From the NCBI RefSeq assembly GCF_058153355.1, contig NZ_CM177019.1: a DNA stretch of 64,000 nucleotides. One strand, written 5' to 3'. The notes below the pieces were generated by a model, which made no database searches, was not told the DNA's origin, and saw nothing but the letters and a program-made list of their open reading frames with translations. How positions within the stretch are numbered: the first letter of the stretch is position 1; each line of letters opens with the position of its first letter. This document shows positions 1 through 64,000 of the stretch, piece after piece. The position numbers were made by a program, and so were the translations under genes.

Positions 1-143
1 AAGCGGCAACACTGGAAGATGTAGGTCGTGAAATTGGCCTCACCCGTGAACGTGTTCGCCAGATTCAGGTTGAAGGCCTGCGCCGTTTGCGCGAAATCCT
101 GCAAACGCAGGGGCTGAATATCGAAGCGTTGTTCCGCGAATAA
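1..143 (+). CDS. rpoS: RNA polymerase sigma factor RpoS, 3' end only (gene starts upstream of window)
   Basis: Translation from position 3 reads [46 protein letters not shown] then stop at 141-143; matches the RpoS C-terminal region-4 HTH. Confidence 0.9.
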
Positions 144-158
144 GTAAGCATCTGTTAG

Positions 159-196
159 AAAGGCCAGTCTCTTATGAGGCTGGCCTTTTTCTTTTG
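159..196 (+). terminator. Rho-independent terminator downstream of rpoS
   Basis: Inverted repeat aggccag...ctggcct followed by a T-run (tttttctttt). Confidence 0.7.
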
Positions 197-263
197 TATG
201 GGGAGTTGGTGTGTTTCGTCGCCTGGATAAGACACGTCAGCGTCCCATCCGGCAATCAACATC

Positions 264-671
264 CTATTTGCTCATCATCTTGCGCACCAGCTGCATAAAC
301 AGCTCCTGCTCTTCTCCACTCAAACGCCCCAAAAATTCCTCATCCACACTGTCGCCAATCGGTATCGCCGCAGCAAGTACCTTTTCTCCTTCGGCAGTCA
401 GCCAGACAAAGCGTCGCCGCTTATCAGCGGTGTCATGTTCACGTCTGACTAAGCCACGATTTTCCATTCTTGCCAACATTTCTGCCAGCGTTGCTTTGGT
501 GCTGACGGCTGCTTCCATCAGTGCCACCTGTTCGATACCAGGTTTATCAGCAATGGCGCGCATCACCGCGTACTGTGGTTTGGTCAGGTCAGGTAACTCG
601 TGCTGCCAGCGGGCCGTATGCTGCTGAAAAAGCTGTCGTAACTGATGGAACGCTTTATTTCGTAACGCCAT
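264..671 (-). CDS. MarR/SlyA-family transcriptional regulator, divergent from the decarboxylase cluster
   Basis: 135-aa ORF of typical MarR size with a central winged-helix-like segment; position and orientation match the SlyA-like regulator described for the rpoS-mutS variable region of non-K-12 E. coli. Confidence 0.75.
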   Translation of the reverse strand: MALRNKAFHQLRQLFQQHTARWQHELPDLTKPQYAVMRAIADKPGIEQVALMEAAVSTKATLAEMLARMENRGLVRREHDTADKRRRFVWLTAEGEKVLAAAIPIGDSVDEEFLGRLSGEEQELFMQLVRKMMSK

Positions 672-786
672 GTAAACTCCGGGCTAATTCTCTGTCGCTA
701 TCATAGCGGTTTTTCAGTGACGAAGAAGATGTTGTTACTTTTCAATCCTTGCCGCTGTGGAAATGAAGGAGTATGCTAATAATAAC

Positions 787-800
787 GTTCGTATACGAAC
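787..800. promoter_or_regulatory. Perfect 14-bp palindrome GTTCGTATACGAAC, candidate MarR-type operator just upstream of the ecdB ribosome-binding site
   Basis: Palindrome read directly; lies between the divergent regulator gene and the ecdB start at 818. Confidence 0.4.
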
Positions 801-817
801 AATTAAGAGAGTAAGCA

Positions 818-1411
818 ATGAAACTGATCGTCGGGATGACAGGGGCTACCGGTGCGCCTCTTGGTGTGGCATTACTGCAAGCGCTGCGGGAGATGCCGAA
901 TGTCGAGACTCATCTGGTGATGTCGAAGTGGGCGAAAACCACTATTGAACTGGAAACGCCTTACAGCGCTCGCGATGTTGCCGCCCTCGCTGACTTCAGC
1001 CATAACCCGGCGGATCAGGCTGCGACCATCTCTTCCGGCTCCTTTCGTACCGACGGCATGATCGTTATTCCATGCAGTATGAAAACGCTCGCCGGTATCC
1101 GCGCTGGTTACGCCGATGGTCTCGTAGGGCGCGCGGCGGACGTCGTGCTCAAAGAAGGCCGCAAACTGGTGCTGGTGCCGCGTGAAATGCCGCTTAGCAC
1201 CATCCATCTCGAAAATATGCTCGCACTTTCGCGCATGGGCGTGGCGATGGTGCCGCCGATGCCTGCCTTTTATAACCATCCCGAAACGGTAGATGACATT
1301 GTCCACCACGTGGTAGCCCGCGTGCTGGATCAATTTGGCCTCGAACATCCTCACGCCAGGCGCTGGCAAGGGTTGCCGCAGGCCCGGAATTTTTCTCAGG
1401 AGAATGAATAA
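818..1411 (+). CDS. ecdB: UbiX-type flavin prenyltransferase, B subunit of hydroxyarylic acid decarboxylase
   Basis: 197-aa ORF with N-terminal GxTGATGA flavoprotein motif (MKLIVGMTGATGAPLG); stop overlaps next start (TAATG). Confidence 0.85.
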   Translation: MKLIVGMTGATGAPLGVALLQALREMPNVETHLVMSKWAKTTIELETPYSARDVAALADFSHNPADQAATISSGSFRTDGMIVIPCSMKTLAGIRAGYADGLVGRAADVVLKEGRKLVLVPREMPLSTIHLENMLALSRMGVAMVPPMPAFYNHPETVDDIVHHVVARVLDQFGLEHPHARRWQGLPQARNFSQENE

Positions 1412-2838
1412 TGGCATTTGATGATTTACGCAGCTTCTTACAGGCGCTTGATGACCACGGCCAGTTACTGAAAATCAGCGAAGAGGTGAACGCGGAACCG
1501 GATCTGGCAGCCGCTGCCAACGCCACCGGGCGTATCGGCGACGGCGCGCCCGCGCTGTGGTTTGATAATATTCGCGGCTTTATCGATGCCCGCGTGGCGA
1601 TGAACACCATCGGCTCCTGGCAGAACCACGCGATTTCCCTCGGGCTGCCACCGAACACACCGGTTAAAAAACAGATTGATGAGTTTATCCGCCGCTGGGA
1701 TAACTTTCCCATTGCCCCGGAACGCCGCGCCAATCCTGCCTGGGCGCAGAACACCGTCGATGGTGACGAGATCAACCTGTTCGATATTCTGCCACTGTTT
1801 CGTTTAAACGATGGCGATGGCGGTTTCTATCTCGACAAAGCGTGCGTGGTTTCCCGCGATCCGCTCGATCCGGATAACTTCGGCAAGCAGAACGTCGGCA
1901 TCTATCGCATGGAAGTGAAGGGTAAGCGTAAGCTCGGCCTGCAACCGGTGCCGATGCACGATATCGCCCTGCATCTGCATAAAGCGGAAGAACGTGGTGA
2001 AGATTTGCCAATTGCCATCACGCTGGGTAACGATCCGATCATCACCCTGATGGGCGCCACCCCGCTGAAATATGATCAATCGGAGTACGAAATGGCGGGC
2101 GCGCTACGCGAAAGCCCGTACCCGATCGCCACCGCCCCGCTGACCGGTTTTGATGTGCCGTGGGGTTCAGAAGTGATCCTCGAAGGGGTTATCGAAAGCC
2201 GCAAACGTGAAATCGAAGGGCCGTTCGGTGAGTTTACCGGGCACTACTCCGGTGGGCGCAACATGACCGTAGTGCGCATCGATAAAGTCTCTTACCGCAC
2301 CAAACCGATTTTTGAATCGCTCTATCTCGGTATGCCGTGGACCGAAATCGACTACCTGATGGGGCCTGCCACCTGCGTGCCGCTTTACCAGCAGTTGAAA
2401 GCCGAGTTCCCGGAAGTGCAGGCGGTGAACGCTATGTACACCCACGGCCTGCTGGCGATTATCTCCACCAAAAAACGCTATGGCGGCTTTGCCCGCGCAG
2501 TGGGCCTGCGTGCGATGACCACGCCGCACGGTCTGGGTTATGTGAAGATGGTGATTATGGTCGATGAAGACGTTGACCCGTTCAACCTGCCGCAGGTGAT
2601 GTGGGCGCTCTCGTCGAAAGTGAACCCGGCAGGGGATCTGGTGCAGTTGCCGAATATGTCAGTACTGGAACTCGACCCTGGCTCAAGCCCGGCGGGGATC
2701 ACCGATAAGCTGATTATCGACGTCACCACGCCTGTCGCCCCGGACAACCGTGGTCACTACAGCCAGCCGGTGGTGGACTTACCGGAAACCAAAGCCTGGG
2801 CTGAAAAACTGACCGCTATGCTGGCCGCACGTAAATAA
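1411..2838 (+). CDS. ecdC: UbiD-family decarboxylase, C subunit of hydroxyarylic acid decarboxylase
   Basis: 475-aa ORF, UbiD-family size and composition; translationally coupled to ecdB. Confidence 0.85.
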   Translation: MAFDDLRSFLQALDDHGQLLKISEEVNAEPDLAAAANATGRIGDGAPALWFDNIRGFIDARVAMNTIGSWQNHAISLGLPPNTPVKKQIDEFIRRWDNFPIAPERRANPAWAQNTVDGDEINLFDILPLFRLNDGDGGFYLDKACVVSRDPLDPDNFGKQNVGIYRMEVKGKRKLGLQPVPMHDIALHLHKAEERGEDLPIAITLGNDPIITLMGATPLKYDQSEYEMAGALRESPYPIATAPLTGFDVPWGSEVILEGVIESRKREIEGPFGEFTGHYSGGRNMTVVRIDKVSYRTKPIFESLYLGMPWTEIDYLMGPATCVPLYQQLKAEFPEVQAVNAMYTHGLLAIISTKKRYGGFARAVGLRAMTTPHGLGYVKMVIMVDEDVDPFNLPQVMWALSSKVNPAGDLVQLPNMSVLELDPGSSPAGITDKLIIDVTTPVAPDNRGHYSQPVVDLPETKAWAEKLTAMLAARK

Positions 2839-2848
2839 GGAGAACAAG

Positions 2849-3085
2849 ATGATTTGTCCACGTTGTGCCGATGAAAAGATTGAAGTGATGGCGAAATCGC
2901 CGGTGAAAAATGTCTGGACGGTCTACCAGTGCCAGCATTGCCTCTATACATGGCGCGATACCGAACCGCTGCGCCGCACCAGCCGCGAACATTATCCCGA
3001 AGCGTTCCGCATGACGCAGAAAGATATTGATGACGCGCCGATGGTGCCGAGCATTCCGCCGCTGCTGGCGGCAGATAAGCGCTAA
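2849..3085 (+). CDS. ecdD: Small zinc-ribbon D subunit of hydroxyarylic acid decarboxylase
   Basis: 78-aa ORF with CPRC...CQHC motif immediately after the UbiD gene, as in B/C/D decarboxylase clusters. Confidence 0.75.
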   Translation: MICPRCADEKIEVMAKSPVKNVWTVYQCQHCLYTWRDTEPLRRTSREHYPEAFRMTQKDIDDAPMVPSIPPLLAADKR

Positions 3086-3090
3086 TAAAA

Positions 3091-3124
3091 AAGGGCCGGG
3101 TAGAGGCTTTGCTTTACCCGGCCA
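3091..3124. terminator. Hairpin between convergent ecdD and pphB, likely bidirectional terminator
   Basis: gggccgggtagaggctttgctttacccggcc stem-loop flanked by A/T runs. Confidence 0.6.
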
Positions 3125-3126
3125 CG

Positions 3127-3783
3127 TTATTTGATTTTATAAAACGACAGCCGCCCGCTTTTCGGCGATCCGGTATCAATATAAATCTGGTTTGCGAACG
3201 TCTGGATGTTATCAAACATCATATGACCGAAGATAAAGCAGTCGGCGCCGTTTATTTCCTGTAACTCGCCTTTGAGCGATTTCAGTACGCGATCAACAGG
3301 CCAGAGCAATTCTCTCTCCGCTATTTCTTTGCCAAAGAGATATTCATTCCCCGGATAATCTGCATGCGCGATGACATATTTTATTATGTCGTTAGTGATT
3401 TCAACAATATGCGGAAGATTATGAAAACGTAGCAACAGGTCTATTGCTTCTTTTTGTTCCGTATCACTTAACTCAAAGAACCAGTCGCCACCGCTGGCAA
3501 GCCACATATTGCCATCGCCGGTCGCGAACGCATCCAATGCCATCGCTTCATGGTTGCCTTTAACCGATGTAAACCAGGGCTGGTTTAGCAGGCGCAGCAC
3601 GTTAAGACTCTCCGGCCCACGATCAATATTATCGCCGACAGAAATAAGTAAGTCGGTTTCAGGACAAAAAGATAATTGGTGCAGGCGGGATTGCAATAAT
3701 TGATAATCTCCATGAATGTCACCTACCACCCAGATATGGCGATAATGAGTGGTTTCAATTTTACGATAACGAATATCTGGCAT
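3127..3783 (-). CDS. pphB: Serine/threonine protein phosphatase 2
   Basis: ORF-track protein from internal Met (MPDIRYRKIETTHYRHIWVVGDIHGDY..., GDxHG and GNHE metallophosphatase motifs), 218 aa; the upstream in-frame extension to 3921 is rejected. Confidence 0.9.
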   Translation of the reverse strand: MPDIRYRKIETTHYRHIWVVGDIHGDYQLLQSRLHQLSFCPETDLLISVGDNIDRGPESLNVLRLLNQPWFTSVKGNHEAMALDAFATGDGNMWLASGGDWFFELSDTEQKEAIDLLLRFHNLPHIVEITNDIIKYVIAHADYPGNEYLFGKEIAERELLWPVDRVLKSLKGELQEINGADCFIFGHMMFDNIQTFANQIYIDTGSPKSGRLSFYKIK

Positions 3784-3805
3784 TGATCGCGCTCCGTAAA
3801 AAGAA

Positions 3806-4669
3806 TTATTCCGGCTTATGAAACAGAATGGTGTTAATCTCGACATCAGTGATTGCGCCAGCTGCTTCTGCTTTATGTAACCAGTATAGCGCTTTGTCTT
3901 TATCCACACCGTTCTCATCAATGCCCCAGGCGTAAATGCGGCCTAAGGATATTTGGGCATGAGGTAAATCTTGTGCGGCAGCTTTTTCAAACCAGTATTT
4001 AGCCTGTTTAATATCAGCGGGTACACCATCGCCCGTTAAAAAGAGCGTACCATAATTATACTGACCAATTTTGTCGCCTTTTTCTGCCGCAAACTTAAGA
4101 TATGTCGCAGCCTGGAGATAATTCTTTTCCTCGGCTGCGAGGAGCCCTAAATTAGCATGTGCAATGGGGTTTCCCTTTTGCGCCGCTTTAACGAGCCAGG
4201 ATTTTGCTTTATCGATATCATGGAACTTCTCTGGACCAAACTGATAGATATTGGCACAGTTTATCTGTGCCTGAAGATTTCCCTGTCTGGCTGATTTCTC
4301 ATACCAGTGAATGGCATTCTGGTAATCCGGCGGTGTGTCTTCATCTCCCTGATGATATAAAAGCCCGACATAAAATTGCGCAATGTCATCTCCCTGACTG
4401 GCTGCCAGATTAAACCAGTAAAATGCTTTATCGCGGTTTTTAACCCCCGTTACCCCTTCCTGGTAAACAATTCCCAATCCTTTTTGCGCAGATTTATCGC
4501 CGCCTTGTGCCCTTGCGATGATATTTTTCAGGTTTTCCTGTTTGTTTTTAGAATAACGTTGTTCAGCCTGGATAAGATCATCAAGCGAGGGTTCTTTGGC
4601 ACAATAACCTGTAAGAGGAAAATGCAAAATTAGTAGAGTAAATAAAATTAACTTTTTCATACATTCCAT
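3806..4669 (-). CDS. Sel1-repeat (TPR-like) protein with N-terminal signal peptide; not present at this position in K-12
   Basis: 287-aa ORF; hydrophobic N-terminus MKKLILFTLLILHFPLTG; repeated ~36-aa units with A-x-YWF/ W-Y-E-K-A-A-x-QG spacing typical of Sel1 repeats. Confidence 0.7.
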   Translation of the reverse strand: MECMKKLILFTLLILHFPLTGYCAKEPSLDDLIQAEQRYSKNKQENLKNIIARAQGGDKSAQKGLGIVYQEGVTGVKNRDKAFYWFNLAASQGDDIAQFYVGLLYHQGDEDTPPDYQNAIHWYEKSARQGNLQAQINCANIYQFGPEKFHDIDKAKSWLVKAAQKGNPIAHANLGLLAAEEKNYLQAATYLKFAAEKGDKIGQYNYGTLFLTGDGVPADIKQAKYWFEKAAAQDLPHAQISLGRIYAWGIDENGVDKDKALYWLHKAEAAGAITDVEINTILFHKPE

Positions 4670-4768
4670 GAATTAATTGTTGAGTCCTGATTTTAATTAT
4701 ACTCCATCTGTTATTGAGCCAATAATAATTAATAATCCCCGATGGGAAGGCCATCGGGAATTATGCCA

Positions 4769-7330
4769 TTACAGCAAACTCTTCAAGCGATAAATCCACT
4801 CCAGCGCCTGACGCGGAGTCAGTGAATCCGGGTCGAGATTTTCCAGTGCTTCGACCGCTGGCGAGGTTTCTTCCGGTACTGACAGCAAAGACATTTGCGT
4901 ACCATCCACTTGCGTAGCGGCGGCGTTCGGCGAAATGCTTTCCAGTTCACGCAGTTTTTGCCGTGCGCGCTTAATAACCTCTTTTGGCACGCCCGCCAGA
5001 GCAGCAACCGCCAGGCCGTAACTTTTGCTCGCCGCGCCATCCTGCACGCTATGCATAAAGGCAATGGTATCACCGTGCTCCAGCGCATCAAGATGCACGT
5101 TGGCGACGCCTTCCATTTTCTCCGGCAGTTGAGTCAGTTCAAAGTAGTGGGTAGCAAACAACGTCAACGCTTTAATCTTATTCGCCAGATTTTCAGCGCA
5201 CGCCCATGCCAGCGACAGACCATCGTAAGTGGACGTTCCGCGCCCAATCTCATCCATCAACACCAGGCTGTACTCCGTGGCGTTATGCAGAATATTAGCG
5301 GTTTCGGTCATCTCCACCATAAAGGTTGAACGCCCGGATGCCAGATCGTCAGCCGCGCCCACACGGGTAAAGATACGGTCAATCGGGCCAATCTCGACTT
5401 TTTGCGCCGGTACGTAGCTGCCGATATAGGCCATCAGCGCAATCAGTGCGGTCTGGCGCATATAGGTACTTTTACCGCCCATGTTCGGACCGGTGATGAT
5501 CAACATGCGACGCTGCGGCGACAGGTTCAGCGGGTTAGCGATAAACGGCTCATTCAGTACCTGTTCAACCACCGGATGGCGACCTTCGGTAATGCGAATG
5601 CCCGGTTTATCAATGAAGGTCGGGCAGGTGTAGTTCAGGGTATAGGCCCGTTCCGCCAGGTTTACCAGTACGTCGAGTTCTGCCAGTGCGCTCGCGCTCT
5701 GTTGCAACGCTTCCAGATGCGGCAACAACAGGTCGAACAACTCTTCATAAAGCTGTTTTTCCAGTGCCAGCGCTTTACCTTTCGAGGTGAGTACTTTGTC
5801 TTCATACTCTTTTAGCTCTGGAATAATGTAGCGTTCGGCGTTTTTCAGCGTCTGGCGACGCATATAGTTGATGGGTGCCAGATGGCTTTGTCCACGGCTA
5901 ATCTGAATGTAATAACCATGCACCGCGTTAAAGCCGACTTTCAGCGTGTCCAGGCCGGTACGTTCACGCTCGCGAACTTCCAGACGCTCCAGATAATCTG
6001 TCGCGCCGTCAGCCAGCGCTCGCCACTCATCCAGCTCTTCGTTATAGCCTGATGCGATAACACCACCGTCGCGTACCAGCACCGGCGGTGTGTCGATGAT
6101 TGCTCGCTCCAGCAGATCGCGCAGCTCTGCAAACTCGCCCATTTTCTCACGCAGCGCCTGTACCGGTGCACTAGCGACATTTTCTAACTGCGCACGCAGC
6201 TCCGGCAGTTGCTGGAAAGCGTGACGCATACGGGCCAGATCGCGTGGGCGGGCAGTCCGTAAAGCCAGACGTGCCAGAATACGTTCCAGGTCGCCGACCT
6301 GACGCAGTACCGGCTGCAGCTCAGCGGTGAAATCCTGCAATGCGCCAATAGTTTGCTGGCGCTCAAGCAACACGCGGGTATCGCGCACTGGCATATGCAG
6401 CCAGCGTTTCAGCATTCGACTCCCCATCGGCGTTACAGTGCAGTCGAGCACGGAAGCCAGCGTGTTTTCCGCACCGCCCGCCAGGTTCTGGGTAATTTCC
6501 AGGTTACGACGCGTCGCGGCATCCATAATGATGCTGTCCTGCTCACGTTCCATAGTGATAGAACGAATATGCGGCAGAGTCGTACGTTGAGTATCTTTCG
6601 CATACTGCAACAGACAACCGGCGGCACAAAGTCCGCGCGGCGCGTTCTCGACGCCAAAACCGACCAGATCGCGAGTGCCAAATTGTAGATTCAACTGCTG
6701 GCGCGCGGTGTCGATTTCAAACTCCCACAGCGGGCGACGGCGCAAGCCGCGACGACCTTCAATCAGCGACATTTCAGCAAAATCTTCTGCATACAGCAGT
6801 TCCGCCGGATTAGTGCGTTGCAGTTCTGCCGCCATCGTTTCGCGGTCAGCCGGTTCGCTCAGGCGAAAACGACCAGAACTGATATCCAGCGTCGCATAGC
6901 CGAATCCTTTGCTGTCCTGCCAGATAGCAGCCAGCAGGTTGTCCTGACGTTCCTGCAACAGCGCTTCATCGCTGATGGTGCCCGGCGTAACGATACGCAC
7001 AACTTTGCGCTCGACCGGCCCTTTGCTGGTCGCCGGATCGCCAATCTGTTCACAAATAGCAACGGACTCGCCCTGATTCACCAGTTTGGCGAGATAGTTT
7101 TCCACCGCATGGTAGGGAATCCCCGCCATCGGGATCGGCTCTCCCGCCGAAGCGCCGCGTTTGGTCAGTGAAATATCCAGCAGTTGTGACGCACGTTTTG
7201 CGTCGTCATAAAACAGTTCGTAAAAGTCACCCATCCGGTAGAACAGCAGGATCTCGGGATGCTGGGCTTTCAGCTTGAGATACTGCTGCATCATTGGCGT
7301 ATGGGCGTCAAAATTTTCTATTGCACTCAT
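4769..7330 (-). CDS. mutS: DNA mismatch repair protein MutS
   Basis: 853-aa [24 protein letters not shown]..., Walker [10 protein letters not shown]; full length. Confidence 0.97.
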
Positions 7331-7576
7331 GGGGTTATGTCCGGTTCCCTGATATTAAATGGGGTGTGATGGTTTTTATTTTCGTTGTAATCACATAAGG
7401 CGCACATGATACCGGAGTTAATCATTTCAGGGGAAGAAGCGAACGGCGAGTTCTTGATGGTGATTCCGGGAAAGATGCTGTTTTGCAGCTTTTGCGTGAT
7501 GCTTATGAAGCAAGTACGCAAAATTGTATCAGTTGGCGACCCCTTCTTCTTCAGAGCCATAGTCCCCTTTCAAATT

Positions 7577-7599
7577 AAGTTGTAATATAAATACATCTT
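7577..7599 (+). promoter_or_regulatory. Candidate NsrR operator upstream of ygbA
   Basis: aagttgtaatataaatacatctt resembles the NsrR inverted-repeat consensus (AAnATGCATTT...AAATACATCTT), 18 bp upstream of the ygbA start. Confidence 0.45.
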
Positions 7600-7616
7600 A
7601 ATGAGGTGGAGGCAGC

Positions 7617-7970
7617 ATGTCCGGCAAGCGTATCTCTCGTGAAAAACTGACGATTAAAAAAATGATCGATCTTTATCAAGCGAAATGCCCGCAGGCGTCA
7701 GCGGAGCCGGCGCATTACGAGGCATTGTTTGCTTATGCGCAAAAACGGCTGGATAAATGTGTGTTCGGCGAAGACAAACCCGCCTGTAAGCAGTGTCCGG
7801 TGCACTGTTACCAGTCTGCAAAGCGTGAAGAGATGAAACAGATTATGCGTTGGGCCGGGCCGCGCATGCTGTGGCGTCATCCGATCCTAACCGTACGCCA
7901 TCTCATTGATGACAAGCGTCCGGTGCCGGAGTTGCCAGAAAAATATCGCCCGAAAAAACCTCGTGAATAG
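7617..7970 (+). CDS. ygbA: Nitric-oxide-induced protein YgbA
   Basis: 117-aa ORF MSGKRISREKLTIKKMIDLYQAKCP... in conserved position between mutS and fhlA. Confidence 0.9.
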   Translation: MSGKRISREKLTIKKMIDLYQAKCPQASAEPAHYEALFAYAQKRLDKCVFGEDKPACKQCPVHCYQSAKREEMKQIMRWAGPRMLWRHPILTVRHLIDDKRPVPELPEKYRPKKPRE

Positions 7971-8008
7971 TATACCGGACAGGCAGATCTGTCCGGTACC
8001 TCATGCAG

Positions 8009-10087
8009 TTAAACCAATGCCGATTTATCAATCCCCAGTCGTTTCATCCGTGATAGCAGTGTGGTGCGTTTTAGTCCCAGACGTTGCGCCGCGCCTTTCG
8101 GCCCGGCAACCACGCCGTTAGTCTCTTTTAATACACGCACAATTAGCTGATATTCATCTTCGCCCTCCTGAGCGACGACCGTTGCAGTCGGCGGCGTTTT
8201 AGGTTCCGGTAAAGCAATATCAGGCAATGACAGCTGCAGCACGTTGCCACGTGTCAGCAATACCGCGCGCTCAATGACGTTTTCCAGCTCGCGTACGTTA
8301 CCTGGCCACTCCATATTGCTCAACGCGCGCAACGTTTCGGCAGGAATGCTGTCGATATTACGCCCCAGACGGCGGGCAATTTTAAAAGTAAAGGATTTTG
8401 CCAGCAGCGGAATATCTTCCGGACGCTCGCGTAGTGGCGGCAGGTGGATCGGGAATACGTTCAGGCGGTAATAGAGATCGCTACGGAACTCGCGGTCGGC
8501 AACCATTTTTTTCAGATCGCGGTTAGTCGCGGCAATTAAACGCACGTCCGTCTGTATAATTTTATTACTGCCGAGACGTTCAAACTCCTGTTCCTGTAAT
8601 ACACGCAGCAACTTCGGTTGTAACTCCAGCGGCATATCACCCACTTCATCGAGGAACAGGGAGCTTTTATCCGCCAGTTCAAAACGACCGATACGCTGGG
8701 CGCTGGCTCCGGTAAACGCACCACGCTCATGGCCAAACAGATCGCTTTCCAACAATCCGGCAGGCATCGCCGCGCAGTTCATTTTTACCATGCGGCGATT
8801 ATTACGCCCACTGAGATTATGGATCGCGCGGGCAATCAGCTCTTTACCAGTGCCAGTTTCACCGAGGATCAGAACTGTACTGTCACTTTGTGCCACCATT
8901 TCAACTTGTTTAAGCACGCTGTACATGGCTTCACTGCGACCAATAATCTCGCCAAATTCACTATCAACATTGTTGAGCTGCTCGGTCAGGGCGAGATTTT
9001 CATCAACCAGTCGTTCTTTCAGACGATGAATTTCCTGATAGGCAAGGGCGTTATCGACAGCGATTGCCACACGTTCAGCAATCTGGCGCAGTAAATTCAG
9101 ATTGGTCGTGGTAAACACTTTCTCTTCGCATTGCGCCAGTTTCAGCACGCCCAGCATGGTGTCGCCAGACATCAGCGGTAATAGGCACAAGGTTTGAATC
9201 TGGTTGCCCCAGGTGTCGAACAACATGCGTTCGTAAGGGGCTAAATTATCTCGCTCGTGGAGATTAATCAGCAGCATCTCTTTGCTTTTAAACACGCGTT
9301 CGGTGAGGGTTCCTGCTTCATCGACTTCGCTCTGTTCGTGAGCGGGATGCTGTTTATCAAGATAGTGAGTGGAGTAGATGTTGAGTTTGTTTTTACGGTG
9401 GCTGCGTAAGACGATGCTGATATCGTCAATGTCGAAATAGTAATGGATTTCTTTGGCGACTTCGCTGACCAGTTCGTCCATATCCAGGCGAGAAAGCACC
9501 GCGTTGGTGATGGCAACCAGGATGCGGAAGTTATCGCGTTCCCGGCATAACAACTCATAGTCGACATTATTGACGACGCGGCTCTGGATTTGTTCGGTGA
9601 CGACAGAAATGATCTGCGTAAAAGTTTGCAGGCGATTGAACTCTTTTTCACTCCACGGGCGATCGTCATAACGAATAAATTCACAGCCACCAAAAATATG
9701 CCCTTCCGCCGCCAGTGGCATCAGGCAATAGTGACCAAATTTGGGGTATAGCCCACCAGCGGCCAGCTGCGGCCAGGTTTCACAAAATTCTTCGTAACTG
9801 CAATGCAGTGTATCAGGGCGCGACAAAATGCTGCGCACCGGACCGTGTGCCAGAACAGTTTCGTCTTCATAATTTATGGGGGTGTCTTTTTCACGCGACG
9901 CGTAATAAGACGCACGTTGAGTCTGCGCTTGCCACAACACAATAGCTGCATTGTCGGCGAGCGCAGAACGCTTTACCAATTGCGAAAGAGCCTCACACAG
10001 CGAGGCCAGATCGGGCTGCTGCAATAGTGTCCGAGTGATGTCGAACAACCCTTGTTGTCCGAGATCACTCATCGGTGTATATGACAT
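8009..10087 (-). CDS. fhlA: Formate hydrogenlyase transcriptional activator (sigma54-dependent)
   Basis: 692 aa from MSYTPMSDLGQ...; GAF N-terminus, AAA+ sigma54-interaction domain ([14 protein letters not shown]), C-terminal HTH; 12-codon upstream extension rejected. Confidence 0.95.
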   Translation of the reverse strand: MSYTPMSDLGQQGLFDITRTLLQQPDLASLCEALSQLVKRSALADNAAIVLWQAQTQRASYYASREKDTPINYEDETVLAHGPVRSILSRPDTLHCSYEEFCETWPQLAAGGLYPKFGHYCLMPLAAEGHIFGGCEFIRYDDRPWSEKEFNRLQTFTQIISVVTEQIQSRVVNNVDYELLCRERDNFRILVAITNAVLSRLDMDELVSEVAKEIHYYFDIDDISIVLRSHRKNKLNIYSTHYLDKQHPAHEQSEVDEAGTLTERVFKSKEMLLINLHERDNLAPYERMLFDTWGNQIQTLCLLPLMSGDTMLGVLKLAQCEEKVFTTTNLNLLRQIAERVAIAVDNALAYQEIHRLKERLVDENLALTEQLNNVDSEFGEIIGRSEAMYSVLKQVEMVAQSDSTVLILGETGTGKELIARAIHNLSGRNNRRMVKMNCAAMPAGLLESDLFGHERGAFTGASAQRIGRFELADKSSLFLDEVGDMPLELQPKLLRVLQEQEFERLGSNKIIQTDVRLIAATNRDLKKMVADREFRSDLYYRLNVFPIHLPPLRERPEDIPLLAKSFTFKIARRLGRNIDSIPAETLRALSNMEWPGNVRELENVIERAVLLTRGNVLQLSLPDIALPEPKTPPTATVVAQEGEDEYQLIVRVLKETNGVVAGPKGAAQRLGLKRTTLLSRMKRLGIDKSALV

Positions 10088-10160
10088 TTTGTTCTTCCAG
10101 GAAAGCACCGCAAAGCGGTGCAAAAGGTCATTGACTAACTATAGGAGATTTAGAATTTTA

Positions 10161-11171
10161 TTAGCATATACGCGGAAGCGGTTCGGCGTGTGGTAAATCG
10201 AGGGTTCGTTTCACGCCATACAGACCGGCAAGACGAACACCTTTACGTTCCACCACTTCACCAATCAGCGCCGCGTCTTTCCCCAGTGGATGGGAATGTA
10301 ACGCCGCCAGCACTTGCTCTGCTGCGTTGCGTTCAACGGCGATCACCAGTTTGCCTTCGTTGGCAAAGTTAAGGGCGTCCAGCCCCAGCAGTTCGCAAAC
10401 GCCGCGCACGGCAGGTTTAACCGGCAGTGCCGCTTCTGAAATTTCAATACCACAACCGCAGGCTGCCGCGAACTCATGAACTACCGCGTTCACTCCACCA
10501 CGGGTGGCGTCACGCAGTGCCTTCACACCGGGAATATCACGCAGCGTCTGGATGAGCGGCGTCAGCACTGCGCAGTCGCTGACCAGTTCGCCATCCAGCC
10601 CCAGTTGCTCGCGCAGATTAAGAATAGTTGCTCCGTGGTCGCCGAGAGTTCCACTCACCAGCAGAACATCGCCTGCGGTTAGCGTCTGTGCGCCCCAGTG
10701 AATATTCGCCGGGATCGCGCCCATGCCAGCGGTGTTGATAAACAGTTTATCTGCCGCGCCGCGTTGCACCACTTTAGTGTCGCCTGTAACGATGGCAATG
10801 CCTGCCGCGCGGGCGGTTTCTGCCATGCTGGTCACCACGGCTTTTAGCGTCTCCATCGGCAATCCCTCTTCGAGGATAAAGCCACAAGAGAGATAGCGCG
10901 GAATAGCGCCACTGACCGCAACGTCATTCGCGGTGCCACAAATCGCCAGCTTGCCAATATTGCCACCAGGAAAGAACAGCGGGTCGATGACGTAGCTGTC
11001 GGTGGAGAACGCCAGACGGTCGCCTTCTGCCACCAGCTGCGCCAGCTCAAGGCGCGCCTGGTCTTCCTGTTCTGCCAGCCACGGATTGGCAAAAGCTTCC
11101 ATAAACAGGCTGTTGATTAATTGCTGCATCGCCTGGCCGCCGCTGCCGTGGGCGAGTTGGATATTATTCAC
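10161..11171 (-). CDS. hypE: Hydrogenase maturation protein HypE
   Basis: 336-aa ORF, last gene of the hyp cluster. Confidence 0.93.
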   Translation of the reverse strand: MNNIQLAHGSGGQAMQQLINSLFMEAFANPWLAEQEDQARLELAQLVAEGDRLAFSTDSYVIDPLFFPGGNIGKLAICGTANDVAVSGAIPRYLSCGFILEEGLPMETLKAVVTSMAETARAAGIAIVTGDTKVVQRGAADKLFINTAGMGAIPANIHWGAQTLTAGDVLLVSGTLGDHGATILNLREQLGLDGELVSDCAVLTPLIQTLRDIPGVKALRDATRGGVNAVVHEFAAACGCGIEISEAALPVKPAVRGVCELLGLDALNFANEGKLVIAVERNAAEQVLAALHSHPLGKDAALIGEVVERKGVRLAGLYGVKRTLDLPHAEPLPRIC

Positions 11172-12289
11172 GCTTCACTCTCCTGCTGACGATACTGATA
11201 CCACGCGGCGCATGCTCCCTCGGAGGAAACCATCAGCGCGCCAAACGCGGTTTGAGGATTACAGGTGTTACCAAACAGCGGGCATTGATGCGGCTTACAT
11301 TTGCCCGTCAATACTTCGCCACAACGTGCGCGCGGGTCATCGCAAACCTGCTGCGGTGCCGGGCGGAAATGCGCTTCGGCGTCAAATCGTTGATAGTCTG
11401 GCGTCAGGTGTACACCAGAAGATTCAATCACGCCTAAGCCGCGCCATTCGCTGTCGCCGTTGACACAGAACACATCCGCAATCGCCTGTTGCGCCAGCAG
11501 GTTACCGGCATCTGGCACCACCCGCCGATACTGATTTTCTACCTTGCTGTGGGCCGCTATTTTCTGCTCCACCAGCATGACCACGCCTTGTAGTAGATCA
11601 AGCGGTTCGAATCCAGCAACCACCAGAGGACGATGAAAATCACTGGCGATAAAATTATAGGCGTCGGTGCCGATAACCATACTGACGTGGCCCGGCGCGA
11701 GGAACGCATCGATACCGTTATCCGGCTGTTCCAGCAAACTGCGTAGCGTTGGGATCAGCGTAATATGCTGGCAGAAAAAGTAAAAATTTTGCACATCGCG
11801 GGCTTTCGCCTGTTGCAGAGTGATGGCCGTCGTCGGCATGGTGGTTTCAAACCCTAAGCCGAAGAACACCACTTTACGAGTTGGATTCTCCTGCGCCAGT
11901 TTCAACGCATCCATTGGCGAGTAAACGATGCGAACATCGGCACCGCGCGCTTTTGCCTGTAACAGCGACCCTTGTTTCCCTGGTACGCGCATGGCGTCGC
12001 CAAAGGTACAGAAGATGACTTCCGGATGGCTGGCAATCTCCACGCAAGTGTCGATTCTTCCCATCGGCAGTACACATACCGGGCAACCCGGACCGTGGAT
12101 AAACTCGACGTTTTCCGGCAGCAACTGGTCGAGGCCGAATTTAAAAATGGCGTGGGTATGACCGCCGCACACTTCCATAATCCGCAGAGGGCGTTCGGCG
12201 GTGTAAGAGAGATGTGAAGCACGTTCGCGTAGATGCTCAATTAACTGCATCACCTGTTCCGGCGCGCGATATTCATCAACAAAACGCAT
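11168..12289 (-). CDS. hypD: Hydrogenase maturation protein HypD
   Basis: 373-aa ORF, overlaps hypE start by 4 nt. Confidence 0.95.
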   Translation of the reverse strand: MRFVDEYRAPEQVMQLIEHLRERASHLSYTAERPLRIMEVCGGHTHAIFKFGLDQLLPENVEFIHGPGCPVCVLPMGRIDTCVEIASHPEVIFCTFGDAMRVPGKQGSLLQAKARGADVRIVYSPMDALKLAQENPTRKVVFFGLGFETTMPTTAITLQQAKARDVQNFYFFCQHITLIPTLRSLLEQPDNGIDAFLAPGHVSMVIGTDAYNFIASDFHRPLVVAGFEPLDLLQGVVMLVEQKIAAHSKVENQYRRVVPDAGNLLAQQAIADVFCVNGDSEWRGLGVIESSGVHLTPDYQRFDAEAHFRPAPQQVCDDPRARCGEVLTGKCKPHQCPLFGNTCNPQTAFGALMVSSEGACAAWYQYRQQESEA

Positions 12290-12561
12290 TATTTTTCCTC
12301 GCCATACAACAGCGCGCCGACATCCGGCTCAACGTCAAACATGTTTTGTAAGGCGTCGAGGGTGTCGCGCGCTTCGGCTTCATTAATTACGCTCATGGCA
12401 AAGCCAACGTGAACCAGTACCCACTGGCCCACGCGTGGCTGACCGTTTTCATCGCAGCTGCCGACTAACGTTAGGTCGACGTCGCGCTGAATACCGCAGA
12501 CGTCGACTTTCGCCTGGTTGCCGTCAATGGTGCGGATCTGGCCGGGAACGCCTATGCACAT
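12289..12561 (-). CDS. hypC: Hydrogenase maturation chaperone HypC
   Basis: 90 aa from conserved MCIGVPGQI start; upstream extension rejected. Confidence 0.93.
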
Positions 12562-13424
12562 CGCTGTGTCTCCAGCCAGTTCAGCCACTGGTCCATCCCT
12601 TCGCCGCTGGTGGCGGAAATAAGGATGATTTCAATTTCTGGATTGACTTCGCGGGCGCAGGCGATGCACTTCTCAACGTCGAAATTGAGATACGGTAGCA
12701 GGTCAACTTTGTTGAGCAGCATCAGTGAGGCGGCGGCAAACATATGTGGATATTTCAGCGGTTTGTCTTCACCTTCGGTAACGGAAAGCACCGCCACTTT
12801 GTGTTTTTCACCGAGATCGAAGCTCGCCGGACATACGAGGTTGCCAACGTTTTCGATAAACAGAATACCGTTATCGTCCAGTGGCAGGCGCGGCGCGGCG
12901 TCGGCGATCATCTGTGCGTCAAGATGGCAACCTTTACCGGTATTCACCTGAATCGCTGGCGTGCCGGTAGCGCGAATGCGCGCGGCATCGTTCACGGTTT
13001 GCTGGTCGCCTTCAATCACCGCACACGGAACGCTATCTTTCAGGCGCATTAAGGTTTCAGTCAGCAGCGTGGTTTTACCGGAACCAGGGCTGGAAACCAG
13101 GTTGAGTACCAACTGATTGCGGGCAGCAAAGCGCGCTCGGTTGCGTTCAGCCAGACGGTTGTTTTTGTCCAGCACGTCAATTTCGACTTCCAGCATCCGA
13201 CGCTGGCTCATGCCCGGCGCGTGAGTGCCCGCTTCGCCATGACCGTAATGCAGGTCGCCTTCTTCAGTCTGGCTGGGGGTAAATTCAGGCGCTTTAATGC
13301 CGGTGATTTTCATCTTCGGGCGTGCCGCCGGGGCAAATGGCGCGCTACGAAACGCGGAATGAGGGTTATGTTCATCACCCTCGATATACAGGTTGCCTTC
13401 ACCGCAACCGCATGTTGTACACAT
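12552..13424 (-). CDS. hypB: Hydrogenase nickel-incorporation GTPase HypB
   Basis: 290 aa, [11 protein letters not shown]-terminal metal-binding motif, GSGKTT P-loop. Confidence 0.95.
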
Positions 13425-13427
13425 CGC

Positions 13428-13778
13428 TCACTCCTGGTCTATTTCTATCCGCCGAATCTGTAAACCGTCGTCTGCCACAATTTGTAGCATGTCGCCATGA
13501 CACTGTGGACAGCGTCGGACGCGCTGGGTTAATAGCGTCACATATTGTTGGCATGTTTCGCACCAGCATTCGGCCTCTTGTTCTTCGAGGTGCAGTTTAC
13601 AACCTTCCGCTACGCTGCCGCGGCAAACCAGATCAAAACAAAAGGCAAGAGAGCTGGTTTCGACACAAGAAAATGCGCCAATTTTGAGCCAGACCCCAGT
13701 TACGCGTTTTGCACCGTGTTTTGCGGCCTGCTGTTCGATCAATTCCAGTGCCCGTTGGCAGAGGGTTATTTCGTGCAT
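13428..13778 (-). CDS. hypA: Hydrogenase nickel-incorporation protein HypA
   Basis: 116 aa from MHEITLCQ..., CxxC...CxxC zinc site. Confidence 0.93.
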   Translation of the reverse strand: MHEITLCQRALELIEQQAAKHGAKRVTGVWLKIGAFSCVETSSLAFCFDLVCRGSVAEGCKLHLEEQEAECWCETCQQYVTLLTQRVRRCPQCHGDMLQIVADDGLQIRRIEIDQE

Positions 13779-13806
13779 ATCGCCTCCCATTAACTATTGC
13801 CAGCTA

Positions 13807-13824
13807 CAAGCAATAATTGTGCCA
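13807..13824 (-). promoter_or_regulatory. sigma54 (-24/-12) promoter for the hyp operon
   Basis: Minus-strand reading TGGCACaattaTTGCTTG, close match to TGGCAC-N5-TTGC. Confidence 0.6.
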
Positions 13825-13850
13825 GTGTTGATTATCCCTAAAGTGAATAA

Positions 13851-13890
13851 TGTCGATGATGTCGAAATGACACGTCGACACGGCGACGAA
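13851..13890. promoter_or_regulatory. Candidate FhlA upstream activating sequence in the hyp-hyc divergent region
   Basis: Repeated TGTCGA-type half-sites tgtcgatgatgtcgaaatgacacgtcgacacgg between two sigma54 promoters. Confidence 0.4.
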
Positions 13891-13937
13891 ATTCACCAGA
13901 ATCCTAAAAATCTCTTTTATAACAATAAATTAAAAGT

Positions 13938-13954
13938 TGGCACAAAAAATGCTT
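13938..13954 (+). promoter_or_regulatory. sigma54 (-24/-12) promoter for the hyc operon
   Basis: TGGCACaaaaaaTGCTT with GG and GC spaced as in the sigma54 consensus, ~35 bp upstream of hycA. Confidence 0.55.
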
Positions 13955-13989
13955 AAAGCTGGCATCTCTGTTAAACGGGTAACCTGACA

Positions 13990-14451
13990 ATGACTATTTG
14001 GGAAATAAGCGAGAAAGCCGATTACATCGCACAGCGGCATCGTCGCCTACAGGACCAGTGGCATCTCTACTGCAATTCGCTGGTTCAGGGGATCACGTTA
14101 TCGAAAGCGCGCCTGCATCACGCCATGAGCTGTGCGCCAGACAAAGAACTCTGTTTCGTCCTTTTTGAACATTTTCGCATTTACGTCACCCTGGCGGATG
14201 GCTTTAACAGCCACACCATCGAGTATTACGTCGAAACGAAAGAGGGTGAAGAAAAACAGCGGATTGCGCAGGCACAATTGAGCATTGACGGAATGATAGA
14301 TGGCAAGGTCAACATCCGCGATCGCGAACAGGTACTGGAACACTATCTCGAAAAAATCGCTGGCGTTTACGACAGCTTATACACCGCCATTGAAAACAAT
14401 GTACCGGTGAATTTAAGCCAACTGGTAAAGGGACAAAGCCCGGCGGCATGA
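13990..14451 (+). CDS. hycA: Formate hydrogenlyase regulatory protein HycA
   Basis: 153-aa ORF in conserved position. Confidence 0.93.
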   Translation: MTIWEISEKADYIAQRHRRLQDQWHLYCNSLVQGITLSKARLHHAMSCAPDKELCFVLFEHFRIYVTLADGFNSHTIEYYVETKEGEEKQRIAQAQLSIDGMIDGKVNIRDREQVLEHYLEKIAGVYDSLYTAIENNVPVNLSQLVKGQSPAA

Positions 14452-14575
14452 GCTGAGGCTTTGCCCGTTTTGCAGGCGTTACGCCTGTTTGGGGATGGGC
14501 GTGTCGATGAGTGTCGAAAATGACATTTCATCGGCATGTTTTCGTCAAAAATGACAATCACCTGAGGAATGCCTG

Positions 14576-15098
14576 GTGAATCGTTTTGTAATTGCTGACT
14601 CCACGCTCTGTATCGGCTGCCACACCTGTGAGGCCGCCTGTTCAGAGACGCATCGCCAGCACGGCCTGCAATCAATGCCGCGCCTGCGAGTGATGCTAAA
14701 TGAAAAAGAATCTGCGCCGCAGCTCTGTCACCACTGTGAAGATGCACCCTGTGCGGTGGTCTGCCCGGTTAACGCTATCACCCGCGTTGATGGGGCAGTG
14801 CAGCTGAATGAAAGCCTGTGCGTAAGCTGCAAACTGTGCGGCACCGCCTGCTCCGGCGCGTGTCAGCACGTTGCTTGACTGGGTGCCGGGTATACGCGCG
14901 ATCGCCGTCAAATGTGACCTCTGTAGCTTTGATGAACAAGGTCCAGCCTGCGTGCGGATGTGCCCAACCAAAGCCCTGCATCTGGTGGATAACACCGATA
15001 TCGCCCGCGTCAGCAAGCGTAAGCGTGAGCTGACCTTTAACACGGACTTTGGCGATCTCACCTTGTTTCAGCAGGCTCAAAGTGGAGAGGCTAAATGA
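14576..15098 (+). pseudogene. hycB: hycB (formate hydrogenlyase 4Fe-4S ferredoxin subunit) disrupted by a frame-shifting internal deletion
   Basis: GTG-start ORF 14576..14878 (100 aa) carries three CxxCxxCxxxC motifs and stops at TGA; the rest, with the fourth motif CDLCSFDEQGPACVRMCP, continues in another frame to 15098. The paralog hydN in this window is one uninterrupted ORF. Confidence 0.7.
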
Positions 15099-16921
15099 GC
15101 GCAATTTCCCTGATCAATAGCGGCGTGGCGTGGTTTGTTGCTGCCGCTGTTCTGGCATTTCTCTTTTCTTTTCAAAAGGCGTTAAGCGGCTGGATTGCCG
15201 GAATTGGCGGCGCGGTGGGTAGCCTGTATACGGCAGCCGCAGGCTTCACTGTGCTGACTGGCGCGGTTGGCGTGAGCGGCGCGTTGTCGCTGGTAAGCTA
15301 CAATGTGCAAATCTCTCCGCTTAATGCGATTTGGCTGATAACCCTCGGCCTGTGCGGTCTGTTTGTCAGCCTTTACAACATTGACTGGCATCGCCATGCG
15401 CAGGTGAAATGCAACGGTTTGCAAATCAATATGTTGATGGCTGCTGCCGTCTGTGCCGTCATTGCCAGCAATCTGGGCATGTTCGTAGTAATGGCAGAAA
15501 TCATGGCCCTGTGTGCGGTGTTCCTCACCAGCAACAGCAAAGAGGGCAAACTGTGGTTTGCGCTGGGGCGTCTTGGCACTTTGCTGCTGGCGATTGCTTG
15601 CTGGCTGCTGTGGCAACGTTACGGCACGCTGGATCTGCGCCTGCTGGATATGCGCATGCAACAGCTGCCGCTTGGTTCCGATATCTGGCTGCTCGGTGTG
15701 ATTGGTTTTGGCCTGCTGGCCGGGATTATCCCGCTGCACGGCTGGGTGCCACAGGCTCATGCTAACGCCTCTGCGCCAGCTGCCGCGCTGTTTTCCACGG
15801 TGGTGATGAAAATTGGCCTGCTGGGTATTTTAACCCTGTCTCTGCTGGGCGGTAATGCGCCGCTGTGGTGGGGAATTGCACTTCTGGTACTCGGCATGAT
15901 CACCGCGTTCGTCGGCGGTCTGTATGCGCTGATGGAGCACAACATTCAGCGTCTGCTGGCTTACCACACTCTGGAAAATATCGGCATCATCCTGCTGGGG
16001 CTGGGCGCTGGCGTAACGGGTATCGCGCTTGAACAACCGGCGCTGATTGCCCTTGGTCTGGTCGGTGGTCTGTACCATCTGCTTAACCATAGCCTGTTCA
16101 AGAGCGTACTGTTCCTCGGGGCTGGGAGCGTCTGGTTCCGTACCGGTCATCGCGATATTGAAAAACTCGGCGGTATTGGCAAAAAAATGCCGGTTATCTC
16201 CATCGCCATGTTGGTCGGTCTGATGGCAATGGCTGCGCTGCCACCGCTGAACGGTTTTGCCGGGGAATGGGTTATCTATCAATCCTTCTTCAAACTGAGC
16301 AATAGTGGCGCGTTTGTTGCTCGTCTTCTCGGGCCGCTGCTCGCCGTGGGGCTGGCAATTACCGGTGCGCTGGCAGTGATGTGTATGGCGAAAGTTTATG
16401 GCGTTACTTTCCTTGGCGCGCCGCGTACCAAAGAAGCCGAAAACGCCACCTGTGCGCCGCTCCTGATGAGCGTAAGCGTAGTGGCACTGGCGATTTGCTG
16501 CGTGATTGGCGGTGTTGCTGCGCCGTGGCTGCTGCCGATGTTGTCTGCTGCCGTACCTCTGCCGCTGGAGCCTGCTAATACAACCGTTTCTCAACCAATG
16601 ATCACGTTGCTGCTGATTGCCTGCCCACTTCTGCCATTCATCATTATGGCGATTTGCAAAGGCGACCGTCTGCCGTCGCGTTCCCGCGGCGCTGCCTGGG
16701 TATGTGGCTACGACCATGAAAAATCAATGGTGATTACCGCTCACGGTTTTGCCATGCCGGTGAAACAGGCATTTGCGCCAGTGCTGAAACTGCGCAAATG
16801 GCTGAATCCGGTGTCGCTGGTACCAGGCTGGCAGTGCGAGGGGAGTGCGTTGCTGTTTCGCCGGATGGCGCTGGTTGAACTGGCGGTGCTGGTGGTGATT
16901 ATTGTTTCACGAGGAGCCTGA
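15095..16921 (+). CDS. hycC: Formate hydrogenlyase membrane subunit 3
   Basis: 608-aa polytopic membrane protein. Confidence 0.95.
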   Translation: MSAISLINSGVAWFVAAAVLAFLFSFQKALSGWIAGIGGAVGSLYTAAAGFTVLTGAVGVSGALSLVSYNVQISPLNAIWLITLGLCGLFVSLYNIDWHRHAQVKCNGLQINMLMAAAVCAVIASNLGMFVVMAEIMALCAVFLTSNSKEGKLWFALGRLGTLLLAIACWLLWQRYGTLDLRLLDMRMQQLPLGSDIWLLGVIGFGLLAGIIPLHGWVPQAHANASAPAAALFSTVVMKIGLLGILTLSLLGGNAPLWWGIALLVLGMITAFVGGLYALMEHNIQRLLAYHTLENIGIILLGLGAGVTGIALEQPALIALGLVGGLYHLLNHSLFKSVLFLGAGSVWFRTGHRDIEKLGGIGKKMPVISIAMLVGLMAMAALPPLNGFAGEWVIYQSFFKLSNSGAFVARLLGPLLAVGLAITGALAVMCMAKVYGVTFLGAPRTKEAENATCAPLLMSVSVVALAICCVIGGVAAPWLLPMLSAAVPLPLEPANTTVSQPMITLLLIACPLLPFIIMAICKGDRLPSRSRGAAWVCGYDHEKSMVITAHGFAMPVKQAFAPVLKLRKWLNPVSLVPGWQCEGSALLFRRMALVELAVLVVIIVSRGA

Positions 16922-16923
16922 GA

Positions 16924-17847
16924 ATGAGTGTTTTATATCCGTTAATTCAGGCGCTGGTGTTATTTGCCGTTGCGCCGCTGCTCTCCGGTATTACCCGCGT
17001 GGCGCGCGCCCGCTTGCATAACCGTCGCGGGCCGGGCGTGTTGCAGGAGTATCGCGACATTATCAAACTGCTGGGTCGTCAGAGCGTTGGTCCCGATGCC
17101 TCCGGCTGGGTGTTCCGCCTGACACCGTACGTAATGGTTGGCGTCATGTTGACTATCGCTACCGCGCTGCCGGTAGTGACTGTCGGTTCTCCGCTGCCGC
17201 AACTGGGGGATTTGATCACTTTACTGTATCTCTTCGCCATTGCGCGTTTCTTCTTTGCCATTTCTGGTCTGGATACCGGTAGTCCGTTTACTGCTATTGG
17301 CGCGAGCCGTGAAGCGATGCTGGGCGTGCTGGTTGAACCGATGCTGCTGCTTGGTCTGTGGGTCGCCGCGCAGGTGGCCGGTTCCACCAACATCAGCAAC
17401 ATCACCGACACCGTTTATCACTGGCCGCTGAGCCAGAGCATTCCGCTGGTGCTGGCGCTCTGTGCCTGCGCATTCGCCACCTTTATCGAAATGGGCAAAC
17501 TGCCGTTCGACCTGGCGGAAGCCGAGCAGGAGCTGCAGGAAGGTCCGCTCTCTGAGTACAGCGGCAGCGGCTTTGGCGTCATGAAATGGGGTATCAGCCT
17601 GAAACAGCTGGTGGTGTTACAGATGTTCGTCGGGGTGTTTATTCCGTGGGGACAAATGGAAACCTTCACTGCCGGTGGGCTGCTGCTGGCGCTGGTGATT
17701 GCCATCGTCAAACTGGTGGTCGGCGTACTGGTTATCGCGCTGTTCGAAAACAGCATGGCCCGTCTGCGTCTTGATATTACACCACGCATTACCTGGGCTG
17801 GTTTTGGCTTTGCATTTTTAGCGTTCGTCTCCTTGCTGGCGGCGTGA
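16924..17847 (+). CDS. hycD: Formate hydrogenlyase membrane subunit 4
   Basis: 307-aa membrane protein. Confidence 0.95.
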   Translation: MSVLYPLIQALVLFAVAPLLSGITRVARARLHNRRGPGVLQEYRDIIKLLGRQSVGPDASGWVFRLTPYVMVGVMLTIATALPVVTVGSPLPQLGDLITLLYLFAIARFFFAISGLDTGSPFTAIGASREAMLGVLVEPMLLLGLWVAAQVAGSTNISNITDTVYHWPLSQSIPLVLALCACAFATFIEMGKLPFDLAEAEQELQEGPLSEYSGSGFGVMKWGISLKQLVVLQMFVGVFIPWGQMETFTAGGLLLALVIAIVKLVVGVLVIALFENSMARLRLDITPRITWAGFGFAFLAFVSLLAA

Positions 17848-17864
17848 TTAAAGAGAGTTTGAGC

Positions 17865-19574
17865 ATGTCTGAAGAAAAATTAGGTCAACATTATCTCGCC
17901 GCGCTGAATGAGGCATTTCCGGGCGTCGTGCTGGACCACGCCTGGCAGACCAAAGATCAGCTGACTGTCACCGTGAAGGTGAACTATCTGCCGGAAGTGG
18001 TGGAGTTCCTCTACTACAAGCAGGGGGGCTGGCTGTCGGTGCTGTTTGGTAACGACGAACGCAAACTGAATGGTCATTACGCCGTTTATTACGTGCTGTC
18101 GATGGAGAAGGGCACCAAGTGTTGGATTACGGTTCGCGTCGAAGTTGACGCCAACAAACCAGAATATCCGTCCGTGACGCCGCGCGTTCCGGCGGCGGTG
18201 TGGGGCGAGCGTGAAGTGCGCGATATGTACGGTTTGATTCCGGTAGGGCTTCCGGATGAACGCCGTCTGGTGCTGCCGGATGACTGGCCGGATGAACTCT
18301 ACCCTCTGCGTAAAGACAGCATGGATTATCGTCAACGTCCGGCACCAACTACTGATGCTGAAACCTACGAGTTCATCAACGAACTGGGCGATAAGAAAAA
18401 CAATGTCGTGCCGATTGGTCCGCTGCACGTCACTTCTGACGAACCGGGCCACTTCCGTCTGTTCGTTGATGGCGAAAACATTATCGACGCCGACTACTGC
18501 CTGTTCTATGTCCATCGCGGCATGGAAAAACTGGCGGAAACCCGCATGGGTTACAACGAAGTGACCTTCCTCTCTGACCGAGTTTGTGGGATCTGCGGCT
18601 TTGCCCACAGCACCGCTTACACCACATCGGTGGAAAACGCGATGGGTATTCAGGTGCCAGAACGTGCGCAGATGATCCGCGCCATTTTGCTGGAAGTGGA
18701 ACGCCTGCACTCGCATCTGCTCAACCTTGGCCTTGCCTGCCACTTTACTGGCTTTGACTCCGGTTTTATGCAGTTCTTCCGCGTGCGTGAAACCTCCATG
18801 AAAATGGCGGAGATCCTTACCGGTGCGCGTAAAACCTACGGCCTGAACCTGATCGGCGGGATTCGTCGCGATCTGCTGAAAGACGACATGATCCAGACCC
18901 GTCAACTGGCGCAACAAATGCGTCGTGAAGTACAGGAGCTGGTGGATGTGCTGCTGAGTACGCCAAACATGGAACAGCGCACTGTCGGCATTGGTCGTCT
19001 GGACCCGGAAATTGCCCGCGACTTCAGTAACGTCGGCCCGATGGTCCGCGCCAGTGGTCACGCCCGCGATACCCGCGCCGATCACCCGTTTGTTGGCTAT
19101 GGCTTACTGCCAATGGAAGTTCACAGTGAGCAGGGCTGCGATGTGATTTCCCGTCTGAAAGTGCGTATCAACGAAGTCTATACCGCGCTGAACATGATTG
19201 ACTACGGTCTGGATAACCTGCCGGGCGGCCCGCTGATGGTGGAAGGCTTTACCTACATTCCGCACCGTTTTGCGCTGGGCTTTGCCGAAGCGCCGCGTGG
19301 CGATGATATCCACTGGAGTATGACCGGCGACAACCAGAAGCTGTACCGCTGGCGCTGCCGTGCCGCGACCTACGCGAACTGGCCGACCCTGCGCTACATG
19401 CTGCGCGGCAACACCGTTTCTGATGCGCCGCTGATTATTGGTAGCCTGGACCCTTGCTACTCCTGTACCGACCGCATGACCGTGGTCGATGTGCGTAAGA
19501 AGAAGAGCAAAGTGGTGCCGTACAAAGAACTTGAGCGCTACAGCATTGAGCGTAAAAACTCGCCGCTGAAATAA
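17865..19574 (+). CDS. hycE: Hydrogenase 3 large (NiFe) subunit
   Basis: 569 aa from MSEEKLGQHYL...; RVCGICGFAHS N-terminal and DPCYSCTDR C-terminal NiFe ligand motifs. Confidence 0.96.
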   Translation: MSEEKLGQHYLAALNEAFPGVVLDHAWQTKDQLTVTVKVNYLPEVVEFLYYKQGGWLSVLFGNDERKLNGHYAVYYVLSMEKGTKCWITVRVEVDANKPEYPSVTPRVPAAVWGEREVRDMYGLIPVGLPDERRLVLPDDWPDELYPLRKDSMDYRQRPAPTTDAETYEFINELGDKKNNVVPIGPLHVTSDEPGHFRLFVDGENIIDADYCLFYVHRGMEKLAETRMGYNEVTFLSDRVCGICGFAHSTAYTTSVENAMGIQVPERAQMIRAILLEVERLHSHLLNLGLACHFTGFDSGFMQFFRVRETSMKMAEILTGARKTYGLNLIGGIRRDLLKDDMIQTRQLAQQMRREVQELVDVLLSTPNMEQRTVGIGRLDPEIARDFSNVGPMVRASGHARDTRADHPFVGYGLLPMEVHSEQGCDVISRLKVRINEVYTALNMIDYGLDNLPGGPLMVEGFTYIPHRFALGFAEAPRGDDIHWSMTGDNQKLYRWRCRAATYANWPTLRYMLRGNTVSDAPLIIGSLDPCYSCTDRMTVVDVRKKKSKVVPYKELERYSIERKNSPLK

Positions 19575-19583
19575 GGAATCGCC

Positions 19584-20126
19584 ATGTTTACCTTTATCAA
19601 AAAAGTCATCAAAACCGGCACGGCGACCTCGTCTTACCTGCTGGAGCCGATTGCGGTTGATAAAAACTTCCGTGGTAAGCCAGAGCAGAACCCGCAGCAG
19701 TGCATCGGCTGTGCAGCCTGCGTCAATGCCTGCCCGTCAAACGCCTTAACGGTTGAAACTGACCTCGCCACCGGTGAGCTGGCGTGGGAGTTCAATCTTG
19801 GACGCTGCATCTTCTGTGGACGCTGCGAAGAAGTCTGCCCGACGGCGGCGATCAAACTGTCGCAAGAGTACGAACTGGCGGTGTGGAAGAAAGAAGATTT
19901 CCTGCAACAGTCTCGCTTCGCGCTGTGCAACTGCCGCATCTGTAATCGTCCTTTCGCCGTCCAGAAAGAGATCGACTACGCCATTGCGCTGCTTAAGCAC
20001 AATGGTGACAGCCGTGCGGAAAACCACCGCGAAAGCTTTGAGACTTGCCCGGAATGTAAGCGCCAGAAATGCCTGGTGCCGTCCGACCGTATTGAACTGA
20101 CTCGCCATATGAAAGAGGCCATCTGA
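19584..20126 (+). CDS. hycF: Formate hydrogenlyase iron-sulfur subunit 6
   Basis: 180 aa, two CxxCxxCxxxCP motifs. Confidence 0.95.
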
Positions 20127-20893
20127 TGAGCAATTTATTAGGCCCCCGTGACGCCAACGGCATTCCGGTCCCGATGACGGTGGATGAATCCATCGCCAGT
20201 ATGAAGGCGTCGTTACTGAAAAAAATCAAACGTTCTGCCTACGTTTACCGCGTGGACTGCGGCGGCTGCAACGGCTGCGAAATTGAAATTTTCGCAACCT
20301 TATCGCCGCTGTTCGATGCAGAACGCTTCGGCATTAAAGTCGTTCCGTCTCCGCGTCATGCGGATATTTTACTGTTTACCGGCGCGGTCACCCGTGCAAT
20401 GCGATCCCCTGCGCTGCGTGCGTGGCAGTCCGCGCCGGACCCGAAAATCTGTATCTCCTACGGTGCCTGCGGTAACAGCGGCGGGATCTTCCACGATCTC
20501 TACTGCGTGTGGGGGGGGACGGATAAAATCGTCCCGGTGGATGTCTACATTCCGGGGTGCCCGCCAACGCCAGCCGCCACGCTGTACGGCTTTGCAATGG
20601 CGCTCGGCCTGCTGGAGCAGAAAATTCACGCCCGTGGGCCGGGTGAACTGGATGAACAACCGGCAGAGATCCTGCATGGCGATATGGTGCAGCCGCTGCG
20701 TGTAAAAGTAGATCGCGAAGCACGCCGCCTGGCGGGTTATCGTTACGGTCGCCAGATTGCCGATGATTTCCTGACGCAGTTAGGGCAGGGTGAAGAGCAG
20801 GTTGCACGCTGGCTGGAAGCGGAAAACGATCCGCGTCTGAACGAGATTGTCAGCCATCTGAATCATGTTGTTGAAGAGGCGCGTATTCGATGA
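20126..20893 (+). CDS. hycG: Hydrogenase 3 small subunit
   Basis: 255-aa ORF. Confidence 0.95.
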
Positions 20894-21300
20894 GTGAAAA
20901 GGTGGTGTTCAGTCAACTGAGCCGTAAATTTATTGATGAGAACGATGCTACGCCCGCCGAGGCGCAGCAGGTGGTCTATTACAGCCTGGCGATTGGTCAC
21001 CACCTTGGGGTTATCGATTGCCTGGAAGCCGCGCTCACCTGCCCGTGGGATGAATATCTGGCATGGATTGCCACTCTGGAGGCGGGCAGCGAAGCCCGCC
21101 GCAAAATGGAAGGCGTGCCAAAATATGGTGAGATCGTTATCGACATTAACCATGTGCCGATGCTGGCCAACGCATTCGATAAAGCCCGGGCAGCGCAAAC
21201 TTCGCAGCAGAAGGAATGGAGTACCATGCTGTTAAGTATGCTGCATGATATTTATCAGGAAAATGCCATCTATTTGATGGTGAGGAGACTGCGTGACTGA
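20890..21300 (+). CDS. hycH: Formate hydrogenlyase maturation protein HycH
   Basis: 136-aa ORF. Confidence 0.93.
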
Positions 21301-21763
21301 CGTTTTACTCTGTGTTGGCAATAGCATGATGGGCGATGATGGCGCAGGTCCGCTGCTGGCGGAAAAGTGCGCCGCCGCGCCGAAAGGTAACTGGGTGGTG
21401 ATTGACGGCGGAAGCGCACCGGAAAATGACATTGTCGCCATCCGCGAACTGCGCCCGACGCGACTGCTGATTGTCGACGCTACGGATATGGGGCTAAACC
21501 CCGGCGAGATCCGCATCATCGACCCGGATGACATCGCTGAGATGTTTATGATGACTACCCATAACATGCCGCTGAACTACCTTATCGACCAGTTAAAAGA
21601 AGACATTGGCGAAGTGATTTTCCTCGGCATCCAGCCGGATATCGTCGGTTTTTACTACCCGATGACCCAGCCGATTAAAGATGCGGTAGAAACCGTTTAT
21701 CAACGACTTGAAGGCTGGGAAGGGAATGGTGGATTTGCGCAGTTAGCGGTGGAAGAAGAGTAG
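21293..21763 (+). CDS. hycI: Hydrogenase 3 maturation endopeptidase
   Basis: 156-aa [25 protein letters not shown]... Confidence 0.95.
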   Translation: MTDVLLCVGNSMMGDDGAGPLLAEKCAAAPKGNWVVIDGGSAPENDIVAIRELRPTRLLIVDATDMGLNPGEIRIIDPDDIAEMFMMTTHNMPLNYLIDQLKEDIGEVIFLGIQPDIVGFYYPMTQPIKDAVETVYQRLEGWEGNGGFAQLAVEEE

Positions 21764-21787
21764 TTTTTCAGTAAGGAATTCAGGGAA

Positions 21788-22156
21788 TTGAAAATCAGAA
21801 CAGGGATGTGCGCTTTTTTATTTTGCTTAGTGCTTCCTACGCAGGCTACCAGCTTTACCGAATATCTGCCAATGAGTGACAGCGAATACGCGCAAAAGCG
21901 GGCGCTGAAACCTCTCCTGACTATGCCTTATTATACCGAGCAAACCTGGCATTTTAGAAAAGTGGGCGTTGCTGGCGTGACGCTTGAGAAGATGCCAAAT
22001 GAAGAGGATTACTGGCAATTAACTGCTAAAGACCGCGCCGGTAAATCCTGGAAGGTGCCTGTGGGTATGCTGGCAAATATGGCGGGCAAAGGGCAACTCT
22101 ATCGCGCCGATCTGGATCGTAACGGCATTCAGGATCTGGTTACCAAGTGCTGGTAA
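21788..22156 (+). CDS. Hypothetical secreted protein (N-terminal part of a possibly split gene), accessory
   Basis: 122-aa ORF with signal-peptide-like N-terminus MCAFLFCLVLPTQA and a DLDRNGIQDL motif; no K-12 counterpart at this locus. Confidence 0.45.
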   Translation: MKIRTGMCAFLFCLVLPTQATSFTEYLPMSDSEYAQKRALKPLLTMPYYTEQTWHFRKVGVAGVTLEKMPNEEDYWQLTAKDRAGKSWKVPVGMLANMAGKGQLYRADLDRNGIQDLVTKCW

Positions 22157-22187
22157 TGGTCTGGCTCCTTATGCACATTTAATCCTT

Positions 22188-22553
22188 ATGACGTTCACGC
22201 GCGATGGTCGTCCCTGTGTCTTTGAACCCTGGGGATTCTACACCGCAAGCAAAACTGGCGTAGATGATTTGCTGGATTTGCAAGGCAATGGCCACACACA
22301 ATTGCTGGATATGCAGTTTAATTCTGGTTACTGGATAACCAGTCTGTATCAGGTAAAAGACGCCAAATGGCAACGTGTTCACGGCTGGTTTGGCAAGTTA
22401 AGCTATCCCGCGCTCACGCGTTTTACTTATACCCCCAACCGTAAACTCGTCCTCAAACCCATTGCCGGGCGTGACCCGCAAACGGAAGATTTAGCGCTGA
22501 CGCAGCGTTGTTTGATAACAGGGGATGTGCTTGATGGGGTGAATCAGAACTGA
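22188..22553 (+). CDS. Hypothetical protein (possible C-terminal part of the same split gene), accessory
   Basis: 121-aa ORF in a different frame 31 bp after the previous stop; contains a DLLDLQGNGHTQLLD motif. Confidence 0.4.
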   Translation: MTFTRDGRPCVFEPWGFYTASKTGVDDLLDLQGNGHTQLLDMQFNSGYWITSLYQVKDAKWQRVHGWFGKLSYPALTRFTYTPNRKLVLKPIAGRDPQTEDLALTQRCLITGDVLDGVNQN

Positions 22554-22715
22554 CTTTTTGCAGAGTGGGTATGAGGATTTTGGGGGAGAATTATATCGCG
22601 CGCAAGTGTTTACATATTGTGAACTTGGATTTGGTGAGCTATAGTTTCTGAACACATAAGGATAGAACTCGCAGATGTGGCTGTTTACTTACTATAAGGA
22701 AGTTAAAACTTAAAA

Positions 22716-23027
22716 ATGCACATCATTTCGAAAGCGCCATTTGAAGAGTCTGCGCGCAAATATCCTAACGACGCTCTGGCTCTACACTCATTGTATCGGG
22801 TTATTAAGGAAACGGATTTTTCTACGCCAGAAGAAATGCGAACGGCGTTTCCCAACCTCGACAATTTTAAATATCGCAACAAATGGTACGTTCTGGATGT
22901 CGGCGGGAACAATCTTAGGGTTATTGCCTACATAAACTTTGTTAATAAGCGGTTCTTTGTGAAGCACATAACGAATCATGCCGAGTATGACAAACTGACA
23001 CGTTACTACAGAGAGAACAAAGAATGA
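22716..23027 (+). CDS. HigB-like toxin (RelE/ParE superfamily mRNA interferase)
   Basis: 103-aa ORF; similar in length and conserved segments (FPNLDNFKY, VGGNNLRV, H..YD) to E. coli HigB; toxin gene precedes antitoxin with a 4-nt ATGA overlap. Confidence 0.75.
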   Translation: MHIISKAPFEESARKYPNDALALHSLYRVIKETDFSTPEEMRTAFPNLDNFKYRNKWYVLDVGGNNLRVIAYINFVNKRFFVKHITNHAEYDKLTRYYRENKE

Positions 23028-23443
23028 CTGCTAATGCTGCACGCGCTGTTAAAGCAACAAGAGAACTGGTCAATGCAGTCCCCTTTCTGGGAGGCAGTGA
23101 CTCAGAAGATGATTATCGTGAAGCACTGGAACTGGTCGAATATTTGATTGAAGAAGATGACACCAATCCACTTATCGACTTTCTGGCGAGCCGCATTGCA
23201 GAGTATGAAAACAACCACGAAAAGTTTGCAGAGTTCGACAAAGCCGTTGCTGCAATGCCGGTTGGCGTGGCGTTACTTCGCACGTTGATTGATCAACATA
23301 ATCTGACCTATGCGGATTTGAAGAACGAAATCGGCTCTAAATCCCTGGTCAGTCAGATTTTGTCTGGACAAAGATCCCTGACGATATCCCACATTAAGGC
23401 ACTTTCAGCCCGATTTGGCGTTAAGCCGGAATGGTTTCTTTGA
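23024..23443 (+). CDS. HigA-like antitoxin (XRE-family HTH)
   Basis: 139-aa ORF; C-terminal segment IGSKSLVSQILSGQRSLTISHIKALSARFGV matches the HigA HTH region. Confidence 0.75.
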   Translation: MTANAARAVKATRELVNAVPFLGGSDSEDDYREALELVEYLIEEDDTNPLIDFLASRIAEYENNHEKFAEFDKAVAAMPVGVALLRTLIDQHNLTYADLKNEIGSKSLVSQILSGQRSLTISHIKALSARFGVKPEWFL

Positions 23444-23488
23444 TTTTGACTGATGCCAAACGCCAGATTGCCCGATGCGCAACGCTTA

Positions 23489-24718
<1,230 letters not shown>

Positions 24719-24748
24719 CATGCCTGCAATCTGGGAAACCGGGGTAGA

Positions 24749-24779
<31 letters not shown>

Positions 24780-24790
24780 TGTCGCACGAA

Positions 24791-24831
24791 CTATGTAGGC
24801 CGGATAAGGCGTTCACGCCGCATCCGGCACG
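24791..24831. repeat. REP element flanking the IS right end
   Basis: ctatgtaggccggataaggcgttcacgccgcatccggcacg, canonical REP palindrome. Confidence 0.8.
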
Positions 24832-24836
24832 TTTGC

Positions 24837-27727
<2,891 letters not shown>

Positions 27728-27983
27728 CGGATTTTATCCTGTTATCAGTAGGGTAGAGGTAGTTGTTATCAGTCGACGTGACGGGAAATTGCCGATGCTG
27801 AAACGGAATTAAGAAACCGGTTTCACAAAATCATGAATAGTTGATACTGATTAAGCAAGAGAGTTAATTGCTCATTTTTTATATTTGTGAAACCGGTCAC
27901 CTGAATATTTTTCCCGCTGCTTGCGCAAGGACAATCAGCCAACGGTGCAGTACACTGCGTTGATTGCGTGTAAAGGGATGAAA

Positions 27984-28997
27984 ATGATGACGACGATGCT
28001 GGAAGTGGCGAAGCGCGCCGGGGTTTCAAAAGCGACCGTTTCCCGCGTGCTTTCAGGTAATGGCTACGTCAGCCAGGAAACTAAAGATCGCGTGTTTCAG
28101 GCGGTGGAAGAGAGCGGCTACCGCCCAAATTTGCTGGCGCGCAATCTGTCAGCGAAGAGTACCCAGACGCTGGGGCTGGTAGTGACCAACAGGCTTTACC
28201 ACGGCATTTATTTTAGTGAATTACTGTTTCATACCGCGAGAATGGCGGAAGAGAAAGGGCGTCAGCTGCTATTGGCAGATGGCAAACATAGCGCCGAAGA
28301 AGAACGCCAGGCGATTCAGTATCTACTGGATCTGCGCTGCGACGCCATTATGATTTACCCGCGCTTTTTAAGCGTGGATGAGATTGATGACATCATTGAT
28401 GCACACAATCAGCCGATAATGGTGCTCAATCGCCGCCTGCGCAAAAACAGTAGCCATAGCGTCTGGTGCGATCATAAACAGACCAGCTTTAACGCCGTGG
28501 CAGAGTTGATAAACGCCGGACATCAGGAGATTGCTTTCCTTACCGGTTCGATGGATTCCCCCACCAGCATTGAACGCCTTGCCGGATATAAAGACGCGCT
28601 GGCGCAGCATGGTATTGCACTCAATGAAAAACTTATCGCTAACGGTAAATGGACGCCTGCCAGCGGGGCCGAAGGGGTAGAAACGTTGCTCGAACGTGGG
28701 GCTAAATTTAGCGCGTTAGTTGCCAGTAACGACGATATGGCGATAGGTGCGATGAAAGCGTTGCATGACCGTGGTGTAGCGGTGCCGGAGCAAGTATCGG
28801 TTATTGGATTTGATGATATCGCAATTGCCCCCTACACCGTTCCGGCGCTCTCCAGCGTAAAAATTCCGGTGACTGAGATGATTCAGGAAATAATTGGGCG
28901 GCTGATATTTATGCTCGATGGTGGTGCTTACACACCGCCGAAAACCTTCAGCGGAAAACTGATCCGCCGCGACTCCCTCATTGATCTTTCGCGATAA
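27984..28997 (+). CDS. ascG: asc operon repressor (LacI/GalR family)
   Basis: 337 aa from MTTMLEVAKRAGVSKATVSRVLSG... (HTH); exact start among three adjacent ATGs is uncertain. Confidence 0.88.
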   Translation: MMTTMLEVAKRAGVSKATVSRVLSGNGYVSQETKDRVFQAVEESGYRPNLLARNLSAKSTQTLGLVVTNRLYHGIYFSELLFHTARMAEEKGRQLLLADGKHSAEEERQAIQYLLDLRCDAIMIYPRFLSVDEIDDIIDAHNQPIMVLNRRLRKNSSHSVWCDHKQTSFNAVAELINAGHQEIAFLTGSMDSPTSIERLAGYKDALAQHGIALNEKLIANGKWTPASGAEGVETLLERGAKFSALVASNDDMAIGAMKALHDRGVAVPEQVSVIGFDDIAIAPYTVPALSSVKIPVTEMIQEIIGRLIFMLDGGAYTPPKTFSGKLIRRDSLIDLSR

Positions 28998-29009
28998 GCA
29001 TTGTCATCA

Positions 29010-29048
29010 CATGTCATCGTCACTAGTGTCGATGACATCGTTTTTTCT
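29010..29048 (+). terminator. Rho-independent terminator after ascG
   Basis: Inverted repeat catgtcatcg...cgatgacatcg followed by tttttt. Confidence 0.6.
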
Positions 29049-29145
29049 GCATTGCAGAATTTAATTTCTTTAAATAACAATCAATTAAAAATTGGCATGA
29101 TTTGTGAATGTATCGGCGCATTAACTGTCATTGCTGGAGAATTTG

Positions 29146-29673
29146 ATGAACCGTTTCATCATTGCTGACGCGAGTAAATGTATTGGTTGTCGTACCTGTG
29201 AAGTGGCGTGCGTGGTTTCTCATCAGGAGAATCAGGACTGTGCATCGCTGACCCCGGAAACTTTTTTACCGCGAATCCATGTCATTAAAGGTGTGAACAT
29301 TTCCACGGCGACAGTCTGCCGTCAGTGTGAAGATGCACCGTGCGCTAACGTCTGCCCGAATGGTGCTATCAGCCGTGATAAAGGGTTTGTTCATGTCATG
29401 CAGGAACGTTGCATTGGTTGCAAAACCTGCGTTGTGGCTTGCCCGTATGGTGCGATGGAAGTGGTAGTGCGTCCGGTGATTCGCAACAGCGGCGCAGGGC
29501 TTAACGTACGCGCTGACAAAGCCGAAGCTAATAAATGCGACCTCTGTAACCATCGTGAAGACGGCCCGGCCTGTATGGCTGCTTGCCCGACCCATGCGCT
29601 GATTTGTGTCGATCGTAATAAACTTGAACAACTGAGCGCAGAAAAACGCCGCCGCACGGCGCTGATGTTCTAA
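29146..29673 (+). CDS. hydN: Electron-transport ferredoxin-type protein HydN
   Basis: 175 aa from [22 protein letters not shown]..., four CxxCxxCxxxCP motifs in one uninterrupted ORF. Confidence 0.93.
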
Positions 29674-29825
29674 AAATCTTACAGAACTGTTCTGGCATCA
29701 AAGGAATTCCCGGAAATATTCGTAGAATACGGAGCGGGCGGTATCGCCAACCTGTGACTACCGGATGCGACGCGGTCGTGTCCGGCTGGGCGGGTTACGC
29801 AATTCATGATGGCGGGAATAACTCA

Positions 29826-32078
29826 ATGGCAAAAAACACATCTTGCGGTGTCCAACTGCGTATTCGTGGCAAAGTGCAGGGCGTCGGTTTTCGTCCCTTT
29901 GTCTGGCAACTGGCACAGCAATTAAATCTTCACGGCGATGTCTGTAATGACGGCGATGGCGTAGAAGTCCGGCTGCTGGAAGACCCGGAAACGTTTCTTG
30001 TTCAATTGCATCAGGATTGTCCGCCGCTGGCGCGTATTGATAGCGTCGAATGTGAGCCGTTTATCTGGATGCAGCCGCCCACTGAGTTCATCATCCGCCA
30101 GAGTGCGGGCGGCGTCATGAATACGCAAATTGTTCCCGATGCCGCTACTTGTCCTGCCTGTCTTGCCGAAATGAATACCCCAGGCGAACGGCGTTATCGT
30201 TATCCGTTTATCAACTGTACCCATTGCGGCCCGCGTTTCACCATTATTCGCGCGATGCCTTACGACCGTCCATTTACCGTGATGGCGGCGTTTCCGCTAT
30301 GTCCGGCCTGCGATAAAGAATATCGCGACCCGCTCGATCGTCGCTTCCACGCCCAGCCGGTGGCCTGCCCGGAGTGTGGCCCACATCTTGAATGGCTAAG
30401 TCATGGTGAACATGCGAAACAAGAGGCGGCATTACAGGCGGCTATCGCTCAGTTAAAAATGGGCAACATTGTCGCTATCAAAGGGATTGGCGGATTTCAT
30501 CTCGCCTGCGATGCGCGTAACAGTAGCGCGGTGGCGACACTACGGGCGCGCAAACATCGCCCGGCGAAACCGCTGGCGGTTATGTTGCCAACGGCAGAAG
30601 GTTTGCCCGACGCTGCCCGTCAGTTGCTCACCACGCCCGCCGCGCCGATTGTACTGGTGGATAAAATATATGTTCCGGAACTTTGTGACGATATCGCCCC
30701 TGGCCTTAACGAAGTCGGGGTGATGTTGCCTGCGAATCCGCTCCAGCATTTGCTGTTACAGGAACTGCAATGCCCACTGGTGATGACCTCCGGCAACCTG
30801 AGCGGTAAACCACCGGCTATCAGCAACGAACAGGCGCTGGAGGACTTGCAGGACATTGCCGACGGATTCTTGATTCATAACCGCGACATCGTGCAGCGGA
30901 TGGATGATTCAGTGGTGCGCGAAAGTGGCGAAATGTTGCGCCGCTCGCGGGGGTATGTACCGGATGCGCTGGCTTTGCCTCCGGGCTTTAAAAATATTCC
31001 TCCTGTGCTGTGTCTCGGTGCGGATCTGAAAAATACCTTCTGTCTGGTGCGTGGTGAACAGTCGGTGTTGAGTCAACATTTGGGCGATTTAAGTGACGAT
31101 GGCATTCAGATGCAGTGGCGCGAAGCGTTGCGCCTGATGCAAAACATCTACGATTTTACTCCACAGTTTGTGGTGCATGATGCGCATCCGGGCTATGTCT
31201 CCAGCCAGTGGGCGCGTGAGATGAATCTGCCGACGCAAACGGTGCTGCATCACCATGCCCACGCGGCGGCGTGTCTGGCAGAACATCACTGGCCGCTGGA
31301 TGGCGGTGATGTCATTGCTTTGACGCTCGACGGTATTGGTATGGGCGAGAACGGCGCTTTATGGGGCGGCGAGTGCTTGCGGGTGAACTATCGCGAATGC
31401 CAGCACCTGGGCGGTTTGCCTGCGGTGGCGCTTGCTGGTGGCGATTTGGCTGCAAAGCAGCCGTGGCGAAACCTGCTGGCGCAGTGCCTGCGCTTTGTAC
31501 CGGAGTGGCAGAATTACCCTGAAACGGCAAGTGTGCAACAGCAAAACTGGAGCGTGCTGGCGCGGGCCATTGAGCGTGGAATTAACGCGCCGCTGGCGTC
31601 ATCGTGTGGGCGTTTGTTCGATGCTGTGGCGGCGGCACTGGGCTGTGCGCCAGCCACGTTAAGTTATGAAGGTGAAGCGGCTTGTGCTCTGGAGGCGCTC
31701 GCAGCTTCGTGCCACGGAGTGACGCATCCGGTGACGATGCTGCTGGTGGACAATCAACTGGATCTCGCCACTTTCTGGCAGCAGTGGCTGAACTGGCAGG
31801 CACCGGTTAATCAACGCGCGTGGGCATTTCATGATGCGCTGGCGCAGGGTTTTGCCGCGTTGATGCGTGAGCAGGCCACGATGTGCGGTATCACTACGCT
31901 GGTATTTAGCGGTGGGGTTATTCATAACCGTTTGCTGCGTGCACGTCTGGCGCATTATCTTGCTGATTTTACGTTGCTCTTCCCGCAGAGTTTACCGGCG
32001 GGGGATGGCGGGTTGTCTCTGGGGCAGGGGGTTATTGTTGCGGCCCGTTGGGTGGCGGGTGAAGTCCAGAACGGATAA
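29826..32078 (+). CDS. hypF: Carbamoyltransferase HypF
   Basis: 750 aa from [27 protein letters not shown]... (acylphosphatase domain, zinc fingers, YrdC and Kae1-like domains). Confidence 0.95.
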
Positions 32079-32092
32079 ACGTGTTGCATTTG

Positions 32093-32186
32093 GATGCAGT
32101 GCCGGATGCGGCGTGAACGCCTTATCCGGCCAACACATGCGCTCCCCGTAGGTCGGATAAGACGCGCCAGCGTCGCATCCGACATT
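32093..32186. repeat. BIME/REP cluster between hypF and norW
   Basis: Two REP-like palindromes (gccggatgcggcgtgaacgccttatccggcc and gtaggtcggataagacgcgccagcgtcgcatccgac). Confidence 0.8.
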
Positions 32187-32204
32187 TTGGGCACACTAGC
32201 CCGC

Positions 32205-33338
32205 CTACATCGGCAAGGTTTTCAACAATCCAAACGCCTCTTTCATCCGATCCTCACTGACTACAAAGGCGCGAAGCTGGTCGGCATCGTCAACGCCGCG
32301 CGCCACCATTCCCTGGCTTTCGGTACAAATCTGCCAGTGCAAATCCCGACGCTGGGTTTCGCCTGCCAGATGCAGCGGTAATTCCGGCGTTTTGATTTTC
32401 ACCAGCATCGCCGGTAGTTTCAGCGACGTGTTATTGCCGAGAAGATTTTTTGCCAGCACCATCGCGCTAAGTTGAATCGGCTGGAGGAACGGCAATACCT
32501 GACCGTTAATTTCCGCGCAATCGCCCAGCGCATAAATATCGGCATTACTGGTTTGCAGATAACTATCGACGCAAACGCCGCGATTAATCGTCAGCCCGGC
32601 GCGTCGTGCCAGGGCGGTTTCCGGGCGCAGTCCGGTGGCGGCAATTACCGCATCCACTTCGATGCTGCGCTGGCGGTCCAGCGTTGCCAGAATGCCAGAA
32701 TCCGTTTTTTCCAGCCCCTGCAACTGAGATTTCAACAGCAGATAAACGCCCATCTCCGTCAACCGATGCTGCAAGCGGCTGCTTACTTCCGGTGGCATTA
32801 ACGACGCCAGAATACTGGCAGCGTTGTCGATTAGCGTGACCGCTTTGCCTGCCCGACAAAAATCCATCGCCAGTTCGCTACCAATCAAACCACCGCCTAC
32901 AATCAACACCCGTCGGGCATCCCGCAGTTGTGTTTCACAGGCGCGATACTCTTGCTGACTATTTAACGTCAGCATTAACTCACGCCCAGGAACCGGCGGG
33001 ACAAAGGCGTTGGCACCGGTTGCCAGCACTAGCTTGTCGTATTGCCACTGATTATTCTGGCTTTTCACCACATGGGCTTCGGCATCGATATCCGTCACCC
33101 AGGTGTGCGGAAACAGGCGCAGATTAAACTGCTCGGCAAATTCACCCGCCGTCTGGCGGGTAAGGTCGTCGGCACGTTGCCCCTGACTGATCACATGGCT
33201 AAGATCAGGTTTGTTGTACTCATCCATGCTGTCGGCGGCAATCAGAGTCAATGGAATACCGGTATCCTGTTTACGAATATTTTTCACCAGTTGGCGGGCG
33301 GCGAAGCCTGAACCAATGATCACAATGCCGTTGCTCAT
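32205..33338 (-). CDS. norW: NADH:flavorubredoxin reductase
   Basis: 377-aa ORF with N-terminal GSGFAA Rossmann motif. Confidence 0.93.
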
Positions 33339-34774
33339 TTTGCCTCCGATGCCAGTTCGTCAAAGACGTCTTTGCCGAGGGAGCATTCCGGGCACAGGAA
33401 GTTATCCGGGACTTCACTCCACGGCGTTCCTGGCGCAACGTCCTGCATTGGCTCGCCTTTTGCCGGATCGTAAATCCACTGGCAGACACTGCACTGCATC
33501 CGCGGACCGAGATCAGCCGTCGTGGTGGCACAGGTTTCTTCTTTAACCACTGTATTCACCGTGCTTTGCGGCAGCGGTGCGAGCGCCCACTGACGGGCGA
33601 TTTCACGACCGTGTTCACGGCATAATTCCAGTGCATCCTGGTCCGGTCGCCATTTGGCTTTCAGGCTAAGCGACATTTCGAAACCCGCATCTTGCAGGCG
33701 CGTGGAAAGACGATCCACGGCACCGCCGCTCCAGCCGTGAGAGCCGAAAGCACTGGCGCGTTTGTTACGGAAGCGTAATCCGGTCATCTCCTCCACCAGC
33801 CCGGCGATTTTCGGCATCATCACGTTATTCATCGTCGAAGTGCCAACCAGCACGCCTTTTGAGCGGAAGACATTGGTCAGGATTTCGTTTTTATCGCTTC
33901 GGGCGACGTTGAAAATTTTCACCGCCACGCGCGGGTCGGTTTCCGCAATCCCCTGGGCGATAGCGTCAGCCATCATGCGGGTGTTATTCGACACGGTGTC
34001 GTAGAAAATGGTGATTCTGTCTTCCTGATAATCCGCCGCCCATTTCAGGTACAGCTCGACAATTTGCGTCGGGTTATCGCGCCATACCACGCCGTGAGAG
34101 GTGGCAATCATATCGACCGGCAAGTTAAAGCCCAGGATCTCGGTGATTTTCGGCGTTACCAGGCGGCTGAACGGTGTCAGGATATTGGCGTAGTAACGCT
34201 GACACTGCTCGAAAAGCTCGGTCTGATCCACTTCATCGTTGAAGAGATGCTCGTCGCAGTAGTGCTGACCGAAAGCATCGTTACTGAACAGCACCGCGTC
34301 GCCCGTCAGGTAAGTCATCATGCTGTCCGGCCAGTGCAGCATTGGCGTTTCGACAAAAATGAGTTGTTTGCCGTTGCCGATATCCAGCGTGTCGCCGGTT
34401 TTCACCACGTTGAAATTCCACTCTGGATGATGGTGATGACCATTTATTGAGTCGATAGCGTTGGCAGTACAATAGATCGGCGTATCGGGAATTTGTGCCA
34501 TCAGTTCGGTCAGCGCCCCGGCGTGGTCCTCTTCAGCATGGTTAATCACGATGTAATCGATATCCGCCAGATCGATTTCATTACGCAGGTTCTGCACAAA
34601 TTCGCGGCTGAATTTATGGTCGACGGTGTCGATCAGCACGTTTTTTTCTTCGCGAATGAGGTAGCTGTTGTAGCTGCTGCCGCGCAGCGTTTTATATTCC
34701 GTGCCGTGAAAATCACGCACTTCCCAGTCACGTTGACCAACCCAATGAATGTTATTTTTCACCACAATAGACAT
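33335..34774 (-). CDS. norV: Anaerobic nitric oxide reductase flavorubredoxin
   Basis: 479-aa ORF, metallo-beta-lactamase/flavodoxin core and C-terminal rubredoxin CxxC...CxxC. Confidence 0.95.
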
Positions 34775-34820
34775 AGCAACCTCAATTTATTCAGCGTGTT
34801 CTAAAAAGATGTCTTGCTAA

Positions 34821-34838
34821 TTGCAGATTGCGTGCCAG
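34821..34838 (-). promoter_or_regulatory. sigma54 promoter of norVW
   Basis: Minus-strand CTGGCACgcaatcTGCAA, good -24/-12 match. Confidence 0.7.
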
Positions 34839-34892
34839 TTTTTTATCTGATTGTTTTTACTATATAAATAAAATTATGCTCATTAATGAGTA

Positions 34893-34948
34893 GTCAAAAT
34901 GACTATCAATAAAATGGTCGATATGACAATATCTATAGTCAAATTGAC
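34893..34948. promoter_or_regulatory. Three NorR binding sites (GT-N7-AC) in the norR-norV intergenic region
   Basis: gtcaaaatgac (34893-34903), gtcgatatgac (34917-34927), gtcaaattgac (34938-34948). Confidence 0.75.
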
Positions 34949-34960
34949 AGTGAGGCAAAG

Positions 34961-36475
34961 ATGAGTTTTTCCGTTGATGTGCTGGCGAATATCGCCATCG
35001 AATTGCAGCGTGGGATTGGTCATCAGGATCGTTTTCAGCGCCTGATCACCACGCTGCGTCAGGTGCTGGAGTGCGATGCGTCTGCGTTGCTACGTTACGA
35101 CTCGCGGCAGTTTATTCCGCTTGCCATCGACGGACTGGCAAAGGATGTACTCGGTAGACGCTTTGCGCTGGAAGGGCATCCGCGGCTGGAAGCGATAGCC
35201 CGCGCCGGGGACGTGGTGCGCTTTCCCGCAGACAGCGAATTGCCCGATCCCTATGACGGTTTGATTCCCGGGCAGGAGAGTCTGAAGGTTCACGCCTGCG
35301 TTGGTCTGCCGTTATTTGCCGGACAAAACCTGATCGGTGCATTGACACTCGACGGGATGCAGCCCGATCAGTTCGATGTTTTCAGCGACGAAGAGTTACG
35401 GCTGATTGCCGCGCTGGCAGCGGGAGCGTTAAGCAATGCGTTGCTGATTGAACAACTGGAAAGTCAGAATATGCTGCCGGGCGATGCCGCGCCGTTTGAA
35501 GCGCTGAAAGAGACGCAGATGATCGGCCTGTCGCCAGGCATGACGCAATTGAAAAAAGAGATTGAGATTGTGGCGGCGTCCGATCTCAACGTCCTAATTA
35601 GCGGTGAGACGGGAACCGGTAAGGAGCTGGTGGCGAAAGCGATTCATGAAGCCTCGCCACGGGCGGTGAATCCGCTGGTCTATCTCAACTGTGCCGCACT
35701 GCCGGAAAGTGTGGCGGAAAGTGAACTGTTCGGGCATGTGAAAGGAGCGTTTACTGGCGCTATCAGTAACCGCAGCGGGAAGTTTGAAATGGCGGATAAC
35801 GGCACGCTGTTTCTGGATGAGATCGGCGAGTTGTCGTTGGCATTGCAGGCCAAGCTGCTGAGGGTGTTGCAGTATGGCGATATTCAGCGCGTTGGCGATG
35901 ACCGTAGTTTGCGGGTCGATGTGCGCGTGCTGGCGGCGACTAACCGCGACTTACGCGAAGAGGTGCTGGCAGGGCGATTTCGTGCTGACTTGTTTCATCG
36001 CCTGAGTGTGTTTCCGCTTTCGGTGCCGCCGCTGCGTGAGCGGGGTGATGACGTCATTCTGCTGGCGGGGTATTACTGCGAACAGTGCCGCCTGCGGTTG
36101 GGGCTTTCCCGCGTGGTGTTAAGTTCCGGGGCGCGGAATTTATTGCAACATTATAGTTTTCCGGGAAACGTGCGTGAACTGGAACATGCTATTCACCGGG
36201 CGGTAGTGCTGGCGAGAGCGACCCGCAGCGGCGATGAAGTGATTCTTGAAGCGCAACATTTTGCTTTTCCTGAGGTGACATTGCCGCCGCCAGAAGTGAC
36301 GGCGGTGCCCGTCGTTAAGCAAAACCTGCGTGAAGCGACAGAAGCGTTCCAGCGTGAAACCATTCGCCAGGCACTGGCAAAAAATCATCACAACTGGGCC
36401 GCCTGTGCGCGAATGCTGGAAACTGACGTCGCCAACCTGCATCGGTTGGCGAAACGTCTGGGGCTGAAGGATTAA
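34961..36475 (+). CDS. norR: Anaerobic nitric oxide reductase transcription regulator (sigma54-dependent)
   Basis: 504-aa ORF, GAF domain plus AAA+ sigma54 activator ([14 protein letters not shown]) plus HTH. Confidence 0.95.
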
Positions 36476-37437
36476 ATAATCCCGGCCTGATAGAAATCCT
36501 GCAGGTTAATCGCGCCGACGAGTTTGCCGTTTTCATCTACCACCGGTGCGGCGGTGATTTTGCGCTTCATCAGGATCTCTTTGGCGTCGATGGCGCGACT
36601 TTGCGATAGCAACGTCGTGCCGCCTGCCGTCATCGCTTCATTAACTGGCGTGGTGAGTGCACCGCCGCCAACCAGCCAGCGACGTAAATCCCCATCGGTA
36701 AAGACGCCTTTCACCAGCCGTTGATCGTCGCACACGGCTACCAGTCCCAGACCGGTGCGACTGAGTTCCAGCATCGCATCCATCACGCTGGCGGTTAACG
36801 CCACCTGCGGGATGGCGTCATCACGGCGCATCAGATGATGCACTTTGTTCAGCAAGCGAGCGCCCAGAGCCCCAGCTGGGTGGGAGCGGGCAAAATCTTC
36901 TTCATTAAATCCGCGCGCCTGCATGACCGCCATCGCCAGCGCGTCGCCCATCATCAGGGTATTGACGGTGCTGGAGGTCGGCGCAAGATGCATCGGGCAG
37001 GCTTCGCGTTCTACAGAGATATCCAGCACCGCTTTCGCCGCCAGGCCCAGCGGTGATGTCGGTTTACCGGTCATCGCCAGCAGCGCGATAGATTTGTCTT
37101 CCAGACGCGGAATAATCAGATCCAGTTCCTTTGCGCCACCGGAGTAAGAGATAAACAGCATCACATCGCGGCTTTCAATCATCCCCAGATCGCCGTGCAG
37201 TGCTTCTGCCGGATGGACAAAAAAAGCAGGCGTGCCGGTACTGGCAAGCGTTGCGGCGATTTTCTTACCAATGTGGCCCGATTTGCCAATTCCCGAAACC
37301 ACCACTTTGCCTTCGCAGTGCAGGATGATATTGGCGGCGCGAACAAAATCATCGCCCAGACGTTCTGGTAAACGGCTTGCTTCCTGCAACTCCAGCATTA
37401 ACGTCTGACGTCCCGCGTTCAGTAGTGCTTCACTCAT
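36472..37437 (-). CDS. gutQ: D-arabinose 5-phosphate isomerase
   Basis: 321-aa ORF, SIS domain plus tandem CBS. Confidence 0.93.
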
Positions 37438-38203
37438 TGCTTTCTCCGGTTATGATCACATCGATCCCTTTCTCTTCCAGCGCCTGACGAAACGCCGGAT
37501 CGATACCTGCGTCGGTAATTAGCTTATCGACGCTTTCAAGACTGCAAACTACGTTGGGGCTTTTACGGCCAAACTTTGATGAGTCCGCCATCAAAATCAC
37601 TTCGCGCGCGGCATTGCACATTGCCTTACTGACGGTATAAACCTCGTTGAACGTGGTTACGCCCGCATTGAGATCGATGCCGTCGGTGCCCATAAACAAT
37701 TTATCGAAGCTGAAATGTTCGAAGGCATTCTCTGCCAGTTGCCCGTGAAATGAGGCCGATTTTTTACGAAATGTTCCGCCTGGCATCAGGATAGTTTGTT
37801 CGTTATCCAGTTCGGATAGCGCATTGACGATATGCAGGCTGTTGGTCATTACTGTGATGTTATTAAAGCGCGAGAGCAGGGGGACCATCTGCAAAACGGT
37901 ACTGCCAGCATCAAGAATGATTGAATCGCCATCATGAATAAAACTGACGGCAGCTTCTGCAATCAGCTCTTTCTTGTGGGTGTTGATGAGCGTTTTATGA
38001 TCGATAGGTGGATCGGATTCCTCTTTATTTAACACCACGCCGCCATAGGTACGAATGACGGTTCCAGCATGTTCCAGAATGACCAGATCTTTGCGAATGG
38101 TTGTGCCTGTGGTGTCAAAGTATTGCGCCAATTCTTCAACCGAGCATTTCCCCTGCTTTTGCAGGTACTCCAGAATGGCGGCCTGACGCTGACGAGGTTT
38201 CAT
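37430..38203 (-). CDS. srlR: Glucitol operon repressor (DeoR family)
   Basis: 257-aa ORF with N-terminal HTH. Confidence 0.93.
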
Positions 38204-38269
38204 GGGCGTGATTACCTGATTTAGGTTTCAAAATGATAACTTCGCAAGCTAGTAACATTCACAACGAAA

Positions 38270-38629
38270 TTATCCACGTTTCAGTTTAAGCGCCAATGAT
38301 AGAGCATTCTGTGATAGTGGATCATGGGGAAAGATCACATCGGGCTGTAAATCAGCAGAATGCATGCCCGTAATTGCGGGAATTTTTTGCGGTCGGGCGA
38401 AGACAGTCAGTCCTTTCATAAACAAGGTGTCGACGATGCGCTGCTGATCGTCCAGGGCGATGGCGACCACGACCCGCGGTTTAAAGCGCCCGCTGGAACG
38501 GCCCACGCCAACCCGCCCTTGCTGGCATAGTGTGTCGAAGGCACGGTTAAAACGAGAAATTTGCCAGCCGCCTAAGGCCAGTTGCGCACACCAGGCGATA
38601 ACGGCGACGGTGATGAGTGCGGATACCAT
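38270..38629 (-). CDS. gutM: Glucitol operon activator
   Basis: 119-aa ORF in conserved position. Confidence 0.9.
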   Translation of the reverse strand: MVSALITVAVIAWCAQLALGGWQISRFNRAFDTLCQQGRVGVGRSSGRFKPRVVVAIALDDQQRIVDTLFMKGLTVFARPQKIPAITGMHSADLQPDVIFPHDPLSQNALSLALKLKRG

Positions 38630-38664
38630 AACTTTTCCTTAATGTAGTGGCGAAAGTCCTGTAT

Positions 38665-38689
38665 GCCTGATGCGCGTAGCGCATCAGGC
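38665..38689. repeat. Perfect palindromic hairpin between srlD and gutM
   Basis: gcctgatgcgcgtagcgcatcaggc, followed by a second hairpin cggagatccttaacggatctccg. Confidence 0.6.
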
Positions 38690-38734
38690 ATTCTATTAGT
38701 CTCACGGAGATCCTTAACGGATCTCCGCTGTTGA

Positions 38735-39889
<1,155 letters not shown>

Positions 39890-39899
39890 GTTTCAGCCT

Positions 39900-41437
<1,538 letters not shown>

Positions 41438-41674
41438 TTATTGTTTTATTACCAAACGGCAACCTAATCTAATCAGATTGAAAGATTTAAAAGTGTTATT
41501 TTGATCGCAAAATGAAAGATAAATATTTTAATTTGAAAGTTTAAATGAAAGGATAGCGAGGAGAATGAGTTGAGTTATGTAAAGTCCGTATCGGGCAGTG
41601 ACTACCGCTTCCTTGTGCGGGGCGTGATGCTTTACCATACTTGCCCCTGGTTGAATCTGTTAAATGGACCCCTC

Positions 41675-42760
41675 ATGTTCAAGCGTCGTTATGTAACATT
41701 GCTTCCCCTTTTTGTGTTGCTTGCCGCCTGTAGCAGCAAGCCAAAACCTACTGAGACTGAAACGACCACCGGAACGCCGTCTGGCGGCTTCCTGCTTGAG
41801 CCGCAGCACAATGTGATGCAGATGGGCGGCGATTTCGCTAACAACCCGAATGCCCAGCAGTTCATCGACAAAATGGTGAGCAAACACGGTTTCAATCGTC
41901 AGCAGTTGCAGGAAATTCTCTCCCAGGCGAAACGTCTGGATTCGGTATTGCGGCTGATGGATAACCAGGCACCAACCACATCGGTGAAACCGCCATCAGG
42001 TCCGAACGGCGCATGGCTGCGTTATCGCAAAAAATTTATTACGCCGGACAACGTGCAAAACGGCGTGGTTTTCTGGAATCAGTATGAAGACGCGTTGAAT
42101 CGTGCGTGGCAGGTGTATGGTGTACCGCCGGAAATTATCGTCGGGATTATCGGCGTCGAAACTCGCTGGGGACGCGTGATGGGGAAAACTCGTATCCTCG
42201 ATGCGCTGGCAACGTTGTCATTTAACTACCCACGCCGCGCGGAGTATTTCTCTGGTGAGCTGGAAACCTTCTTGCTGATGGCGCGCGACGAGCAGGACGA
42301 TCCGCTCAATCTGAAAGGCTCGTTTGCCGGTGCGATGGGCTACGGTCAGTTTATGCCATCGTCTTATAAACAATATGCAGTGGATTTTAGCGGCGACGGG
42401 CATATCAACCTGTGGGATCCGGTTGATGCCATCGGTAGCGTGGCGAACTATTTCAAAGCGCACGGCTGGGTGAAAGGTGATCAGGTTGCGGTAATGGCAA
42501 ACGGTCAGGCTCCAGGCTTGCCAAATGGCTTCAAAACCAAGTACAGCATTTCGCAGCTTGCCGCGGCAGGTTTAACGCCACAGCAGCCGCTGGGCAACCA
42601 TCAGCAGGCCAGCTTACTGCGCCTGGATGTTGGCACCGGTTACCAGTACTGGTACGGTTTGCCGAACTTCTACACTATCACCCGTTACAATCACAGCACC
42701 CATTACGCAATGGCCGTCTGGCAGTTAGGACAAGCCGTGGCACTGGCGCGCGTTCAGTAA
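41675..42760 (+). CDS. mltB: Membrane-bound lytic murein transglycosylase B
   Basis: 361 aa from MFKRRYVTLLPLFVLLAACSSKP (lipobox LAAC); upstream extension rejected. Confidence 0.93.
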   Translation: MFKRRYVTLLPLFVLLAACSSKPKPTETETTTGTPSGGFLLEPQHNVMQMGGDFANNPNAQQFIDKMVSKHGFNRQQLQEILSQAKRLDSVLRLMDNQAPTTSVKPPSGPNGAWLRYRKKFITPDNVQNGVVFWNQYEDALNRAWQVYGVPPEIIVGIIGVETRWGRVMGKTRILDALATLSFNYPRRAEYFSGELETFLLMARDEQDDPLNLKGSFAGAMGYGQFMPSSYKQYAVDFSGDGHINLWDPVDAIGSVANYFKAHGWVKGDQVAVMANGQAPGLPNGFKTKYSISQLAAAGLTPQQPLGNHQQASLLRLDVGTGYQYWYGLPNFYTITRYNHSTHYAMAVWQLGQAVALARVQ

Positions 42761-42798
42761 CTCTTTGCAAGAGGGAGGTTAAACTTCCCTCTGTTTTC

Positions 42799-43038
42799 TT
42801 ACTGTTTATTCGAATGACGTAATTGCTTGATTTTTTTCGACAGCGATATCGCATATCCCAGGCAGACAACGCCTAACGCAGCCTGACCGAAGTCGAAAGG
42901 TTCAAGGTAGCCAGAAGATAAAATTTTACATATCACTGAAACCAGTGCGCCGATGCCACCAATGATGACCCAAATACGCATTTGCGTGGTTTGTTTAAGC
43001 ACGTTTTGTGGCGTGTTATCCGTTTTCTTTGTTGCCAT
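42799..43038 (-). CDS. Candidate small membrane protein (~79 aa; alternative start gives ~60 aa)
   Basis: ORF from MATKKTDNT with a gggagag Shine-Dalgarno ~8 nt upstream; two hydrophobic helices (IWVIIGGIGALVSVICKIL, AALGVVCLGYAISL). Confidence 0.3.
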   Translation of the reverse strand: MATKKTDNTPQNVLKQTTQMRIWVIIGGIGALVSVICKILSSGYLEPFDFGQAALGVVCLGYAISLSKKIKQLRHSNKQ

Positions 43039-43217
43039 TGCTATTCTCTCCCTGTGAATACATATCAATGTGAACGCGGCATGGTAGCGCTTTTTCTTTA
43101 CCGACTGGTCGCAACAGTCTTTTTCCGGAACGCAACTCGTAAAATCAATCGCTCGTCCCCATCTTCTGCGGGAAAGTGCTATCTTGTCCGGCATATATTT
43201 TTTGACTGACTGAGGTT

Positions 43218-43714
43218 GTGATGATTGACAGTGAACTGATGCAGTTAAGCGAACAGGTAGGGCAGGCGCTGAAAGCCCGTGGCGCAACCGTAACAACTGC
43301 CGAGTCTTGTACCGGCGGTTGGGTAGCGAAAGTGATTACCGATATTGCCGGTAGTTCCGCCTGGTTTGAACGCGGATTTGTCACCTACAGTAACGAAGCC
43401 AAAGCGCAGATGATCGGCGTACGCGAAGAGACGCTGGCGCAGCACGGCGCGGTGAGCGAACCCGTCGTGGTGGAAATGGCGATAGGCGCACTGAAAGCGG
43501 CTCGTGCTGATTATGCCGTGTCTATCAGCGGTATCGCTGGGCCGGATGGCGGCAGTGAAGAGAAACCTGTCGGCACTGTCTGGTTTGCTTTTGCCACTGC
43601 CCGCGGCGAAGGCATTACCCGCCGGGAATGCTTCAGCGGTGACCGTGATGCGGTGCGTCGTCAGGCTACTGCGTATGCATTGCAAACCTTGTGGCAACAA
43701 TTTCTACAAAACAC

Positions 43715-43718
<4 letters not shown>
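43218..43718 (+). CDS. pncC: NMN amidohydrolase (CinA C-terminal domain protein)
   Basis: 165/166-aa ORF immediately upstream of recA. Confidence 0.92.
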
Positions 43719-44859
<1,141 letters not shown>

Positions 44860-44877
44860 TCGTCTTGTTTGATACAC

Positions 44878-44909
44878 AAGGGTCGCATCTGCGGCCCTTT
44901 TGCTTTTTA
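44878..44909 (+). terminator. recA terminator
   Basis: GC-rich hairpin (gggtcgcatctgcggccc) followed by ttttgcttttt. Confidence 0.6.
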
Positions 44910-44926
44910 AGTTGTAAGGGTATGCC

Positions 44927-45427
44927 ATGACAGAATCAACATCCCGTCGCCCGGCATATGCTCGCCTGTTGGATCGTGCGGTACGCATTCTGGCGGTGCG
45001 CGATCACAGTGAGCAAGAACTGCGGCGTAAACTCGCGGCACCGATTATGGGCAAAAATGGCCCGGAAGAGATTGATGCCACGGCAGAAGATTACGAGCGT
45101 GTTATTGCCTGGTGCCATGAACATGGCTATCTCGATGACAGCCGATTTGTGGCGCGCTTTATCGCCAGCCGGAGCCGCAAAGGTTACGGTCCGGCGCGTA
45201 TCCGTCAGGAACTGAATCAGAAAGGTCTTTCCCGCGAGGCGACAGAAAAAGCGATGCGTGAATGTGACATCGACTGGTGTGCACTGGCGCGCGATCAGGC
45301 GACGCGAAAATATGGCGAACCTTTGCCAACTGTCTTTTCAGAAAAAGTTAAGATCCAGCGTTTTCTGCTCTATCGCGGCTATCTGATGGAGGATATCCAG
45401 GATATTTGGCGAAATTTTGCCGACTGA
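44927..45427 (+). CDS. recX: RecA regulator RecX
   Basis: 166-aa ORF. Confidence 0.93.
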
Positions 45428-45554
45428 ACGCATACGGTATTTTACTTCCCAGTCAAGAAAACTTATCTTATTCCCACTTTTCAGTTACCAGCCCGGCGGT
45501 TAAGACACGCTGTAGCTGGTGGCGATATTTCGTTAGCTTGATTTCAGGATAATT

Positions 45555-48185
45555 ATGAGCAAGAGCACCGCTGAGATCCGTCAGGCGTTTCTCGACTTTT
45601 TCCATAGTAAGGGACATCAGGTAGTTGCCAGCAGCTCCCTGGTACCCCATAACGACCCAACTTTGTTGTTTACCAACGCCGGGATGAACCAGTTCAAGGA
45701 TGTGTTCCTTGGGCTCGACAAGCGTAATTATTCCCGCGCTACCACTTCCCAACGCTGCGTGCGTGCGGGTGGTAAACACAACGACCTGGAAAACGTCGGT
45801 TACACCGCGCGTCACCATACCTTCTTCGAAATGCTGGGCAACTTCAGCTTCGGCGACTATTTCAAACACGATGCTATTCAGTTTGCATGGGAACTGCTGA
45901 CCAGCGAAAAATGGTTTGCCCTGCCGAAAGAGCGTCTATGGGTTACCGTCTATGAAAGCGACGACGAAGCCTACGAAATCTGGGAAAAAGAAGTAGGGAT
46001 CCCGCGCGAACGTATTATTCGCATCGGCGATAACAAAGGTGCGCCATACGCATCTGACAACTTCTGGCAGATGGGTGACACTGGTCCGTGTGGCCCGTGC
46101 ACCGAAATCTTTTACGATCACGGCGACCACATTTGGGGTGGCCCTCCGGGAAGTCCGGAAGAAGACGGCGACCGTTACATTGAGATTTGGAACATCGTCT
46201 TCATGCAGTTCAACCGCCAGGCAGATGGCACGATGGAACCGCTGCCGAAGCCGTCTGTAGATACCGGTATGGGTCTGGAGCGTATTGCTGCGGTGCTGCA
46301 ACACGTTAACTCTAACTATGACATTGACCTGTTCCGCACGCTGATCCAGGCAGTAGCGAAAGTCACTGGTGCGACCGATCTGAGCAATAAATCACTGCGC
46401 GTAATCGCTGACCACATTCGTTCTTGTGCGTTCCTGATCGCGGATGGCGTAATGCCGTCCAACGAAAACCGTGGTTATGTACTGCGTCGTATCATTCGTC
46501 GCGCAGTGCGTCACGGTAATATGCTCGGCGCGAAAGAAACCTTCTTCTACAAACTGGTTGGTCCGCTGATCGACGTTATGGGCTCTGCGGGTGAAGACCT
46601 GAAACGCCAGCAGGCACAGGTTGAGCAGGTGCTGAAGACTGAAGAAGAACAGTTTGCCCGCACTCTGGAGCGCGGTCTGGCGCTGCTGGACGAAGAGCTG
46701 GCGAAACTTTCTGGCGATACGCTGGATGGCGAAACTGCTTTCCGTCTGTACGACACCTACGGTTTCCCAGTTGACCTGACGGCTGATGTTTGTCGTGAAC
46801 GCAACATCAAAGTTGACGAAGCTGGTTTTGAAGCAGCAATGGAAGAGCAGCGTCGTCGTGCGCGCGAAGCCAGCGGCTTTGGTGCCGATTACAACGCAAT
46901 GATCCGTGTTGACAGTGCATCTGAATTTAAAGGCTATGACCATCTGGAACTGAACGGCAAAGTGACTGCGCTGTTTGTTGATGGTAAAGCGGTTGATGCC
47001 ATCAATGCAGGCCAGGAAGCTGTGGTCGTGCTGGATCAAACGCCATTCTATGCGGAATCTGGCGGTCAGGTTGGCGATAAAGGCGAACTGAAAGGCGTTA
47101 ACTTCTCCTTTGCGGTGGAAGATACGCAGAAATACGGCCAGGCGATTGGTCACATCGGTAAACTTGCTGCGGGTTCTCTGAAAGTGGGCGACGCGGTGCA
47201 GGCTGATGTTGATGAGGCTCGTCGCGCTCGTATTCGTCTGAATCACTCCGCAACGCACCTGATGCACGCTGCGCTGCGCCAGGTTCTGGGTACTCATGTA
47301 TCGCAGAAAGGTTCACTGGTTAACGACAAAGTGCTGCGCTTCGACTTTTCACACAACGAAGCGATGAAACCAGAAGAGATTCGTGCGGTTGAAGACCTGG
47401 TGAACGCGCAGATTCGCCGTAACTTGCCGATCGAAACCAACATCATGGATCTCGAAGCGGCGAAAGCGAAAGGTGCGATGGCGCTGTTTGGCGAGAAGTA
47501 TGATGAGCGCGTACGCGTGCTGAGCATGGGCGATTTCTCCACCGAGCTGTGTGGCGGTACTCACGCCAGCCGCACCGGTGATATTGGTCTGTTCCGCATC
47601 ATCTCTGAATCGGGTACTGCTGCAGGTGTTCGTCGTATCGAAGCGGTAACCGGAGAAGGCGCTATCGCCACCGTTCATGCAGACAGCGATCGCTTAAGCG
47701 AAGTCGCACATCTGTTGAAAGGCGATAGCAATAATCTGGCTGATAAAGTGCGCTCAGTACTAGAACGTACGCGTCAGCTGGAAAAAGAGTTACAACAGCT
47801 TAAAGAACAAGCTGCCGCACAGGAGAGCGCAAATCTTTCCAGTAAGGCAATTGATGTTAATGGTGTTAAGCTGTTGGTTAGCGAGCTTAGCGGTGTTGAG
47901 CCGAAAATGTTGCGTACCATGGTTGACGATTTAAAAAATCAGCTGGGGTCGACAATTATCGTGCTGGCAACGGTAGCCGAAGGTAAGGTTTCTCTGATTG
48001 CAGGCGTATCTAAGGACGTCACAGATCGTGTGAAAGCCGGGGAACTGATTGGTATGGTCGCTCAGCAGGTGGGCGGCAAGGGTGGTGGACGTCCTGACAT
48101 GGCGCAAGCCGGTGGTACGGATGCTGCGGCCTTACCTGCAGCGTTAGCCAGTGTGAAAGGCTGGGTCAGCGCGAAATTGCAATAA
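45555..48185 (+). CDS. alaS: Alanine--tRNA ligase
   Basis: 876-aa [24 protein letters not shown]... Confidence 0.98.
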
Positions 48186-48419
48186 TATAAGCGTCAGGCA
48201 ATGCCGTGGACTCGCTTCACGGCATTCGCATTAACGCTATCGACAACGATAAAGTCAGGTTGAAGTTGTGTATATCGGCTAAACTTAGGTTTAACAGAAT
48301 GTAATGCCATGACTGCTTACATGTAATGTGTTTGTCATTGCTTACTTTTTGGCGTTATATGATGGATAATGCCGGGATACAGAGAGACCCGACTCTTTTA
48401 ATCTTTCAAGGAGCAAAGA

Positions 48420-48605
48420 ATGCTGATTCTGACTCGTCGAGTTGGTGAGACCCTCATGATTGGGGATGAGGTCACCGTGACAGTTTTAGGGGTAAAGGGC
48501 AACCAGGTACGTATTGGCGTAAATGCCCCGAAGGAAGTTTCTGTTCACCGTGAAGAGATCTACCAGCGTATCCAGGCTGAAAAATCCCAGCAGTCCAGTT
48601 ACTAA
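48420..48605 (+). CDS. csrA: Carbon storage regulator
   Basis: 61-aa [64 protein letters not shown]. Confidence 0.98.
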
Positions 48606-48919
48606 TCTTTCCGCGTCTCATCTTTATCGGTGAGACGCACCCTCAAAATTCCTCCTTCACTCCATTGTTTTTTCGCTTTACTCCCGTTCATTCAACTTTA
48701 GTCTCCATTTTTTGCATTACTGCTATCTGTCAGACCTCCGTTTTTCTGTTGATAAAACACTCTTTTTGACGTTTTTATAGACTAATTGAGCGTGAAGTGT
48801 GCAAACGATAAAAGTGTGGGAAAAATTGTTTGACTTATAAGTCTCAGAAAGTAATATGTGCGCCACGCAGCGACGATGAGCGATAAACAAGTTCTTCGAA
48901 GCACTCGTAAGAGGCGTGT

Positions 48920-49012
48920 GGTGAGGTGGCCGAGAGGCTGAAGGCGCTCCCCTGCTAAGGGAGTATGCGGTCAAAAGCTGCATCCGGGGTTCGAATCCCC
49001 GCCTCACCGCCA
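48920..49012 (+). tRNA. serV: tRNA-Ser (GCU)
   Basis: 93-nt GGTGAGGTGGCCGAGAGGC...CGCCTCACCGCCA with long variable arm and encoded CCA. Confidence 0.95.
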
Positions 49013-49015
49013 TTT

Positions 49016-49092
49016 GCATCCGTAGCTCAGCTGGATAGAGTACTCGGCTACGAACCGAGCGGTCGGAGGTTCGAATCCTCCCGGATGCACCA
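49016..49092 (+). tRNA. argV: tRNA-Arg (ACG), copy 1
   Basis: 77-nt GCATCCGTAGCTCAGCTGGATAGAGTACTCGGCTACGAACCGAGCGGTCGGAGGTTCGAATCCTCCCGGATGCACCA; anticodon loop CT-ACG-AA. Confidence 0.95.
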
Positions 49093-49155
49093 TATTCTAC
49101 GAAATCTTCAGCGATGAAGGTGTCGAAGAGGTGGCGGTACTAACCGCAAGCACTA

Positions 49156-49227
49156 GGGAGGATAACGTTGCTTTAGCAACGGCCCGAAGGGCGAGCCGTA
49201 AGGCGAGTAATCCTCCCGGATGCACCA
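49156..49227 (+). other. Degenerate tRNA-Arg remnant (3' acceptor/T-stem half retained, body replaced)
   Basis: gggagg...[unrelated ~50 nt]...aatcctcccggatgcacca; the last 19 nt are identical to the 3' end of the intact copies. Confidence 0.5.
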
Positions 49228-49291
49228 TCTCTTACTTGATACGGCTTTAGTAGCGGTATCAAAAAATCTGCAGTAAAGTAAGTTTCCCGAT

Positions 49292-49368
49292 GCATCCGTA
49301 GCTCAGCTGGATAGAGTACTCGGCTACGAACCGAGCGGTCGGAGGTTCGAATCCTCCCGGATGCACCA
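49292..49368 (+). tRNA. tRNA-Arg (ACG), copy 2
   Basis: Identical 77-nt sequence to copy 1. Confidence 0.95.
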
Positions 49369-49470
49369 TATTCTCCGTAATCATCAGTGATGATGGTTAA
49401 GATGGATTTTCTTATTTGATATGGCTTTAGTAGCGGTATCAATATCAGCAGTAAAATAAGTTTTCCCGAT

Positions 49471-49547
49471 GCATCCGTAGCTCAGCTGGATAGAGTACTC
49501 GGCTACGAACCGAGCGGTCGGAGGTTCGAATCCTCCCGGATGCACCA
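49471..49547 (+). tRNA. tRNA-Arg (ACG), copy 3
   Basis: Identical 77-nt sequence to copy 1. Confidence 0.95.
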
Positions 49548-49757
49548 TATTCTCCGTAACCTTCAGCAATGAACGTATCGAAGAGGTAGCGGTACTAACC
49601 GCAGGCACCATCTTCTCCAAAAAATCCCCTTCAAAAATATTTCATTTCTAAATAACTATTTTATCCATTTCCTGAATATTCTTCTCCTTCGCCATCAGCG
49701 ACAAAATCAAGCAATTACGCTAAAGTAGCGTCATATTTTTCGACTTGCGAGAAGACC

Positions 49758-50324
49758 ATGTACGAGCGTTATGCAGGTTTAATTTTTGATATGGATGGCA
49801 CAATCTTGGATACGGAGCCTACGCACCGTAAAGCGTGGCGCGAAGTATTAGGGCACTACGGTCTTCAATACGATGTTCAGGCGATGATTGCGCTTAATGG
49901 CTCGCCCACGTGGCGCATTGCTCAGGCGATTATTGAGCTTAATCAGGCCGATCTCGACCCGCATGCGCTGGCGCGTGAAAAAACAGAAGCAGTCAGAAGC
50001 ATGTTACTCGATAGCGTCGAACCACTCCCCCTTGTTGAAGTGGTGAAAAGCTGGCACGGACGTCGACCAATGGCTGTAGGAACGGGGAGTGAAAGCGCCA
50101 TCGCTGAGGCACTGCTAACGCACCTGGGATTACGCCGTTATTTTGACGCCGTCGTTGCTGCCGATCACGTCAAACATCATAAACCTGCGCCAGACACATT
50201 TTTGTTGTGCGCGCAGCGTATGGGCGTGCAACCAACACAGTGTGTGGTCTTTGAAGATGCTGATTTCGGTATTCAGGCGGCCCGTGCTGCAGGCATGGAC
50301 GCTGTGGATGTTCGCTTGCTGTGA
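49758..50324 (+). CDS. yqaB: HAD-family sugar phosphatase
   Basis: 188-aa ORF with DxDG HAD motif (FDMDGTILDTE). Confidence 0.9.
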   Translation: MYERYAGLIFDMDGTILDTEPTHRKAWREVLGHYGLQYDVQAMIALNGSPTWRIAQAIIELNQADLDPHALAREKTEAVRSMLLDSVEPLPLVEVVKSWHGRRPMAVGTGSESAIAEALLTHLGLRRYFDAVVAADHVKHHKPAPDTFLLCAQRMGVQPTQCVVFEDADFGIQAARAAGMDAVDVRLL

Positions 50325-50752
50325 GTGAAGCTTTATCGCTTTTATCGTTGTTTGCCAGTAGTTTCCTCAGCGCTACACTATTACCCGGTAATTCCTCCGA
50401 AGTCGTGCTGGTTGCAATGTTGCTTTCCGGGGTAAGTCATCCCTGGGTTTTAGTGTTAACAGCAACAATGGGTAATAGCCTTGGAGGGTTAACTAACGTT
50501 ATCCTTGGGCGTTTCTTTCCATTGCGTAAAACATCGCGCTGGCAAGAGAAAGCTACTGGTTGGCTGAAACGCTATGGTGCAGTCACGCTATTATTAAGCT
50601 GGATGCCCGTGGTTGGCGATTTACTGTGTCTGTTAGCGGGATGGATGCGCATCTCCTGGGGGCCAGTAATCTTTTTTTTGTGTCTTGGTAAAGCGTTACG
50701 TTATGTTGCAGTTGCAGCAGCGACCGTTCAGGGCATGATATGGTGGCACTAA
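50321..50752 (+). CDS. yqaA: DedA/SNARE-associated inner membrane protein
   Basis: 143-aa membrane ORF overlapping the yqaB stop. Confidence 0.88.
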   Translation: MSEALSLLSLFASSFLSATLLPGNSSEVVLVAMLLSGVSHPWVLVLTATMGNSLGGLTNVILGRFFPLRKTSRWQEKATGWLKRYGAVTLLLSWMPVVGDLLCLLAGWMRISWGPVIFFLCLGKALRYVAVAAATVQGMIWWH

Positions 50753-50797
50753 TTGTAGGCCTGCACACATGGTCACCATTACAGTTATGCTAATTAA

Positions 50798-52381
<1,584 letters not shown>

Positions 52382-52389
52382 CAGAAAAG

Positions 52390-52462
52390 AAAAAGGCCAC
52401 TCGTGAGTGGCCAAAATTTCATCTCTGAATTCAGGGATGATGATAACAAATGCGCGTCTTTC
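52390..52462 (-). ncRNA. micA: MicA (SraD) small regulatory RNA
   Basis: Minus strand reads GAAAGACGCGCATTTGTTATCATCATCCCTGAATTCAGAGATGAAATTTTGGCCACTCACGAGTGGCCTTTTT, the MicA sequence with its terminator, between gshA and luxS. Confidence 0.9.
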
Positions 52463-52530
52463 ATATACTCAGACTCGCCTGGGAAGAAAGAGTTCAGAAA
52501 ATTTTTAAAAAAATTACCGGAGGTGGCTAA

Positions 52531-53046
52531 ATGCCGTTGTTAGATAGCTTCACAGTCGATCATACCCGGATGGAAGCGCCTGCAGTTCGGGTGGCGAAAA
52601 CAATGAACACCCCGCATGGCGACGCAATCACCGTGTTCGATCTGCGCTTCTGCGTGCCGAACAAAGAAGTGATGCCAGAAAGAGGGATCCATACCCTGGA
52701 GCATCTGTTTGCTGGTTTTATGCGTAACCATCTGAACGGTAATGGCGTTGAGATTATCGATATCTCGCCAATGGGCTGCCGCACCGGTTTTTATATGAGT
52801 CTGATTGGTACGCCAGATGAGCAGCGTGTTGCTGATGCCTGGAAAGCGGCAATGGAAGACGTGCTGAAAGTGCAGGATCAGAATCAGATCCCGGAACTGA
52901 ACGTCTACCAGTGTGGTACTTATCAGATGCATTCGTTGCAGGAAGCGCAGGATATTGCGCGTAATATCCTGGAACGTGACGTACGCATCAACAGCAACGA
53001 AGAGTTGGCGCTGCCGAAAGAGAAGTTGCAGGAATTGCACATCTAG
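52531..53046 (+). CDS. luxS: S-ribosylhomocysteine lyase
   Basis: 171-aa ORF with HTLEHL metal-binding motif. Confidence 0.97.
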
Positions 53047-53073
53047 TCAGTAAACTATCTTCACAATTAATTG

Positions 53074-53105
53074 AAAAAAGCCAGTTCAAATGAACTGGCT
53101 TAGTT
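53074..53105. terminator. Bidirectional terminator between luxS and emrB
   Basis: aaaaaagccagttcaaatgaactggctt hairpin flanked by A and T runs. Confidence 0.65.
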
Positions 53106-53109
53106 GTAC

Positions 53110-54648
53110 TTAGTGCGCACCGCCTCCGCCGCCACCTGCGCCAAATGGCGGTTTAGCAAACCACACCAGCCCCAGCAGGACGAGGAATATCCCGGCTGAC
53201 ATCCAGAAGATCTCATTGGCGGAAATAATCAGCCCCTGATTAGTGATCTGCTGGGCAATCCAGCCTGATGCCTGTTGTTGCGTCATCCCCAGCCCTTCCA
53301 GTTGGCTGTACATCGCCTGAGCGTTCGGGTTAAACGGGTTTACCGACTCGGTTAACTGTGCGTGGTGCATCGACTCGCGGTTAGTCCACATGGTGGTGGT
53401 GATGGATGTGCCGATAGACCCCGCCAGCGTTCGCGTAAAGTTAGAGAGGCTCGATGCCGCCGCCAGTCGCTCCGGTGGCAAACCAGACAGCGTAATGGTG
53501 GTCAGCGGCATAAAGAAGCAGGCCACTGCGAAGCCCTGGATAAACTGCGGCCAGGCCGACGCACCAAAATCCATACCCGGTTCAAAGGTATAGGCACGCC
53601 AGTAGAAGCAGACGGCATACATAATAAAGCTGAAGGTTACCAGCCGCCGCATATCCAGTTTATGCGCGAAGCGGCCTATAATCGGCGACAGGATCACCGG
53701 AATAATCCCTACCGGCGCAGAGGCCAAACCTGCCCAGGTCGCCGTGTAACCGTAGACCTCCTGCAACAACTGCGGCAGCAGAACAATCGCGCCGAAGTAG
53801 AGCATATACGCGAGGCTGATACACAAGCAGCCGATAGTGAAGTTGCGCGACTTAAACAACGACAGATCGACTATCGGGTTATCGTCGGTCAGCTCCCAGA
53901 CAATCAGGAAGCAGATAGCCACCACCGCCACCACGGTGAGGATGATTATTTCCTGCGATGAGAACCAGTCCAGCTCTTTACCACGGTCGAGCATAATCTG
54001 CAGGCTGCCGATACCAATCACCAGCAGTGCCAGCCCCACGGCATCAATCCGCCGCCGTTCGGTGCGGGTTTCACGTCCGCGCAGGGTTTGCAGTGTCATC
54101 AACACCACCGCCACGCCAATCGGCACGTTGATGAAGAATATCCAGCCCCAGTGGTAATTATCGCTGATATAACCGCCGAGGATCGGGCCGCAAATTGGCG
54201 CGACAATCACCGTCATCGACCACAACGCCAGCGCGATAGAACGTTTGGCTGGCGGGTAGTTATTCAGTAACAGACTTTGCGAAAGCGGGATCAGCGGCCC
54301 AGCGACAATCCCCTGAATCACGCGGAAGAAGATCAGCATATTCAGGCTGCTGGAGACACCACACGCCCACGACGCAATAGCGAAGGCGATGGTTGACCAG
54401 AGGAACAGCTTCACTTCCCCAACGCGCTTTGCCAGCCAGCCGGTAAGCGGGATCGAGATGGCATTCGCCACCCCGAAAGAAGTGATTACCCACGTTCCCT
54501 GGCTGAGCGATGAGCCCAGATTCCCGGCGATAGTGGGGATCGCCACGTTAGCAATGGTGGAGTCCAGCACCTGCATGAATGTCGCTAGTGACAGCGCAAT
54601 CGTCATAATGACCAGTTGCGCGCCTTCCAGCGGTTTTTGCTGTTGCAT
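53110..54648 (-). CDS. emrB: Multidrug efflux MFS permease EmrB
   Basis: 512 aa from MQQQKPLEGAQLVIMTIALSLATF...; upstream extension rejected. Confidence 0.95.
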   Translation of the reverse strand: MQQQKPLEGAQLVIMTIALSLATFMQVLDSTIANVAIPTIAGNLGSSLSQGTWVITSFGVANAISIPLTGWLAKRVGEVKLFLWSTIAFAIASWACGVSSSLNMLIFFRVIQGIVAGPLIPLSQSLLLNNYPPAKRSIALALWSMTVIVAPICGPILGGYISDNYHWGWIFFINVPIGVAVVLMTLQTLRGRETRTERRRIDAVGLALLVIGIGSLQIMLDRGKELDWFSSQEIIILTVVAVVAICFLIVWELTDDNPIVDLSLFKSRNFTIGCLCISLAYMLYFGAIVLLPQLLQEVYGYTATWAGLASAPVGIIPVILSPIIGRFAHKLDMRRLVTFSFIMYAVCFYWRAYTFEPGMDFGASAWPQFIQGFAVACFFMPLTTITLSGLPPERLAAASSLSNFTRTLAGSIGTSITTTMWTNRESMHHAQLTESVNPFNPNAQAMYSQLEGLGMTQQQASGWIAQQITNQGLIISANEIFWMSAGIFLVLLGLVWFAKPPFGAGGGGGGAH

Positions 54649-54664
54649 CACACGCACCTCTGGA

Positions 54665-55837
54665 TTAGCCAGCGTTAGCTTTTACGATATCGTCGATCAG
54701 TTTATTGACAGGTGCCAGGCTGATTTCACGCGCGGTGCTTACCGCGACCGGTGTGGAACGTACTTTATTTGCCAGTACCTGACCGTCACGGTTAGTGGTA
54801 TTGACGCTCACCAGCGTGGATAAACCGATACGCAGCGGGTACTGCTCCAGCTGTTTCTGGTCCAGTTCAATACGAACAGGCAGACGCTGAACGACTTTGA
54901 TCCAGTTACCGGTGGCGTTTTGCGCCGGAAGCAGCGAGAACGCGCTACCTGTGCCCATATCCAGACCAACCACGTTACCGGTGTATTTCACATCATCGCC
55001 GTAAATATCGGTGGTGATGGTGACCGGCTGACCGATACGCATATTGGCAATCTGCGTCTCTTTAAAGTTGGCATCCACCCACATATTGGTGGCTGGAACG
55101 ACCGCCATCAGCGGCGTCGTTGGGCTAATTTGCGCCCCAGGCTGTACTGCTCGGCGGGAGACATAACCGGTCATCGGACTGACAATACGGGTACGCTCCA
55201 GCGCCAGCCAGGCGTTACGTACTTCGGTGGCAGCCTGTTGCACGGCAGGCTGATCTTCCAGTTTAGTCCCCAGAATCATCGCCTGATTGGCATTGTATTG
55301 TTGAATGGCGACATCCAGTTGCGCCTGGGCACTGGTCACCGCGTCGCGGGCGTGTTGCAGCTCTTCGCGACCAATCAGGTTGGCATTGCCCAGCGGCACA
55401 CGGCGGTTGTAGTCGCTTTGTGCTTTCGCAAGGGCGATTTTCTGCACCTCAATATTCGCCTGCAACTGTTTACTGTTAATCATCAGCTGGTGGGTTTGGC
55501 GCACGCTGGAAGCGAGTGCCGTTTTGGCTTTTTCAAACGCCTGGCGAGCATCTGTCGGGTCGAGAGTGACCAGCACATCGCCTTCTTTTACAAAATCGGT
55601 GTTATCGGCCCAGACTTTCGTCACGCTGCCAGACACCTGAGACATAATTTGAATCTGATTCCCTGCCACATATGCGTCATCGGTTTCTTCGAAATGACGC
55701 AGTACCAAAAACCAATAAATCCCTATCGCTACGGCAATAATTATAAAGAGCAAGGTGAGAAGGAGGAGCAGACGCTTACGTTTGCCGCTCTTCTTTACCG
55801 GTTGCTGCGGGGTTTGAGTCTCCGCATTTGCGCTCAT
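54665..55837 (-). CDS. emrA: Multidrug efflux membrane fusion protein EmrA
   Basis: 390 aa from MSANAETQTPQQPVKKSGKRKR... Confidence 0.95.
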   Translation of the reverse strand: MSANAETQTPQQPVKKSGKRKRLLLLLTLLFIIIAVAIGIYWFLVLRHFEETDDAYVAGNQIQIMSQVSGSVTKVWADNTDFVKEGDVLVTLDPTDARQAFEKAKTALASSVRQTHQLMINSKQLQANIEVQKIALAKAQSDYNRRVPLGNANLIGREELQHARDAVTSAQAQLDVAIQQYNANQAMILGTKLEDQPAVQQAATEVRNAWLALERTRIVSPMTGYVSRRAVQPGAQISPTTPLMAVVPATNMWVDANFKETQIANMRIGQPVTITTDIYGDDVKYTGNVVGLDMGTGSAFSLLPAQNATGNWIKVVQRLPVRIELDQKQLEQYPLRIGLSTLVSVNTTNRDGQVLANKVRSTPVAVSTAREISLAPVNKLIDDIVKANAG

Positions 55838-55963
55838 ATTGTTCTCCACGATCTTCTTAACTCATCGGCTGAGCCGACCTGCTTGCCAAAAAGGCCAGCA
55901 TGTTGCGATGCTGGCCAGTCATTTTTTCTTTTATAAATCTGGATTTTTGAGCGAGATGACGCG

Positions 55964-56494
55964 TTAGCTCATCGCTTCGAGAACCACACCGTCTTGTTCC
56001 ATCTGGTCGAGACGGGAGAGCAATTTGCGGGTGATTTGCTCGAGCTGATCTTTTTCTGTTGTGCTGAGCGCGGACCAGAGTTGATGCAGGCAGTTATGCT
56101 GCGGTGGTAAAACCTCGCGCAAAAACTCGTGACCTTTTTCCGTTAATTGCAGATGCAGGCAGCGGCGATCGTTATCGCTTTCACGACGTTCGATCCAACC
56201 GCGTTTTTCCAGTTCATCGGCAATACGCGTCGCGTTGGTACGGGATGATCCAAGAGCACAACTCAATTCAGAAGGCTGAATACTGTGGTTTTCCTGAGAC
56301 TCCAGCGTAATCAACGCCATAAACAACGTCTCGTTAATCCCCTGAGCCTTCAGCATTTTATTGCGGTTCTCCAGCAGCTTGCTTTGCATGTGCATGCAAA
56401 GACGAGTCAGAAGGATCTCCTGATAAGGAAAATCTTCGTGGCGGCTGGCGCGAAATTTTAGCATTTGTTCAATGGGCGTAAACGAACTATCCAT
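55964..56494 (-). CDS. emrR: MarR-family repressor of emrRAB
   Basis: 176-aa ORF. Confidence 0.93.
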
Positions 56495-56584
56495 TTGGGT
56501 ATGACCTCATTAATTTCAGCCGATATAGTAACGACAGTGACAAATAAAGTAAATGTATTGTTTTAGAAAAATGATTCTTGTGGG

Positions 56585-56920
56585 TTATATAATCGCCATC
56601 ACTTTCCAGGCGAGCCCATAGGCCAGCGCACTAAGCAGTGTTGGGATGATAATGCTGCGTGTTTTATAGAAACTGGCACCCAGTACCGCGAAGCCGACCA
56701 GAGTGGGCACGAAACGGCGTGTATCGTGCATCACTTCTGGTGCGGTAGAGACAACCAGCAGAGCGCATATCGAGGCGATGCCAATGGTGTCGAGCAAAAT
56801 ACCTACCGCGCCACGTTTGGTTGGGCGGGCATTACCCACACGCAGGCGCAGCGGCAAATAGCGGAAGCAATAATTCGCCGCGCCAACCAGTAACCCAAGC
56901 AGCAGAACCTCATAGCTCAT
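56585..56920 (-). CDS. ygaH: L-valine exporter subunit
   Basis: 111-aa membrane ORF. Confidence 0.9.
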
Positions 56921-57647
56921 CGGGCGCTCCTTGCCAGAATGCCTGGATTAACGCAGTGAGGCAGCCACAGACAATGCCTGCCAGAATGGCGACGGGAATA
57001 GAAAATAGCGTTACGCCTGCAAGGGCACCAACTAACGCTGCGGTAACGCAAAGAGATTGTTTGCGCTGGAAAGAGGCGAGCAGGAAACTCATAAAGAGTG
57101 CCGGAAGCATAAAACCTAATGCTGCTTCAACGGCGGGATATCCTTGCAGCAAGCCGCAGCCGGAGAATGCCCCTATTACCGTACCAAATACCCACGATGA
57201 CCATGAACTGAAGGCAATGCCGATCATCCAGTTCTCGCTCCAGCGGCGATTATTGCGTACCAGTTTTGCGGTTGCGGCGGCAAAAACCTCATCCGTCAGG
57301 CCAAACGCCCACAGGGCAGTTTTCGATTTTTGCAGACGCTGAATAATACGGCTACGCAGTGACGGGCCATACAAAACATGGCGAACATCCATTGCCATGA
57401 CGGTCAGTGCAGCAACCCACAAACTACTCCCGGCTGCCAGCATCGCGGTAATGACGAACTGGCTCGCGCCTGCATAAATGATGCAGGAGAAAAAAACGCT
57501 TTCGAGAGGAGAGAATCCCAGACGGGTCGCATTCAGACCGAACGCAAAGGCCACCGGAATATAACTAATAACAATCGGTAAACTGTCTTTGCATCCTTCC
57601 ATGAAGGTCGCCGAACCAGGAGCAGGCTGTGGAGTAGGGCTTTCCAT
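56910..57647 (-). CDS. ygaZ: L-valine exporter subunit
   Basis: 245-aa membrane ORF overlapping ygaH. Confidence 0.9.
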
Positions 57648-57770
57648 AGAGTGTACGCTTAACGATTGTTAATATTATAAATAGACTGAATGAATATCTT
57701 AACCTTATCAGACTGATGGGCTTCTTAACACCCTTATAAGTGTAAAGCCACGAAAACGGTTGCTGATTGC

Positions 57771-58955
57771 TTAAATTGCGGCTTCCTGACGATGAAAACC
57801 TCGCCACCAGACCAGTAAGTTAACCAGGGCAATCGTCGCGCCAGCCAGACAAACGCCAGCCCAACCGCCATGTTGCCAGGCTGAGGCTGAAATTAGCGAA
57901 CCGGCGGCACCGCCAATGAAGTAGCTGGTCATGTAACCTGCGGTCAGGCGATTACGCGCATCAGGGTGTATTCGATAAATTACCGTCTGGTTAGTGATAT
58001 GCACGCCCTGCACGGTGAGATCCAGCACCAGGATGCCGATAATCAAGGCCAGTACGGAAGTGTGACCAAACCAGATCGCCAGCCATGAAAGTAACAGCAG
58101 CAGCAGGCCGAAAGTTGTGGTGAGGTGTGATTTGCCCTTATCGGCAAAACCGCCCGCCGGACGAGCGCCTAACGCTCCGGCAGCTCCCGCGAGTCCAAAC
58201 AGACCAATTACGCCATCGCTGTAATTAAAAGGCGGAGCGGCGAGCAAAAAGGCCATTGAGGTCCAGAGAATGCTGAAGTTGGCAAAGGTCAGGCAGCCCA
58301 GCAACGCGCGGGTGCGCAGAATTTTATCGCTGATAAACATGCTGAAAACGGAACCAAGCAACTGTGGGTAGTTGAGGTGGGTTTCTGATTTCATTTGTGG
58401 CAGACCACGCCATAATGCCAGCGCCATCAGTGCCATTAACACCGAGGCAACCCAAAAGACGGTGCGCCAGCCGCCGAGGTTTGCCAGCAAACCGGCAACG
58501 GTTCGTGCCAGCAAGATCCCCAACAGCAGCCCGCTCATAATGGTGCCGACCACTTTGCCGCGTTTGTCCGGTGAAGCCAGCGTCGCTGCCAGCGGAACCA
58601 GAATTTGTGCCACGACCGAGAATAGACCGGTTAATGCCGTACCGAGGATCATCATCGCCAGCGACTGACTGCTGGCGGTAATCAACATACCGCCCGCTGC
58701 CAGTAAGGTCATCGAGACAATCAGGCGGCGGCGTTCAAACATATCACCGAGGGGAACAAGAAACAGCAGACCTGCGGCATAGCCCAACTGCGCGGCGGTA
58801 ACAATAAAGCCCGCCGAACTGGCGGAAAGGGAAAAGTTACGCGCGATGGTGTCGAGTAATGGCTGGGCGTAATAGTTACTGGCTACCGCCAGACCGGTGG
58901 CGATAGACATCAGCACGATCAGTGCCGGGCTAAGCTCATGATTAGGTTTAGTCAT
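57771..58955 (-). CDS. ygaY: MFS transporter YgaY (intact here)
   Basis: 394-aa uninterrupted 12-TM-type ORF. Confidence 0.85.
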   Translation of the reverse strand: MTKPNHELSPALIVLMSIATGLAVASNYYAQPLLDTIARNFSLSASSAGFIVTAAQLGYAAGLLFLVPLGDMFERRRLIVSMTLLAAGGMLITASSQSLAMMILGTALTGLFSVVAQILVPLAATLASPDKRGKVVGTIMSGLLLGILLARTVAGLLANLGGWRTVFWVASVLMALMALALWRGLPQMKSETHLNYPQLLGSVFSMFISDKILRTRALLGCLTFANFSILWTSMAFLLAAPPFNYSDGVIGLFGLAGAAGALGARPAGGFADKGKSHLTTTFGLLLLLLSWLAIWFGHTSVLALIIGILVLDLTVQGVHITNQTVIYRIHPDARNRLTAGYMTSYFIGGAAGSLISASAWQHGGWAGVCLAGATIALVNLLVWWRGFHRQEAAI

Positions 58956-59067
58956 TATTTTTATTCATCAGGTGATGATTAAGCTGGAAATCAATAATAG
59001 CGGATGTTGATGAATATGGGATGAAAGATAGATTGTTGAAATGTGCGGTGTGGTTTGTAGACATGAT

Positions 59068-59128
59068 AAGACGCGGCCGCGTCGCATCAGGCATTGTGTA
59101 CAGAGCGGCGGATAAGGCGAAAACGCCT
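59068..59128. repeat. REP elements between ygaY and proX
   Basis: gacgcggccgcgtcgcatcaggc and gcggcggataaggcgaaaacgccttatccgccc palindromes. Confidence 0.75.
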
Positions 59129-59146
59129 TATCCGCCCGAATAAAAA

Positions 59147-60139
59147 TTACTTCTGCGCTGCCAGCGCCTCATTCACCCAGCCATCGAACTGCTGCTGGTG
59201 GGCTTTGATCCAACCATCAACGTGGCCCTGAATATCGCCTTCTGAGGCTTTGCCGTCATGCATAATGGCGTTCTGGGCGTTAATATCTGCCACTGGCAAC
59301 TGCATAATGGCAAACAGTTTCGCTGCCGCCGGGTTTTTCTCGGCCCAGGCTTTGTTGGCAACGATATGCATGGTGCTGACCGGGAAGCCATAATTCGCAC
59401 CATTCGGCAGTTTAGTGTCGGCGTTTTTATCGCCCGGCAGTGCGGAGAACGGCACCTGCAACCAGACGACATCTTTGCCCGGCTTCAGTTCGTTACTCAC
59501 CCAGTACGGCGTCCAGGTGTAGTAAAACACCGGCTTACCCTCTTTGTAACGACTGATGGTGTCAGCCATCATCGCTGCGTAGTTCCCCTGATTATGCGTC
59601 ACGGTATTGGTCAGTTCATACGCGGCAAGCTGGTGGTTGATCGCACCTTCGCAGCCCCAGCCTGGGTTACAGCCAGTCAAATCTGCTTTACCGTCGCCGT
59701 TGGTATCGAACAGTTTGGCGATCTTCGGATCTTTCAGTTGCGCGATGTTGGTGATTTTGTACTGGTCGGCGGTTTTCTTATCGATCAGGTAACCCTGTGC
59801 CGCGCCGTTAACGAATACCCCTTCACGATAAAATTTCTTATCGCCACCGGCAGCTTCGTACATGTTGTCATGCAGCGGCGTCCAGTTCACGGCGGTGAAG
59901 GTTGCATCGCCGGAAGCAAGTGAGGTGTAGCCAACGTTGTAATCCACTTCGCTGGGTTTATTGACGGTATAACCTAATTTCTCCAGTGCACGACTGACCA
60001 GCAGCGTCTGGAAGGTTTCTTCAGTGATGGTGCTCTGAACTGGATTAACAGTAATACCTTTGCCCGGCAGATCGGCAGCAAAAGTTTGTGTAGAGATAAG
60101 CGTGGCAAACGCTGTCGCAAAAAGTACGCTATGTCGCAT
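59147..60139 (-). CDS. proX: Glycine betaine/proline ABC transporter periplasmic binding protein
   Basis: 330 aa from [21 protein letters not shown] (signal peptide); upstream extension rejected. Confidence 0.95.
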
Positions 60140-60196
60140 TGTTATTCCTTTTTTTGGCAGGGTGAAAATGCCCGGCGTCACCGGGCAAGTGCAGAG

Positions 60197-61261
60197 TTAC
60201 TTAATGAATGGGCGGGTCAGCAGACCGACAGGGCCAGTGGTGTACCAGCGACGGTTGCCGCGACTGCGTGAGTCGCGCCCAACGGCCTGCGTCAGGCGGT
60301 CGAGGATAATGGCGAGGATCACAATCCCGACGCCGCCAACGGTGGCAAGGCCCATATCCAGACGACCGATACCGCGAAGTACCATCTGACCCAGCCCACC
60401 GACGGCAATCATCGAGGCAATGACCACCATAGAAAGGGCCAGCATCAGCGTCTGGTTAACACCCGCCATAATGGTCGGCATCGCCAGCGGTAACTGAACT
60501 TTGAACAGCATCTGCCGCGGGCTGGCACCGAATGAGCGCGAGGCTTCAATCAGATCCGCCGGAACCTGGTTAATCCCCAGAATCGTCAGACGGATAATCG
60601 GCGGCAGAGCAAAGATGATCGTCACCACTACGCCCGGCACGTTACCGATACCAAACAGCATGACGATTGGCACCAGATAAACAAACGCTGGCGTGGTCTG
60701 CATGGCATCAAGCAGTGGACGAATAATTTTCGCCGCTCGTGGACTTCTCGCCAGCCAGATCCCCAACGGCAAACCGATGACGATACAGAACAGCAGGGCG
60801 GTTAATACCAGCGCCAGAGTAACCATTGCCTGCGACCATGCACCGATTGCGCCGATGGCAATCAGCGAAACCAGCGTCGCCACGCCCATTCCGACACCGG
60901 AAATTTGCCAGGCGATGAGAGCGAAAACGATAATCGCCACCGGCGCGGGCATACCCAGCAGCAATTGCTGGAAACCGTTAAGGATGTAATCGACCGGAAC
61001 GCGAACGCCCTGGAAGACGGGACGGAAATGGGTAACGACCCAGTCGATCCCTTCAGTGACCCAACTGTCGAGCGGGATCAGCGTTTTATGGAACGGATCG
61101 AGAATATTAAAATGCTCGACGTTTGGTGCAGGCGTACTGGTCAGCCAGTCAGCGCCACCGCCGTCAGTCGGTGCAGTCGCCGGTGTACCCCAGGCGTCTG
61201 CGGATTGTGCAGCACTGTCCGCCGCTGGCGTGGTATCCCACGGATTATTTTGATCAGCCAT
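60197..61261 (-). CDS. proW: Glycine betaine/proline ABC transporter permease
   Basis: 354-aa ORF. Confidence 0.95.
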
Positions 61262-62456
61262 TATTTACCCCCTCACGATCTAAAGCGCGCAGCAGCATTC
61301 CTTTCGAAATAATGCCGACATACTGTTGGTCCTCGTCGACCACGGGCACCGCACAGGGCGCTTGTCCGACATGAGAGAGCAACTCGCTAAGAGGCGTTTG
61401 CGCATCGACCGCTAATGGCGCGTCAATCAGCGCCGCATCAAGACCTTGCTGCTGCGTTAATGCGGTTTTAAGCGAATCGATAGACACTGCACCGACAAAT
61501 CTATTACCGCGTTCGATAACGTAGCCATATTCGCGGTCTTCATCCTGCAATAATTTCAATGCCGAACGCGGGCCGAAGCCGGGGGTTTTACGAATTAAGC
61601 CGTTCGGTGTACGACGGGCAATATCTTTTGCACTGAACACCTGGCTAATATCGACGCCACGGAAGAAGGTTCGGACATAATCATTCGCCGGATTATTGAG
61701 AATTTCATCCGGTGTGCCGACCTGCACCACTTCGCCATTTTGCATAATGGCAATTCGGTCGCCAATACGCATAGCTTCATCGAGATCGTGGGAAATAAAG
61801 ACAATGGTGCGCTGATGTTTCGCCTGTAATTTTACCAGCTCATCCTGCATCTCGGTGCGAATTAATGGATCAAGCGCCGAGAAGGCTTCGTCCATTAATA
61901 ATATATCCGGATTAATCGCTAACGCGCGGGCTAATCCCACACGTTGACGCATCCCGCCAGAGAGTTCATCCGGGTAGCTATGGGCATAATTTTCCAGCCC
62001 GACCTGACGCAGTGCATCAATGGCTTTTTCCCGGCGTTCTTCGGCATTAATTCCGGCCAATTCCATACCGAATGCAGTATTGTCCAGCACGGTCATATGC
62101 GGCATTAAGGCAAAGGACTGGAAGACCATCGCAATCTTTTTTCTGCGCACCTCACGGAGTTCGGCGTCGGATATTTTGGCAATATCCACACCATCAATCA
62201 GCACTTGCCCGCGGGTGGGTTCAATCAGGCGATTGAGAAGGCGTACCATTGTGGATTTACCCGAACCGGATAATCCCATGATGACAAATATCTCGCCTTC
62301 TTCAATGGCCAGACTGGCGTCTTTTACGCCAAGCGATAGCCCGGTTTTTTCCAGAATTTGTTCTTTTGAAAGTCCTTGTTCGATATATTTGAACGCTCGC
62401 TGAGGATGCTCGCCAAATATTTTATAAAGATTTTTAATTTCTAATTTAATTGCCAT
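61254..62456 (-). CDS. proV: Glycine betaine/proline ABC transporter ATPase
   Basis: 400-aa ORF, Walker [11 protein letters not shown]-terminal CBS domains. Confidence 0.96.
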
Positions 62457-62524
62457 GCAATAGAAAGATTCCTGTTATTTGTTTATGTCGATACATTACC
62501 CAATGGAAATAGTCACTTTTTTCT

Positions 62525-62552
62525 ACCCTAACATACTGAGAATCTGAGGCAA
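62525..62552 (-). promoter_or_regulatory. proU osmoregulated promoter
   Basis: Minus strand reads TTGCCT-16 bp-TAGGGT, the characteristic proU -35/-10 pair. Confidence 0.7.
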
Positions 62553-62811
62553 CCCCTGATGGCAAATGTGGCATGAATATTGATGCGAGCAAATCGCCGG
62601 AATTTCCCATGATATAAGGGCTGAGAGCAAATCGAGAAAGTTGATATTTTTTTGTCATGGATAGCGAAAAAACGCCTGAATATTGTGGTTTCAGGCGAAT
62701 AATGCAACAGAGTATCAGTGTAGATCACCACAAAATATTTGCGTGATAAAAAGCTATTTGGCGGGAATTATTTCCCCTGCTGAAGTTGGTGAAATTTTGA
62801 AAAATAACCGG

Positions 62812-63780
<969 letters not shown>

Positions 63781-64000
63781 TTAAAGCGCGCAGGAAACGC
63801 AGCCTTCAATTTCAGTACCTTCCAGCGCCATCTGACGCAGGCGGATGTAGTAGAGCGTTTTGATACCTTTACGCCAGGCATAAATCTGCGCTTTGTTGAT
63901 ATCGCGAGTGGTGGCGGTATCGGGGAAAAACAGTGTCAGCGACAGCCCCTGATCGACATGGCGAGTCGCTTCGGCGTAGGTGTCGATGATCTTTTCTGCG
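63781..64000 (-). CDS. nrdE: Ribonucleotide reductase class Ib alpha subunit, 3' end only (gene continues past window end)
   Basis: Minus-strand reading frame ending ...GCVSCAL then stop at 63781-63783, immediately upstream of nrdF. Confidence 0.85.

Follow-up and report, generated by a model that had tools for sequence, protein, structure and literature searches.

A probable hosA-BCD phenolic acid decarboxylase locus and a separately polymorphic Sel1-repeat gene between rpoS and mutS

Gene content of the rpoS-mutS interval

The window, i.e. the whole 64-kb stretch of DNA analysed here, begins within the 3′ end of rpoS, and the features found from there to mutS are listed below, with their coordinates in the window.

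1..143, + strand: 3′ end of rpoS, codons read from base 3, stop TAA at 141-143; rpoS in the matching E. coli records
157..190, + strand: rpoS terminator-like hairpin, an inverted repeat with a 15-pair stem followed by the T run CTTTTGTATG
264..671, - strand: hosA-type repressor of the MarR family (135 aa), transcribed divergently from the operon (Pfam MarR, PDB 8AGA)
749..780, + strand: putative operon promoter, TTGCCG (749-754), 17-nt spacer, TATGCT (772-777)
787..800, no strand: HosA operator GTTCGTATACGAAC, a perfect palindrome of 14 bp read directly, 18 nt upstream of the ecdB start codon
818..1411, + strand: B gene (ecdB/kpdB/vdcB/pad1), UbiX-family flavin prenyltransferase, 197 aa (NCBIfam VdcB, PDB 1SBZ)
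1411..2838, + strand: C gene, UbiD-family prFMN-dependent decarboxylase, 475 aa (NCBIfam VdcC, Pfam, PDB 7AE4_A)
2849..3085, + strand: D gene, zinc-ribbon activator subunit, 78 aa (NCBIfam VdcD, PDB 7AE4_a)
3094..3123, no strand: GC-rich hairpin where ecdD and pphB converge, 12-pair stem with 8 GC pairs
3127..3783, - strand: pphB, serine/threonine protein phosphatase 2, 218 aa (NCBIfam NF007425, Pfam Metallophos)
3806..4660, - strand: Sel1-like-repeat (SLR) protein, 284 aa (the longest ORF, to 4669, is 287 aa), N-terminal signal-like segment
4696..4701, - strand: perfect TATAAT box, candidate Sel1 promoter found by eye, with TTGGCT 15 nt further upstream
4732..4764, - strand: mutS terminator-like hairpin, 14-pair stem
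4769..7330, - strand: mutS, 853 aa (ORF; mutS in matching records), right-hand edge of the variable interval

The three ORFs described in the original prediction as UbiX-like (197 aa), UbiD-like (475 aa) and small zinc-ribbon (78 aa) were all recovered, clustered on the + strand with a 1-nt overlap between B and C and a 10-nt gap between C and D. The sole terminator-like hairpin of this operon comes after D, and the hairpin at 3094..3123 is likely a bidirectional terminator. PphB passed the NF007425 equivalog (454.3 bits against a cut-off of 332, model positions 1-218 of 218) and has a calcineurin-like metallophosphoesterase domain. As for the mutS hairpin, its position is conserved in the strains compared, with or without Sel1. 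No RNA family match was obtained within positions 1-8000 when the whole window was scanned with Rfam.

The non-K-12 content claimed for this interval was confirmed, since a blastn search of the 64-kb window with the 6.07-kb ygbN-ygbI segment gave no match, and its description as a known polymorphic site agrees with the literature, in which the rpoS-mutS polymorphism has long been reported; both it and the kpdBCD/slyA pattern appear in PMC4209514. The flanks are 98-99% identical to those of a few genomes labelled E. coli; with respect to most genomes so labelled, identity is 90-95% in the mutS-fhlA segment and 95-99% in the hypF-gutQ segment. The public assembly SRR28786219 matches the window with 99.99% identity across 9.7 kb.

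The decarboxylase genes and their regulator

All three decarboxylase genes scored above the curated NCBI cut-offs for VdcB, VdcC and VdcD, so that the predicted UbiX/UbiD family membership was upheld by profile search. Precisely, the B protein reached 312.2 bits with NCBIfam VdcB (cut-off 290) and 257.4 bits with the UbiX subfamily model (cut-off 188), and matched PDB 1SBZ (Pad1 of E. coli O157:H7) over its full length with E = 1.6e-129. The C protein reached 786.7 bits with VdcC (cut-off 650, model positions 2-466 of 467), contains the three Pfam domains UbiD_N, UbiD and UbiD_C, matched PDB 7AE4_A (ShVdcC) with E = 1.3e-159, and has the catalytic E(D)-R-E motif, with the R in GIYR163 and E269 and E274 in EGPFGE. 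The D protein reached 121.3 bits with VdcD (cut-off 30) and matched ShdD (PDB 7AE4_a) with E = 2.3e-10; its Cys 3, 6, 28 and 31 form two CXXC knuckles and coincide in position with the ShVdcD zinc ligands, which are described, together with the E(D)RE motif, in PMC8379154. The names given to this locus vary between papers (slyA/kpdR-kpdBCD, pad1-yclCD, ecdBCD).

The B-C-D architecture of a hydroxyarylic acid decarboxylase therefore stands as predicted, but the label "three-subunit" is historical, because B is the synthase of the cofactor (prFMN) and not a stable subunit, and the enzyme complex consists of C and D only (PMC8379154). Homologues decarboxylate 4-hydroxybenzoate (4-HBA) and vanillate in a reversible and oxygen-sensitive reaction (PMC8379154; Lupa 2005, as cited elsewhere).

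The regulator was identified as HosA by its Pfam MarR domain (E = 1.1e-12), by the match of residues 1-134 to PDB 8AGA, "Transcriptional regulator HosA" (E = 2.1e-82), and by 95-100% identity to E. coli copies; its translation has Asp110, which is named as a ligand contact of HosA (bioRxiv 10.1101/2024.04.24.590444). It had been predicted as a MarR/SlyA-like regulator divergent from the operon. The MarR family and the divergent orientation were both found; the SlyA equivalog NF002926 was not passed (27.3 bits against a cut-off of 120), and on these scores "SlyA-like" is a resemblance at the family level only. The operator GTTCGTATACGAAC is identical to the site carried by the oligonucleotides published for HosA binding (PMC6261655 supplement), a site also described as a "14-bp TFBS", and its half-sites GTTCG/CGAAC are invariant across E. 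coli, Citrobacter and Pseudocitrobacter. In the rest of the hosA-ecdB spacer only the TTG and GTA..TA columns are conserved over the three genera, the remainder being divergent. A consensus promoter scan called no sigma-70 site in this spacer and nothing upstream of Sel1; hence both the operon promoter and the TATAAT promoter of Sel1 are candidates chosen by eye.

Family membership, conserved motifs, operator and gene order are thus properties of the hosA-BCD locus itself, while its enzyme activity, inducer and repression are proposed by analogy with published work on close homologues. HosA, as a MarR-family dimer bound to the palindrome at 787-800 just downstream of the putative promoter, would block transcription of B-C-D, and would leave the DNA once it had bound 4-hydroxybenzoate. 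Release from DNA by this compound has been published for the HosA of UMN026; HosA repression and 4-HBA induction are summarised in a preprint (bioRxiv 10.1101/2024.04.24.590444). B would prenylate reduced FMN to prFMN, with which hexameric C, through its R-E-E triad, would remove CO2 from 4-hydroxybenzoate or vanillate to give phenol or guaiacol, respectively; D, a Cys4 zinc ribbon stoichiometric with C, would steady the loops bearing the catalytic residues. The substrate range is assumed to be that of the homologues in C. hydroxybenzoicum/Sedimentibacter, B. subtilis, K. pneumoniae and E. coli UMN026.

Two other identities were considered for the enzyme. The B and C genes might be a spare ubiquinone-biosynthesis copy acting as a 3-octaprenyl-4-hydroxybenzoate decarboxylase and not on free phenolic acids, given that the families are the same, that the E. 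coli UbiD structures 2IDB and 5M1C match at E = 4e-46 and that B passes UbiX-family subfamily models. We regard this as extremely improbable: the UbiD equivalog NF008175 (4-hydroxy-3-polyprenylbenzoate decarboxylase) was missed by a wide interval (171.3 bits against a cut-off of 788, compared with 787 against 650 for VdcC), a VdcD zinc-ribbon partner is present, which ubiD does not have, the operon would be under a 4-HBA-responsive repressor, and the cassette is absent from 55% of E. coli genomes and therefore cannot be the copy of an essential pathway. It is also very unlikely that C decarboxylates protocatechuate, like AroY, or gallate, like LpdC, in place of 4-hydroxybenzoate/vanillate. Enzymes of the AroY and LpdC types share the UbiD superfamily and the use of a B partner, and the AroY structures 5O3M and 5NY5 match C at E = 1e-24 to 1e-27; however, the match to ShVdcC surpasses these by about 130 orders of magnitude, subunits of the VdcD type belong specifically to the Vdc/Bsd/Kpd group and have no relation to LpdD (PMC8379154), and the ligand of the published HosA is 4-HBA. 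Overall, we consider it highly probable that 264-3085 is a hosA-BCD locus for a ligand-inducible, non-oxidative and reversible decarboxylase of 4-hydroxybenzoate and related phenolic acids, in an interval configuration without ygbI-N, and that Sel1 is a second, independent polymorphism.

The Sel1-repeat gene, distribution and origin

For the gene between pphB and mutS, predicted as a 287-aa Sel1-repeat protein with a signal peptide, the repeats, the position and a signal-like segment were found, and only the length should be revised. The start is likely the second ATG, at 4660 (284 aa, MKK...), which has a GGA 5 nt before it and is also the start in the RefSeq annotation and in all orthologues. 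The protein has sequence matches in PDB as well as in Pfam (Sel1, 143.5 bits against a cut-off of 30.7, E = 9.7e-43), and its AlphaFold model (pLDDT 88.8) consists of 15 helices after an unstructured segment of residues 1-20. The best Foldseek match of the model was 4BWR with probability 1.0, the same value being obtained for 6OK3, 8SXQ, 6DEH and 1OUV. All NCBIfam equivalogs scored far below their cut-offs (for example MerG 76.7 against 350, MotX 52.4 against 330), and orthology to a characterised member (EsiB, MotX, AlgK, MerG, ExoR) was not supported. A signal peptide is predicted from the composition, the conserved hydrophobic N-terminus and the lack of structure in residues 1-20 of the model; the protein would then be a Sec-exported solenoid, most likely serving as a scaffold for protein binding in the periplasm or outside the cell. 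The gene lies on the same strand as pphB, 22 nt upstream of it and with no hairpin in the gap, an arrangement that suggests that the two are probably co-transcribed. A lipoprotein was rejected, as the residues preceding the Cys (..LTGYC) are unlike a lipobox and the orthologues do not keep this Cys, and for a T6SS immunity role (SLR proteins PA5086-5088, fold-search E ~1e-4 to 1e-5) the support was no better than generic SLR similarity.

The decarboxylase cassette is present in 2379 of the 5426 complete E. coli genomes (~44%) and the Sel1 gene in about 193 of them. Four configurations of the interval were observed directly in E. coli, plus a fifth, and the cassette and ygbI-N coexist in many strains. 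The original prediction had both cassette and Sel1 standing "instead of" the K-12 ygbI-N genes; this holds in the window for the cassette but not for Sel1, which is not part of the cassette/ygbI-N swap because the identical protein also lies beside ygbI-ltnD-otnK-ygbL in other assemblies. Sel1 is thus polymorphic in its own right, being present or absent between pphB and mutS. In E. coli it has two alleles with about 54% protein identity, flanked by nearly identical MutS; one class, close to the Pseudocitrobacter gene, comprises 182 genomes, including EAEC 042, and allele-2 sel1 and pphB have 91-93% DNA identity to Pseudocitrobacter. The order mutS-Sel1-(pphB)-D-C-B-marR(-rpoS) is also found in Citrobacter werkmanii, C. 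enshiensis, other Citrobacter and Pseudocitrobacter. A species scan of genome contigs for Sel1 found only two loci, one in C. werkmanii and one in a Pseudocitrobacter MAG; as it was restricted to two peptide patterns and a single genome for each species, it says little about absence elsewhere.

It is very unlikely that the Sel1 ORF is decaying or no longer functional. The gene is missing from ~96% of E. coli genomes, and the cluster to which it belongs at 90% identity contains truncated or split products (170, 87 and 119 aa) on dozens of contigs; yet the ORF is intact in the window and in three genera, the solenoid model is a confident one, 93 residues are invariant at 54-68% overall identity, and dN/dS is 0.11-0.19, so that Sel1, judged by its substitutions, is under purifying selection. 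The two alleles flanked by near-identical MutS, the gene order in common with Citrobacter and Pseudocitrobacter and the closeness of one class to the latter might even point to an exported factor that is kept by selection, diversifies quickly and has a real role (for example in host or competitor interaction, or as a periplasmic partner of PphB-linked envelope signalling), a rather doubtful and speculative proposal, to which the alternative is that a recombination hot spot merely carries Sel1 along.

The cassette and Sel1 could also be a recently acquired foreign island and not old residents of the site that were differentially lost, which we consider unlikely. Composition differs from the flanks (GC 0.55-0.58 in ecdBCD, 0.43-0.44 in pphB and sel1), dS between E. 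coli and Pseudocitrobacter is 0.21-0.30 in ecdC-ecdD, as within E. coli, against ~0.9 in mutS, the similarity of allele-2 sel1 and pphB to Pseudocitrobacter is in line with transfer, and a preprint claims that hosA was "acquired from Shigella" (bioRxiv 10.1101/2024.04.24.590444). On the other hand, the common gene order in Citrobacter and Pseudocitrobacter argues that the "pathogen-type" arrangement is old and not a recent acquisition from Shigella, hosA and ecdB in these genera have diverged as much as mutS or more, and the junctions have no integrase, IS or direct repeats. In a repeat search, neither the cassette nor Sel1 was flanked by long repeats, inverted or direct, and therefore nothing indicates a mobile element. 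The data are best read as long residence at the rpoS-mutS site with allelic replacement by homologous recombination, the known behaviour of the mutS region (PMC4209514), and the sequences of ecdC-ecdD bear signs of exchange between genera.

Significance and comparison with known systems

The cassette is already known: structures of a B-type UbiX-like protein and of HosA have been solved, and the polymorphism of the interval is an old observation. By analogy, the locus predicts that the strain would turn 4-hydroxybenzoate and vanillate into phenol and guaiacol in the anaerobic gut, where the sources of these acids are diet, parabens and tyrosine catabolism. It would also provide a ready 4-HBA biosensor module. 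Both points are already established for other E. coli. The two Sel1 alleles, the gene order common to Citrobacter and Pseudocitrobacter and the signs of ecdC-ecdD exchange are modestly new; the unexplained two-allele pattern and the gene order pointing to an old arrangement are small leads. The main value of the analysis is the correction of a conflation, the Sel1 insertion/deletion being independent of the cassette/ygbI-N swap.

The K-12 interval has the same rpoS and mutS boundaries, and pphB is kept in both, but K-12 has the L-threonate/tetronate genes (ygbI, ltnD/ygbJ, otnK/ygbK, ygbL, ygbM, ygbN) and no cassette, whereas the window has the reverse. The closest known systems are hosA-hadBCD / slyA-pad1-yclCD of E. 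coli O157:H7, EPEC and UPEC UMN026, with the same genes, order, place by rpoS and operator. The O157-type copy has protein identities with the window of 95% (HosA), 99% (B), 99% (C) and 95% (D), and DNA identity of 94-97%; it differs in having a ~105-bp spacer between mutS and pphB in place of the 855-bp Sel1 gene, and the pphB of the window has only 87% DNA identity to the O157-type pphB.

The Sel1 protein shares the alpha-solenoid fold and, by prediction, the N-terminal export signal of EsiB/c5321 of UPEC CFT073 (4BWR) and the SLR proteins LpnE, LceB, HcpC and Oxalobacter Sel1; it is not an orthologue of EsiB, with ~31% identity, 284 against 467 aa and a different chromosomal site. As for the enzyme, VdcCD of Sedimentibacter hydroxybenzoicus (ShdCD; 7AE4/7AE5/7AE7), BsdBCD of B. 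subtilis and KpdBCD of K. pneumoniae likewise combine a UbiD-type C with a zinc-ribbon D, though these organisms are distant. With respect to Sedimentibacter VdcCD, R12 of ShVdcD is E12 in the D protein of the window, and the E(D)RE motif, Cys 3/6/28/31 and the D contact residues R36 and E39 are kept.

Layout and arrangements of the rpoS-mutS interval

The interval contains the features listed below, and the gene features and protein lengths quoted in the original prediction were found to be exact when compared with the ORF list and the raw sequence.

1-143, rpoS 3′ end (ORF list and raw sequence)
157-190, hairpin and T run after rpoS
264-671, minus strand, MarR-family gene, 135 aa (ORF list)
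146-bp spacer between hosA and ecdB
818-1411, plus strand, B gene (ecdB), 197 aa (ORF list)
1411-2838, plus strand, C gene (ecdC), 475 aa (ORF list)
2849-3085, plus strand, D gene (ecdD), 78 aa (ORF list)
3094-3123, GC-rich hairpin
3127-3783, minus strand, pphB, 218 aa counted from the ATG giving an end-to-end profile match
3806-4669, minus strand, Sel1-repeat ORF (ORF list)
4696-4701, minus strand, perfect TATAAT downstream of the mutS terminator hairpin
4732-4764, hairpin, terminator-like, of mutS
4769-7330, minus strand, mutS

We considered the cassette (the ecdB-ecdC-ecdD operon) as present in a genome if at least 80% of the megablast query 672-3100 was covered. By this criterion 2379 of the 5426 complete E. 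coli genomes carry it, none of them on a plasmid. Five arrangements of the interval were observed; its polymorphism, noted as known in the original prediction, is already published together with the kpdBCD/slyA pattern (PMC4209514). The predicted non-K-12 content is correct, the cassette being present and the 6-kb ygbN-ygbI block absent across the whole window.

Arrangements of the rpoS-mutS interval
1: cassette and pphB; O157 type, locus L003 (annotated example)
2: cassette, ygbN-I and pphB; compared loci L004 and L018 (annotated examples)
3: cassette, pphB and Sel1; the window, E. coli 2020CK-00188 (L001) and E. coli PRO_A-1490 (L002)
4: ygbN-I and pphB only; K-12 type (genomes with a match to pphB alone)
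5: mutS-Sel1-pphB-ygbI-ltnD-otnK-ygbL; loci L012, L014 and 17 similar places (public assemblies)

The assemblies with arrangement 5 encode a Sel1 protein exactly as in the window. Since this identical Sel1 lies beside ygbI-ltnD-otnK-ygbL in L012 and L014, the presence or absence of Sel1 between pphB and mutS is a polymorphism of its own, outside the cassette-versus-ygbI-N alternative. The original prediction, in which both cassette and Sel1 stood in place of ygbI-N, has to be narrowed on this point, while its observation and interpretation hold overall. The junction alignment with Sel1-less strains displayed a clean indel of ~880 bp, with no repeats at the junction.

Decarboxylase genes and the HosA regulator

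The UbiX/UbiD family membership of the original prediction was confirmed, as B and C exceeded the curated NCBIfam cut-offs of the VdcB (312 bits vs 290) and VdcC (787 bits vs 650) models, with the Pfam domains Flavoprotein in B and UbiD_N, UbiD and UbiD_C in C. D, predicted to be a small zinc ribbon, scored 121 bits against the VdcD cut-off of 30 and retains Cys 3, 6, 28 and 31. As for the structures, B gave a full-length match to E. coli O157:H7 Pad1 (1SBZ, E = 1.6e-129) and C a match to the Sedimentibacter hydroxybenzoicus enzyme (7AE4, E = 1.3e-159), whose partner ShdD is matched by D. Precisely, C retains R163 (GIYR), E269 and E274 (EGPFGE), equivalent to the E(D)RE triad described for VdcCD, and the four cysteines of D are equivalent to the zinc ligands described in the same work (PMC8379154).

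The 'three-subunit' decarboxylase of the original prediction thus stands as a B-C-D set, by NCBIfam; the label itself is a historical one, as B synthesises the cofactor and is not a subunit. By analogy with the homologues, B would produce prenylated FMN and C would use it to convert 4-hydroxybenzoate to phenol and vanillate to guaiacol, in a reaction expected to be reversible and oxygen-sensitive, with the zinc ribbon D binding C stoichiometrically and so activating it allosterically. A spare ubiquinone pathway was rejected for the cassette, because C clearly failed the ubiquinone UbiD equivalog model of NCBIfam (171 bits vs a cut-off of 788).

The divergent gene at 264-671 (minus strand), predicted as 'MarR/SlyA-like', is a MarR-family gene whose product matches the HosA structure 8AGA (E = 2.1e-82); 'SlyA-like' is to be taken as family resemblance only, since the true SlyA equivalog model was failed (27 bits vs a cut-off of 120, NCBIfam). 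A perfect 14-bp palindrome, GTTCGTATACGAAC, was read from the sequence at 787-800, 18 nt upstream of the ecdB ATG. In the alignment of the hosA-ecdB spacers of 4 E. coli, 3 Citrobacter and 2 Pseudocitrobacter loci, its half-sites GTTCG and CGAAC were invariant and the remaining spacer was mostly unalignable. A biosensor paper describes a '14-bp palindromic TFBS' of HosA from E. coli UMN026 (PMC6261655), and its supplementary oligonucleotides carry the same palindrome with its natural flanks. According to a preprint that reviews the primary biochemistry (bioRxiv 10.1101/2024.04.24.590444), HosA represses its own gene and the decarboxylase operon, has its site downstream of the transcription start and is released by 4-hydroxybenzoate. 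From the conserved columns we infer a candidate operon promoter at 749-777 (TTGCCG, 17 nt, TATGCT), a site that was not called by a consensus promoter scan. Cassette, regulator, operator and structures are all already known.

Ancestry of the interval and relation of the window to other E. coli

The Sel1 allele of the window was found at ≥99% identity in 11 complete E. coli genomes and a second allele, with copies mutually ≥99% identical, in 182, including EAEC 042; the two are only 54% identical as proteins and 62% as DNA, and the adjacent MutS is ~100% identical as a protein. Real orthologues of Sel1 (54-68% identity) were found only in Citrobacter and Pseudocitrobacter, all the other matches being generic similarity at ≤38% identity. 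Sel1 occupies the same position in these two genera, where the order is mutS-Sel1-(pphB or another ORF)-D-C-B-marR; in Citrobacter rpoS follows after marR.

dS between E. coli and Pseudocitrobacter (sel1 and pphB: E. coli strain with the second Sel1 allele)
mutS: ~0.9
ecdB: ~1.1
hosA: saturated
ecdC-ecdD: 0.21-0.30, equal to the within-E. coli value
sel1: 0.22
pphB: 0.35

The ecdC-ecdD values, set against those of ecdB, hosA and mutS, point to an exchange between genera of the ecdC-ecdD segment alone. The simplest reading of these sequences would be that cassette and Sel1 have long resided at the site in the Escherichia/Citrobacter group and that many E. coli have lost them, and that segments were swapped between genera through homologous recombination. 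Old residence with recombination argues against the 'acquired from Shigella' account given in the preprint (bioRxiv 10.1101/2024.04.24.590444), and we regard a recent import of cassette and Sel1 as unlikely.

At the DNA level, ecdC-ecdD (1411-3085) is 94-96% identical to positions 9585-11259 of the Pseudocitrobacter corydidari locus L008, and E. coli and Pseudocitrobacter are 81% identical in ecdB, 70% in hosA and 85% in mutS. In the second-allele strain, identity to Pseudocitrobacter is 93% for Sel1 and 91% for pphB (L002 7127-8671 vs L008 8001-9543); this pphB is 87% identical to the window copy. Within E. coli, pphB is unusually diverged (dS 0.57-0.64, window vs other E. coli). Between the window mutS and common E. 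coli alleles ~5.6% of the DNA differs (dS ~0.27), with MutS protein ~100% identical, in keeping with the mosaic history known for this gene.

For the mutS-fhlA segment, identity is 90-95% to 5404 E. coli records and 98-99% to ~18; for hypF-gutQ it is 95-99% to most of them. The window is 98-99% identical to E. coli 2013C-4282 throughout, a few indels excepted. L013, from the SRA assembly SRR28786219, is 99.99% identical over 9.7 kb. These identities place the window in a lineage that is Escherichia coli-like and under-represented among complete genomes. The window includes just the last 143 bases of rpoS; in L013 (9527-10519) this gene is broken into two products, of 277 and 42 aa, and in L001 (2151-3144) it is annotated as frameshifted.

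Elsewhere in the window, a ~950-bp segment after hycI (21766-22712), missing from 2013C-4282, holds adjacent plus-strand ORFs of 122 aa (21788-22156, with a signal-like start, MKIRTGMCAFLFCLVLPTQA) and 121 aa (22188-22553), which have no Pfam match and may be a single gene split by a frameshift. The plus-strand genes at 22716-23443, between hycI and ascB, encode a 103-aa HigB toxin (PF09907, E = 3.8e-23) together with a 139-aa HTH antitoxin, and 2013C-4282 has this pair too. An inserted IS110-family element (23497-24774), not found at the corresponding site in 2013C-4282, separates the higBA pair from ascB; its 326-aa transposase (23689-24669, plus strand; DEDD_Tnp_IS110 and Transposase_20 domains) presumably resembles the bridge-RNA recombinase IS621. 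The ~340 bp at 42794-43135, near mltB/pncC, had no megablast match to 2013C-4282. At gathering score Rfam gave four tRNA genes, MicA sRNA and naRNA4 (CssrE) (48920-49544, 52391-52462, 59060-59137), all ordinary for E. coli.

The Sel1 gene and its product

The Sel1 gene lies between pphB and mutS as predicted; instead of the 287-aa start, the second ATG at 4660 (MKK..., 284 aa), with GGA 5 nt upstream and in agreement with RefSeq and every orthologue, is the likelier start. The N-terminus, in which MKK and 12-13 hydrophobic residues are followed by ..GYCA, resembles a Sec signal, in line with the predicted signal peptide; a lipoprotein was rejected, as there is no lipobox and the Cys is not conserved in orthologues. 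Co-transcription of Sel1 and pphB is likely, because only 22 nt separate the Sel1 end from the pphB ATG and this gap contains GGAG and no hairpin.

The dN/dS of Sel1 was 0.19 between the second E. coli allele and Pseudocitrobacter and 0.11 between the window and C. enshiensis; in the same comparisons ecdB, ecdC and mutS gave 0.01-0.06, with weaker constraint than on these three for ecdD (0.05-0.09) and pphB (0.12). Sel1 is thus under purifying selection, looser than that on its neighbours. In the 90%-identity cluster of the window Sel1, truncated or split forms (170, 87 and 119 aa) come from dozens of E. coli contigs, suggesting decay of the gene in some lineages.

Sel1 is annotated but uncharacterised, and its product approached none of the characterised Sel1 equivalogs of NCBIfam. 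The protein is an SLR solenoid, as it matches Pfam Sel1 at E = 9.7e-43 and the AlphaFold model (pLDDT 88.8) has residues 1-20 unstructured and then 15 helices. With this model Foldseek retrieved, at probability 1.0, EsiB/c5321, Oxalobacter Sel1 proteins, LceB, LpnE and HcpC, which have the fold in common with the window Sel1 at only ~30% identity.

Follow-up and report, generated by a model that had tools for sequence, protein, structure and literature searches.

The perfect 14-bp palindrome at positions 787-800 of the window, by which we mean the whole 64,000-nucleotide stretch of DNA analysed here, is very probably (probability about 0.92) the operator of the divergently encoded MarR-family regulator HosA, which would repress the hydroxyarylic acid decarboxylase (HAD) operon ecdBCD until 4-hydroxybenzoate (4-HBA) arrives. 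The first-pass annotation had proposed the palindrome as an operator for the divergent MarR-type regulator, and this proposal is supported by the identification of the regulator as HosA, by the match to the published HosA site and by conservation of the site in 79 of 79 loci. Its further proposal, that the decarboxylase operon is repressed until a phenolic acid is present, agrees with the published findings on the E. coli orthologue, the ligand being specifically 4-HBA. For the window, binding, repression and 4-HBA release at 787-800 are predicted by analogy with that orthologue.

The palindrome and its genomic context

The sequence at 787-800 is GTTCGTATACGAAC, and both direct reading and a script found it to be its own reverse complement, which confirms the coordinates and the self-complementarity given at first pass. 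The minus-strand MarR-family gene and ecdB are separated by 146 bp (672-817). The palindrome is in this intergenic region, just 5' of the AAGAGAG ribosome-binding site, and 17 bp separate its end from the ATG of ecdB at 818. Its earlier placement between the divergent regulator gene (264-671) and the ecdB ribosome-binding site (805-811) was likewise correct. The sequence occurs as a single copy in the window, where the next-best matches carry 3 mismatches. Further HosA boxes were not found in the window; only matches with 2-3 mismatches occurred, at chance frequency.

The window contains 4 perfect 14-bp palindromes, starting at 787, 33361, 42641 and 59070, while a mean of 5.4 is expected from 200 dinucleotide-preserving shuffles of the window. 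The chance of such a palindrome falling inside the 146-bp region is ca. 1% (208 of 20000 shuffles). At the scale of the window a perfect 14-bp palindrome is thus unremarkable by itself and carries no statistical weight. Because of these counts we rejected palindromy alone as evidence of function, and the case for an operator therefore rests on context, conservation and literature. An Rfam search gave no match anywhere near the palindrome locus. Elsewhere in the window, gathering-level Rfam matches were obtained for four tRNAs, the MicA sRNA and naRNA4 (CssrE), at 48920-49544, 52391-52462 (minus strand) and 59060-59137 (minus strand). The naRNA4 match overlaps the perfect 14-bp palindrome starting at 59070.

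The product of the regulator gene aligned to PDB entry 8aga, 'Transcriptional regulator HosA', with an E-value of 2.1e-82 and 4 differences over 134 aligned residues, which makes it ca. 97% identical to the crystallised E. coli HosA. In E. coli genomes the hosA gene is annotated as a MarR family regulator. Judged by its sequence, the regulator encoded at 264-671 is HosA. The three divergent genes all score above the curated NCBIfam cut-offs for subunits of non-oxidative HAD. The coordinates of these genes and of the predicted regulatory elements are collected in Table 1.

Table 1. Genes and predicted regulatory elements of the hosA-ecdBCD locus, in window coordinates.
Feature	Position	Strand	Properties and evidence
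hosA, MarR-family winged-helix repressor, 135 aa	264-671	-	ORF; Pfam MarR 1.1e-12; PDB 8aga
Predicted -35 of ecdB promoter, TTGCCG	749-754	+	Hexamer scan, 8/12; conserved cTTGcc block
Predicted -10 of ecdB promoter, TATGCT	772-777	+	17-bp spacer; conserved T-A-n-n-n-T block
Predicted HosA operator, GTTCGTATACGAAC	787-800		14-bp perfect palindrome; half-sites GTTCG and CGAAC, 4-bp TATA centre
Ribosome-binding site of ecdB, AAGAGAG	805-811	+	Ends 6 nt before ATG at 818; GAGG-like block at the same place in orthologues
ecdB, UbiX-like flavin prenyltransferase, HAD subunit B	818-1411	+	NCBIfam VdcB, 312 bits (cut-off 290)
ecdC, UbiD-family decarboxylase, HAD subunit C	1411-2838	+	NCBIfam VdcC, 787 bits (cut-off 650)
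ecdD, small HAD subunit D	2849-3085	+	NCBIfam VdcD, 121 bits (cut-off 30)

The locus is situated in the polymorphic rpoS-mutS region. The 3' end of rpoS (1-142) and its terminator lie upstream of hosA in window numbering, and mutS (4769-7330, minus strand), pphB and a TPR gene are found downstream of ecdBCD; E. coli genomes show a matching order. The segment 150-3200 of the window was at least 80% covered in 2378 of 5426 complete E. coli genomes, and identity to E. coli in this hosA-ecd segment peaks at 96.7%. The mutS gene of the window was 90-95% identical to 5395 of 5419 E. coli records and 95-99% identical to only 24. Because of this mutS divergence from most E. coli, we assign the window to an Escherichia lineage that is atypical or cryptic. 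The closest E. coli genome (strain 2020CK-00188) has the rpoS gene beside the locus, at 2001-2994 of the extracted sequence (L001), annotated as a frameshifted pseudogene.

Identity with the published HosA site

The HosA operator at 787-800 is already known, and the HosA/4-HBA switch has been characterised and is in use in in-vitro biosensors. A biosensor described in Sci Adv in 2018 (PMC6261655) was built with HosA of E. coli UMN026 and the '14-bp TFBS of HosA'; EMSA showed that HosA was bound and that 4-HBA, with a KD of 4.7 uM, dissociated the complex. The oligonucleotide DNAHosA-F0 from that work, CAGAGGCGTATTTTAATAATAAC-GTT(T)CGTATACGAAC-AATTAAGAGAATAAACATGAG, is equal to window positions 778-810 save for one additional T printed in the table, and with the same exception it is the native E. 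coli sequence of locus L085. In the biosensor probe dsDNA(HosA)-F of a 2019 Nat Commun paper (PMC6694116), the HosA site is capitalised as CGTTCGTATACGAACA inside otherwise unrelated DNA, and window positions 786-801 are identical to it. The supplement of the latter paper describes an EMSA with CBD-HosA, also with p-HBA added. Both papers report HosA binding in EMSA and release by 4-HBA, and both cite Roy & Ranjan 2016 (Biochemistry 55:1120, pmid 26818787).

Several HosA-site oligonucleotides in the two supplements appear as GTTTCGTATACGAAC, with a length of 15 nt, while the text states 14 bp. The reverse oligonucleotide of the Nat Commun paper has one additional T and the forward oligonucleotide has GTTCGTATACGAAC. 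Since the genomes and this forward oligonucleotide have GTTCG, we read the 15-nt form as typographical, and it is probably an error carried between the papers.

The HAD locus of E. coli UMN026, the system of Roy & Ranjan 2016, has the same gene order, with hosA divergent from ecdBCD between rpoS and mutS. Its HosA operator consists of the same 14 bp, and the immediate flanks TAATAATAAC and AATTAAGAGA are also the same. The differences between the two loci are at strain level only, with 4 substitutions in the HosA of the window and a few changes farther out in the intergenic region. In the account that a 2024 preprint gives of Roy & Ranjan 2016 (pmid 26818787), HosA represses both the HAD operon and itself, with the HosA box implicated in this autorepression, the transcription start precedes the palindromic site, and 4-HBA is the inducer that relieves repression.

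Conservation of the HosA box

A scan for HosA relatives with one genome per species yielded 80 loci from ca. 25 enterobacterial genera, with HosA identities of 58-99%. In 79 of the 80 loci hosA is transcribed away from ecdB, or from ecdC in those loci that lack ecdB. A box of the form GTTCG-NNNN-CGAAC, mismatched at no more than one arm position, is present between hosA and ecd in all 79 ecd-linked loci, and its end is usually 15-19 bp before the ecd start codon. The distribution of the box reaches from Escherichia to Rahnella, Erwinia, Leminorella and Mangrovibacter, where HosA identity is down to 58%. Of the ten arm positions only G1 varies, being A in 5 Rahnella loci; the other nine are invariant (2.0 bits). 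Most positions flanking the box have ca. 0.5 bit or less in the 79 loci. The consensus is GTTCG-YRYR-CGAAC, and its centre varies by transitions only (TATA 32, TACA 23, TATG 10, TGTA 8, CATA 4, TGTG 2). The box is a perfect palindrome in 27 loci and imperfect in 52, in 47 of these solely through the central four bases. Exact palindromy is therefore not required, since perfect boxes occur in only 27 of the 79 loci.

The sole HosA-like locus without an ecd operon served as a negative control, and no box was found anywhere in its 6.4 kb. This locus (L078) is from Rahnella perminowiae, and its HosA-like gene, which is 63% identical, may be a paralogue acting on a different target. Within HosA, the mean column identity is ca. 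0.85-0.92 for the putative DNA-binding region versus 0.68 for the C-terminal part, with helix boundaries assumed from the family fold.

In eight loci (L047, L062, L063, L066, L072, L077, L079 and L081) there is no ecdB homologue beside hosA, and the divergent genes begin with ecdC. These loci belong to Pluralibacter, Superficieibacter, Cedecea, Erwinia, Mangrovibacter and some Rahnella, and they keep the HosA box 23-63 bp before the ecdC start. Another locus (L002), on the short contig DXKH01000072.1 labelled as a Citrobacter sp. MAG, encodes a HosA that is 99% identical to that of the window; by this resemblance it is Escherichia-like and probably mis-binned. Its ecdB has a 1-bp insertion, ctcttaggtgtgg versus ctcttggtgtgg, which would be a frameshift.

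Predicted promoter elements and probable position of the operator

With a looser hexamer scan, a weak ecdB promoter candidate, TTGCCG-17-TATGCT, was obtained at a score of 8/12; a stricter sigma-70 consensus scan over 100-1000, with a threshold of 9/12, called no site. In the intergenic alignment the cTTGcc and T-A-n-n-n-T blocks are conserved across genera just upstream of the box. From the predicted promoter, transcription of ecdB would start near 784, which puts the operator at about +4 to +17, in a stretch that RNA polymerase has to cover. The operator is thus probably located within the start of the transcript and not upstream of the promoter, and the predicted placement agrees with the second-hand report, in the preprint, of a site downstream of the transcription start.

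Within the intergenic region, conservation is second highest in a palindromic CTATsATAGC block at 697-706, which is CTATCATAGC in the window and CTATGATAGC in other genera. It is kept in nearly all aligned genera, ca. 25 bp upstream of the hosA ATG. The block probably holds the -10 element of hosA, read as TATGAT on the minus strand, and it could also be the site of another protein. A terminator scan flags 694-710, which encloses the block, on the plus strand.

A promoter-like candidate on the hosA strand consists of TTAATT (806-801) and TATTAT (784-779), spaced by 16 bp on the minus strand and scoring 8/12. The HosA box falls exactly in its spacer, which makes the candidate a possible route to hosA autorepression. 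If this promoter were the principal target, the box would serve mainly for hosA autorepression and repression of ecdBCD would be secondary. Such a role is in line with the autorepression of HosA described in the preprint, with the presence of a single box in the Escherichia intergenic region and with the position of the box in the spacer of the 8/12 candidate. However, the TTAATT and TATTAT hexamers are without conservation outside Escherichia, and the conserved CTATsATAGC block is a better candidate for the hosA -10. Furthermore, in most loci the position of the box follows the ecd start codon rather than hosA, and repression of the HAD operon is itself part of the preprint's account. We therefore consider it unlikely that autorepression is the main function of the box. 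Autorepression of hosA is best seen as an added role that is compatible with an operator for ecdBCD, and not as a rival to it.

A transcript that starts near 784 would allow the palindrome to form a hairpin with a 5-bp stem and a 4-nt loop at the 5' end of the ecdB mRNA, and the element might then act on mRNA stability or translation, or as a weak minus-strand terminator, instead of as a protein-binding DNA site. The orthologue variation, which is limited to the would-be loop, fits such a structure, and 801-786 on the minus strand is picked up by the terminator scan. The hairpin is weak, however, with a centroid energy of -4.9 kcal/mol, and shuffled sequences fold at least as well as the region (z = 0.43). 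The stem does not include the ribosome-binding site. There is no covariation between the arms, which are invariant, and this points to sequence-specific recognition by a protein and not to RNA structure, and the double-stranded site alone was reported to be bound by HosA (PMC6694116). The flagged terminator was rejected as a trivial by-product of a palindrome followed by a T-rich stretch, and it cannot terminate hosA since it is located upstream of that gene. An RNA element in place of an operator is accordingly very improbable, and an RNA function of the palindrome would be a minor addition. A functionless chance palindrome in an AT-rich intergenic region would agree with the count of 4 against 5.4 in shuffles, but this reading is effectively refuted by the retention of the box in place in all ecd-linked loci, with near-invariant arms between diverged flanks, and by the published EMSA binding of HosA to the identical sequence (PMC6261655, PMC6694116).

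A second box in other genera

A second HosA-like box was found 56-57 bp upstream of the proximal one in 34 of the 79 orthologous loci (L007, L009, L017-L020, L025, L027, L030-L032, L035-L038, L040, L042-L057, L061 and L064). These loci are from Klebsiella, Enterobacter, Kluyvera, Lelliottia, Leclercia, Pseudocitrobacter and Pluralibacter. In most cases the distal box reads GATCG-YRYR-CGAAC, its right arm being intact and its left arm degenerate. It is situated ca. 86-95 bp before the ATG of ecdB or ecdC and ends 3-4 bp before the ecdB -35 element; the equivalent region of the window is ca. 727-745. In total, the 80 loci (493 kb) contain 118 boxes with no more than one arm mismatch, of which roughly a dozen lie outside the proximal and distal positions. 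In Escherichia, including the window, and in Citrobacter and Salmonella the distal box was not found and the proximal box occurs alone.

The Escherichia intergenic region is ca. 26 bp shorter than that of most other aligned genera, the difference falling at window position ca. 713-714. The missing segment, between the CTATCATAGC block and the ecdB promoter, includes a T-rich ttttttaa, which could be the hosA -35 element elsewhere (TTAAAA on the minus strand). We tentatively raise the possibility, with the odds against it, that the operator architecture differs between lineages, with one-box and two-box layouts, and that the single Escherichia box might occupy the spacer of a hosA promoter. The distal box is the only item here that is possibly unreported, and it may already stand in Roy & Ranjan 2016.

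Comparison with related systems

As is general for operators of the MarR family, the site at 787-800 is palindromic, lies in the intergenic region of its own regulator and overlaps promoter or leader elements. PcaV from Streptomyces coelicolor is a MarR dimer that binds a palindromic operator located between divergent genes, and a ligand of the hydroxybenzoate type makes the dimer leave the DNA. This protocatechuate-responsive MarR-family repressor (PDB 4fht) is the closest solved homologue of the window regulator outside HosA, with an E-value of 5.2e-16. PcaV differs from HosA in controlling beta-ketoadipate genes and not a UbiD/UbiX decarboxylase, in its operator sequence and ligand, and in coming from a distant organism. 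The E. coli MarR/marO system, the archetype of the family, also has a winged-helix dimer on a palindromic site that overlaps promoter or leader elements, with release by phenolic compounds. HosA scored 26.9 bits against the MarR equivalog model, for which the cut-off is 240, and the operator sequence and regulon differ. The bsdBCD operon of Bacillus subtilis is orthologous to ecdBCD, with UbiX-like, UbiD-like and small subunits, and is induced by hydroxybenzoates. Its regulator BsdA (YclA), however, is a LysR-type activator and not a MarR repressor, and both the regulatory logic and the DNA site are unrelated.

Proposed mechanism and significance

In the mechanism that we propose, a HosA dimer would place its recognition helices, as expected from the MarR-family fold, on the half-sites GTTCG and CGAAC. 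From a position just downstream of the predicted ecdB promoter, it would keep RNA polymerase from using that promoter and ecdBCD would be off, with the occlusion geometry deduced from the predicted promoter. On its arrival 4-HBA, which is a substrate of EcdBCD, would bind HosA and take it off the DNA, and ecdBCD would be expressed only when this substrate is present; both steps are as published for the E. coli orthologue.

For the palindrome itself the result brings little beyond correct annotation, and it illustrates that a real operator could be inferred at first pass from sequence alone. The box GTTCG-YRYR-CGAAC defined over 79 species aids annotation of the operon in other Enterobacterales and the choice of operator variants for sensor design. 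The one-box and two-box layouts could differ in tightness of repression, in co-operativity and in autoregulation of hosA.

Follow-up and report, generated by a model that had tools for sequence, protein, structure and literature searches.

An accessory gene between mutS and pphB of Escherichia for a small Sel1-like-repeat protein with predicted export

In a stretch of 64,000 nucleotides from NCBI RefSeq assembly GCF_058153355.1 (contig NZ_CM177019.1), hereafter called the window, an open reading frame lies between mutS and pphB, and the locus raises the question of which kind of protein is encoded there, how the gene came to this position and what its product might do. The original prediction placed a Sel1-repeat protein with a signal peptide between pphB and mutS and stated that it is absent from this position in K-12. 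Both statements agree with what was found: the genes follow each other in the order mutS, sel1 and pphB, and in K-12 the mutS-pphB spacer comprises only 105 bp, leaving positions 3784..4728 of the window without a K-12 counterpart. That all three genes are encoded on the minus strand is an addition to the original prediction. No deletion scar was found at the mutS-pphB position of K-12, which has only a hairpin and a -10 layout in common with the window. Judged by its sequence, sel1 is a genuine accessory gene of an ordinary kind, encoding a small Sel1-like-repeat (SLR) protein that is predicted to be exported. Host interaction or envelope processes, the roles named in the original prediction, are generic for the family and may or may not apply to this member.

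The uninterrupted open reading frame on the minus strand extends over 3806..4669 and corresponds to 287 amino acids in the open reading frame list. This extent had been taken as the gene; the reading frame stands, while the start most likely does not, as 4669 is an upstream in-frame ATG and both the orthologues and RefSeq start at 4660. Translation most likely begins at this second ATG, resulting in a protein of 284 amino acids starting with MKKLIL. In the alignment all nine orthologues begin with M-K/R at the position matching ATG 4660, and a GGA is found 4 nt 5' of this ATG, as it is in Citrobacter. The sel1 coding sequence is placed at 3806..4660 (minus strand, stop included) by the open reading frame, the Pfam Sel1 match, the orthologue alignment and the RefSeq CDS, which is 855 nt long and uninterrupted in each of the seven complete genomes inspected. 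An identical protein sequence is already present in NCBI (e.g., EGO8352689.1) under the name "sel1 repeat family protein", and WP_050487870.1 is a near-identical RefSeq form. The G+C content of sel1 is 42.9%, compared to 55% for mutS and 52.6% for the whole window.

The repeats predicted for this protein, described as tandem and Sel1/TPR-like, are recovered by profile and by fold. Pfam PF08238 (Sel1) matches in five stretches with E=9.7e-43 and 143.5 bits against a gathering cut-off of 30.7, i.e., far beyond chance, and the AlphaFold2 model (pLDDT 92.6, pTM 0.85) shows 16 helices, arranged as an N-cap (residues 38-52), six helix pairs and a C-cap (residues 272-280). The six SLR helix-pair units occupy residues 55-268 (3857..4498, minus strand), as judged from the AlphaFold2 secondary structure, Foldseek matches to SLR crystal structures, the stacking of the repeats and invariant positions. 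The SLR family is defined by tandem antiparallel helix pairs of approximately 36-44 residues forming a right-handed alpha-solenoid; this architecture is found in the window protein, with pairs spanning 32-37 residues each in the model. The best Foldseek matches in the PDB are all SLR proteins, i.e., EsiB (4bwr), Oxalobacter SLRs, LceB, LpnE and HcpC. In the orthologue alignment, the A-helices of repeats 3-6 are the best-conserved parts and carry invariant Asn, His and Tyr residues: mean column identity is 0.85-0.91 for helices 3A, 4A, 5A and 6A vs. 0.63-0.69 for helices 1A and 2A, and 10 of the 13 positions of helix 3A are invariant. By analogy with known solenoids these conserved helices should line the predicted groove, and their conservation suggests that the partner is a single, conserved one and does not change quickly. 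The mature protein contains a single cysteine, C135, which is invariant across every orthologue. An all-against-all profile search returned 159,444 SLR relatives with only one close cluster and yielded no functional lead.

The hydrophobic N-terminus has the layout of a signal peptide, as had been proposed. Residues 1-20 (MKKLILFTLLILHFPLTGYC, followed by A; 4601..4660, minus strand) form a predicted Sec signal peptide without lipobox, based on a heuristic analysis of the n-, h- and c-regions of 10 orthologues and on low pLDDT. In the window protein, an n-region with KK at residues 2-3 is followed by a 10-residue stretch with a mean Kyte-Doolittle hydropathy of 2.69, and cleavage after G-Y-C, before A, at residue 20 satisfies the -3/-1 rule by the same heuristic. 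In all 10 family members, a hydrophobic core with a mean hydropathy of 2.5-3.2 follows an n-region with K/R, and a -3/-1 site lies near residue 19-20; the model has a pLDDT of about 50 at residues 1-20 vs. more than 90 for the remainder of the protein. At the best predicted cleavage site the -1 residue is a cysteine, which is allowed and uncommon. A lipobox of the type [LVI][ASTVI][GAS]C is absent from the signal-peptide end in 10 of 10 orthologues; the window protein reads L-T-G-Y-C, with Tyr at -1 of the cysteine. Taken at face value, these N-terminal features would direct the Sel1 protein to the periplasm.

The conserved upstream anchor of the insertion slot is mutS (4769..7330, minus strand; open reading frame and RefSeq annotation), with a protein 99.4% identical to K-12 MutS. 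Directly 3' of the mutS stop, the hairpin scan revealed a terminator-like hairpin with a 14-pair stem and a 5-nt loop (4732..4764, minus strand), which is found at the same place in K-12, strain 042, Citrobacter and Pseudocitrobacter. It is followed by a GTATAAT -10-like element 35 nt upstream of the ATG (4696..4702, minus strand), read from the sequence and from cross-species alignment. This element is preceded by an A/T-rich tract and a weak -35 (TTGGCT, 15-nt spacer), and it aligns with a GTATAAT 5' of sel1 in two Citrobacter loci and 5' of pphB in K-12, where the layout of hairpin and GTATAAT directly precedes pphB. A strict sigma-70 promoter scan called no promoter on the coding strand, GTATAAT included, and because the -35 is weak the promoter is a putative one. 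Downstream, a spacer of 22 nt separates the sel1 stop from the pphB ATG (3784..3805, minus strand); it contains a GGAG Shine-Dalgarno sequence (3792-3795) 8 nt before the ATG, and the scan reported no hairpin or terminator-like site within it. The next gene, pphB (prpB; 3127..3783, minus strand), encodes a cytoplasmic lambda-type Ser/Thr phosphoprotein phosphatase according to Pfam (Metallophos, E=3.4e-16) and the RefSeq annotation of the orthologous locus. By this arrangement pphB is probably the second gene of a transcription unit sharing the sel1 promoter, and a G+C-rich hairpin where the genes pphB and ecdD converge (3094..3123, no strand assigned) is the likely end of this unit. No RNA family was found in or near 3000-5000 in an Rfam scan of the whole window. 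The only PADLOC hit, to the N-terminal part of a PtuA model, is partial and scores 21.5 bits, with no stretch passing alone, and in view of this lack of a credible match an anti-phage defence-system protein was rejected.

A presence/absence survey across E. coli, proposed along with the original prediction, was carried out and located a Sel1 gene at the mutS-pphB position in 191 of 5426 complete genomes (~3.5%). Eleven of these carry the allele of the window, and about 180 carry a second, 042-type allele, which is 54% identical in protein to the first; strain 042 itself belongs to phylogroup D. Immediately 3' of mutS, Citrobacter and Pseudocitrobacter have orthologues with 57-68% identity, and in Klebsiella spallanzanii a third, unrelated Sel1 gene with predicted export occupies the same slot, in the order SLR, hok and pphB. 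GTDB species representatives were scanned with two family-specific motifs, for which exact matches were required, so that the result, at least two loci (C. werkmanii and a Pseudocitrobacter MAG), is a lower bound. The carriers were mostly isolated from human or animal guts. In many public draft genomes the window-type allele is split into fragments of 170 and 87 amino acids, one 042-type copy is frameshifted, and another has an IS4-like element annotated alongside. As such split fragments are common, sel1 is dispensable, and in some lineages it may be undergoing decay. The association of sel1 with pphB is not a strict one: Citrobacter has sel1 but no intact pphB, and most pphB-bearing genomes, including K-12, E. 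albertii-type strains, Salmonella and Superficieibacter, have no sel1. In the PphB neighbourhoods of Salmonella, Superficieibacter, Kluyvera and an E. albertii-type strain no SLR partner was found, which weakens the case for an obligate sel1-pphB partnership.

The gene is under purifying selection, with dN/dS values of 0.08-0.19 in unsaturated comparisons across deep divergences, while synonymous divergence between the two E. coli alleles is saturated. Comparing strain 042 with Pseudocitrobacter, dS amounts to 0.22 for sel1, 0.35 for pphB and 0.82 for mutS, and the block is 85-99.5% identical vs. 70-91% for the flanks. In C. enshiensis, a duplicated 3' end of mutS and two 5' fragments of pphB are found. 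These footprints read as exchange between genera, with the resemblance of the 042-type block to Pseudocitrobacter as a clear case. The mutS-rpoS segment is described as a hypervariable, recombination-prone segment of the E. coli chromosome with lineage-specific inserts and a mosaic mutS (Herbelin, 2000; Culham and Wood, 2000; Kotewicz, 2002; Ewers, 2014, PMC4209514), and sel1 lies in this same polymorphic region. The variants published for it are, as far as the accessible text of these sources goes (including PMC4209514), the rpoS-proximal o454-nlpD and slyA-pad1-yclC variants, and a Sel1 gene between mutS and pphB is not mentioned there. The "sel1 protein" region of PMC4552563 comprises 6 kb and three genes and differs from the sel1 locus of the window in size and gene count. 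A publication on the mutS-pphB sel1 gene was not found in the literature.

Taken together, we consider it reasonably probable that sel1 encodes an accessory soluble periplasmic SLR binding protein, predicted to be exported and carried on a cassette moved by recombination. The protein would carry a cleavable Sec signal peptide, removed near residue 20, and would not be a lipoprotein. Once released it would form a soluble periplasmic alpha-solenoid of approximately 29.5 kDa, which by analogy with characterised SLR proteins would bind a protein or peptide partner via the predicted groove. A binding role is proposed because SLR/TPR solenoids have no catalytic site, and a soluble periplasmic adaptor binding proteins or peptides appears to be the most likely role. 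Transcription would start at the -10 element just past the mutS terminator and read into pphB. Within the hypervariable mutS-rpoS region, the gene itself would be a dispensable cassette, and cassettes of this type would move by recombination via the conserved flanks.

Among the alternatives, an orphan immunity protein, i.e., a periplasmic SLR protein that neutralises an incoming type VI secretion (T6SS) effector of competitors, is unlikely. SLR immunity proteins are documented, namely Klebsiella Sel1E against VgrG4 (PMC7108748) as well as RhsAI and Pseudomonas PA5087/88 (PMC7216683), and the Foldseek matches of the window protein include PA5087, PA5086 and PA5088. Pseudomonas PA5086-5088 confer immunity against the phospholipase PldB. 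The patchy distribution, the low G+C content, the two alleles with saturated synonymous divergence, the intergenus exchange and the third, unrelated SLR gene in the K. spallanzanii slot are also consistent with such a role. However, in the window, in 042 and in Pseudocitrobacter alike, sel1 has no effector, vgrG, rhs or T6SS gene as a neighbour, and the PA5086-88 matches are weak (Foldseek E about 3e-5 to 2e-4, 17-18% identity) in comparison to EsiB (33%, E=1.5e-11). In addition, an arms race is expected to vary the presumed binding helices, yet these are the most conserved parts between the 54%-identical alleles, and the dN/dS of sel1 is well under 1. In C. enshiensis, T6SS genes are present more than 5 kb from sel1, beyond mutS.

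It is distinctly unlikely that the protein serves in host interaction as EsiB or LpnE do, acting at the surface or in the medium to bind a host molecule such as secretory IgA and thereby modulating colonisation or immunity. Pointing in this direction, EsiB (c5321) of uropathogenic E. coli is the best match in both sequence and fold, EsiB binds SIgA (PMC3735183), the carriers come mostly from human or animal guts, and the Pseudocitrobacter orthologue goes by the name "Secretory immunoglobulin A-binding protein" in one source, by annotation transfer. Against this, the EsiB chain of 467 residues is about twice as long, an identity of 33% is the generic level of the SLR consensus and does not indicate an orthologue, and sel1 is accompanied by no secretion system, autotransporter or anchoring signal, so that a Sec signal alone would result in a soluble periplasmic protein. 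Furthermore, Citrobacter, Pseudocitrobacter corydidari and a Pseudocitrobacter metagenome bin all have orthologues, and none of these is a known pathogen.

The junction harbours at least three Sel1 types, each highly divergent from the others, in Escherichia, Citrobacter, Pseudocitrobacter and Klebsiella. On this basis the mutS-pphB junction might be a long-lived dedicated Sel1 slot, with SLR protein and PphB as a two-compartment envelope module of which K-12 keeps a remnant (promoter and pphB), a proposal that we regard as highly doubtful. In such a module, the task of the periplasmic SLR protein would be to sense an agent targeting the envelope or to neutralise it, and that of PphB to adjust a Cpx-type stress response.

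A related proposal, that the SLR protein is an envelope-signalling partner of PphB which senses or sequesters an envelope component, comparable to ExoR with the kinase ExoS, while PphB/PrpB tunes the Cpx/htrA misfolding response, is very improbable. The paralogue PphA/PrpA is reported to modulate CpxRA and htrA, as cited in PMC6610125; the source given there, Missiakas and Raina (1997), reportedly deals with both PrpA and PrpB. The 22-nt gap with pphB's own Shine-Dalgarno sequence and no terminator would fit such a partnership, as would the sel1-pphB pairing kept in the lineage of the window, in 042-type E. coli and in Pseudocitrobacter, the surviving pphB fragment next to sel1 in C. enshiensis, the SLR gene followed by hok and pphB in K. 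spallanzanii and the occurrence of ExoR among the weak NCBIfam matches. However, the two proteins would reside in different compartments and no gene for a membrane component lies between theirs, each gene is widespread without the other, the ExoR match reaches 28.8 bits compared to a cut-off of 450, and the adjacency may just reflect a common insertion slot. Finally, a decaying passenger without current function in a recombination hotspot, as might be read from the absence of sel1 in ~96% of E. coli genomes, the 170- and 87-residue fragments common in draft genomes, the frameshifted 042-type copy and the copy beside an IS4-like element, is barely credible given a dN/dS of 0.08-0.19 across deep divergences, an open reading frame intact in 7 of 7 complete genomes inspected and a signal-peptide-like layout and repeat architecture kept in four genera.

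As a probable periplasmic binding protein, the sel1 product is of modest importance: it adds a narrowly distributed, uncharacterised subfamily of SLR proteins with predicted export, so far in Escherichia, Citrobacter and Pseudocitrobacter, and the mutS-pphB junction constitutes one more point of cassette exchange inside the already famous mutS-rpoS mosaic region. The finding opens no new mechanism, and the sequence was already in NCBI. The gene could mark lineages, i.e., the 042-type and the divergent Escherichia lineage of the window, and if a partner is found, it could help to explain the location of PphB.

Compared with characterised SLR systems, membership in the subfamilies considered (EsiB, Hcp, MerG, MotX, AlgK, ExoR and T6SS immunity) was supported in no case. 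ExoR, MotX, AlgK and MerG share the repeat type, are envelope-associated by their NCBIfam or PDB names and give partial NCBIfam matches; as equivalogs they were rejected with 76.7 of 350 bits for MerG, 52.4 of 330 for MotX, 33.6 of 700 for AlgK and 28.8 of 450 for ExoR, relative to the cut-offs. The NCBIfam model of AlgK describes a lipoprotein, whereas the Sel1 protein of the window has no lipobox, and no flagellar, alginate, mer or exo genes are found near sel1. Helicobacter HcpB and HcpC (PDB 1ouv) resemble the window protein as small exported SLR solenoids (HcpC: 265 residues, Foldseek E=5.6e-9), with an identity of 21%. Hcp proteins have a disulfide-forming cysteine pair per repeat, and membership in this family was rejected with only one mature cysteine (C135) in every orthologue. 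The UniProt name of the 042-type allele B7N6W5, "Beta-lactamase", may derive from the Hcp family. EsiB (c5321 of CFT073, PDB 4bwr) has the same repeat type and solenoid (phmmer E=1.5e-53), is also an E. coli accessory protein and ranks first in Foldseek (E=1.5e-11, TM 0.74 on the query, 33% identity over 242 columns). It differs in being a 467-residue chain from another locus, in comparison to 284 residues with six SLRs in the window protein, and orthology was rejected, as the match is not full-length (the EsiB family has ~470-490 residues) and is split into four repeat-level domains. An SLR-type T6SS immunity locus is not supported by location, the neighbours being mutS and pphB in the window, 042 and Pseudocitrobacter; the likeness to PA5086-5088, Klebsiella Sel1E and EHEC RhsAI lies in their being SLR proteins that act by binding alone (PMC7216683, PMC7108748).

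Between mutS (4769..7330, minus strand) and pphB (3127..3783, minus strand) the window encodes an annotated, uncharacterised accessory Sel1-repeat protein, listed in NCBI with the exact sequence as 'sel1 repeat family protein / tetratricopeptide repeat protein'. At 3806..4669, the coordinates given in the original prediction, the minus strand is open over 287 codons; the strand had to be added and the start revised. The ATG at 4669 places Met-Glu-Cys ahead of a second ATG at 4660, and it is the position of the second ATG that aligns with the M-K/R start of related proteins (9/9). As the RefSeq annotation also gives an 855-nt CDS (7/7 complete genomes inspected) and a GGA is found 4 nt 5' of the ATG at 4660, the same as in Citrobacter, sel1 was taken as 3806..4660 (284 aa). 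The Sel1 repeats that had been claimed were recovered in five stretches of the protein with Pfam PF08238 (E=9.7e-43, 143.5 bits at a 30.7-bit cut-off). K-12 lacks the gene at this position, as had also been stated: its mutS-pphB spacer comprises only 105 bp and a counterpart of window positions 3784..4728 (945 bp) is missing. In the presence/absence survey that had been proposed, a Sel1 gene was found between mutS and pphB in 191/5426 complete E. coli genomes. The original prediction is correct and its reading sound, the object itself being ordinary.

The N-terminus of the protein (MKKLILFTLLILHFPLTGYC/AKEP, the slash marking the putative cleavage site) combines two lysines with a highly hydrophobic core, in agreement with the hydrophobic N-terminus noticed initially, and the G-Y-C/A site fits the -3/-1 rule. 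The tripartite layout is common to 10/10 family members with varying individual residues, and a lipobox is absent from all ten. Export is a well-founded prediction from these features. An AlphaFold2 model built with a 51-sequence alignment reached a mean pLDDT of 92.6 and a pTM of 0.85; its low-confidence stretch, residues 1-20, is consistent with a signal peptide. The model comprises two N-terminal helices (residues 27-33 and 38-52), six helix pairs (residues 56-266), forming six repeat units of 32-37 residues each, and a C-terminal cap helix (residues 272-280). The mature protein would have 264 aa, ~29.5 kDa and a pI of 6.0, with one cysteine that is invariant across orthologues. All top Foldseek matches in the PDB are SLR proteins, encompassing EsiB/c5321 (33% identity), Oxalobacter SLR proteins, Legionella LceB and LpnE, and HcpC, followed at lower ranks by SEL1L, AlgK and the Pseudomonas T6SS immunity proteins PA5086-5088.

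Conservation among the ten orthologues is uneven and peaks in the A-helices of repeats 3-6. In helix 3A (LQAQINCANIYQF) 10/13 positions are invariant and helices 4A, 5A and 6A show a mean identity of 0.85, while repeats 1-2, the caps and the signal peptide are far more variable. The invariant residues N134, N137, H168, N170, Y201, N202 and Y203 are positions outside the generic SLR consensus. As a rule, the concave groove in which TPR and SLR solenoids take up their ligands is lined by A-helices, and the conserved helices may therefore form a peptide- or protein-binding groove. The SLR fold lacks a catalytic site; the SLR proteins characterised so far function through binding. We consider it rather probable that the window protein is likewise a periplasmic SLR protein working by binding. 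It would be soluble, with the periplasm as default location, because it carries a Sec signal, has no lipobox and is encoded without a dedicated secretion system nearby. It would bind one conserved partner through the presumed groove helices, since these are the most strongly conserved elements even between E. coli alleles with 54% protein identity. An endogenous envelope component or peptide fits better as this partner than an arms-race target. An orphan T6SS immunity protein is one rival explanation: SLR immunity proteins are documented (PMC7108748, PMC7216683), but the similarity to them is weak. The protein might otherwise be a host factor like EsiB, its best match; EsiB, however, is no orthologue, and a route to the surface is lacking.

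A third rival, an envelope-signalling partner of PphB, draws on the arrangement of the genes. A 14-pair hairpin (4764..4732, minus strand) directly follows the mutS stop, and a GTATAAT (4702..4696, minus strand) is located 3' of an A/T-rich tract, 35 nt before the ATG. A strict sigma-70 scan called no promoter for sel1, owing to the poor -35. The mutS stop, a hairpin and GTATAAT follow one another in this order also ahead of sel1 in two Citrobacter loci and ahead of pphB in K-12. The spacer from the sel1 stop to the pphB ATG measures 22 nt and carries a GGAG 8 nt 5' of the ATG; it contains no hairpin, and the next one (3094..3123) follows pphB. From this we infer that sel1 and pphB form a single transcription unit, and the K-12 arrangement looks like this unit without the sel1 ORF. 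The gene order makes a PphB partner attractive, and for PrpA an action on Cpx/htrA is reported, which an excerpt of PMC6610125 credits to Missiakas and Raina (1997); however, sel1 and pphB are each widespread without the other.

Compared with K-12 and >5,300 further complete E. coli genomes, the whole window reaches only ~94.5-94.8% identity (e.g., 4729-14425 and 30000-34000), and the closest complete genome shows 98.5% identity. It therefore derives from a divergent Escherichia lineage and not from mainstream E. coli. In strain 2020CK-00188, otherwise a close relative, rpoS is annotated as frameshifted (L001 3551-4544). Elsewhere in the window, Rfam assigned a cluster of four tRNA genes (48920-49544, plus strand), the MicA sRNA (52391-52462, minus strand) and, barely over threshold, naRNA4 (59060-59137, minus strand). 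The window allele occurs in 11 of the 191 Sel1 carriers with at least 99.4% identity over the gene, and among the loci examined its carriers span six hosts or countries. A second allele, 61% identical at the DNA level, is found in ~180 carriers, such as strain 042 and an ST69-named strain. Orthologues beyond E. coli are encoded in Citrobacter (C. enshiensis, C. werkmanii and others) and Pseudocitrobacter with 57-68% identity, past which identity falls to the generic SLR level of <=38%.

Every orthologue examined comes immediately after mutS, in the same orientation, and is followed by ecdDCB-marR(-rpoS). The slot is empty in the K-12, E. albertii-type and Superficieibacter loci examined. In Klebsiella spallanzanii (L014 2460-3455) it contains a different exported Sel1 protein, ~35% identical, of 332 aa when read from an upstream ATG (Pfam E=2.6e-65); the gene caller had started it too late, without a recorded Pfam match. 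The gene order is mutS-SLR-hok-pphB-hok-ecdD, two hok-family toxin genes (L014 3534-3686 and 4736-4888) flanking pphB. A small exported protein of ~177 aa without a Pfam match is encoded on the opposite strand in the slot of an E. marmotae-type locus (L015 3375-3908) and of Citrobacter (C. enshiensis, L008 8111-8641; L005 7982-8608; all minus strand), the Escherichia and C. enshiensis copies being 51% identical. Between ygbA and fhlA, a TOBE-domain gene is present in 042 (L002 11142-11570) and an E. albertii-type locus and is missing from the window (7970-8009) and K-12.

By Nei-Gojobori estimates, unsaturated sel1 pairs have a dN/dS of 0.08-0.19, indicating purifying selection, which contradicts the view of sel1 as a decaying passenger gene. 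Between the window and 042 the synonymous sites of sel1 are saturated (pS 0.78) at a mutS dS of 0.28, so the two Escherichia alleles are far older than the divergence of their host genomes. Between 042 and Pseudocitrobacter, dS is 0.22 for sel1 and 0.35 for pphB, against 0.82 for mutS. A sliding comparison of 042 (L002) with Pseudocitrobacter corydidari (L007) revealed a ~3.5-kb block, 85-99.5% and mostly >=90% identical, reaching from the mutS 3' end over sel1, pphB and ecdD to ecdC, whose flanks show 80-91% identity towards mutS and 69-86% towards ecdB/marR. The elevated identity indicates that this block was transferred between genera fairly recently. In C. enshiensis (CP119862.1, L008 7856-8925) the sequence after sel1 starts with 50 bp from the 5' end of pphB and a REP-like element, after which the mutS 3' end appears once more, again with its hairpin. 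Next come the opposite-strand gene, a K-12-like promoter with GTATAAT and, last, another pphB 5' remnant, of 48 codons. This series is the footprint of an integrated donor segment mutS'-sel1-pphB'. The window sel1 (42.9% G+C) and pphB (44%) are lower in G+C than mutS (55%) and the window as a whole (52.6%). Within Escherichia, pphB shows an unusual degree of polymorphism (dS 0.62-0.72 among the window, 042 and K-12), with 0.21-0.28 for the adjoining mutS in the same comparison. Decay of sel1 also occurs. In draft genomes the window allele is commonly present as fragments of 170 and 87 aa. Fragments, recorded on 54 (170 aa), 30 (87 aa) and 7 (119 aa) contigs, outnumber the intact exact sequence (20 contigs), suggesting that a frameshift or nonsense variant is common in some strains. 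One copy of the 042-type gene is frameshifted, and E. coli CE0007a (NZ_CP119011.1) has an annotated IS4-like ISVsa5 transposase separating mutS from the 042-type gene.

Compared with known systems, the window protein belongs to the SLR family by both profile and fold, but to none of the characterised subfamilies considered. It differs from Hcp by the absence of the family-defining cysteine pairs, from EsiB by about half the length at 33% identity, from MerG, MotX, AlgK and ExoR by scores far under every NCBIfam cut-off, from lipoproteins by the missing lipobox and from SLR T6SS immunity proteins by the lack of an adjoining effector gene. A PADLOC defence-system search with the protein gave no credible match. 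The 042-type protein B7N6W5_ECOLU is named 'Beta-lactamase' in one source in UniProt, likely an over-annotation since the Hcp-defining cysteine pairs are absent; the name may be carried over from the Helicobacter Hcp family. The setting of sel1 is the well-known mutS-rpoS mosaic region, as described in an excerpt of PMC4209514; the excerpts found on this region describe other inserts and do not mention sel1. The history of the locus is mildly interesting for the conservation of the slot, the two ancient alleles and the exchange between genera.

Follow-up and report, generated by a model that had tools for sequence, protein, structure and literature searches.

NsrR operators and the place of ygbA in the NsrR regulon

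Among the closest described counterparts of the site analysed here are the NsrR operators of ytfE, hcp and hmp, which belong to the core enterobacterial NsrR regulon. These operators follow the consensus AAGATGYATTT-N-AAATRCATCTT, for which Rodionov et al. 2005 gave the form gATGyAT-N5-ATrCATc. Like them, the ygbA box is an 11-1-11 inverted repeat lying near the start codon of a gene of the nitric oxide (NO) stress response. Two reports on [4Fe-4S] NsrR describe a protein that binds DNA as a dimer and senses NO through degradation of its cluster (PMC5411485, PMC9338935).

Membership of ygbA in the NsrR regulon has been textbook knowledge since 2005-2006, and published genome scans include its 23-bp box. 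The gene was already mentioned by Rodionov et al. 2005. Regulation of E. coli ygbA by NsrR was reported by Bodenmiller & Spiro 2006, and NsrR was located at ygbA by ChIP-chip in K-12 (Partridge 2009), both as cited in PMC5320621. In Salmonella Typhimurium, ygbA mRNA was up 31.8-fold in an nsrR mutant (PMC2884951). In CFT073, ygbA was one of the genes that nitrate-derived NO strongly induced. The CFT073 ygbA site had ln P = -16.65 in a published genome scan, and NsrR ChIP-seq in this strain gave no ygbA peak, which its authors judged to be a probable false negative (PMC5320621).

The box that we describe is this already-described ygbA operator, and its identification is not in itself new. The finding carries little weight beyond correct annotation. 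Our small additions are a dual-coding account of the degenerate left arm, which would supply a concrete occlusion model, and a rare allele of the box.

The ygbA box and its surroundings

We analysed a continuous stretch of DNA of 64,000 nucleotides, referred to as the window. The original prediction had placed an NsrR-like operator at ygbA, ending 18 bp upstream of the start of the gene, and both its sequence and its distance proved exact when positions 7577-7599 were reread. The 23 bases read directly from the plus strand of the window are AAGTTGTAATATAAATACATCTT (= aagttgtaatataaatacatctt). The last base of the box lies at -18 relative to the ygbA ATG at 7617, leaving 17 nt between the two (7600-7616). 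Scoring with a position weight matrix (PWM), the published K-12 and CFT073 sites, and orthologous promoters all supported the NsrR assignment, and we are highly confident that 7577-7599 is a functional NsrR operator of ygbA. The features of the locus are as follows.

7577-7599, + strand: NsrR operator (very probable), an 11-1-11 inverted repeat AAGTTGTAATA-T-AAATACATCTT (sequence, PWM, K-12 and CFT073 sites, orthologues)
7589-7599, - strand: strong half-site AAGATGTATTT, reading AAATACATCTT on the + strand (half-site PWM)
7577-7587, + strand: weak half-site AAGTTGTAATA (half-site PWM and orthologue columns)
7605-7612, + strand: Shine-Dalgarno sequence GGTGGAGG, 4 nt 5' of the ATG (read from the sequence)
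7617-7970, + strand: ygbA coding sequence, 117 aa, YgbA_NO family (open reading frame and Pfam PF11756)

The ygbA product matched Pfam PF11756 (YgbA_NO) with E = 1.8e-40, and its start codon is identical to that in the K-12 and EC42405 annotations. Gene order across the window is mutS (4769-7330, - strand), ygbA (+), fhlA (-), hypEDCBA, hycA-I, asc, hydN-hypF, norW-norV (-) and norR (+). From mutS to norR this is the K-12 arrangement in reversed orientation. The 401 bases around the box were matched in 5,419 of the 5,426 complete E. coli genomes, with EC42405 giving the best match at 99.5%, and the window is E. coli chromosomal DNA. The regulator itself is encoded elsewhere: nsrR is absent from the 64-kb window, and it was found in all but one of the complete E. 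coli genomes (5,425 of 5,426), with an identity of at least 99% in 5,297.

We also considered a coding explanation for the DNA immediately upstream of ygbA. The open reading frame at 7406-7585 (+) matched no Pfam family, and in-frame stops interrupt it in K-12 and several other Escherichia; it was therefore rejected as a gene. In many E. coli genomes PGAP lists this 59-aa frame, whose stop codon TAA (7583-7585) lies inside the box, as a "hypothetical protein" (WP_032303651.1), an annotation that is probably spurious. A scan of the whole window at Rfam gathering thresholds placed no structured RNA near ygbA.

Strength of the NsrR match

To score the box independently of its own published record, we assembled a training set that excluded ygbA. 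Starting from the 27 NsrR sites in Table 4 of Mehta et al. 2015 (PMC5320621), we kept 16 distinct ChIP-seq-positive CFT073 sites and derived from them a palindromised log-odds matrix, which is our own and not identical to the published one. With this matrix the box scored 22.6 bits (21.5 in exact-distribution scoring) and ranked first among the 63,978 positions of the window, the next match reaching 17.0 bits. Its score was comparable with those of hmp (22.1) and yeaR (22.6) and lay within the range of ChIP-positive sites. The scan that the original prediction had proposed as a check, with an NsrR matrix, thus returned the box as the top match of the window and above threshold.

A score of this size is rarely produced by chance. 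None of 5 million random positions was as strong as the box. The exact DP p value per position was 2.2e-8 for a uniform background, 1.3e-8 for the composition of the window, and 2.5e-7 for a background of 65% A+T, giving an expectation of 0.0014-0.016 such scores per 64 kb. Expressed as ln P, the box fell between -15.2 and -18.2 depending on background, past the published genome-scan cut-off of -14.28, although the comparison is indicative only because the matrices differ. The box departs from the consensus AAGATGYATTTNAAATRCATCTT by 3 mismatches over 22 specified positions, which was equalled in 0 of 200 shuffles of the intergenic sequence. Both forms of the NsrR consensus outdid all 200 shuffles of the mutS-ygbA intergenic region.

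The same shuffles bear on whether some other regulator recognises the box instead of NsrR. The candidates were IscR, Fur, FNR, NarL, CRP and OxyR. IscR is an Rrf2 paralogue of NsrR, and a palindrome rich in A+T may look like more than one kind of operator. However, the best matches to Fur, FNR, IscR type 1 and type 2, NarL 7-2-7, CRP and OxyR motifs in the mutS-ygbA intergenic region were equalled by 15%-99% of shuffles, and only that of OxyR overlapped the box. We give replacement of NsrR by any of these regulators hardly any credence.

The two arms of the NsrR box contribute unequally. An 11-bp half-site PWM gave the right half 14.46 of a maximum of 15.57 bits, and a right half-site of this strength is expected by chance 0.15-0.5 times per 64 kb when both strands are counted. 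The left half scored 7.2 bits (p ~1e-3 per position), in the lower third of genuine half-sites. The good match to the right half of the inverted repeat that had been noticed at the outset is borne out by these values. The arms are nevertheless identical at 8 of 11 positions, and the box comprises both arms of an 11-1-11 operator, the left one degenerate, which is more than a right half-site.

Comparison with K-12 and CFT073

The ygbA NsrR sites described for K-12 and CFT073 (Bodenmiller & Spiro 2006; Partridge et al. 2009; Mehta et al. 2015, PMC5320621 Table 4) occupy the same locus, with the same spacing of 17 nt and the same 23-bp box. The suggested comparison with the K-12 upstream region found the same box in K-12 MG1655 with a single base changed: position 4 is T in the window (AAGTTG...) and A in K-12 (AAGATG...). 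The published CFT073 ygbA site, AAGGTGCATTTATATTACAACTT (reverse complement AAGTTGTAATATAAATGCACCTT), differs from the window by two substitutions, having G rather than A at position 17 and C rather than T at position 20. These differences barely moved the PWM score, which was 21.3 bits for the K-12 allele, 21.4 for that of CFT073, and 21.5 for the window.

We surveyed the complete E. coli genomes with the 40-mer at 7574-7613. It occurred exactly in 15 of 5,426 genomes; 2,118 genomes were one base off, with the K-12-derived J53 among those listed, and ~3,280 were without the 28-base seed. Because the exact 40-mer is confined to those 15 genomes, the allele of the window is taken to be rare. 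Judged by its bases, the window allele (T4/A17/T20) looks like a rare form midway between the two alleles common in E. coli, the K-12-type (A4/A17/T20) and the CFT073-type (T4/G17/C20).

Conservation in orthologous promoters

We next compared the box with orthologous promoters, using one genome per species and yielding 80 ygbA loci of ~3 kb each. These came from Escherichia, Citrobacter, Salmonella, Klebsiella, Raoultella, Enterobacter, Kluyvera, Leclercia, Lelliottia, Pluralibacter, Phytobacter and other taxa. Absence of the site from such promoters would have counted against the original prediction, and we found it to be widely present. Within the 250 bp upstream of ygbA, the best PWM match reached at least 15 bits in 68 of 80 loci (median 18.9). 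The best upstream match lay 12-22 nt 5' of the start codon in 79 of 80 loci, and it combined this placement with at least 15 bits in 68. Across the remainder of the 80 loci no position reached 15 bits, the median best score being 6.0.

Among 75 distinct sequences, information content averaged 1.42 bits per column in the box, as compared with 0.22 over the 60 bp on its upstream side and 0.41 on its downstream side. The box stands out as a sharply bounded block of conservation in an intergenic region that otherwise evolves fast. Near-invariant columns were A1, A2, G6, T7, A8, A11, T12, A15, T16, G/A17, C18, A19, T22 and T23, and they included the mirror pairs A1/T23, A2/T22, G6/C18, T7/R17 and A8/T16. 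At 18 of 23 positions the orthologue consensus agreed with the independent NsrR matrix. The mirror symmetry of the invariant columns fits a dimer that would contact both arms.

One of the orthologous loci was labelled 'Chryseobacterium sp. 18061'. It contains a typical enterobacterial ygbA, at 81% identity, together with an NsrR box. The assembly bearing this label is probably mislabelled or contaminated.

Probable overlap with the core promoter

Some of the conserved columns were not those that NsrR would be expected to maintain. A11 is invariant among orthologues, yet it has a frequency of 0.07 in the NsrR PWM, where T is preferred. Similarly, T12 is invariant although position 12 is the spacer, to which the NsrR matrix assigns 0.01 bits. 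In 73 of 74 orthologues TAnnAT occupies box positions 7-12, taking the form TATTAT in 49; the window has TAATAT. Since A11 and T12 are invariant without being preferred by NsrR, the left half probably doubles as a -10 hexamer. In the upstream flank, the sole conserved patch was a G at box position -14, whose information content of 1.6 bits compares with an average of 0.22 across the flank. This G sits in a TTG/TAG/CTG triplet, so that orthologues read nTGnnn or TAGnnn and the window reads TAGTCC. The resulting promoter elements are predictions.

7583-7588, + strand: predicted sigma-70 -10 hexamer TAATAT, in the left half and spacer (orthologue columns)
7560-7565, + strand: predicted weak -35 hexamer TAGTCC, preceding the -10 by 17 bp (conserved flank patch)
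7594-7596, + strand: predicted transcription start, ~7595 (A), in the right half-site and 7 nt past the -10 (geometry only)

A consensus promoter scan of 7300-8050 returned no sigma-70 promoter, because the predicted -35/-10 pair matches the consensus at just 7 of 12 positions. The supplement of PMC10301672, consulted for transcription start data, has no ygbA entry. On balance we think it likely, from the pattern of conserved columns, that the box overlaps the -10 and +1 of the ygbA promoter.

This arrangement suggests a reason for the asymmetry of the operator. The right arm of the ygbA box is nearly identical to that of ytfE, whereas the left arm is far more degenerate at ygbA than at ytfE, and the whole sites score 22.6 and 31.4 bits, respectively. 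The left arm is probably degenerate because the same bases would encode the -10 hexamer.

We asked whether a promoter element in the left arm could remove the need for a second half-site altogether. The right arm (7589-7599) would then be the NsrR site by itself, as a single 11-bp motif, and conservation of the left arm would be due to its role as a -10 alone, with NsrR contacting none of its bases specifically. The disparity between the half scores (14.46 vs 7.2 bits) is consistent with this, as is the result, reported by Partridge 2009 as cited in PMC5320621, that single 11-bp motifs suffice for NsrR binding in vivo. The invariance of A11 and T12 also reflects the promoter rather than NsrR. 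However, A1, A2 and G6 fall outside the -10 and are still near-invariant in 75 orthologues, where they mirror T23, T22 and C18. Moreover, the left half score is inside the range of genuine ChIP-seq half-sites, and the 11-1-11 scan of the published CFT073 analysis accepts the 23-mer as a whole (PMC5320621). We consider a right-arm-only site unlikely.

A more extreme position is that the box is merely the A+T-rich core promoter of ygbA, unbound by NsrR in vivo in at least some strains, with induction by NO being indirect. The missing ygbA peak in CFT073 ChIP-seq would be expected in that case, and the probable -10 hexamer within the box is in agreement. Nonetheless, the right arm (ATRCATCTT) lies 3' of the -10, where it has no promoter role, and it is both the best-conserved part of the box and a near-perfect NsrR half-site. 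In addition, ChIP-chip in K-12 was positive, nsrR mutants derepress ygbA, and only 0.0014-0.016 matches of this strength are expected by chance per 64 kb. These observations make the promoter-only explanation very improbable, and we retain the full 11-1-11 operator overlapping a probable promoter.

Proposed mechanism and allelic variation

NsrR is an Rrf2-family homodimer carrying an iron-sulfur cluster. Under the full-operator reading, the protein would bind the 11-1-11 repeat as long as its cluster is intact. Most of the specificity would come from the right arm AAATACATCTT, while the left arm AAGTTGTAATA would also encode the -10 hexamer TAATAT (7583-7588). Counted from the predicted start near 7595, the box would cover approximately -19 to +5, such that NsrR on the box would shut out RNA polymerase and hold ygbA silent. 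Nitrosylation of the cluster by NO releases NsrR from the DNA (PMC5411485, PMC9338935, PMC5320621), which would permit transcription of ygbA. The occlusion geometry depends on the predicted -10, -35 and transcription start.

It is tempting to combine the allele differences with this model. In that case, box alleles would tune NsrR occupancy among E. coli lineages. We regard such tuning as speculative and doubtful. If it were true, the allele differences could account for the positive ChIP result at ygbA in K-12 and the negative one in CFT073, and, given the probable dual coding of the left arm as -10 and operator, the ygbA promoter would represent a natural repressor site evolving under two overlapping constraints.

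Other NO-responsive sites in the window

The original prediction had counted two NO-responsive control points in the window, NsrR at ygbA and NorR at norVW. Both are present, but the count was too low, as an NsrR site at hycB makes at least three. The additional features are as follows.

14518-14540, + strand: second NsrR 11-1-11 site AAATGACATTTCATCGGCATGTT, between hycA and hycB (identical to the CFT073 hycB site)
34938-34948, 34917-34927 and 34893-34903, - strand: three NorR enhancer sites GT-N7-AC upstream of norV, GTCAATTTGAC, GTCATATCGAC and GTCATTTTGAC, respectively (read and matched by regular expression)
34822-34837, - strand: sigma-54 promoter of norVW, TGGCACgcaatcTGCA, TGGCAC-N6-TGCA (read and matched by regular expression)

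The hycB site (14518-14540) was the second-best PWM match in the window, and it remained second, at 14.2 bits, when it was excluded from training. In CFT073 the hycB site had 16-fold ChIP-seq enrichment and was among the strongest peaks (PMC5320621). A weak NsrR ChIP peak has also been published for the hycA/hypA intergenic region. Expression of hycB in nitrate-grown CFT073 was 0.01-fold, that is, strongly down-regulated and not induced.

The NorR sites conform to the published definition GT-N7-AC (PMC1274295). Together with the GG-N10-GC sigma-54 promoter, they lie between the divergent genes norV (33335-34774, - strand) and norR (34961-36475, + strand). The norVW NorR system and ygbA NsrR are both NO-responsive and both in the window, but they differ in family, motif and logic: NorR is a sigma-54 activator at three upstream GT-N7-AC sites, whereas NsrR is a repressor on a sigma-70 core promoter. 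The 64-kb window accordingly contains at least three NO-responsive control regions that can be identified from sequence (ygbA-NsrR, hycB-NsrR and norVW-NorR).

Additional features of the window

The window differs from EC42405, its best match around the box, in several places. Downstream of hycB, the hyc genes are offset by -90 bp (hycI lies at 21293 in the window as against 21383 in EC42405), which implies an indel of ~90 bp somewhere in hycB-hycF (~14600-19600). The norV-norR region is likewise not collinear with EC42405, the window differing by indels. Rfam matches at 48920-49544, 52391-52462 and 59060-59137 correspond to a four-tRNA cluster (three with identical scores), the MicA sRNA (- strand) and naRNA4 (CssrE). 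The naRNA4 match barely exceeds its gathering score, and all of these matches are unrelated to the ygbA box.

Between ascB and a higA-like HTH gene (23024-23443), the window has ~1.27 kb that EC42405 lacks. This segment holds an IS110-family transposase of 326 aa (PF01548 and PF02371) at 23689-24669 (+ strand), within ~23450-24830. In size and protein length this element resembles IS621-type elements.

Follow-up and report, generated by a model that had tools for sequence, protein, structure and literature searches.

Does an activator site lying between two divergent operons serve both of them, or only one? The question is raised by the 211-bp spacer between hypA and hycA in a 64-kb stretch of DNA (hereafter ‘the window’; 64,000 nucleotides), which contains a cluster of repeats (UAS1) resembling the sites of the formate regulon activator FhlA, and it is sharpened by the presence of a second such cluster (UAS2) between hycA and hycB. 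By its sequence the window is the hyp/hyc/fhlA locus of E. coli: positions 13400–14500, comprising hypB-hypA/hycA, were matched in 5,425 of 5,426 complete E. coli genomes. Over this segment nearly all of them were 95–99% identical and only five (5/5,426) at least 99% identical, and the rarity of such close matches over 1.1 kb points to an unusual E. coli lineage as the source strain. Gene coordinates were carried over from the closest annotated genome, which is near-identical (locus offset 6899); the RefSeq annotation shows no regulatory features at the hyp-hyc region. The genes that frame the question are as follows.

8009–10087, minus strand: fhlA, downstream of hypE (annotation transferred), coding for the activator expected at UAS1 and UAS2

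13428–13778, minus strand: hypA, first gene of hypABCDE-fhlA

13990–14451, plus strand: hycA, first gene of the hyc operon, an FhlA antagonist, with hycB onward following

All genes from hypE to hypA are on the minus strand. The gene for the cognate activator is present as well, the annotation of the near-identical genome placing fhlA (8009–10087) within the window itself.

A preliminary description of this DNA had placed two divergent −24/−12 promoters on either side of the repeats. Both are real, each corresponding letter for letter to a published sigma54 motif from ChIP-seq, for which entries exist for hycA, hypA and hydN (PMC4591121); Salmonella equivalents of the hyp and hyc sigma54 promoters have also been described (PMC3844500).

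13809–13825, minus strand: hyp sigma54 promoter, CTGGCACAATTATTGCT, identical to the hypA ChIP-seq motif (PMC4591121)

13937–13953, plus strand: hyc sigma54 promoter, TTGGCACAAAAAATGCT, identical to the hycA ChIP-seq motif (PMC4591121)

The two promoters are only about 115 bp apart. Transcription would start near 13798 for hyp and near 13964 for hyc, putting UAS1 at about −53 to −82 with respect to the former and about −113 to −84 with respect to the latter. Scans of 13700–14650 for sigma70 promoters and for terminators gave chance-level matches only. An in-frame ATG at 13788–13790 (minus strand) precedes the annotated hypA start (13778) by 12 nt, and the mechanical hypA ORF that includes it has 120 aa, as against 116; with the inferred transcription start only about 8 nt ahead of it, this upstream ATG is probably not used.

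Between the promoters, tgtcgatgatgtcgaaatgacacgtcgacacgg (13851–13883) reads exactly as it had been quoted, and the repeated TGTCGA-type half-sites attributed to it are present.

13851–13880, no strand: UAS1 core, a putative FhlA half-site array consisting, in order, of TGTCGA, tga, TGTCGA, aa, TGACA, CG and TCGACA

13843–13896, no strand: extended UAS1 in Escherichia, where the outer repeat GTGAATAATGTCG/CGACGAAATTCAC adds a sixth pentamer (CGACG, 13884–13888)

TGTCGA occurs as direct copies at 13851 and 13860, its inverse, TCGACA, at 13875–13880, and a GTCGAC palindrome at 13874–13879; the core as a whole forms a 30-bp imperfect palindrome centred near 13866, and the arms of the outer, imperfect inverted repeat occupy 13843–13855 and 13884–13896. 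The best description of the repeating unit is YGWCR, which is its own reverse complement, and of which six copies were found in 13851–13888 (TGTCG, TGTCG, TGACA, CGTCG, CGACA and CGACG). Six YGWCR units in 38 bp is the maximum for the 64 kb, equalled in 7/200 dinucleotide shuffles. Clusters of at least three TGTCG/CGACA within 36 bp were seen only at UAS1 in the window, yet at least one such cluster arose in 25% of shuffled windows, and the TGTCG-only cluster alone is not significant window-wide. The composite motif TGTCGA-N3/4-TGTCGAAA-N0/1-TGACA, on the other hand, occurs exactly twice in the window (13851–13872 and 14502–14525) and in 0/100 shuffles. A ‘terminator-like’ call at 13888–13873 was rejected, being the CGTCG/CGACG inverted repeat of UAS1 and standing at chance level in the terminator scan.

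Identification of these repeats as FhlA sites draws on a 14-column FhlA count matrix derived from 13 characterised FhlA-dependent promoters (PMC7658346, after Schlensog 1994 and Leonhartsberger 2000). Over the 64 kb, the top score (17.4 of a possible 17.6) fell at 14512–14525 (TGTCGAAAATGACA), within UAS2, and the second-best (16.0) at 13851–13864 (TGTCGATGATGTCG), within UAS1, although for UAS1 this test is partly circular because the source sites probably include the K-12 counterparts of UAS1 and UAS2. An attempt to rebuild the 13 source sites from four K-12 control regions, posed as an exact integer programme, had no feasible solution, and the matrix was therefore not built only from those four regions or registers. 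UAS1 conforms both to the matrix and to the consensus TGWC-N6-GWCA, and its core is identical to that of E. coli K-12, with differences in the spacers on both sides. The FhlA helix-turn-helix domain is stated, in a passage of PMC11291172 citing Leonhartsberger 2000, to bind one side of the DNA, which fits units 8–10 bp apart.

Conservation provided a further line of evidence. HycA relatives were collected (16 aligned), giving 80 loci from approximately 20 enterobacterial genera, and 81 distinct upstream sequences were compared. Mean column identity over these 81 sequences was 0.83 in the UAS1 core (13851–13880), about the same as in the −24/−12 elements of hyp (0.90, 13809–13825) and hyc (0.85, 13937–13953), whereas the flanking spacers were not conserved in this way (0.46 for 13826–13843, and 0.51 for 13891–13917). 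Positions 13881–13890, the tail of the interval first proposed as the FhlA binding region, were poorly conserved (0.41), and conservation of the outer part of the extended UAS1 was poor outside Escherichia, Salmonella and some Citrobacter. Invariant bases of UAS1 in an 18-genus alignment were T13851, G13852, C13854, G13864, ATGACA at 13867–13872 and C13876; members of the Klebsiella/Raoultella group have a rearranged but related array. The preliminary description had made its proposal vulnerable to a lack of conservation, and UAS1 is instead kept throughout the 81 sequences, in about 20 genera. An island at 13918–13935, holding an IHF-like box, reached 0.79.

The short hycA 5′ UTR (TCTCTGTTAAACGGGTAACCTGACA before the ATG) was also about as conserved as the promoter elements (mean column identity 0.81 over 13964–13989 in the 81 sequences), for which translational control may be one explanation.

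The candidate FhlA binding region between divergent sigma54 promoters is thus supported by the matrix match, by its conservation and by the clusters at hydN and fdhF considered below. The hyc operon probably has its FhlA upstream activating sequence at 13851–13880 (with an extension to about 13843–13896 in Escherichia); as an FhlA site, UAS1 is already known. The claim that went further, that the region is shared by hyp and hyc, held only in part: an FhlA region does lie between both promoters, but the notion of one site serving both is not supported, in view of the hyc-like geometry of UAS1, of an IHF-like box on the hyc side only and of the existence of UAS2, and is probably wrong.

The geometry was assessed against other FhlA-dependent promoters, one of which is in the window.

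29002–29110, plus strand: hydN-hypF control region, with a YGWCR cluster (29002–29037), an IHF-like AACAATCAATTA and then TGGCATGATTTGTGAA

The cluster upstream of hydN (29002–29037) is the second-densest YGWCR cluster in the 64-kb window, and the hydN sigma54 motif matches the hydN entry of PMC4591121. In K-12, eight YGWCR units lie upstream of fdhF, and the hyfA upstream region carries such units as well. With the T of the −24 TGGCA as the reference point, clusters extend from −87 to −54 at hyc, from −91 to −60 at hydN and from −110 to −58 at fdhF; since its offset matches those of the hydN and fdhF clusters, UAS1 is in the standard FhlA position for hyc. On the other side, the hyp −24 element (13824) and the first UAS1 unit (13851) stand just 27 bp or so apart, and no FhlA promoter examined has a cluster so close. 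An enhancer shared by both promoters would be expected to stand at a loop-competent distance from each, with no other activator site for either; UAS1 does not stand at such a distance from both, and UAS2 (14502–14556) offers another site.

The hydN-hypF control region can also be seen to repeat the hyc layout as a whole, with its YGWCR cluster, IHF-like AACAATCAATTAAAA box and TGGCATGATTTGTGAA in the same order. At hyc the corresponding box is:

13920–13932, plus strand: IHF-like site, TAACAATAAATTA, in the conserved island 13918–13935, between UAS1 and the hyc promoter

Its cross-genus consensus, AATCAATAAATTA, fits WATCAANNNNTTR. The box is found on the hyc side only, the hyp side having neither such a site nor a spacer. 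Work by Hopper et al. in 1994 is said to have located IHF binding between the hyc UAS and the hyc promoter.

Spacing across genera bears on the same point. The UAS1 core and the hyc TGGCA were separated by 48, 59–62 or 70–71 bp, a separation that changes in steps of approximately 10–11 bp, so that helical phase is kept, as expected for a face-dependent looped contact. The distance between the hyp and hyc promoters (loci L005–L084 and 13809–13953 of the window) was likewise 92, 102–103 or 112–116 bp, and helical phase is preserved through these changes in the length of the control region. The hyp −24 element and the UAS1 core were 42–44 bp apart in 57 sequences and 54–55 bp apart in 14 sequences with extra left units, and this tight maintenance leaves room for some functional coupling of UAS1 to hyp.

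If UAS1 belongs to hyc, what drives hyp? A candidate, not named in the preliminary description, lies beyond hycA.

14502–14556, no strand: UAS2, in the hycA-hycB spacer, consisting of TGTCGATGAGTGTCGAAAATGACA, 17 nt and CGTCAAAAATGACA, with the best matrix match in the window

All 80 loci keep GTGTCGAnnnGTGTCGAAA(A)TGACA...TTTCGTCAAAAATGAC between hycA and hycB, with column identities mostly at least 0.9, while the length of the hycA-hycB spacer varies widely between genera. UAS2 ends 20 bp ahead of the hycB start codon, and there is therefore no promoter placed to use it locally. Deletion and footprint work by Lutz et al. (1990) and Schlensog et al. (1994) reportedly identified this module as the hyp UAS and the module in the hypA-hycA spacer as the hyc UAS. 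On the grounds of geometry and this earlier work, UAS2 (14502–14556) is likely to be the enhancer of the hyp promoter, approximately 700 bp away. A search of the literature on the formate regulon, with the primary footprinting papers outside its reach, turned up nothing on how the two UASs are allotted to the two promoters.

Two further features of this part of the locus were observed. A hairpin (CAGGCG-TTA-CGCCTG, followed by TTT) is present at 14473–14490, between the hycA stop codon and UAS2, and was not flagged in the terminator scan of 13700–14650. The sequence is present in Escherichia; in Citrobacter and Salmonella a spacer of similar length reads differently, and the hycA-hycB spacer of Enterobacter, Klebsiella and Kluyvera is much shorter and lacks the hairpin. 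Downstream, hycB (14576–15098) has an 89-bp deletion relative to both K-12 and the closest genome, with its junction at 14838/14839, between two CGGCAYCGCCTGC direct repeats. The deletion shifts the frame, such that the ORF ends at 14878 and encodes 100 aa instead of 203. A 100-base probe over the junction had matches in 5,419 complete E. coli genomes, none with at least 99% identity, and among the matches listed 8/8 were in two pieces spanning 189 bases; no complete E. coli genome appears to share the deletion. The deletion may be genuine, with formate hydrogenlyase function lost, or may have arisen in the assembly, and a disrupted hycB would matter for hydrogen production with this strain.

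Activation of hyc could then proceed as follows. Formate-activated FhlA, a sigma54-dependent AAA+ activator, would bind as an oligomer to the five or six (T/C)G(T/A)C(G/A) units of UAS1, and IHF would bend the AT-rich spacer at approximately 13920–13932; the bend would bring FhlA into contact with the closed RNA polymerase-sigma54 complex at 13937–13953, where ATP hydrolysis would open the hyc promoter for transcription of hycABCDEFGHI. The divergent hyp promoter (13809–13825) would most likely be activated mainly from UAS2 (14502–14556), which is equally conserved, and not from UAS1. What the sequences themselves show is the motif of UAS1, its matrix match, conservation and position, the two promoters and UAS2; occupancy by FhlA and IHF, bending, looping and the allocation of each UAS to a promoter are steps that we infer or take from earlier work.

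How do other readings of the repeats compare with this one? A chance origin, or binding by a regulator other than FhlA, might be argued from the frequency with which TGTCG/CGACA clusters arise in shuffled windows and from the chance-level status of the hairpin call at 13888–13873, yet conservation of UAS1 equals that of the promoter elements, the region matches the FhlA matrix, and YGWCR units recur at hydN, fdhF and UAS2; this reading is effectively refuted by the conservation and by the reappearance of the motif at further FhlA promoters, and we attach almost no weight to it. A more serious competitor is that UAS1 is a true bidirectional enhancer, from which FhlA bound at 13851–13890 activates the hyc and hyp sigma54 promoters alike. 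UAS1 does lie between two genuine divergent sigma54 promoters and is roughly symmetric, it keeps an almost constant distance from the hyp −24 element across genera, and the gap between the two promoters shifts by increments of a helical turn. The fixed spacing, however, may merely reflect a short, 26-bp spacer among close relatives, and the cluster is 30–50 bp closer to the hyp −24 element (approximately 27 bp) than the corresponding clusters are at hyc, hydN and fdhF. That the hyp side lacks both an IHF-like site and a spacer also tells against a bidirectional enhancer, as does the conserved UAS2 (14502–14556), which has no promoter of its own beside it and which Lutz 1990 and Schlensog 1994 reportedly assigned to hyp. 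We consider bidirectional activation from UAS1 unlikely, while regarding it as the strongest of the competing explanations.

Both modules might instead act together. In the strict form of this idea, FhlA bridges UAS1 and UAS2 across a loop of approximately 650 bp enclosing hycA, and neither promoter is fully active unless both modules are present. Both carry the 22–24 bp composite motif, they flank hycA in every one of the 80 loci, and spacing in the control region preserves helical phase; against this, hydN and fdhF manage with one cluster each, and the widely variable hycA-hycB spacer is hard to reconcile with a strict loop geometry, making joint action in this form very improbable. A looser form, in which UAS1 is not exclusive to hyc but forms with UAS2 an FhlA-bridged loop coupling hyc and hyp, each promoter being partly dependent on both modules, is suggested by the helix-face relation of UAS1 to both promoters, kept across approximately 20 genera; it too seems improbable, if less so. 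Allocation of UAS1 to hyc, rather than to both operons, is most likely the correct reading.

This is a textbook control region for the genes of formate hydrogenlyase (hydrogenase 3), and its recognition here adds nothing new on their regulation. What the analysis does provide is a correction, in that the hyp-hyc spacer probably holds the hyc enhancer, with the hyp enhancer approximately 700 bp away, behind hycA, together with a comparative map of invariant bases and of spacer-length changes in helical-turn steps.

The closest known system is the hyc FhlA UAS of E. coli itself (Lutz 1990, Schlensog 1994, Hopper 1994, Leonhartsberger 2000), with which UAS1 shares locus, core and flanking sigma54 promoters, the window strain differing from K-12 only in the non-conserved flanking spacers. 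At hydN and fdhF, as at hyc, the putative FhlA sites are YGWCR clusters 54–110 bp upstream of the −24 element, although the units differ from those of UAS1 in number, spacing and orientation; hydN, like hyc, has an IHF-like box (AACAATnAATTAAAA) directly upstream of TGGCA, whereas no IHF-like box is evident in the fdhF sequence examined. An enhancer that is shared by divergent sigma54 promoters is that of ZraR, between zraP and zraSR. The hyp-hyc region resembles it in that a divergent pair of sigma54 promoters flanks activator sites, but differs in that its promoters are only about 115 bp apart, in that UAS1 is off-centre (approximately 27 bp from the hyp −24 element, compared with approximately 54 bp from that of hyc) and in the possession of a separate second module, UAS2, probably for the other promoter.

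Follow-up and report, generated by a model that had tools for sequence, protein, structure and literature searches.

The window analyzed here, a 64,000-nt stretch of E. coli DNA (contig NZ_CM177019.1), carries a hycB allele that is very probably a real, recent and strain-private null allele. The gene has lost 89 nt at a short direct repeat, and an uninterrupted hycB ORF of ~203 codons (612 nt) is absent from the locus, where the remaining 523 nt are split over two reading frames.

hycB is divided between two frames

We aligned window segment 14560-15110 to the intact hycB gene of E. coli EC42405 (NZ_CP043414.1:1207613-1208224; 612 nt, 203 aa), which served as the reference for the deletion. 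Positions 14576-15098 differ from this gene by a single clean 89-nt gap and two substitutions, at 14605 and 14894. The 5′ part of the gene (14576-14838, plus strand) comprises gene nt 1-263 in the native frame from a GTG start, corresponding to codons 1-87 plus the first two bases of codon 88. The 3′ part (14841-15098, plus strand) comprises codons 119-203 and the stop, shifted to the +1 frame with respect to the 5′ part; these last 85 codons lie at 14841-15095. Translation from the native GTG yields a truncated plus-strand ORF at 14576-14878 that encodes 100 aa and closes with an out-of-frame tail ending in CGTACSGACQHVA before a premature TGA (14876-14878). The second frame is open from 14826, directly after a TAA at 14823-14825, to the TGA at 15096-15098, and its earliest possible start is a TTG at 14871 that would give 75 aa; inspection of the sequence revealed no Shine-Dalgarno sequence before this TTG.

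Both fragments are recognizably HycB. Residues 1-92 of the truncated ORF differ from the solved E. coli HycB chain (PDB 7z0s_B) by one substitution, I90T, and codons 119-203 in the second frame are 100% identical to EC42405 HycB WP_001079186.1 (tblastn, query residues 119-203 at window 14841-15095), such that two ORFs in different frames jointly match HycB at 99-100%. The locus has hycA (13990-14451) on one side and hycC (15095-16921) on the other, and the hycC ATG overlaps the native hycB stop in an ATGA at 15095-15098, the same arrangement as in annotated genomes. NCBIfam holds no dedicated HycB model, and the hycB fragments match only paralog models in that collection (AegA, YgfT and HydN), with scores below the cut-offs of those models; the HycB assignment therefore rests on identity to 7z0s_B together with synteny, and sequence identity and position in the hyc operon agree. 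The four Cys motifs (16 Cys) expected of HycB do not occur in one chain, with motif 4 confined to the +1 frame. The locus does not encode four Cys motifs in a single chain from one ORF of 203 codons, and 14576-15098, which is hycB as judged from sequence and synteny, should therefore be annotated as a hycB pseudogene.

An earlier sequence-only reading of the same DNA had already assigned the region to hycB, described a first ORF of 100 aa (14576-14878) ending at a TGA with motif 4 and the C-terminus in another frame open from 14826 to 15098, and estimated ~174 codons against 203, a loss of 89 nt that is not a multiple of three. The ORF list, the sequence, the 7z0s_B match over residues 1-92, the position between hycA and hycC and the single 89-nt gap bear out each of these points. 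That reading had also called for an alignment to reference hycB, and the alignment to EC42405 contains the gap and no intact single ORF. Its count of three ferredoxin Cys motifs in the first ORF holds with a refinement, in that all four Cys of motifs 1-3 are kept, C92 being restored by the one repeat copy that remains (see below).

The deletion lies at a 13-nt imperfect direct repeat

To place the breakpoint, the missing 89 nt can be assigned to gene nt 264-352 or 269-357, depending on gap placement. Six gap placements are equivalent, each at the minimum of 2 mismatches, and therefore define a 5-nt perfect microhomology, CGGCA (14839-14843), within which the crossover falls. The breakpoint context reads GTG, then CGGCA, then CCGCCTGCTCC, and the junction sequence is CTGTGCGGCACCGCCTGCTCC. 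In intact EC42405 hycB the two copies of a 13-nt direct repeat identical at 12 of 13 positions have a spacing of exactly 89 nt: the upstream copy CGGCAtCGCCTGC at codons 88-92 encodes C-G-I-A-C, and the downstream copy CGGCAcCGCCTGC at codons 118-122 encodes P-A-P-P-A. The window retains a sole copy, CGGCACCGCCTGC (14839-14851, plus strand), at the deletion junction, and this copy carries the downstream C variant. The intact allele thus has a repeat copy on each flank of the deletion and the deleted allele has one left at the junction, in agreement with the sequence-only reading, which had located the breakpoint in gcaccgcctgctcc and drawn attention to short repeats there; what that site contains is the 5-nt microhomology within the 12/13 repeat, and the outcome is an out-of-frame 89-nt deletion that splits the frames.

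Loss of one short direct repeat together with the intervening DNA is a textbook signature of slippage or microhomology-mediated joining, and short-direct-repeat deletions formed by replication slippage or microhomology-mediated events were classically described for E. coli lacI. We infer that a nascent strand slipped between the 13-nt imperfect repeat copies in hycB during replication or repair; such slippage would have taken out 89 nt, including one repeat copy. The layout is the same as that of other spontaneous deletions between short direct repeats, here with 5 nt of perfect microhomology inside a 12/13 repeat, and in comparison with these the event has nothing unusual and no predicted stabilizing hairpin. 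A hairpin between the repeats that would bring the copies together was considered and dropped because the predicted DNA fold of the intervening segment is no better than that of shuffles (z = -0.59). The lesion is a new allele, and the kind of lesion is well known and of low general interest.

A second assembly contains the same junction

An exact look-up of the 100-aa ORF returned one contig, SRR31441161_40 (contig_40, 36,976 nt), which Logan assembled from SRA run SRR31441161. All 18,938 nt retrieved from this contig match window 4576-23513 with 100% identity, and the contig stops at 23513, the edge of an IS621 copy and an expected break point for short-read assembly. Since the junction in the Logan contig is identical, a second assembly pipeline applied to raw reads reproduces the deletion. 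The run likely comes from the same isolate as the window, in which case it is independent as an assembly only and not as a biological replicate. Across ~40 kb aligned to EC42405, the only other length differences are the loss of 8 nt from a tandem repeat and some 1-nt changes, few in number, that are intergenic or mutually compensating, and ~60 other window genes are full length relative to EC42405 without frameshift scatter.

The IS621 copy at the contig edge is a complete 1279-nt element of the IS110 family at 23497-24775, located between higA (23024-23443) and ascB, with its transposase ORF at 23689-24669 on the plus strand. It is 99.6% identical to copies annotated as 'IS110-like element IS621 family transposase' and is not present at the equivalent site in EC42405.

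The allele is private to one strain or sample

We next compared the locus with other genomes. Of 5,426 complete E. coli genomes, 5,425 contain hycB, which is a single piece of 612 nt in every listed row of a sample spread across the whole ranking of these genomes. When a 101-nt junction probe was used as the query, the listed best matches were all in two pieces spanning 190 nt rather than 101, and with a window-derived query they were all in two pieces spanning 1190 nt rather than 1101; among the listed best rows from the 5,425 complete E. coli genomes there was no one-piece match to the junction, and no record among the 5,425 matched the junction probe at the identity of at least 99% expected of a one-piece match. 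Exact junction patterns likewise had 0 matches in 100,044 GTDB species-representative genomes and 0 matches in JGI metagenome contigs. With the junction found nowhere else in these collections, the allele is taken to be private to this strain or sample, and the same absence from GTDB representatives, JGI contigs and listed best E. coli rows led us to reject both a recurrent hot spot and a lineage marker.

Elsewhere in the window, segment 24800-49700 has a best identity of ~98.4% over 25 kb to any of the 5,426 complete E. coli genomes, and the hyc region is at least 99% identical in only 18 records. Identity of at most ~98.4% to complete genomes places the strain in a sparsely sampled E. coli lineage.

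These results bear on two ways in which the allele could be less than it seems. In one, hycB is intact in the genome and the 89 nt were lost in assembly or polishing across the short repeat, a caveat of sequencing or assembly error that the sequence-only reading had itself raised. The deletion is indeed bounded by a repeat, exactly one contig in the assembly collection has the truncated ORF, and the support comes from assembled sequence. However, a different pipeline arrived at the same junction from raw reads, in an assembly that agrees with the window at 100% over 18.9 kb, the ~60 other genes are free of frameshift scatter and of the small-indel scatter that such errors would leave, and 89-nt losses are atypical as a mode of read error. 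The repeat is also only 13 nt long with one mismatch, and assemblers normally use k-mers longer than this. The deletion is thus, as far as the assembled sequence allows, probably not an assembly artefact, and we consider an intact genomic hycB very unlikely. A real deletion acquired during isolation or laboratory passage, or present in a sub-population only, is less improbable though still unlikely, and it is compatible with the main explanation. The allele has been seen in one sample only, and the lack of secondary operon decay fits a very young mutation. Against a minor sub-population, the assembly is continuous through the junction, so the deleted allele was at least dominant in the sequenced culture; sequence alone does not separate a host-acquired from a culture-acquired event. 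Were the deletion culture-acquired, it would tell little about the natural lineage. We therefore retain a real, recent deletion in this strain as the favored account of the locus.

The remaining formate hydrogenlyase genes in the window are intact

We examined the state of the other formate hydrogenlyase (FHL) genes in the window. Segment 13779-14576, which contains the hypA-hycA divergent control region, hycA and the hycA-hycB spacer, is base-for-base identical to EC42405, and hycA (13990-14451, plus strand) is intact. Downstream, hycC (15095-16921, plus strand) is intact at 608 aa and 100% identical, and keeps its own Shine-Dalgarno sequence, GGAGAGG (15084-15090), with its start now 217 nt past the premature hycB stop. 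The genes hycD, hycE, hycF, hycG, hycH and hycI (16924 to ~21763, plus strand) are all full length and 99.4-100% identical to EC42405, as are fhlA, hypE, hypD, hypC, hypB and hypA on the minus strand (~8009-13778; 99.7-100% identical). The hypF gene (29826 to ~32078, plus strand) is full length at 750 aa and 98.4% identical to EC42405, and the paralog hydN (29146-29670, plus strand), which the sequence-only reading had correctly called intact, encodes 175 aa and is 100% identical to EC42405. With the other hyc and hyp genes, fhlA, hydN, hypF and the control region all intact, the lesion looks recent and is accompanied by no further decay. A decaying genome of the Shigella type was rejected, as ~60 neighboring genes are intact and the one IS621 is the only insertion sequence in the window. 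Neither fdhF nor the hyf (FHL-2) operon is located in the window, and FHL could already have been dead by another cause, or an alternative route to H2 could exist.

Several further differences from EC42405 occur in the window. A second repeat-mediated deletion at ~22134 (gene 21806-22550) has removed one of two tandem ATCTGGTT copies and frameshifts a 251-aa accessory hypothetical gene just 3′ of hycI; listed full-length E. coli matches to this gene span 778-779 nt against 771 here, and this deletion is also in the Logan contig. A ~6-kb block, ygbI-ltnD-otnK-otnC-ygbM-ygbN, is missing at window 3083-3130, where pphB (3130-3783) follows immediately on the gene for subunit D of hydroxyarylic acid decarboxylase (2849-3082); this region beside mutS is known to be strain-variable. 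An AAA-ATPase and RNA-ligase pair that lies between luxS and emrB in EC42405 is missing here (53049-53109), and the tRNA array 3′ of csrA (48920-49544) has Ser and three Arg genes compared with Ser and four Arg in EC42405, a copy-number difference in a tandem array. Relative to EC42405, norW (minus strand) has lost 1 nt and gained 1 nt at sites 3 nt apart (32442-32445); the two changes compensate each other, and the gene is full length (377 aa, 96.8% identical to EC42405).

The truncated product is predicted to lack at least two clusters

Intact HycB has 16 Cys in four motifs, C12/15/18/22, C51/54/59/63, C82/85/88/92 and C143/146/155/159. As 89 cannot be divided evenly by three, reading from the native GTG goes out of frame at codon 90 and terminates at the TGA at 14876-14878. 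The 100-aa product has its Cys92 supplied by the retained repeat copy, and lacks Pro93 and the FGAIEF strand (the conserved Pro-Phe-Gly-Ala-Ile after Cys92), a portion of the stretch that links Cys motifs 3 and 4, and motif 4 as a whole. In four-cluster ferredoxins of this type, motif 4 gives three ligands to one cluster and the fourth ligand to another. With motif 4 lost and its ligands shared by two clusters, no more than two of the four [4Fe-4S] clusters could be complete, and from this general four-cluster ferredoxin wiring we predict that at least two HycB clusters cannot form. HycB holds clusters B1-B4 of an eight-cluster relay that runs from the FdhF molybdopterin site to the HycE [NiFe] site, and a HycB loop between the B3 and B2 cluster-ligating motifs docks on HycF and HycE (PMC9474812). 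The docking loop and the deleted segment both lie between Cys motifs and may correspond, a match that is conjectural. Loss of clusters in the truncated product would cut the electron relay from FdhF to HycF.

Experiments in E. coli K-12 indicate what such a loss would do. Deletion of hycB abolishes FHL-dependent H2 production, leaves ~10% of FDH-H dye activity and lowers total hydrogenase activity by >90%, and HydN and HycB cannot stand in for each other (PMC6004506). From these K-12 phenotypes, and with HydN unable to take the place of HycB, the strain is predicted to be anaerogenic, with no FHL-1-dependent H2/CO2 from formate, in line with the impaired hydrogen evolution that the sequence-only reading had suggested, and by the same reasoning would have strongly reduced FDH-H dye activity and formate accumulating in fermentation. 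Expression of hycC-I may also fall through polarity, because ribosomes no longer translate the 217 nt that precede hycC.

Some function could in principle persist if ribosomes made a +1 slip in the 14826-14878 overlap, or if separately translated pieces, the second from re-initiation at TTG 14871, assembled with each other; we regard a still functional hycB of either kind as most improbable. The two frames share a 52-nt overlap, the premature stop has the weak UGA-C context, and a ribosome slipping by +1 there, with GCU UGA C (14873-14879) as the candidate site, would resume at the native ...DWVPGIRA. The product would be a ~173-aa HycB retaining all 16 Cys, and the repeat happens to re-create Cys92. 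Yet a prfB-type site combines a slippery CUU-UGA-C, an upstream Shine-Dalgarno-like element and conservation among homologs, whereas here the site is GCU-UGA-C, without a prfB-like slippery CUU-U and without a Shine-Dalgarno sequence 3 nt upstream. The split arrangement is unique to one strain, being absent from the best rows listed for 5,425 E. coli genomes, and is therefore no conserved recoding site. Re-initiation fares no better, with no Shine-Dalgarno sequence before TTG 14871 or GTG 14883, and a slip product would still lack ~30 residues, among them the conserved C-P-F-G-A-I strand and some of the sequence that joins motifs 3 and 4. It is just as doubtful that the truncated gene is other than simply dead, whether by way of a low-level +1 slip product or of a stable 100-aa, 12-Cys fragment acting as a free two-cluster ferredoxin. 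If it were, the slip product would be an internally deleted HycB with all 16 ligating Cys and some electron transfer, or the N-terminal fragment would divert FdhF electrons to partners other than hydrogenase 3. A null allele of hycB remains the preferred interpretation.

Relation to known losses of formate hydrogenlyase

Deletion mutants of hycB in E. coli K-12 were reportedly described by Sauter et al. in 1992. The allele in the window resembles such K-12 mutants (JW2694, PMC6004506) in the loss of HycB with the rest of the hyc operon present. The K-12 mutants are engineered, whereas the allele here is spontaneous and out of frame, leaves a 100-aa N-terminal fragment and, unlike the K-12 mutants, places 217 nt of untranslated mRNA before hycC. 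HydN is a four-cluster ferredoxin-like paralog that is 39% identical to HycB and interacts with FdhF, but unlike HycB it lies outside the purified FHL complex and provides no functional replacement of HycB (PMC6004506); the intact hydN of the window therefore does not rescue the defect.

The closest natural precedent that we found is in Shigella flexneri, in which fdhF is a pseudogene (PMC6156198). This is likewise an FHL-component pseudogene in the E. coli/Shigella complex, with predicted retention of formate instead of its conversion to H2 and CO2. The two cases differ in scale and context, as the Shigella flexneri loss affects fdhF and is lineage-wide in a decaying genome, whereas the loss here affects hycB in one strain with intact neighbors. 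A literature search pairing the anaerogenic trait with formate hydrogenlyase turned up no paper.

The hycB allele leaves knowledge of formate hydrogenlyase and of deletion formation unchanged. It is a natural hycB null with the remaining operon intact and otherwise an ordinary pseudogene, and its only practical use would be to explain a likely anaerogenic phenotype or to serve as a clonal marker. Its meaning for the organism is that it proposes, in one strain, a specific genetic cause for a classical diagnostic trait, the absence of gas from glucose in anaerogenic E. coli.

Follow-up and report, generated by a model that had tools for sequence, protein, structure and literature searches.

A gene for an uncharacterised, probably exported FG-GAP-like protein, recently frameshifted at an octanucleotide repeat downstream of hycI

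Genes and reading frames downstream of hycI

The DNA analysed here (the window) is a 64,000-nucleotide stretch of contig NZ_CM177019.1 (NCBI RefSeq assembly GCF_058153355.1), and around the locus described below it is a segment of an Escherichia chromosome. According to the ORF list, hycE, hycF, hycG, hycH and hycI follow each other in this order on the + strand, succeeded by two short ORFs (ORF1 and ORF2). 3' of this pair lie genes for a higB-like toxin, a helix-turn-helix (HTH) antitoxin and an IS110-family transposase, and then ascB on the minus strand. The features to which we refer are the following:

21293..21763, + strand: hycI, the last gene of the formate hydrogenlyase operon, ending 24 nt before the broken gene
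21773-21778: possible ribosome-binding site, AAGGAA
21788..22156, + strand: ORF1, the 5' fragment of the broken gene (TTG start, 122 aa); codons 1-118 are native and cover the signal peptide, the N-terminal beta region and the first Ca-loop motif, while the final four (TKCW) and the stop are read in the wrong frame
21788..21847, + strand: predicted Sec (SPase I) signal peptide, MKIRTGMCAFLFCLVLPTQA, cleavage site read by eye
22109..22135, + strand: first FG-GAP-type loop, D108-L-D-R-N-G-I-Q-D116 (DxDxNGxxD), better conserved than any other family motif
22134..22141, + strand: lesion site, at which ATCTGGTT occurs once instead of twice in tandem as in intact alleles (DNA alignment)
22142..22553, + strand: 3' part of the broken gene in the shifted frame, of which ORF2 is the called portion
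22188-22553, + strand: ORF2 (ATG start, 121 aa)
22275..22301, + strand: second, degenerate FG-GAP-type loop, D-L-Q-G-N-G-H-T-Q, in which D166 and G171 are conserved
22716-23027, + strand: higB-like toxin, matching PADLOC PD-Lambda-2_A (E 1.9e-15)
23024-23443, + strand: HTH antitoxin, matching the N-terminal part of PADLOC PD-Lambda-2_B (E 2.1e-14)
23689-24669: IS110-family transposase

No Rfam family was found in 21000-26500. A preliminary description of the locus had reported two ORFs in different frames, 31 bp apart, the first with a signal-peptide-like N-terminus and both with Asp/Asn/Gly-rich motifs. The ORF list bears out the frames and the spacing (21788 mod 3 = 2 vs 22188 mod 3 = 0; 31 nt). 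The N-terminus of ORF1, MKIRTGMCAFLFCLVLPTQA followed by TSF, indeed comprises a charged n-region, a hydrophobic core and a TQA cleavage motif, and both motifs could be located, DLDRNGIQDL at 22109-22138 and DLLDLQGNGHTQLL in ORF2. ORF2 itself has neither a signal peptide nor a Shine-Dalgarno motif or other ribosome-binding site upstream of 22188. In a three-frame translation, its frame is open well 5' of 22188, reading ...IWLPSAGNGLAPYAHLILMTF..., which is the expected outcome of a frameshift within one gene.

One gene split at a tandem repeat

Because both halves of the pair align end to end with single intact ORFs of other genomes, the pair is more than a chance juxtaposition of open frames. 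A single ORF of 250-269 codons lies directly 3' of hycI in about 1,460 of the 5,426 complete E. coli genomes, and protein searches retrieved single-ORF orthologues from E. albertii, Salmonella and Klebsiella oxytoca/spallanzanii as well. The Salmonella enterica orthologue (269 aa, 68% identity) is present on thousands of contigs and that of Klebsiella oxytoca/spallanzanii has 250 aa; in both genera, it is encoded by the next gene, or the next but one, after hycI. ORF1 and ORF2 are the halves of one 257-codon gene for an uncharacterised beta-sheet protein that is probably exported.

The preliminary description had left a choice between one ~250-aa gene split by a frameshift and two small genes, and had proposed to look for an intact single-ORF homologue of 21788-22553. 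Such homologues exist, with 774 bp and 257 codons, and support the former option. Two separate functional small genes would be in keeping with the presence of two open frames of ~120 codons each, close together on the same strand. However, the intact homologues in four genera are all one ORF, ORF2 is devoid of a signal peptide and a ribosome-binding site, the break sits within a predicted beta-strand of a single compact domain, and the two-ORF layout occurs only in alleles with a changed repeat number. We therefore reject the two-gene alternative, to which we assign next to no probability.

Intact alleles read GG ATCTGGTT ATCTGGTT ACC, with the codons D-L-V-I-W-L, and the gap in this tandem repeat is the sole length difference between the window and the intact alleles in a DNA alignment. 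The net change of -8 bp throws the codons 3' of the lesion into the +1 frame. Adding back eight bases restores an ORF of 774 bp and 257 codons, two substitutions (at 21839 and 22330) away from the closest intact allele, that of strain 2017-02-2CC. With only these two substitutions and no second lesion, the inactivation is recent.

A lone indel in an otherwise near-perfect allele, two substitutions from an intact one, could also stem from a sequencing or assembly artefact, the gene being intact in the real genome. However, the window and Logan contig SRR28786219_67 do not differ over 4,726 bp, one-copy state included, rendering an assembly artefact unlikely; should both derive from one isolate, which is possible, their independence would be limited to the assembly. 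In addition, the exact 122-aa stub (P0241) is encoded on three Logan contigs, the loss of a whole 8-bp unit is untypical of homopolymer or base-calling errors, and several finished genomes show the same kind of change. An artefact is thus highly improbable. Two further candidate explanations were rejected. Programmed frameshifting would need a +1 shift over an 8-bp loss and a slippery site, which was not found, and the lesion is missing from all functional alleles; an ancestral one-copy state is at odds with the two copies in Salmonella and in all intact alleles.

We suggest that one ATCTGGTT unit was lost by slipped-strand mispairing (x2 to x1) from a perfect 8-bp tandem duplication in the codons D-L-V-I-W-L. 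The intact product would be a ~25-kDa, Sec-exported protein folded as a single compact all-beta domain, whose two FG-GAP-type loops are predicted to be probably Ca2+-binding. Its gene, directly 3' of hycI, is probably read through from the hyc operon: the two genes lie on the same strand, spaced by 24 nt, and no terminator-like site was found between them, so that read-through is plausible. The frameshift would leave a secreted stub of 122 aa, truncated within a predicted beta-strand, and an untranslated 3' remainder. With these products, the gene has most likely lost its function, although some residual activity of the stub is conceivable. We are confident, short of certainty, that region 21788-22553 represents one gene inactivated by slipped-strand loss of one repeat unit. 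The locus is a pseudogene of recent origin, its intact product being an uncharacterised FG-GAP-like protein that is probably exported, and the event is of an ordinary kind, made mildly unusual by the repeated, multi-state change of the tract and by the unnamed but well-conserved protein family. For annotation, both ORFs should be merged as one frameshifted pseudogene rather than listed as two hypothetical proteins.

Conservation and predicted fold of the intact product

At the position of the start codon (21788), the window and some other alleles have TTG, others have ATG, and Salmonella/Klebsiella have GTG, a variation that supports the long N-terminus, MKIRTGMCAFLFCLVLPTQA followed by TSF. 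The TQA cleavage motif is replaced by AQA or ALA in relatives, a signal-like N-terminus is present in all family members, and orthologues carry the UniRef name "Periplasmic or exported protein". Pairwise dN/dS values among intact alleles and orthologues range from 0.14 to 0.34, showing at the sequence level that intact alleles are under purifying selection. The gene is conserved beside hycI in Salmonella and under purifying selection, and yet it is being lost in most E. coli. Should a function be found (e.g. envelope protection, fermentative conditions), the presence/absence/frameshift polymorphism would provide a useful natural knockout series.

An exhaustive HMMER search retrieved 230 representative clusters at E<=1e-3, most of them with 330-390 aa. 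Genome hits obtained with a 12-sequence alignment as the query placed distant members in Acidobacteria (Bryobacterales, Solibacter, Acidobacteriales), Thiolinea and Obscuribacterales. This family is unnamed and structurally confident, and has no Pfam entry. No conserved partner gene was seen in the neighbourhoods of the distant homologues examined. A Bryobacterales metagenome-assembled genome (MAG) carries two family paralogues of 333 and 336 aa in tandem (L019, 2004-4024). At two Acidobacteria loci (L020, L025), the downstream neighbour is a gene for a secreted product in which CarboxypepD_reg domains are combined with a C-x-C motif at the N-terminus; two loci are too few for a conclusion to be drawn from this shared neighbour. 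A 1,647-bp contig in a "Collinsella sp." MAG bin (JAIJJM010000690.1, L016) also carries an Escherichia-type copy (84% aa identity) and is most likely a mis-binned E. coli fragment.

An AlphaFold2 model, computed from a 68-sequence alignment, is all-beta and continuous over the break point (pLDDT 92.2, pTM 0.87); the break point falls within predicted strand 115-122. Residues D108, L109, D110, G113 and D116 of the first loop are nearly invariant among the 68 sequences, and the motif D108-x-D110-x-N112-G113-x-x-D116 conforms, by sequence, to the DxDxDGxxD pattern of Ca2+ loops. The second loop is canonical in distant homologues (DLDGDGRAE) and degenerate in enterics (DLQGNGHTQ). When the members were scanned singly, 54 of the 68 gave weak matches to FG-GAP_3 (best E 1.5e-7) and 38 to FG-GAP, while the PliI and CarG-like models matched two members each.

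The intact E. coli protein had no match to any Pfam family at E<=10 and lies below every Pfam threshold, nor did it match NCBIfam, PADLOC or PDB sequences. The family profile aligned the first-loop stretch to the Ca-binding loops of integrin alpha-V at a non-significant E of 0.9 and found nothing else in the PDB, and Foldseek returned nothing below E 0.07 from the PDB. No papers were found for a guessed Salmonella locus tag, STM2844. Of the calcium-binding repeats proposed in the preliminary description, the motifs therefore stand, whereas the E. coli protein itself is without a Pfam match.

The family resembles FG-GAP and FG-GAP_3 VCBS-like proteins (PF01839, PF13517) in its DxDxNGxxD loop followed by a hydrophobic beta-strand, in the weak Pfam matches of its members and in the profile alignment to the Ca loops of integrin alpha-V. 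It differs from FG-GAP proteins such as the beta-propellers of integrin alpha subunits in having two loops only, in that the E. coli protein scores below Pfam thresholds, and in a predicted structure that appears to be one ~235-residue beta domain rather than a seven-bladed propeller.

The PliI, X-Tfi and Tsi1 proteins, beta-propeller-like periplasmic inhibitors of peptidoglycan hydrolases, are described as a possible distant superfamily (PMC10933484). PliI-Ah, X-Tfi XAC2610, Tsi1 and CarG share with the present family the signal-peptide-like N-terminus, which is found in all its members. In contrast, similarity to them is marginal, sequence identities are 8-17%, the present family has an extra N-terminal beta region, no inhibitory-loop residue was recognised in the protein and an adjacent hydrolase or effector gene is missing. 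Indeed, no cognate effector or hydrolase gene lies beside the gene in the genomes examined, where its neighbours are hycI, higBA, hydN or unrelated genes. Against this background, our best guess, a tentative one that is more likely wrong than right, is that the product may be a periplasmic binding or inhibitor protein of the PliI/X-Tfi(XAC2610)/CarG structural type.

Variation at the locus and comparison with known systems

The gap between hycI and ascB (window 21764-24836) is a polymorphic islet in E. coli (loci L004, L005, L003), within which the broken gene, the higB-like toxin and the HTH antitoxin form the variable content. Its states are:

Empty: K-12-like genomes (strain S56)
With gene content: orf plus higBA; orf plus higA; 61-codon remnant plus higA

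In some strains, higB is deleted and the antitoxin alone is left. Strain MS1737 has a DUF4259 gene and hydN/hypF instead of ascB at this spot, and Klebsiella has symE-like and parDE genes. Among complete E. coli genomes, ~58% are without a trace of the gene, ~15% have a remnant and ~27% a full-length copy, and the protein database contains further independent truncations and frameshifts. Allele classes in E. coli differ at up to 15% of nucleotides. Across codons 121-165 (window about 22148-22275), dS between L001/L027 and L003 is saturated, as compared to 0.05-0.5 in the flanks, pointing to a recombination mosaic. MS1737 has an allele closely similar to the one in E. albertii. The hycE-hycI stretch of the window (17844-21763) shares at most 98.8% identity with any of the 5,426 complete E. 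coli genomes, indicating that the lineage of the source strain is absent from the finished genomes.

Natural alleles have one, two, three or four copies of ATCTGGTT, with the one-copy and the three-copy states each occurring on three allele backgrounds:

1 copy: the window; strain A30, with an allele one substitution away from the 2-copy allele of O111; strain E10, on a different background
2 copies: every intact allele, Salmonella included
3 copies: 13E0767; OkiPb strains; a third background in at least 24 contigs
4 copies: two Logan contigs of the third 3-copy background

In each altered-copy allele, the tract change is the sole frame-shifting indel, and PGAP labels the four checked alleles (13E0767, OkiPb01714, A30 and E10) as "frameshifted". 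Off-states account for nine of ~796 complete genomes (~1%) with this perfect-repeat allele class, seven with three copies and two with one. In the divergent class of alleles (MS1737, E. albertii), the repeat is imperfect, ATTTGGTTATCTGGCG.

These data invite the question of whether the tract is a reversible ON/OFF switch, i.e. a simple-sequence contingency locus, with the window representing the OFF phase of a phase-variable periplasmic protein. The 8-bp unit, not a multiple of three, lies inside an ORF, one to four copies exist in nature with changes on several allele backgrounds, and, with no frame-shifting indel in these alleles other than the tract change, a single slippage step would bring the frame back. 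On the other hand, tracts that switch at high frequency typically comprise at least five units, and the ON state here has only two, far below tracts with useful switching rates. Off-states are rare within this allele class, at the nine of ~796 genomes given above, one lineage moved from three to four copies and not back to two, the repeat simply codes for the conserved residues LVIWL and is found in Salmonella too, and most E. coli lose the gene by plain deletion. A reversible switch is therefore improbable. As its functional state has only two units, we do not regard the tract as a true contingency locus but read it as a slippage or mutational hotspot.

A wider proposal, to which we give little credence, would make the intact protein the founder of a hitherto undescribed family of exported beta-proteins that bind Ca2+ (~230 clusters, chiefly from Acidobacteria), whose long forms may have a C-terminal OB-fold like the B subunits of AB5 toxins. 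Enterobacteria would have acquired a short form at the 3' end of the hyc operon, where it would serve as a periplasmic inhibitor or glycan binder, its expression switched on and off by slippage in the octanucleotide tract. If true, the locus would be one of few in E. coli to show phase variation through a simple-sequence repeat. With slippage at a hotspot as the preferred reading, the locus cleanly illustrates how an octanucleotide repeat of two units can slip repeatedly in nature, and public genomes contain all four of its copy-number states.

Like the contingency loci of Haemophilus, Neisseria and Campylobacter, the present tract sets the frame of a gene for an exported protein through intragenic repeat copy number, and several copy-number states occur in nature; unlike in these systems, the tract is much shorter and off-states are rare. 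With slipped-strand frameshift pseudogenes, it shares a perfect direct tandem repeat that gains or loses whole units which are not a multiple of three, thereby shifting the frame, as well as one site that is hit repeatedly in independent lineages. It differs from them in that the functional tract has only two units, which are ordinary codons of conserved residues rather than a dedicated repeat.
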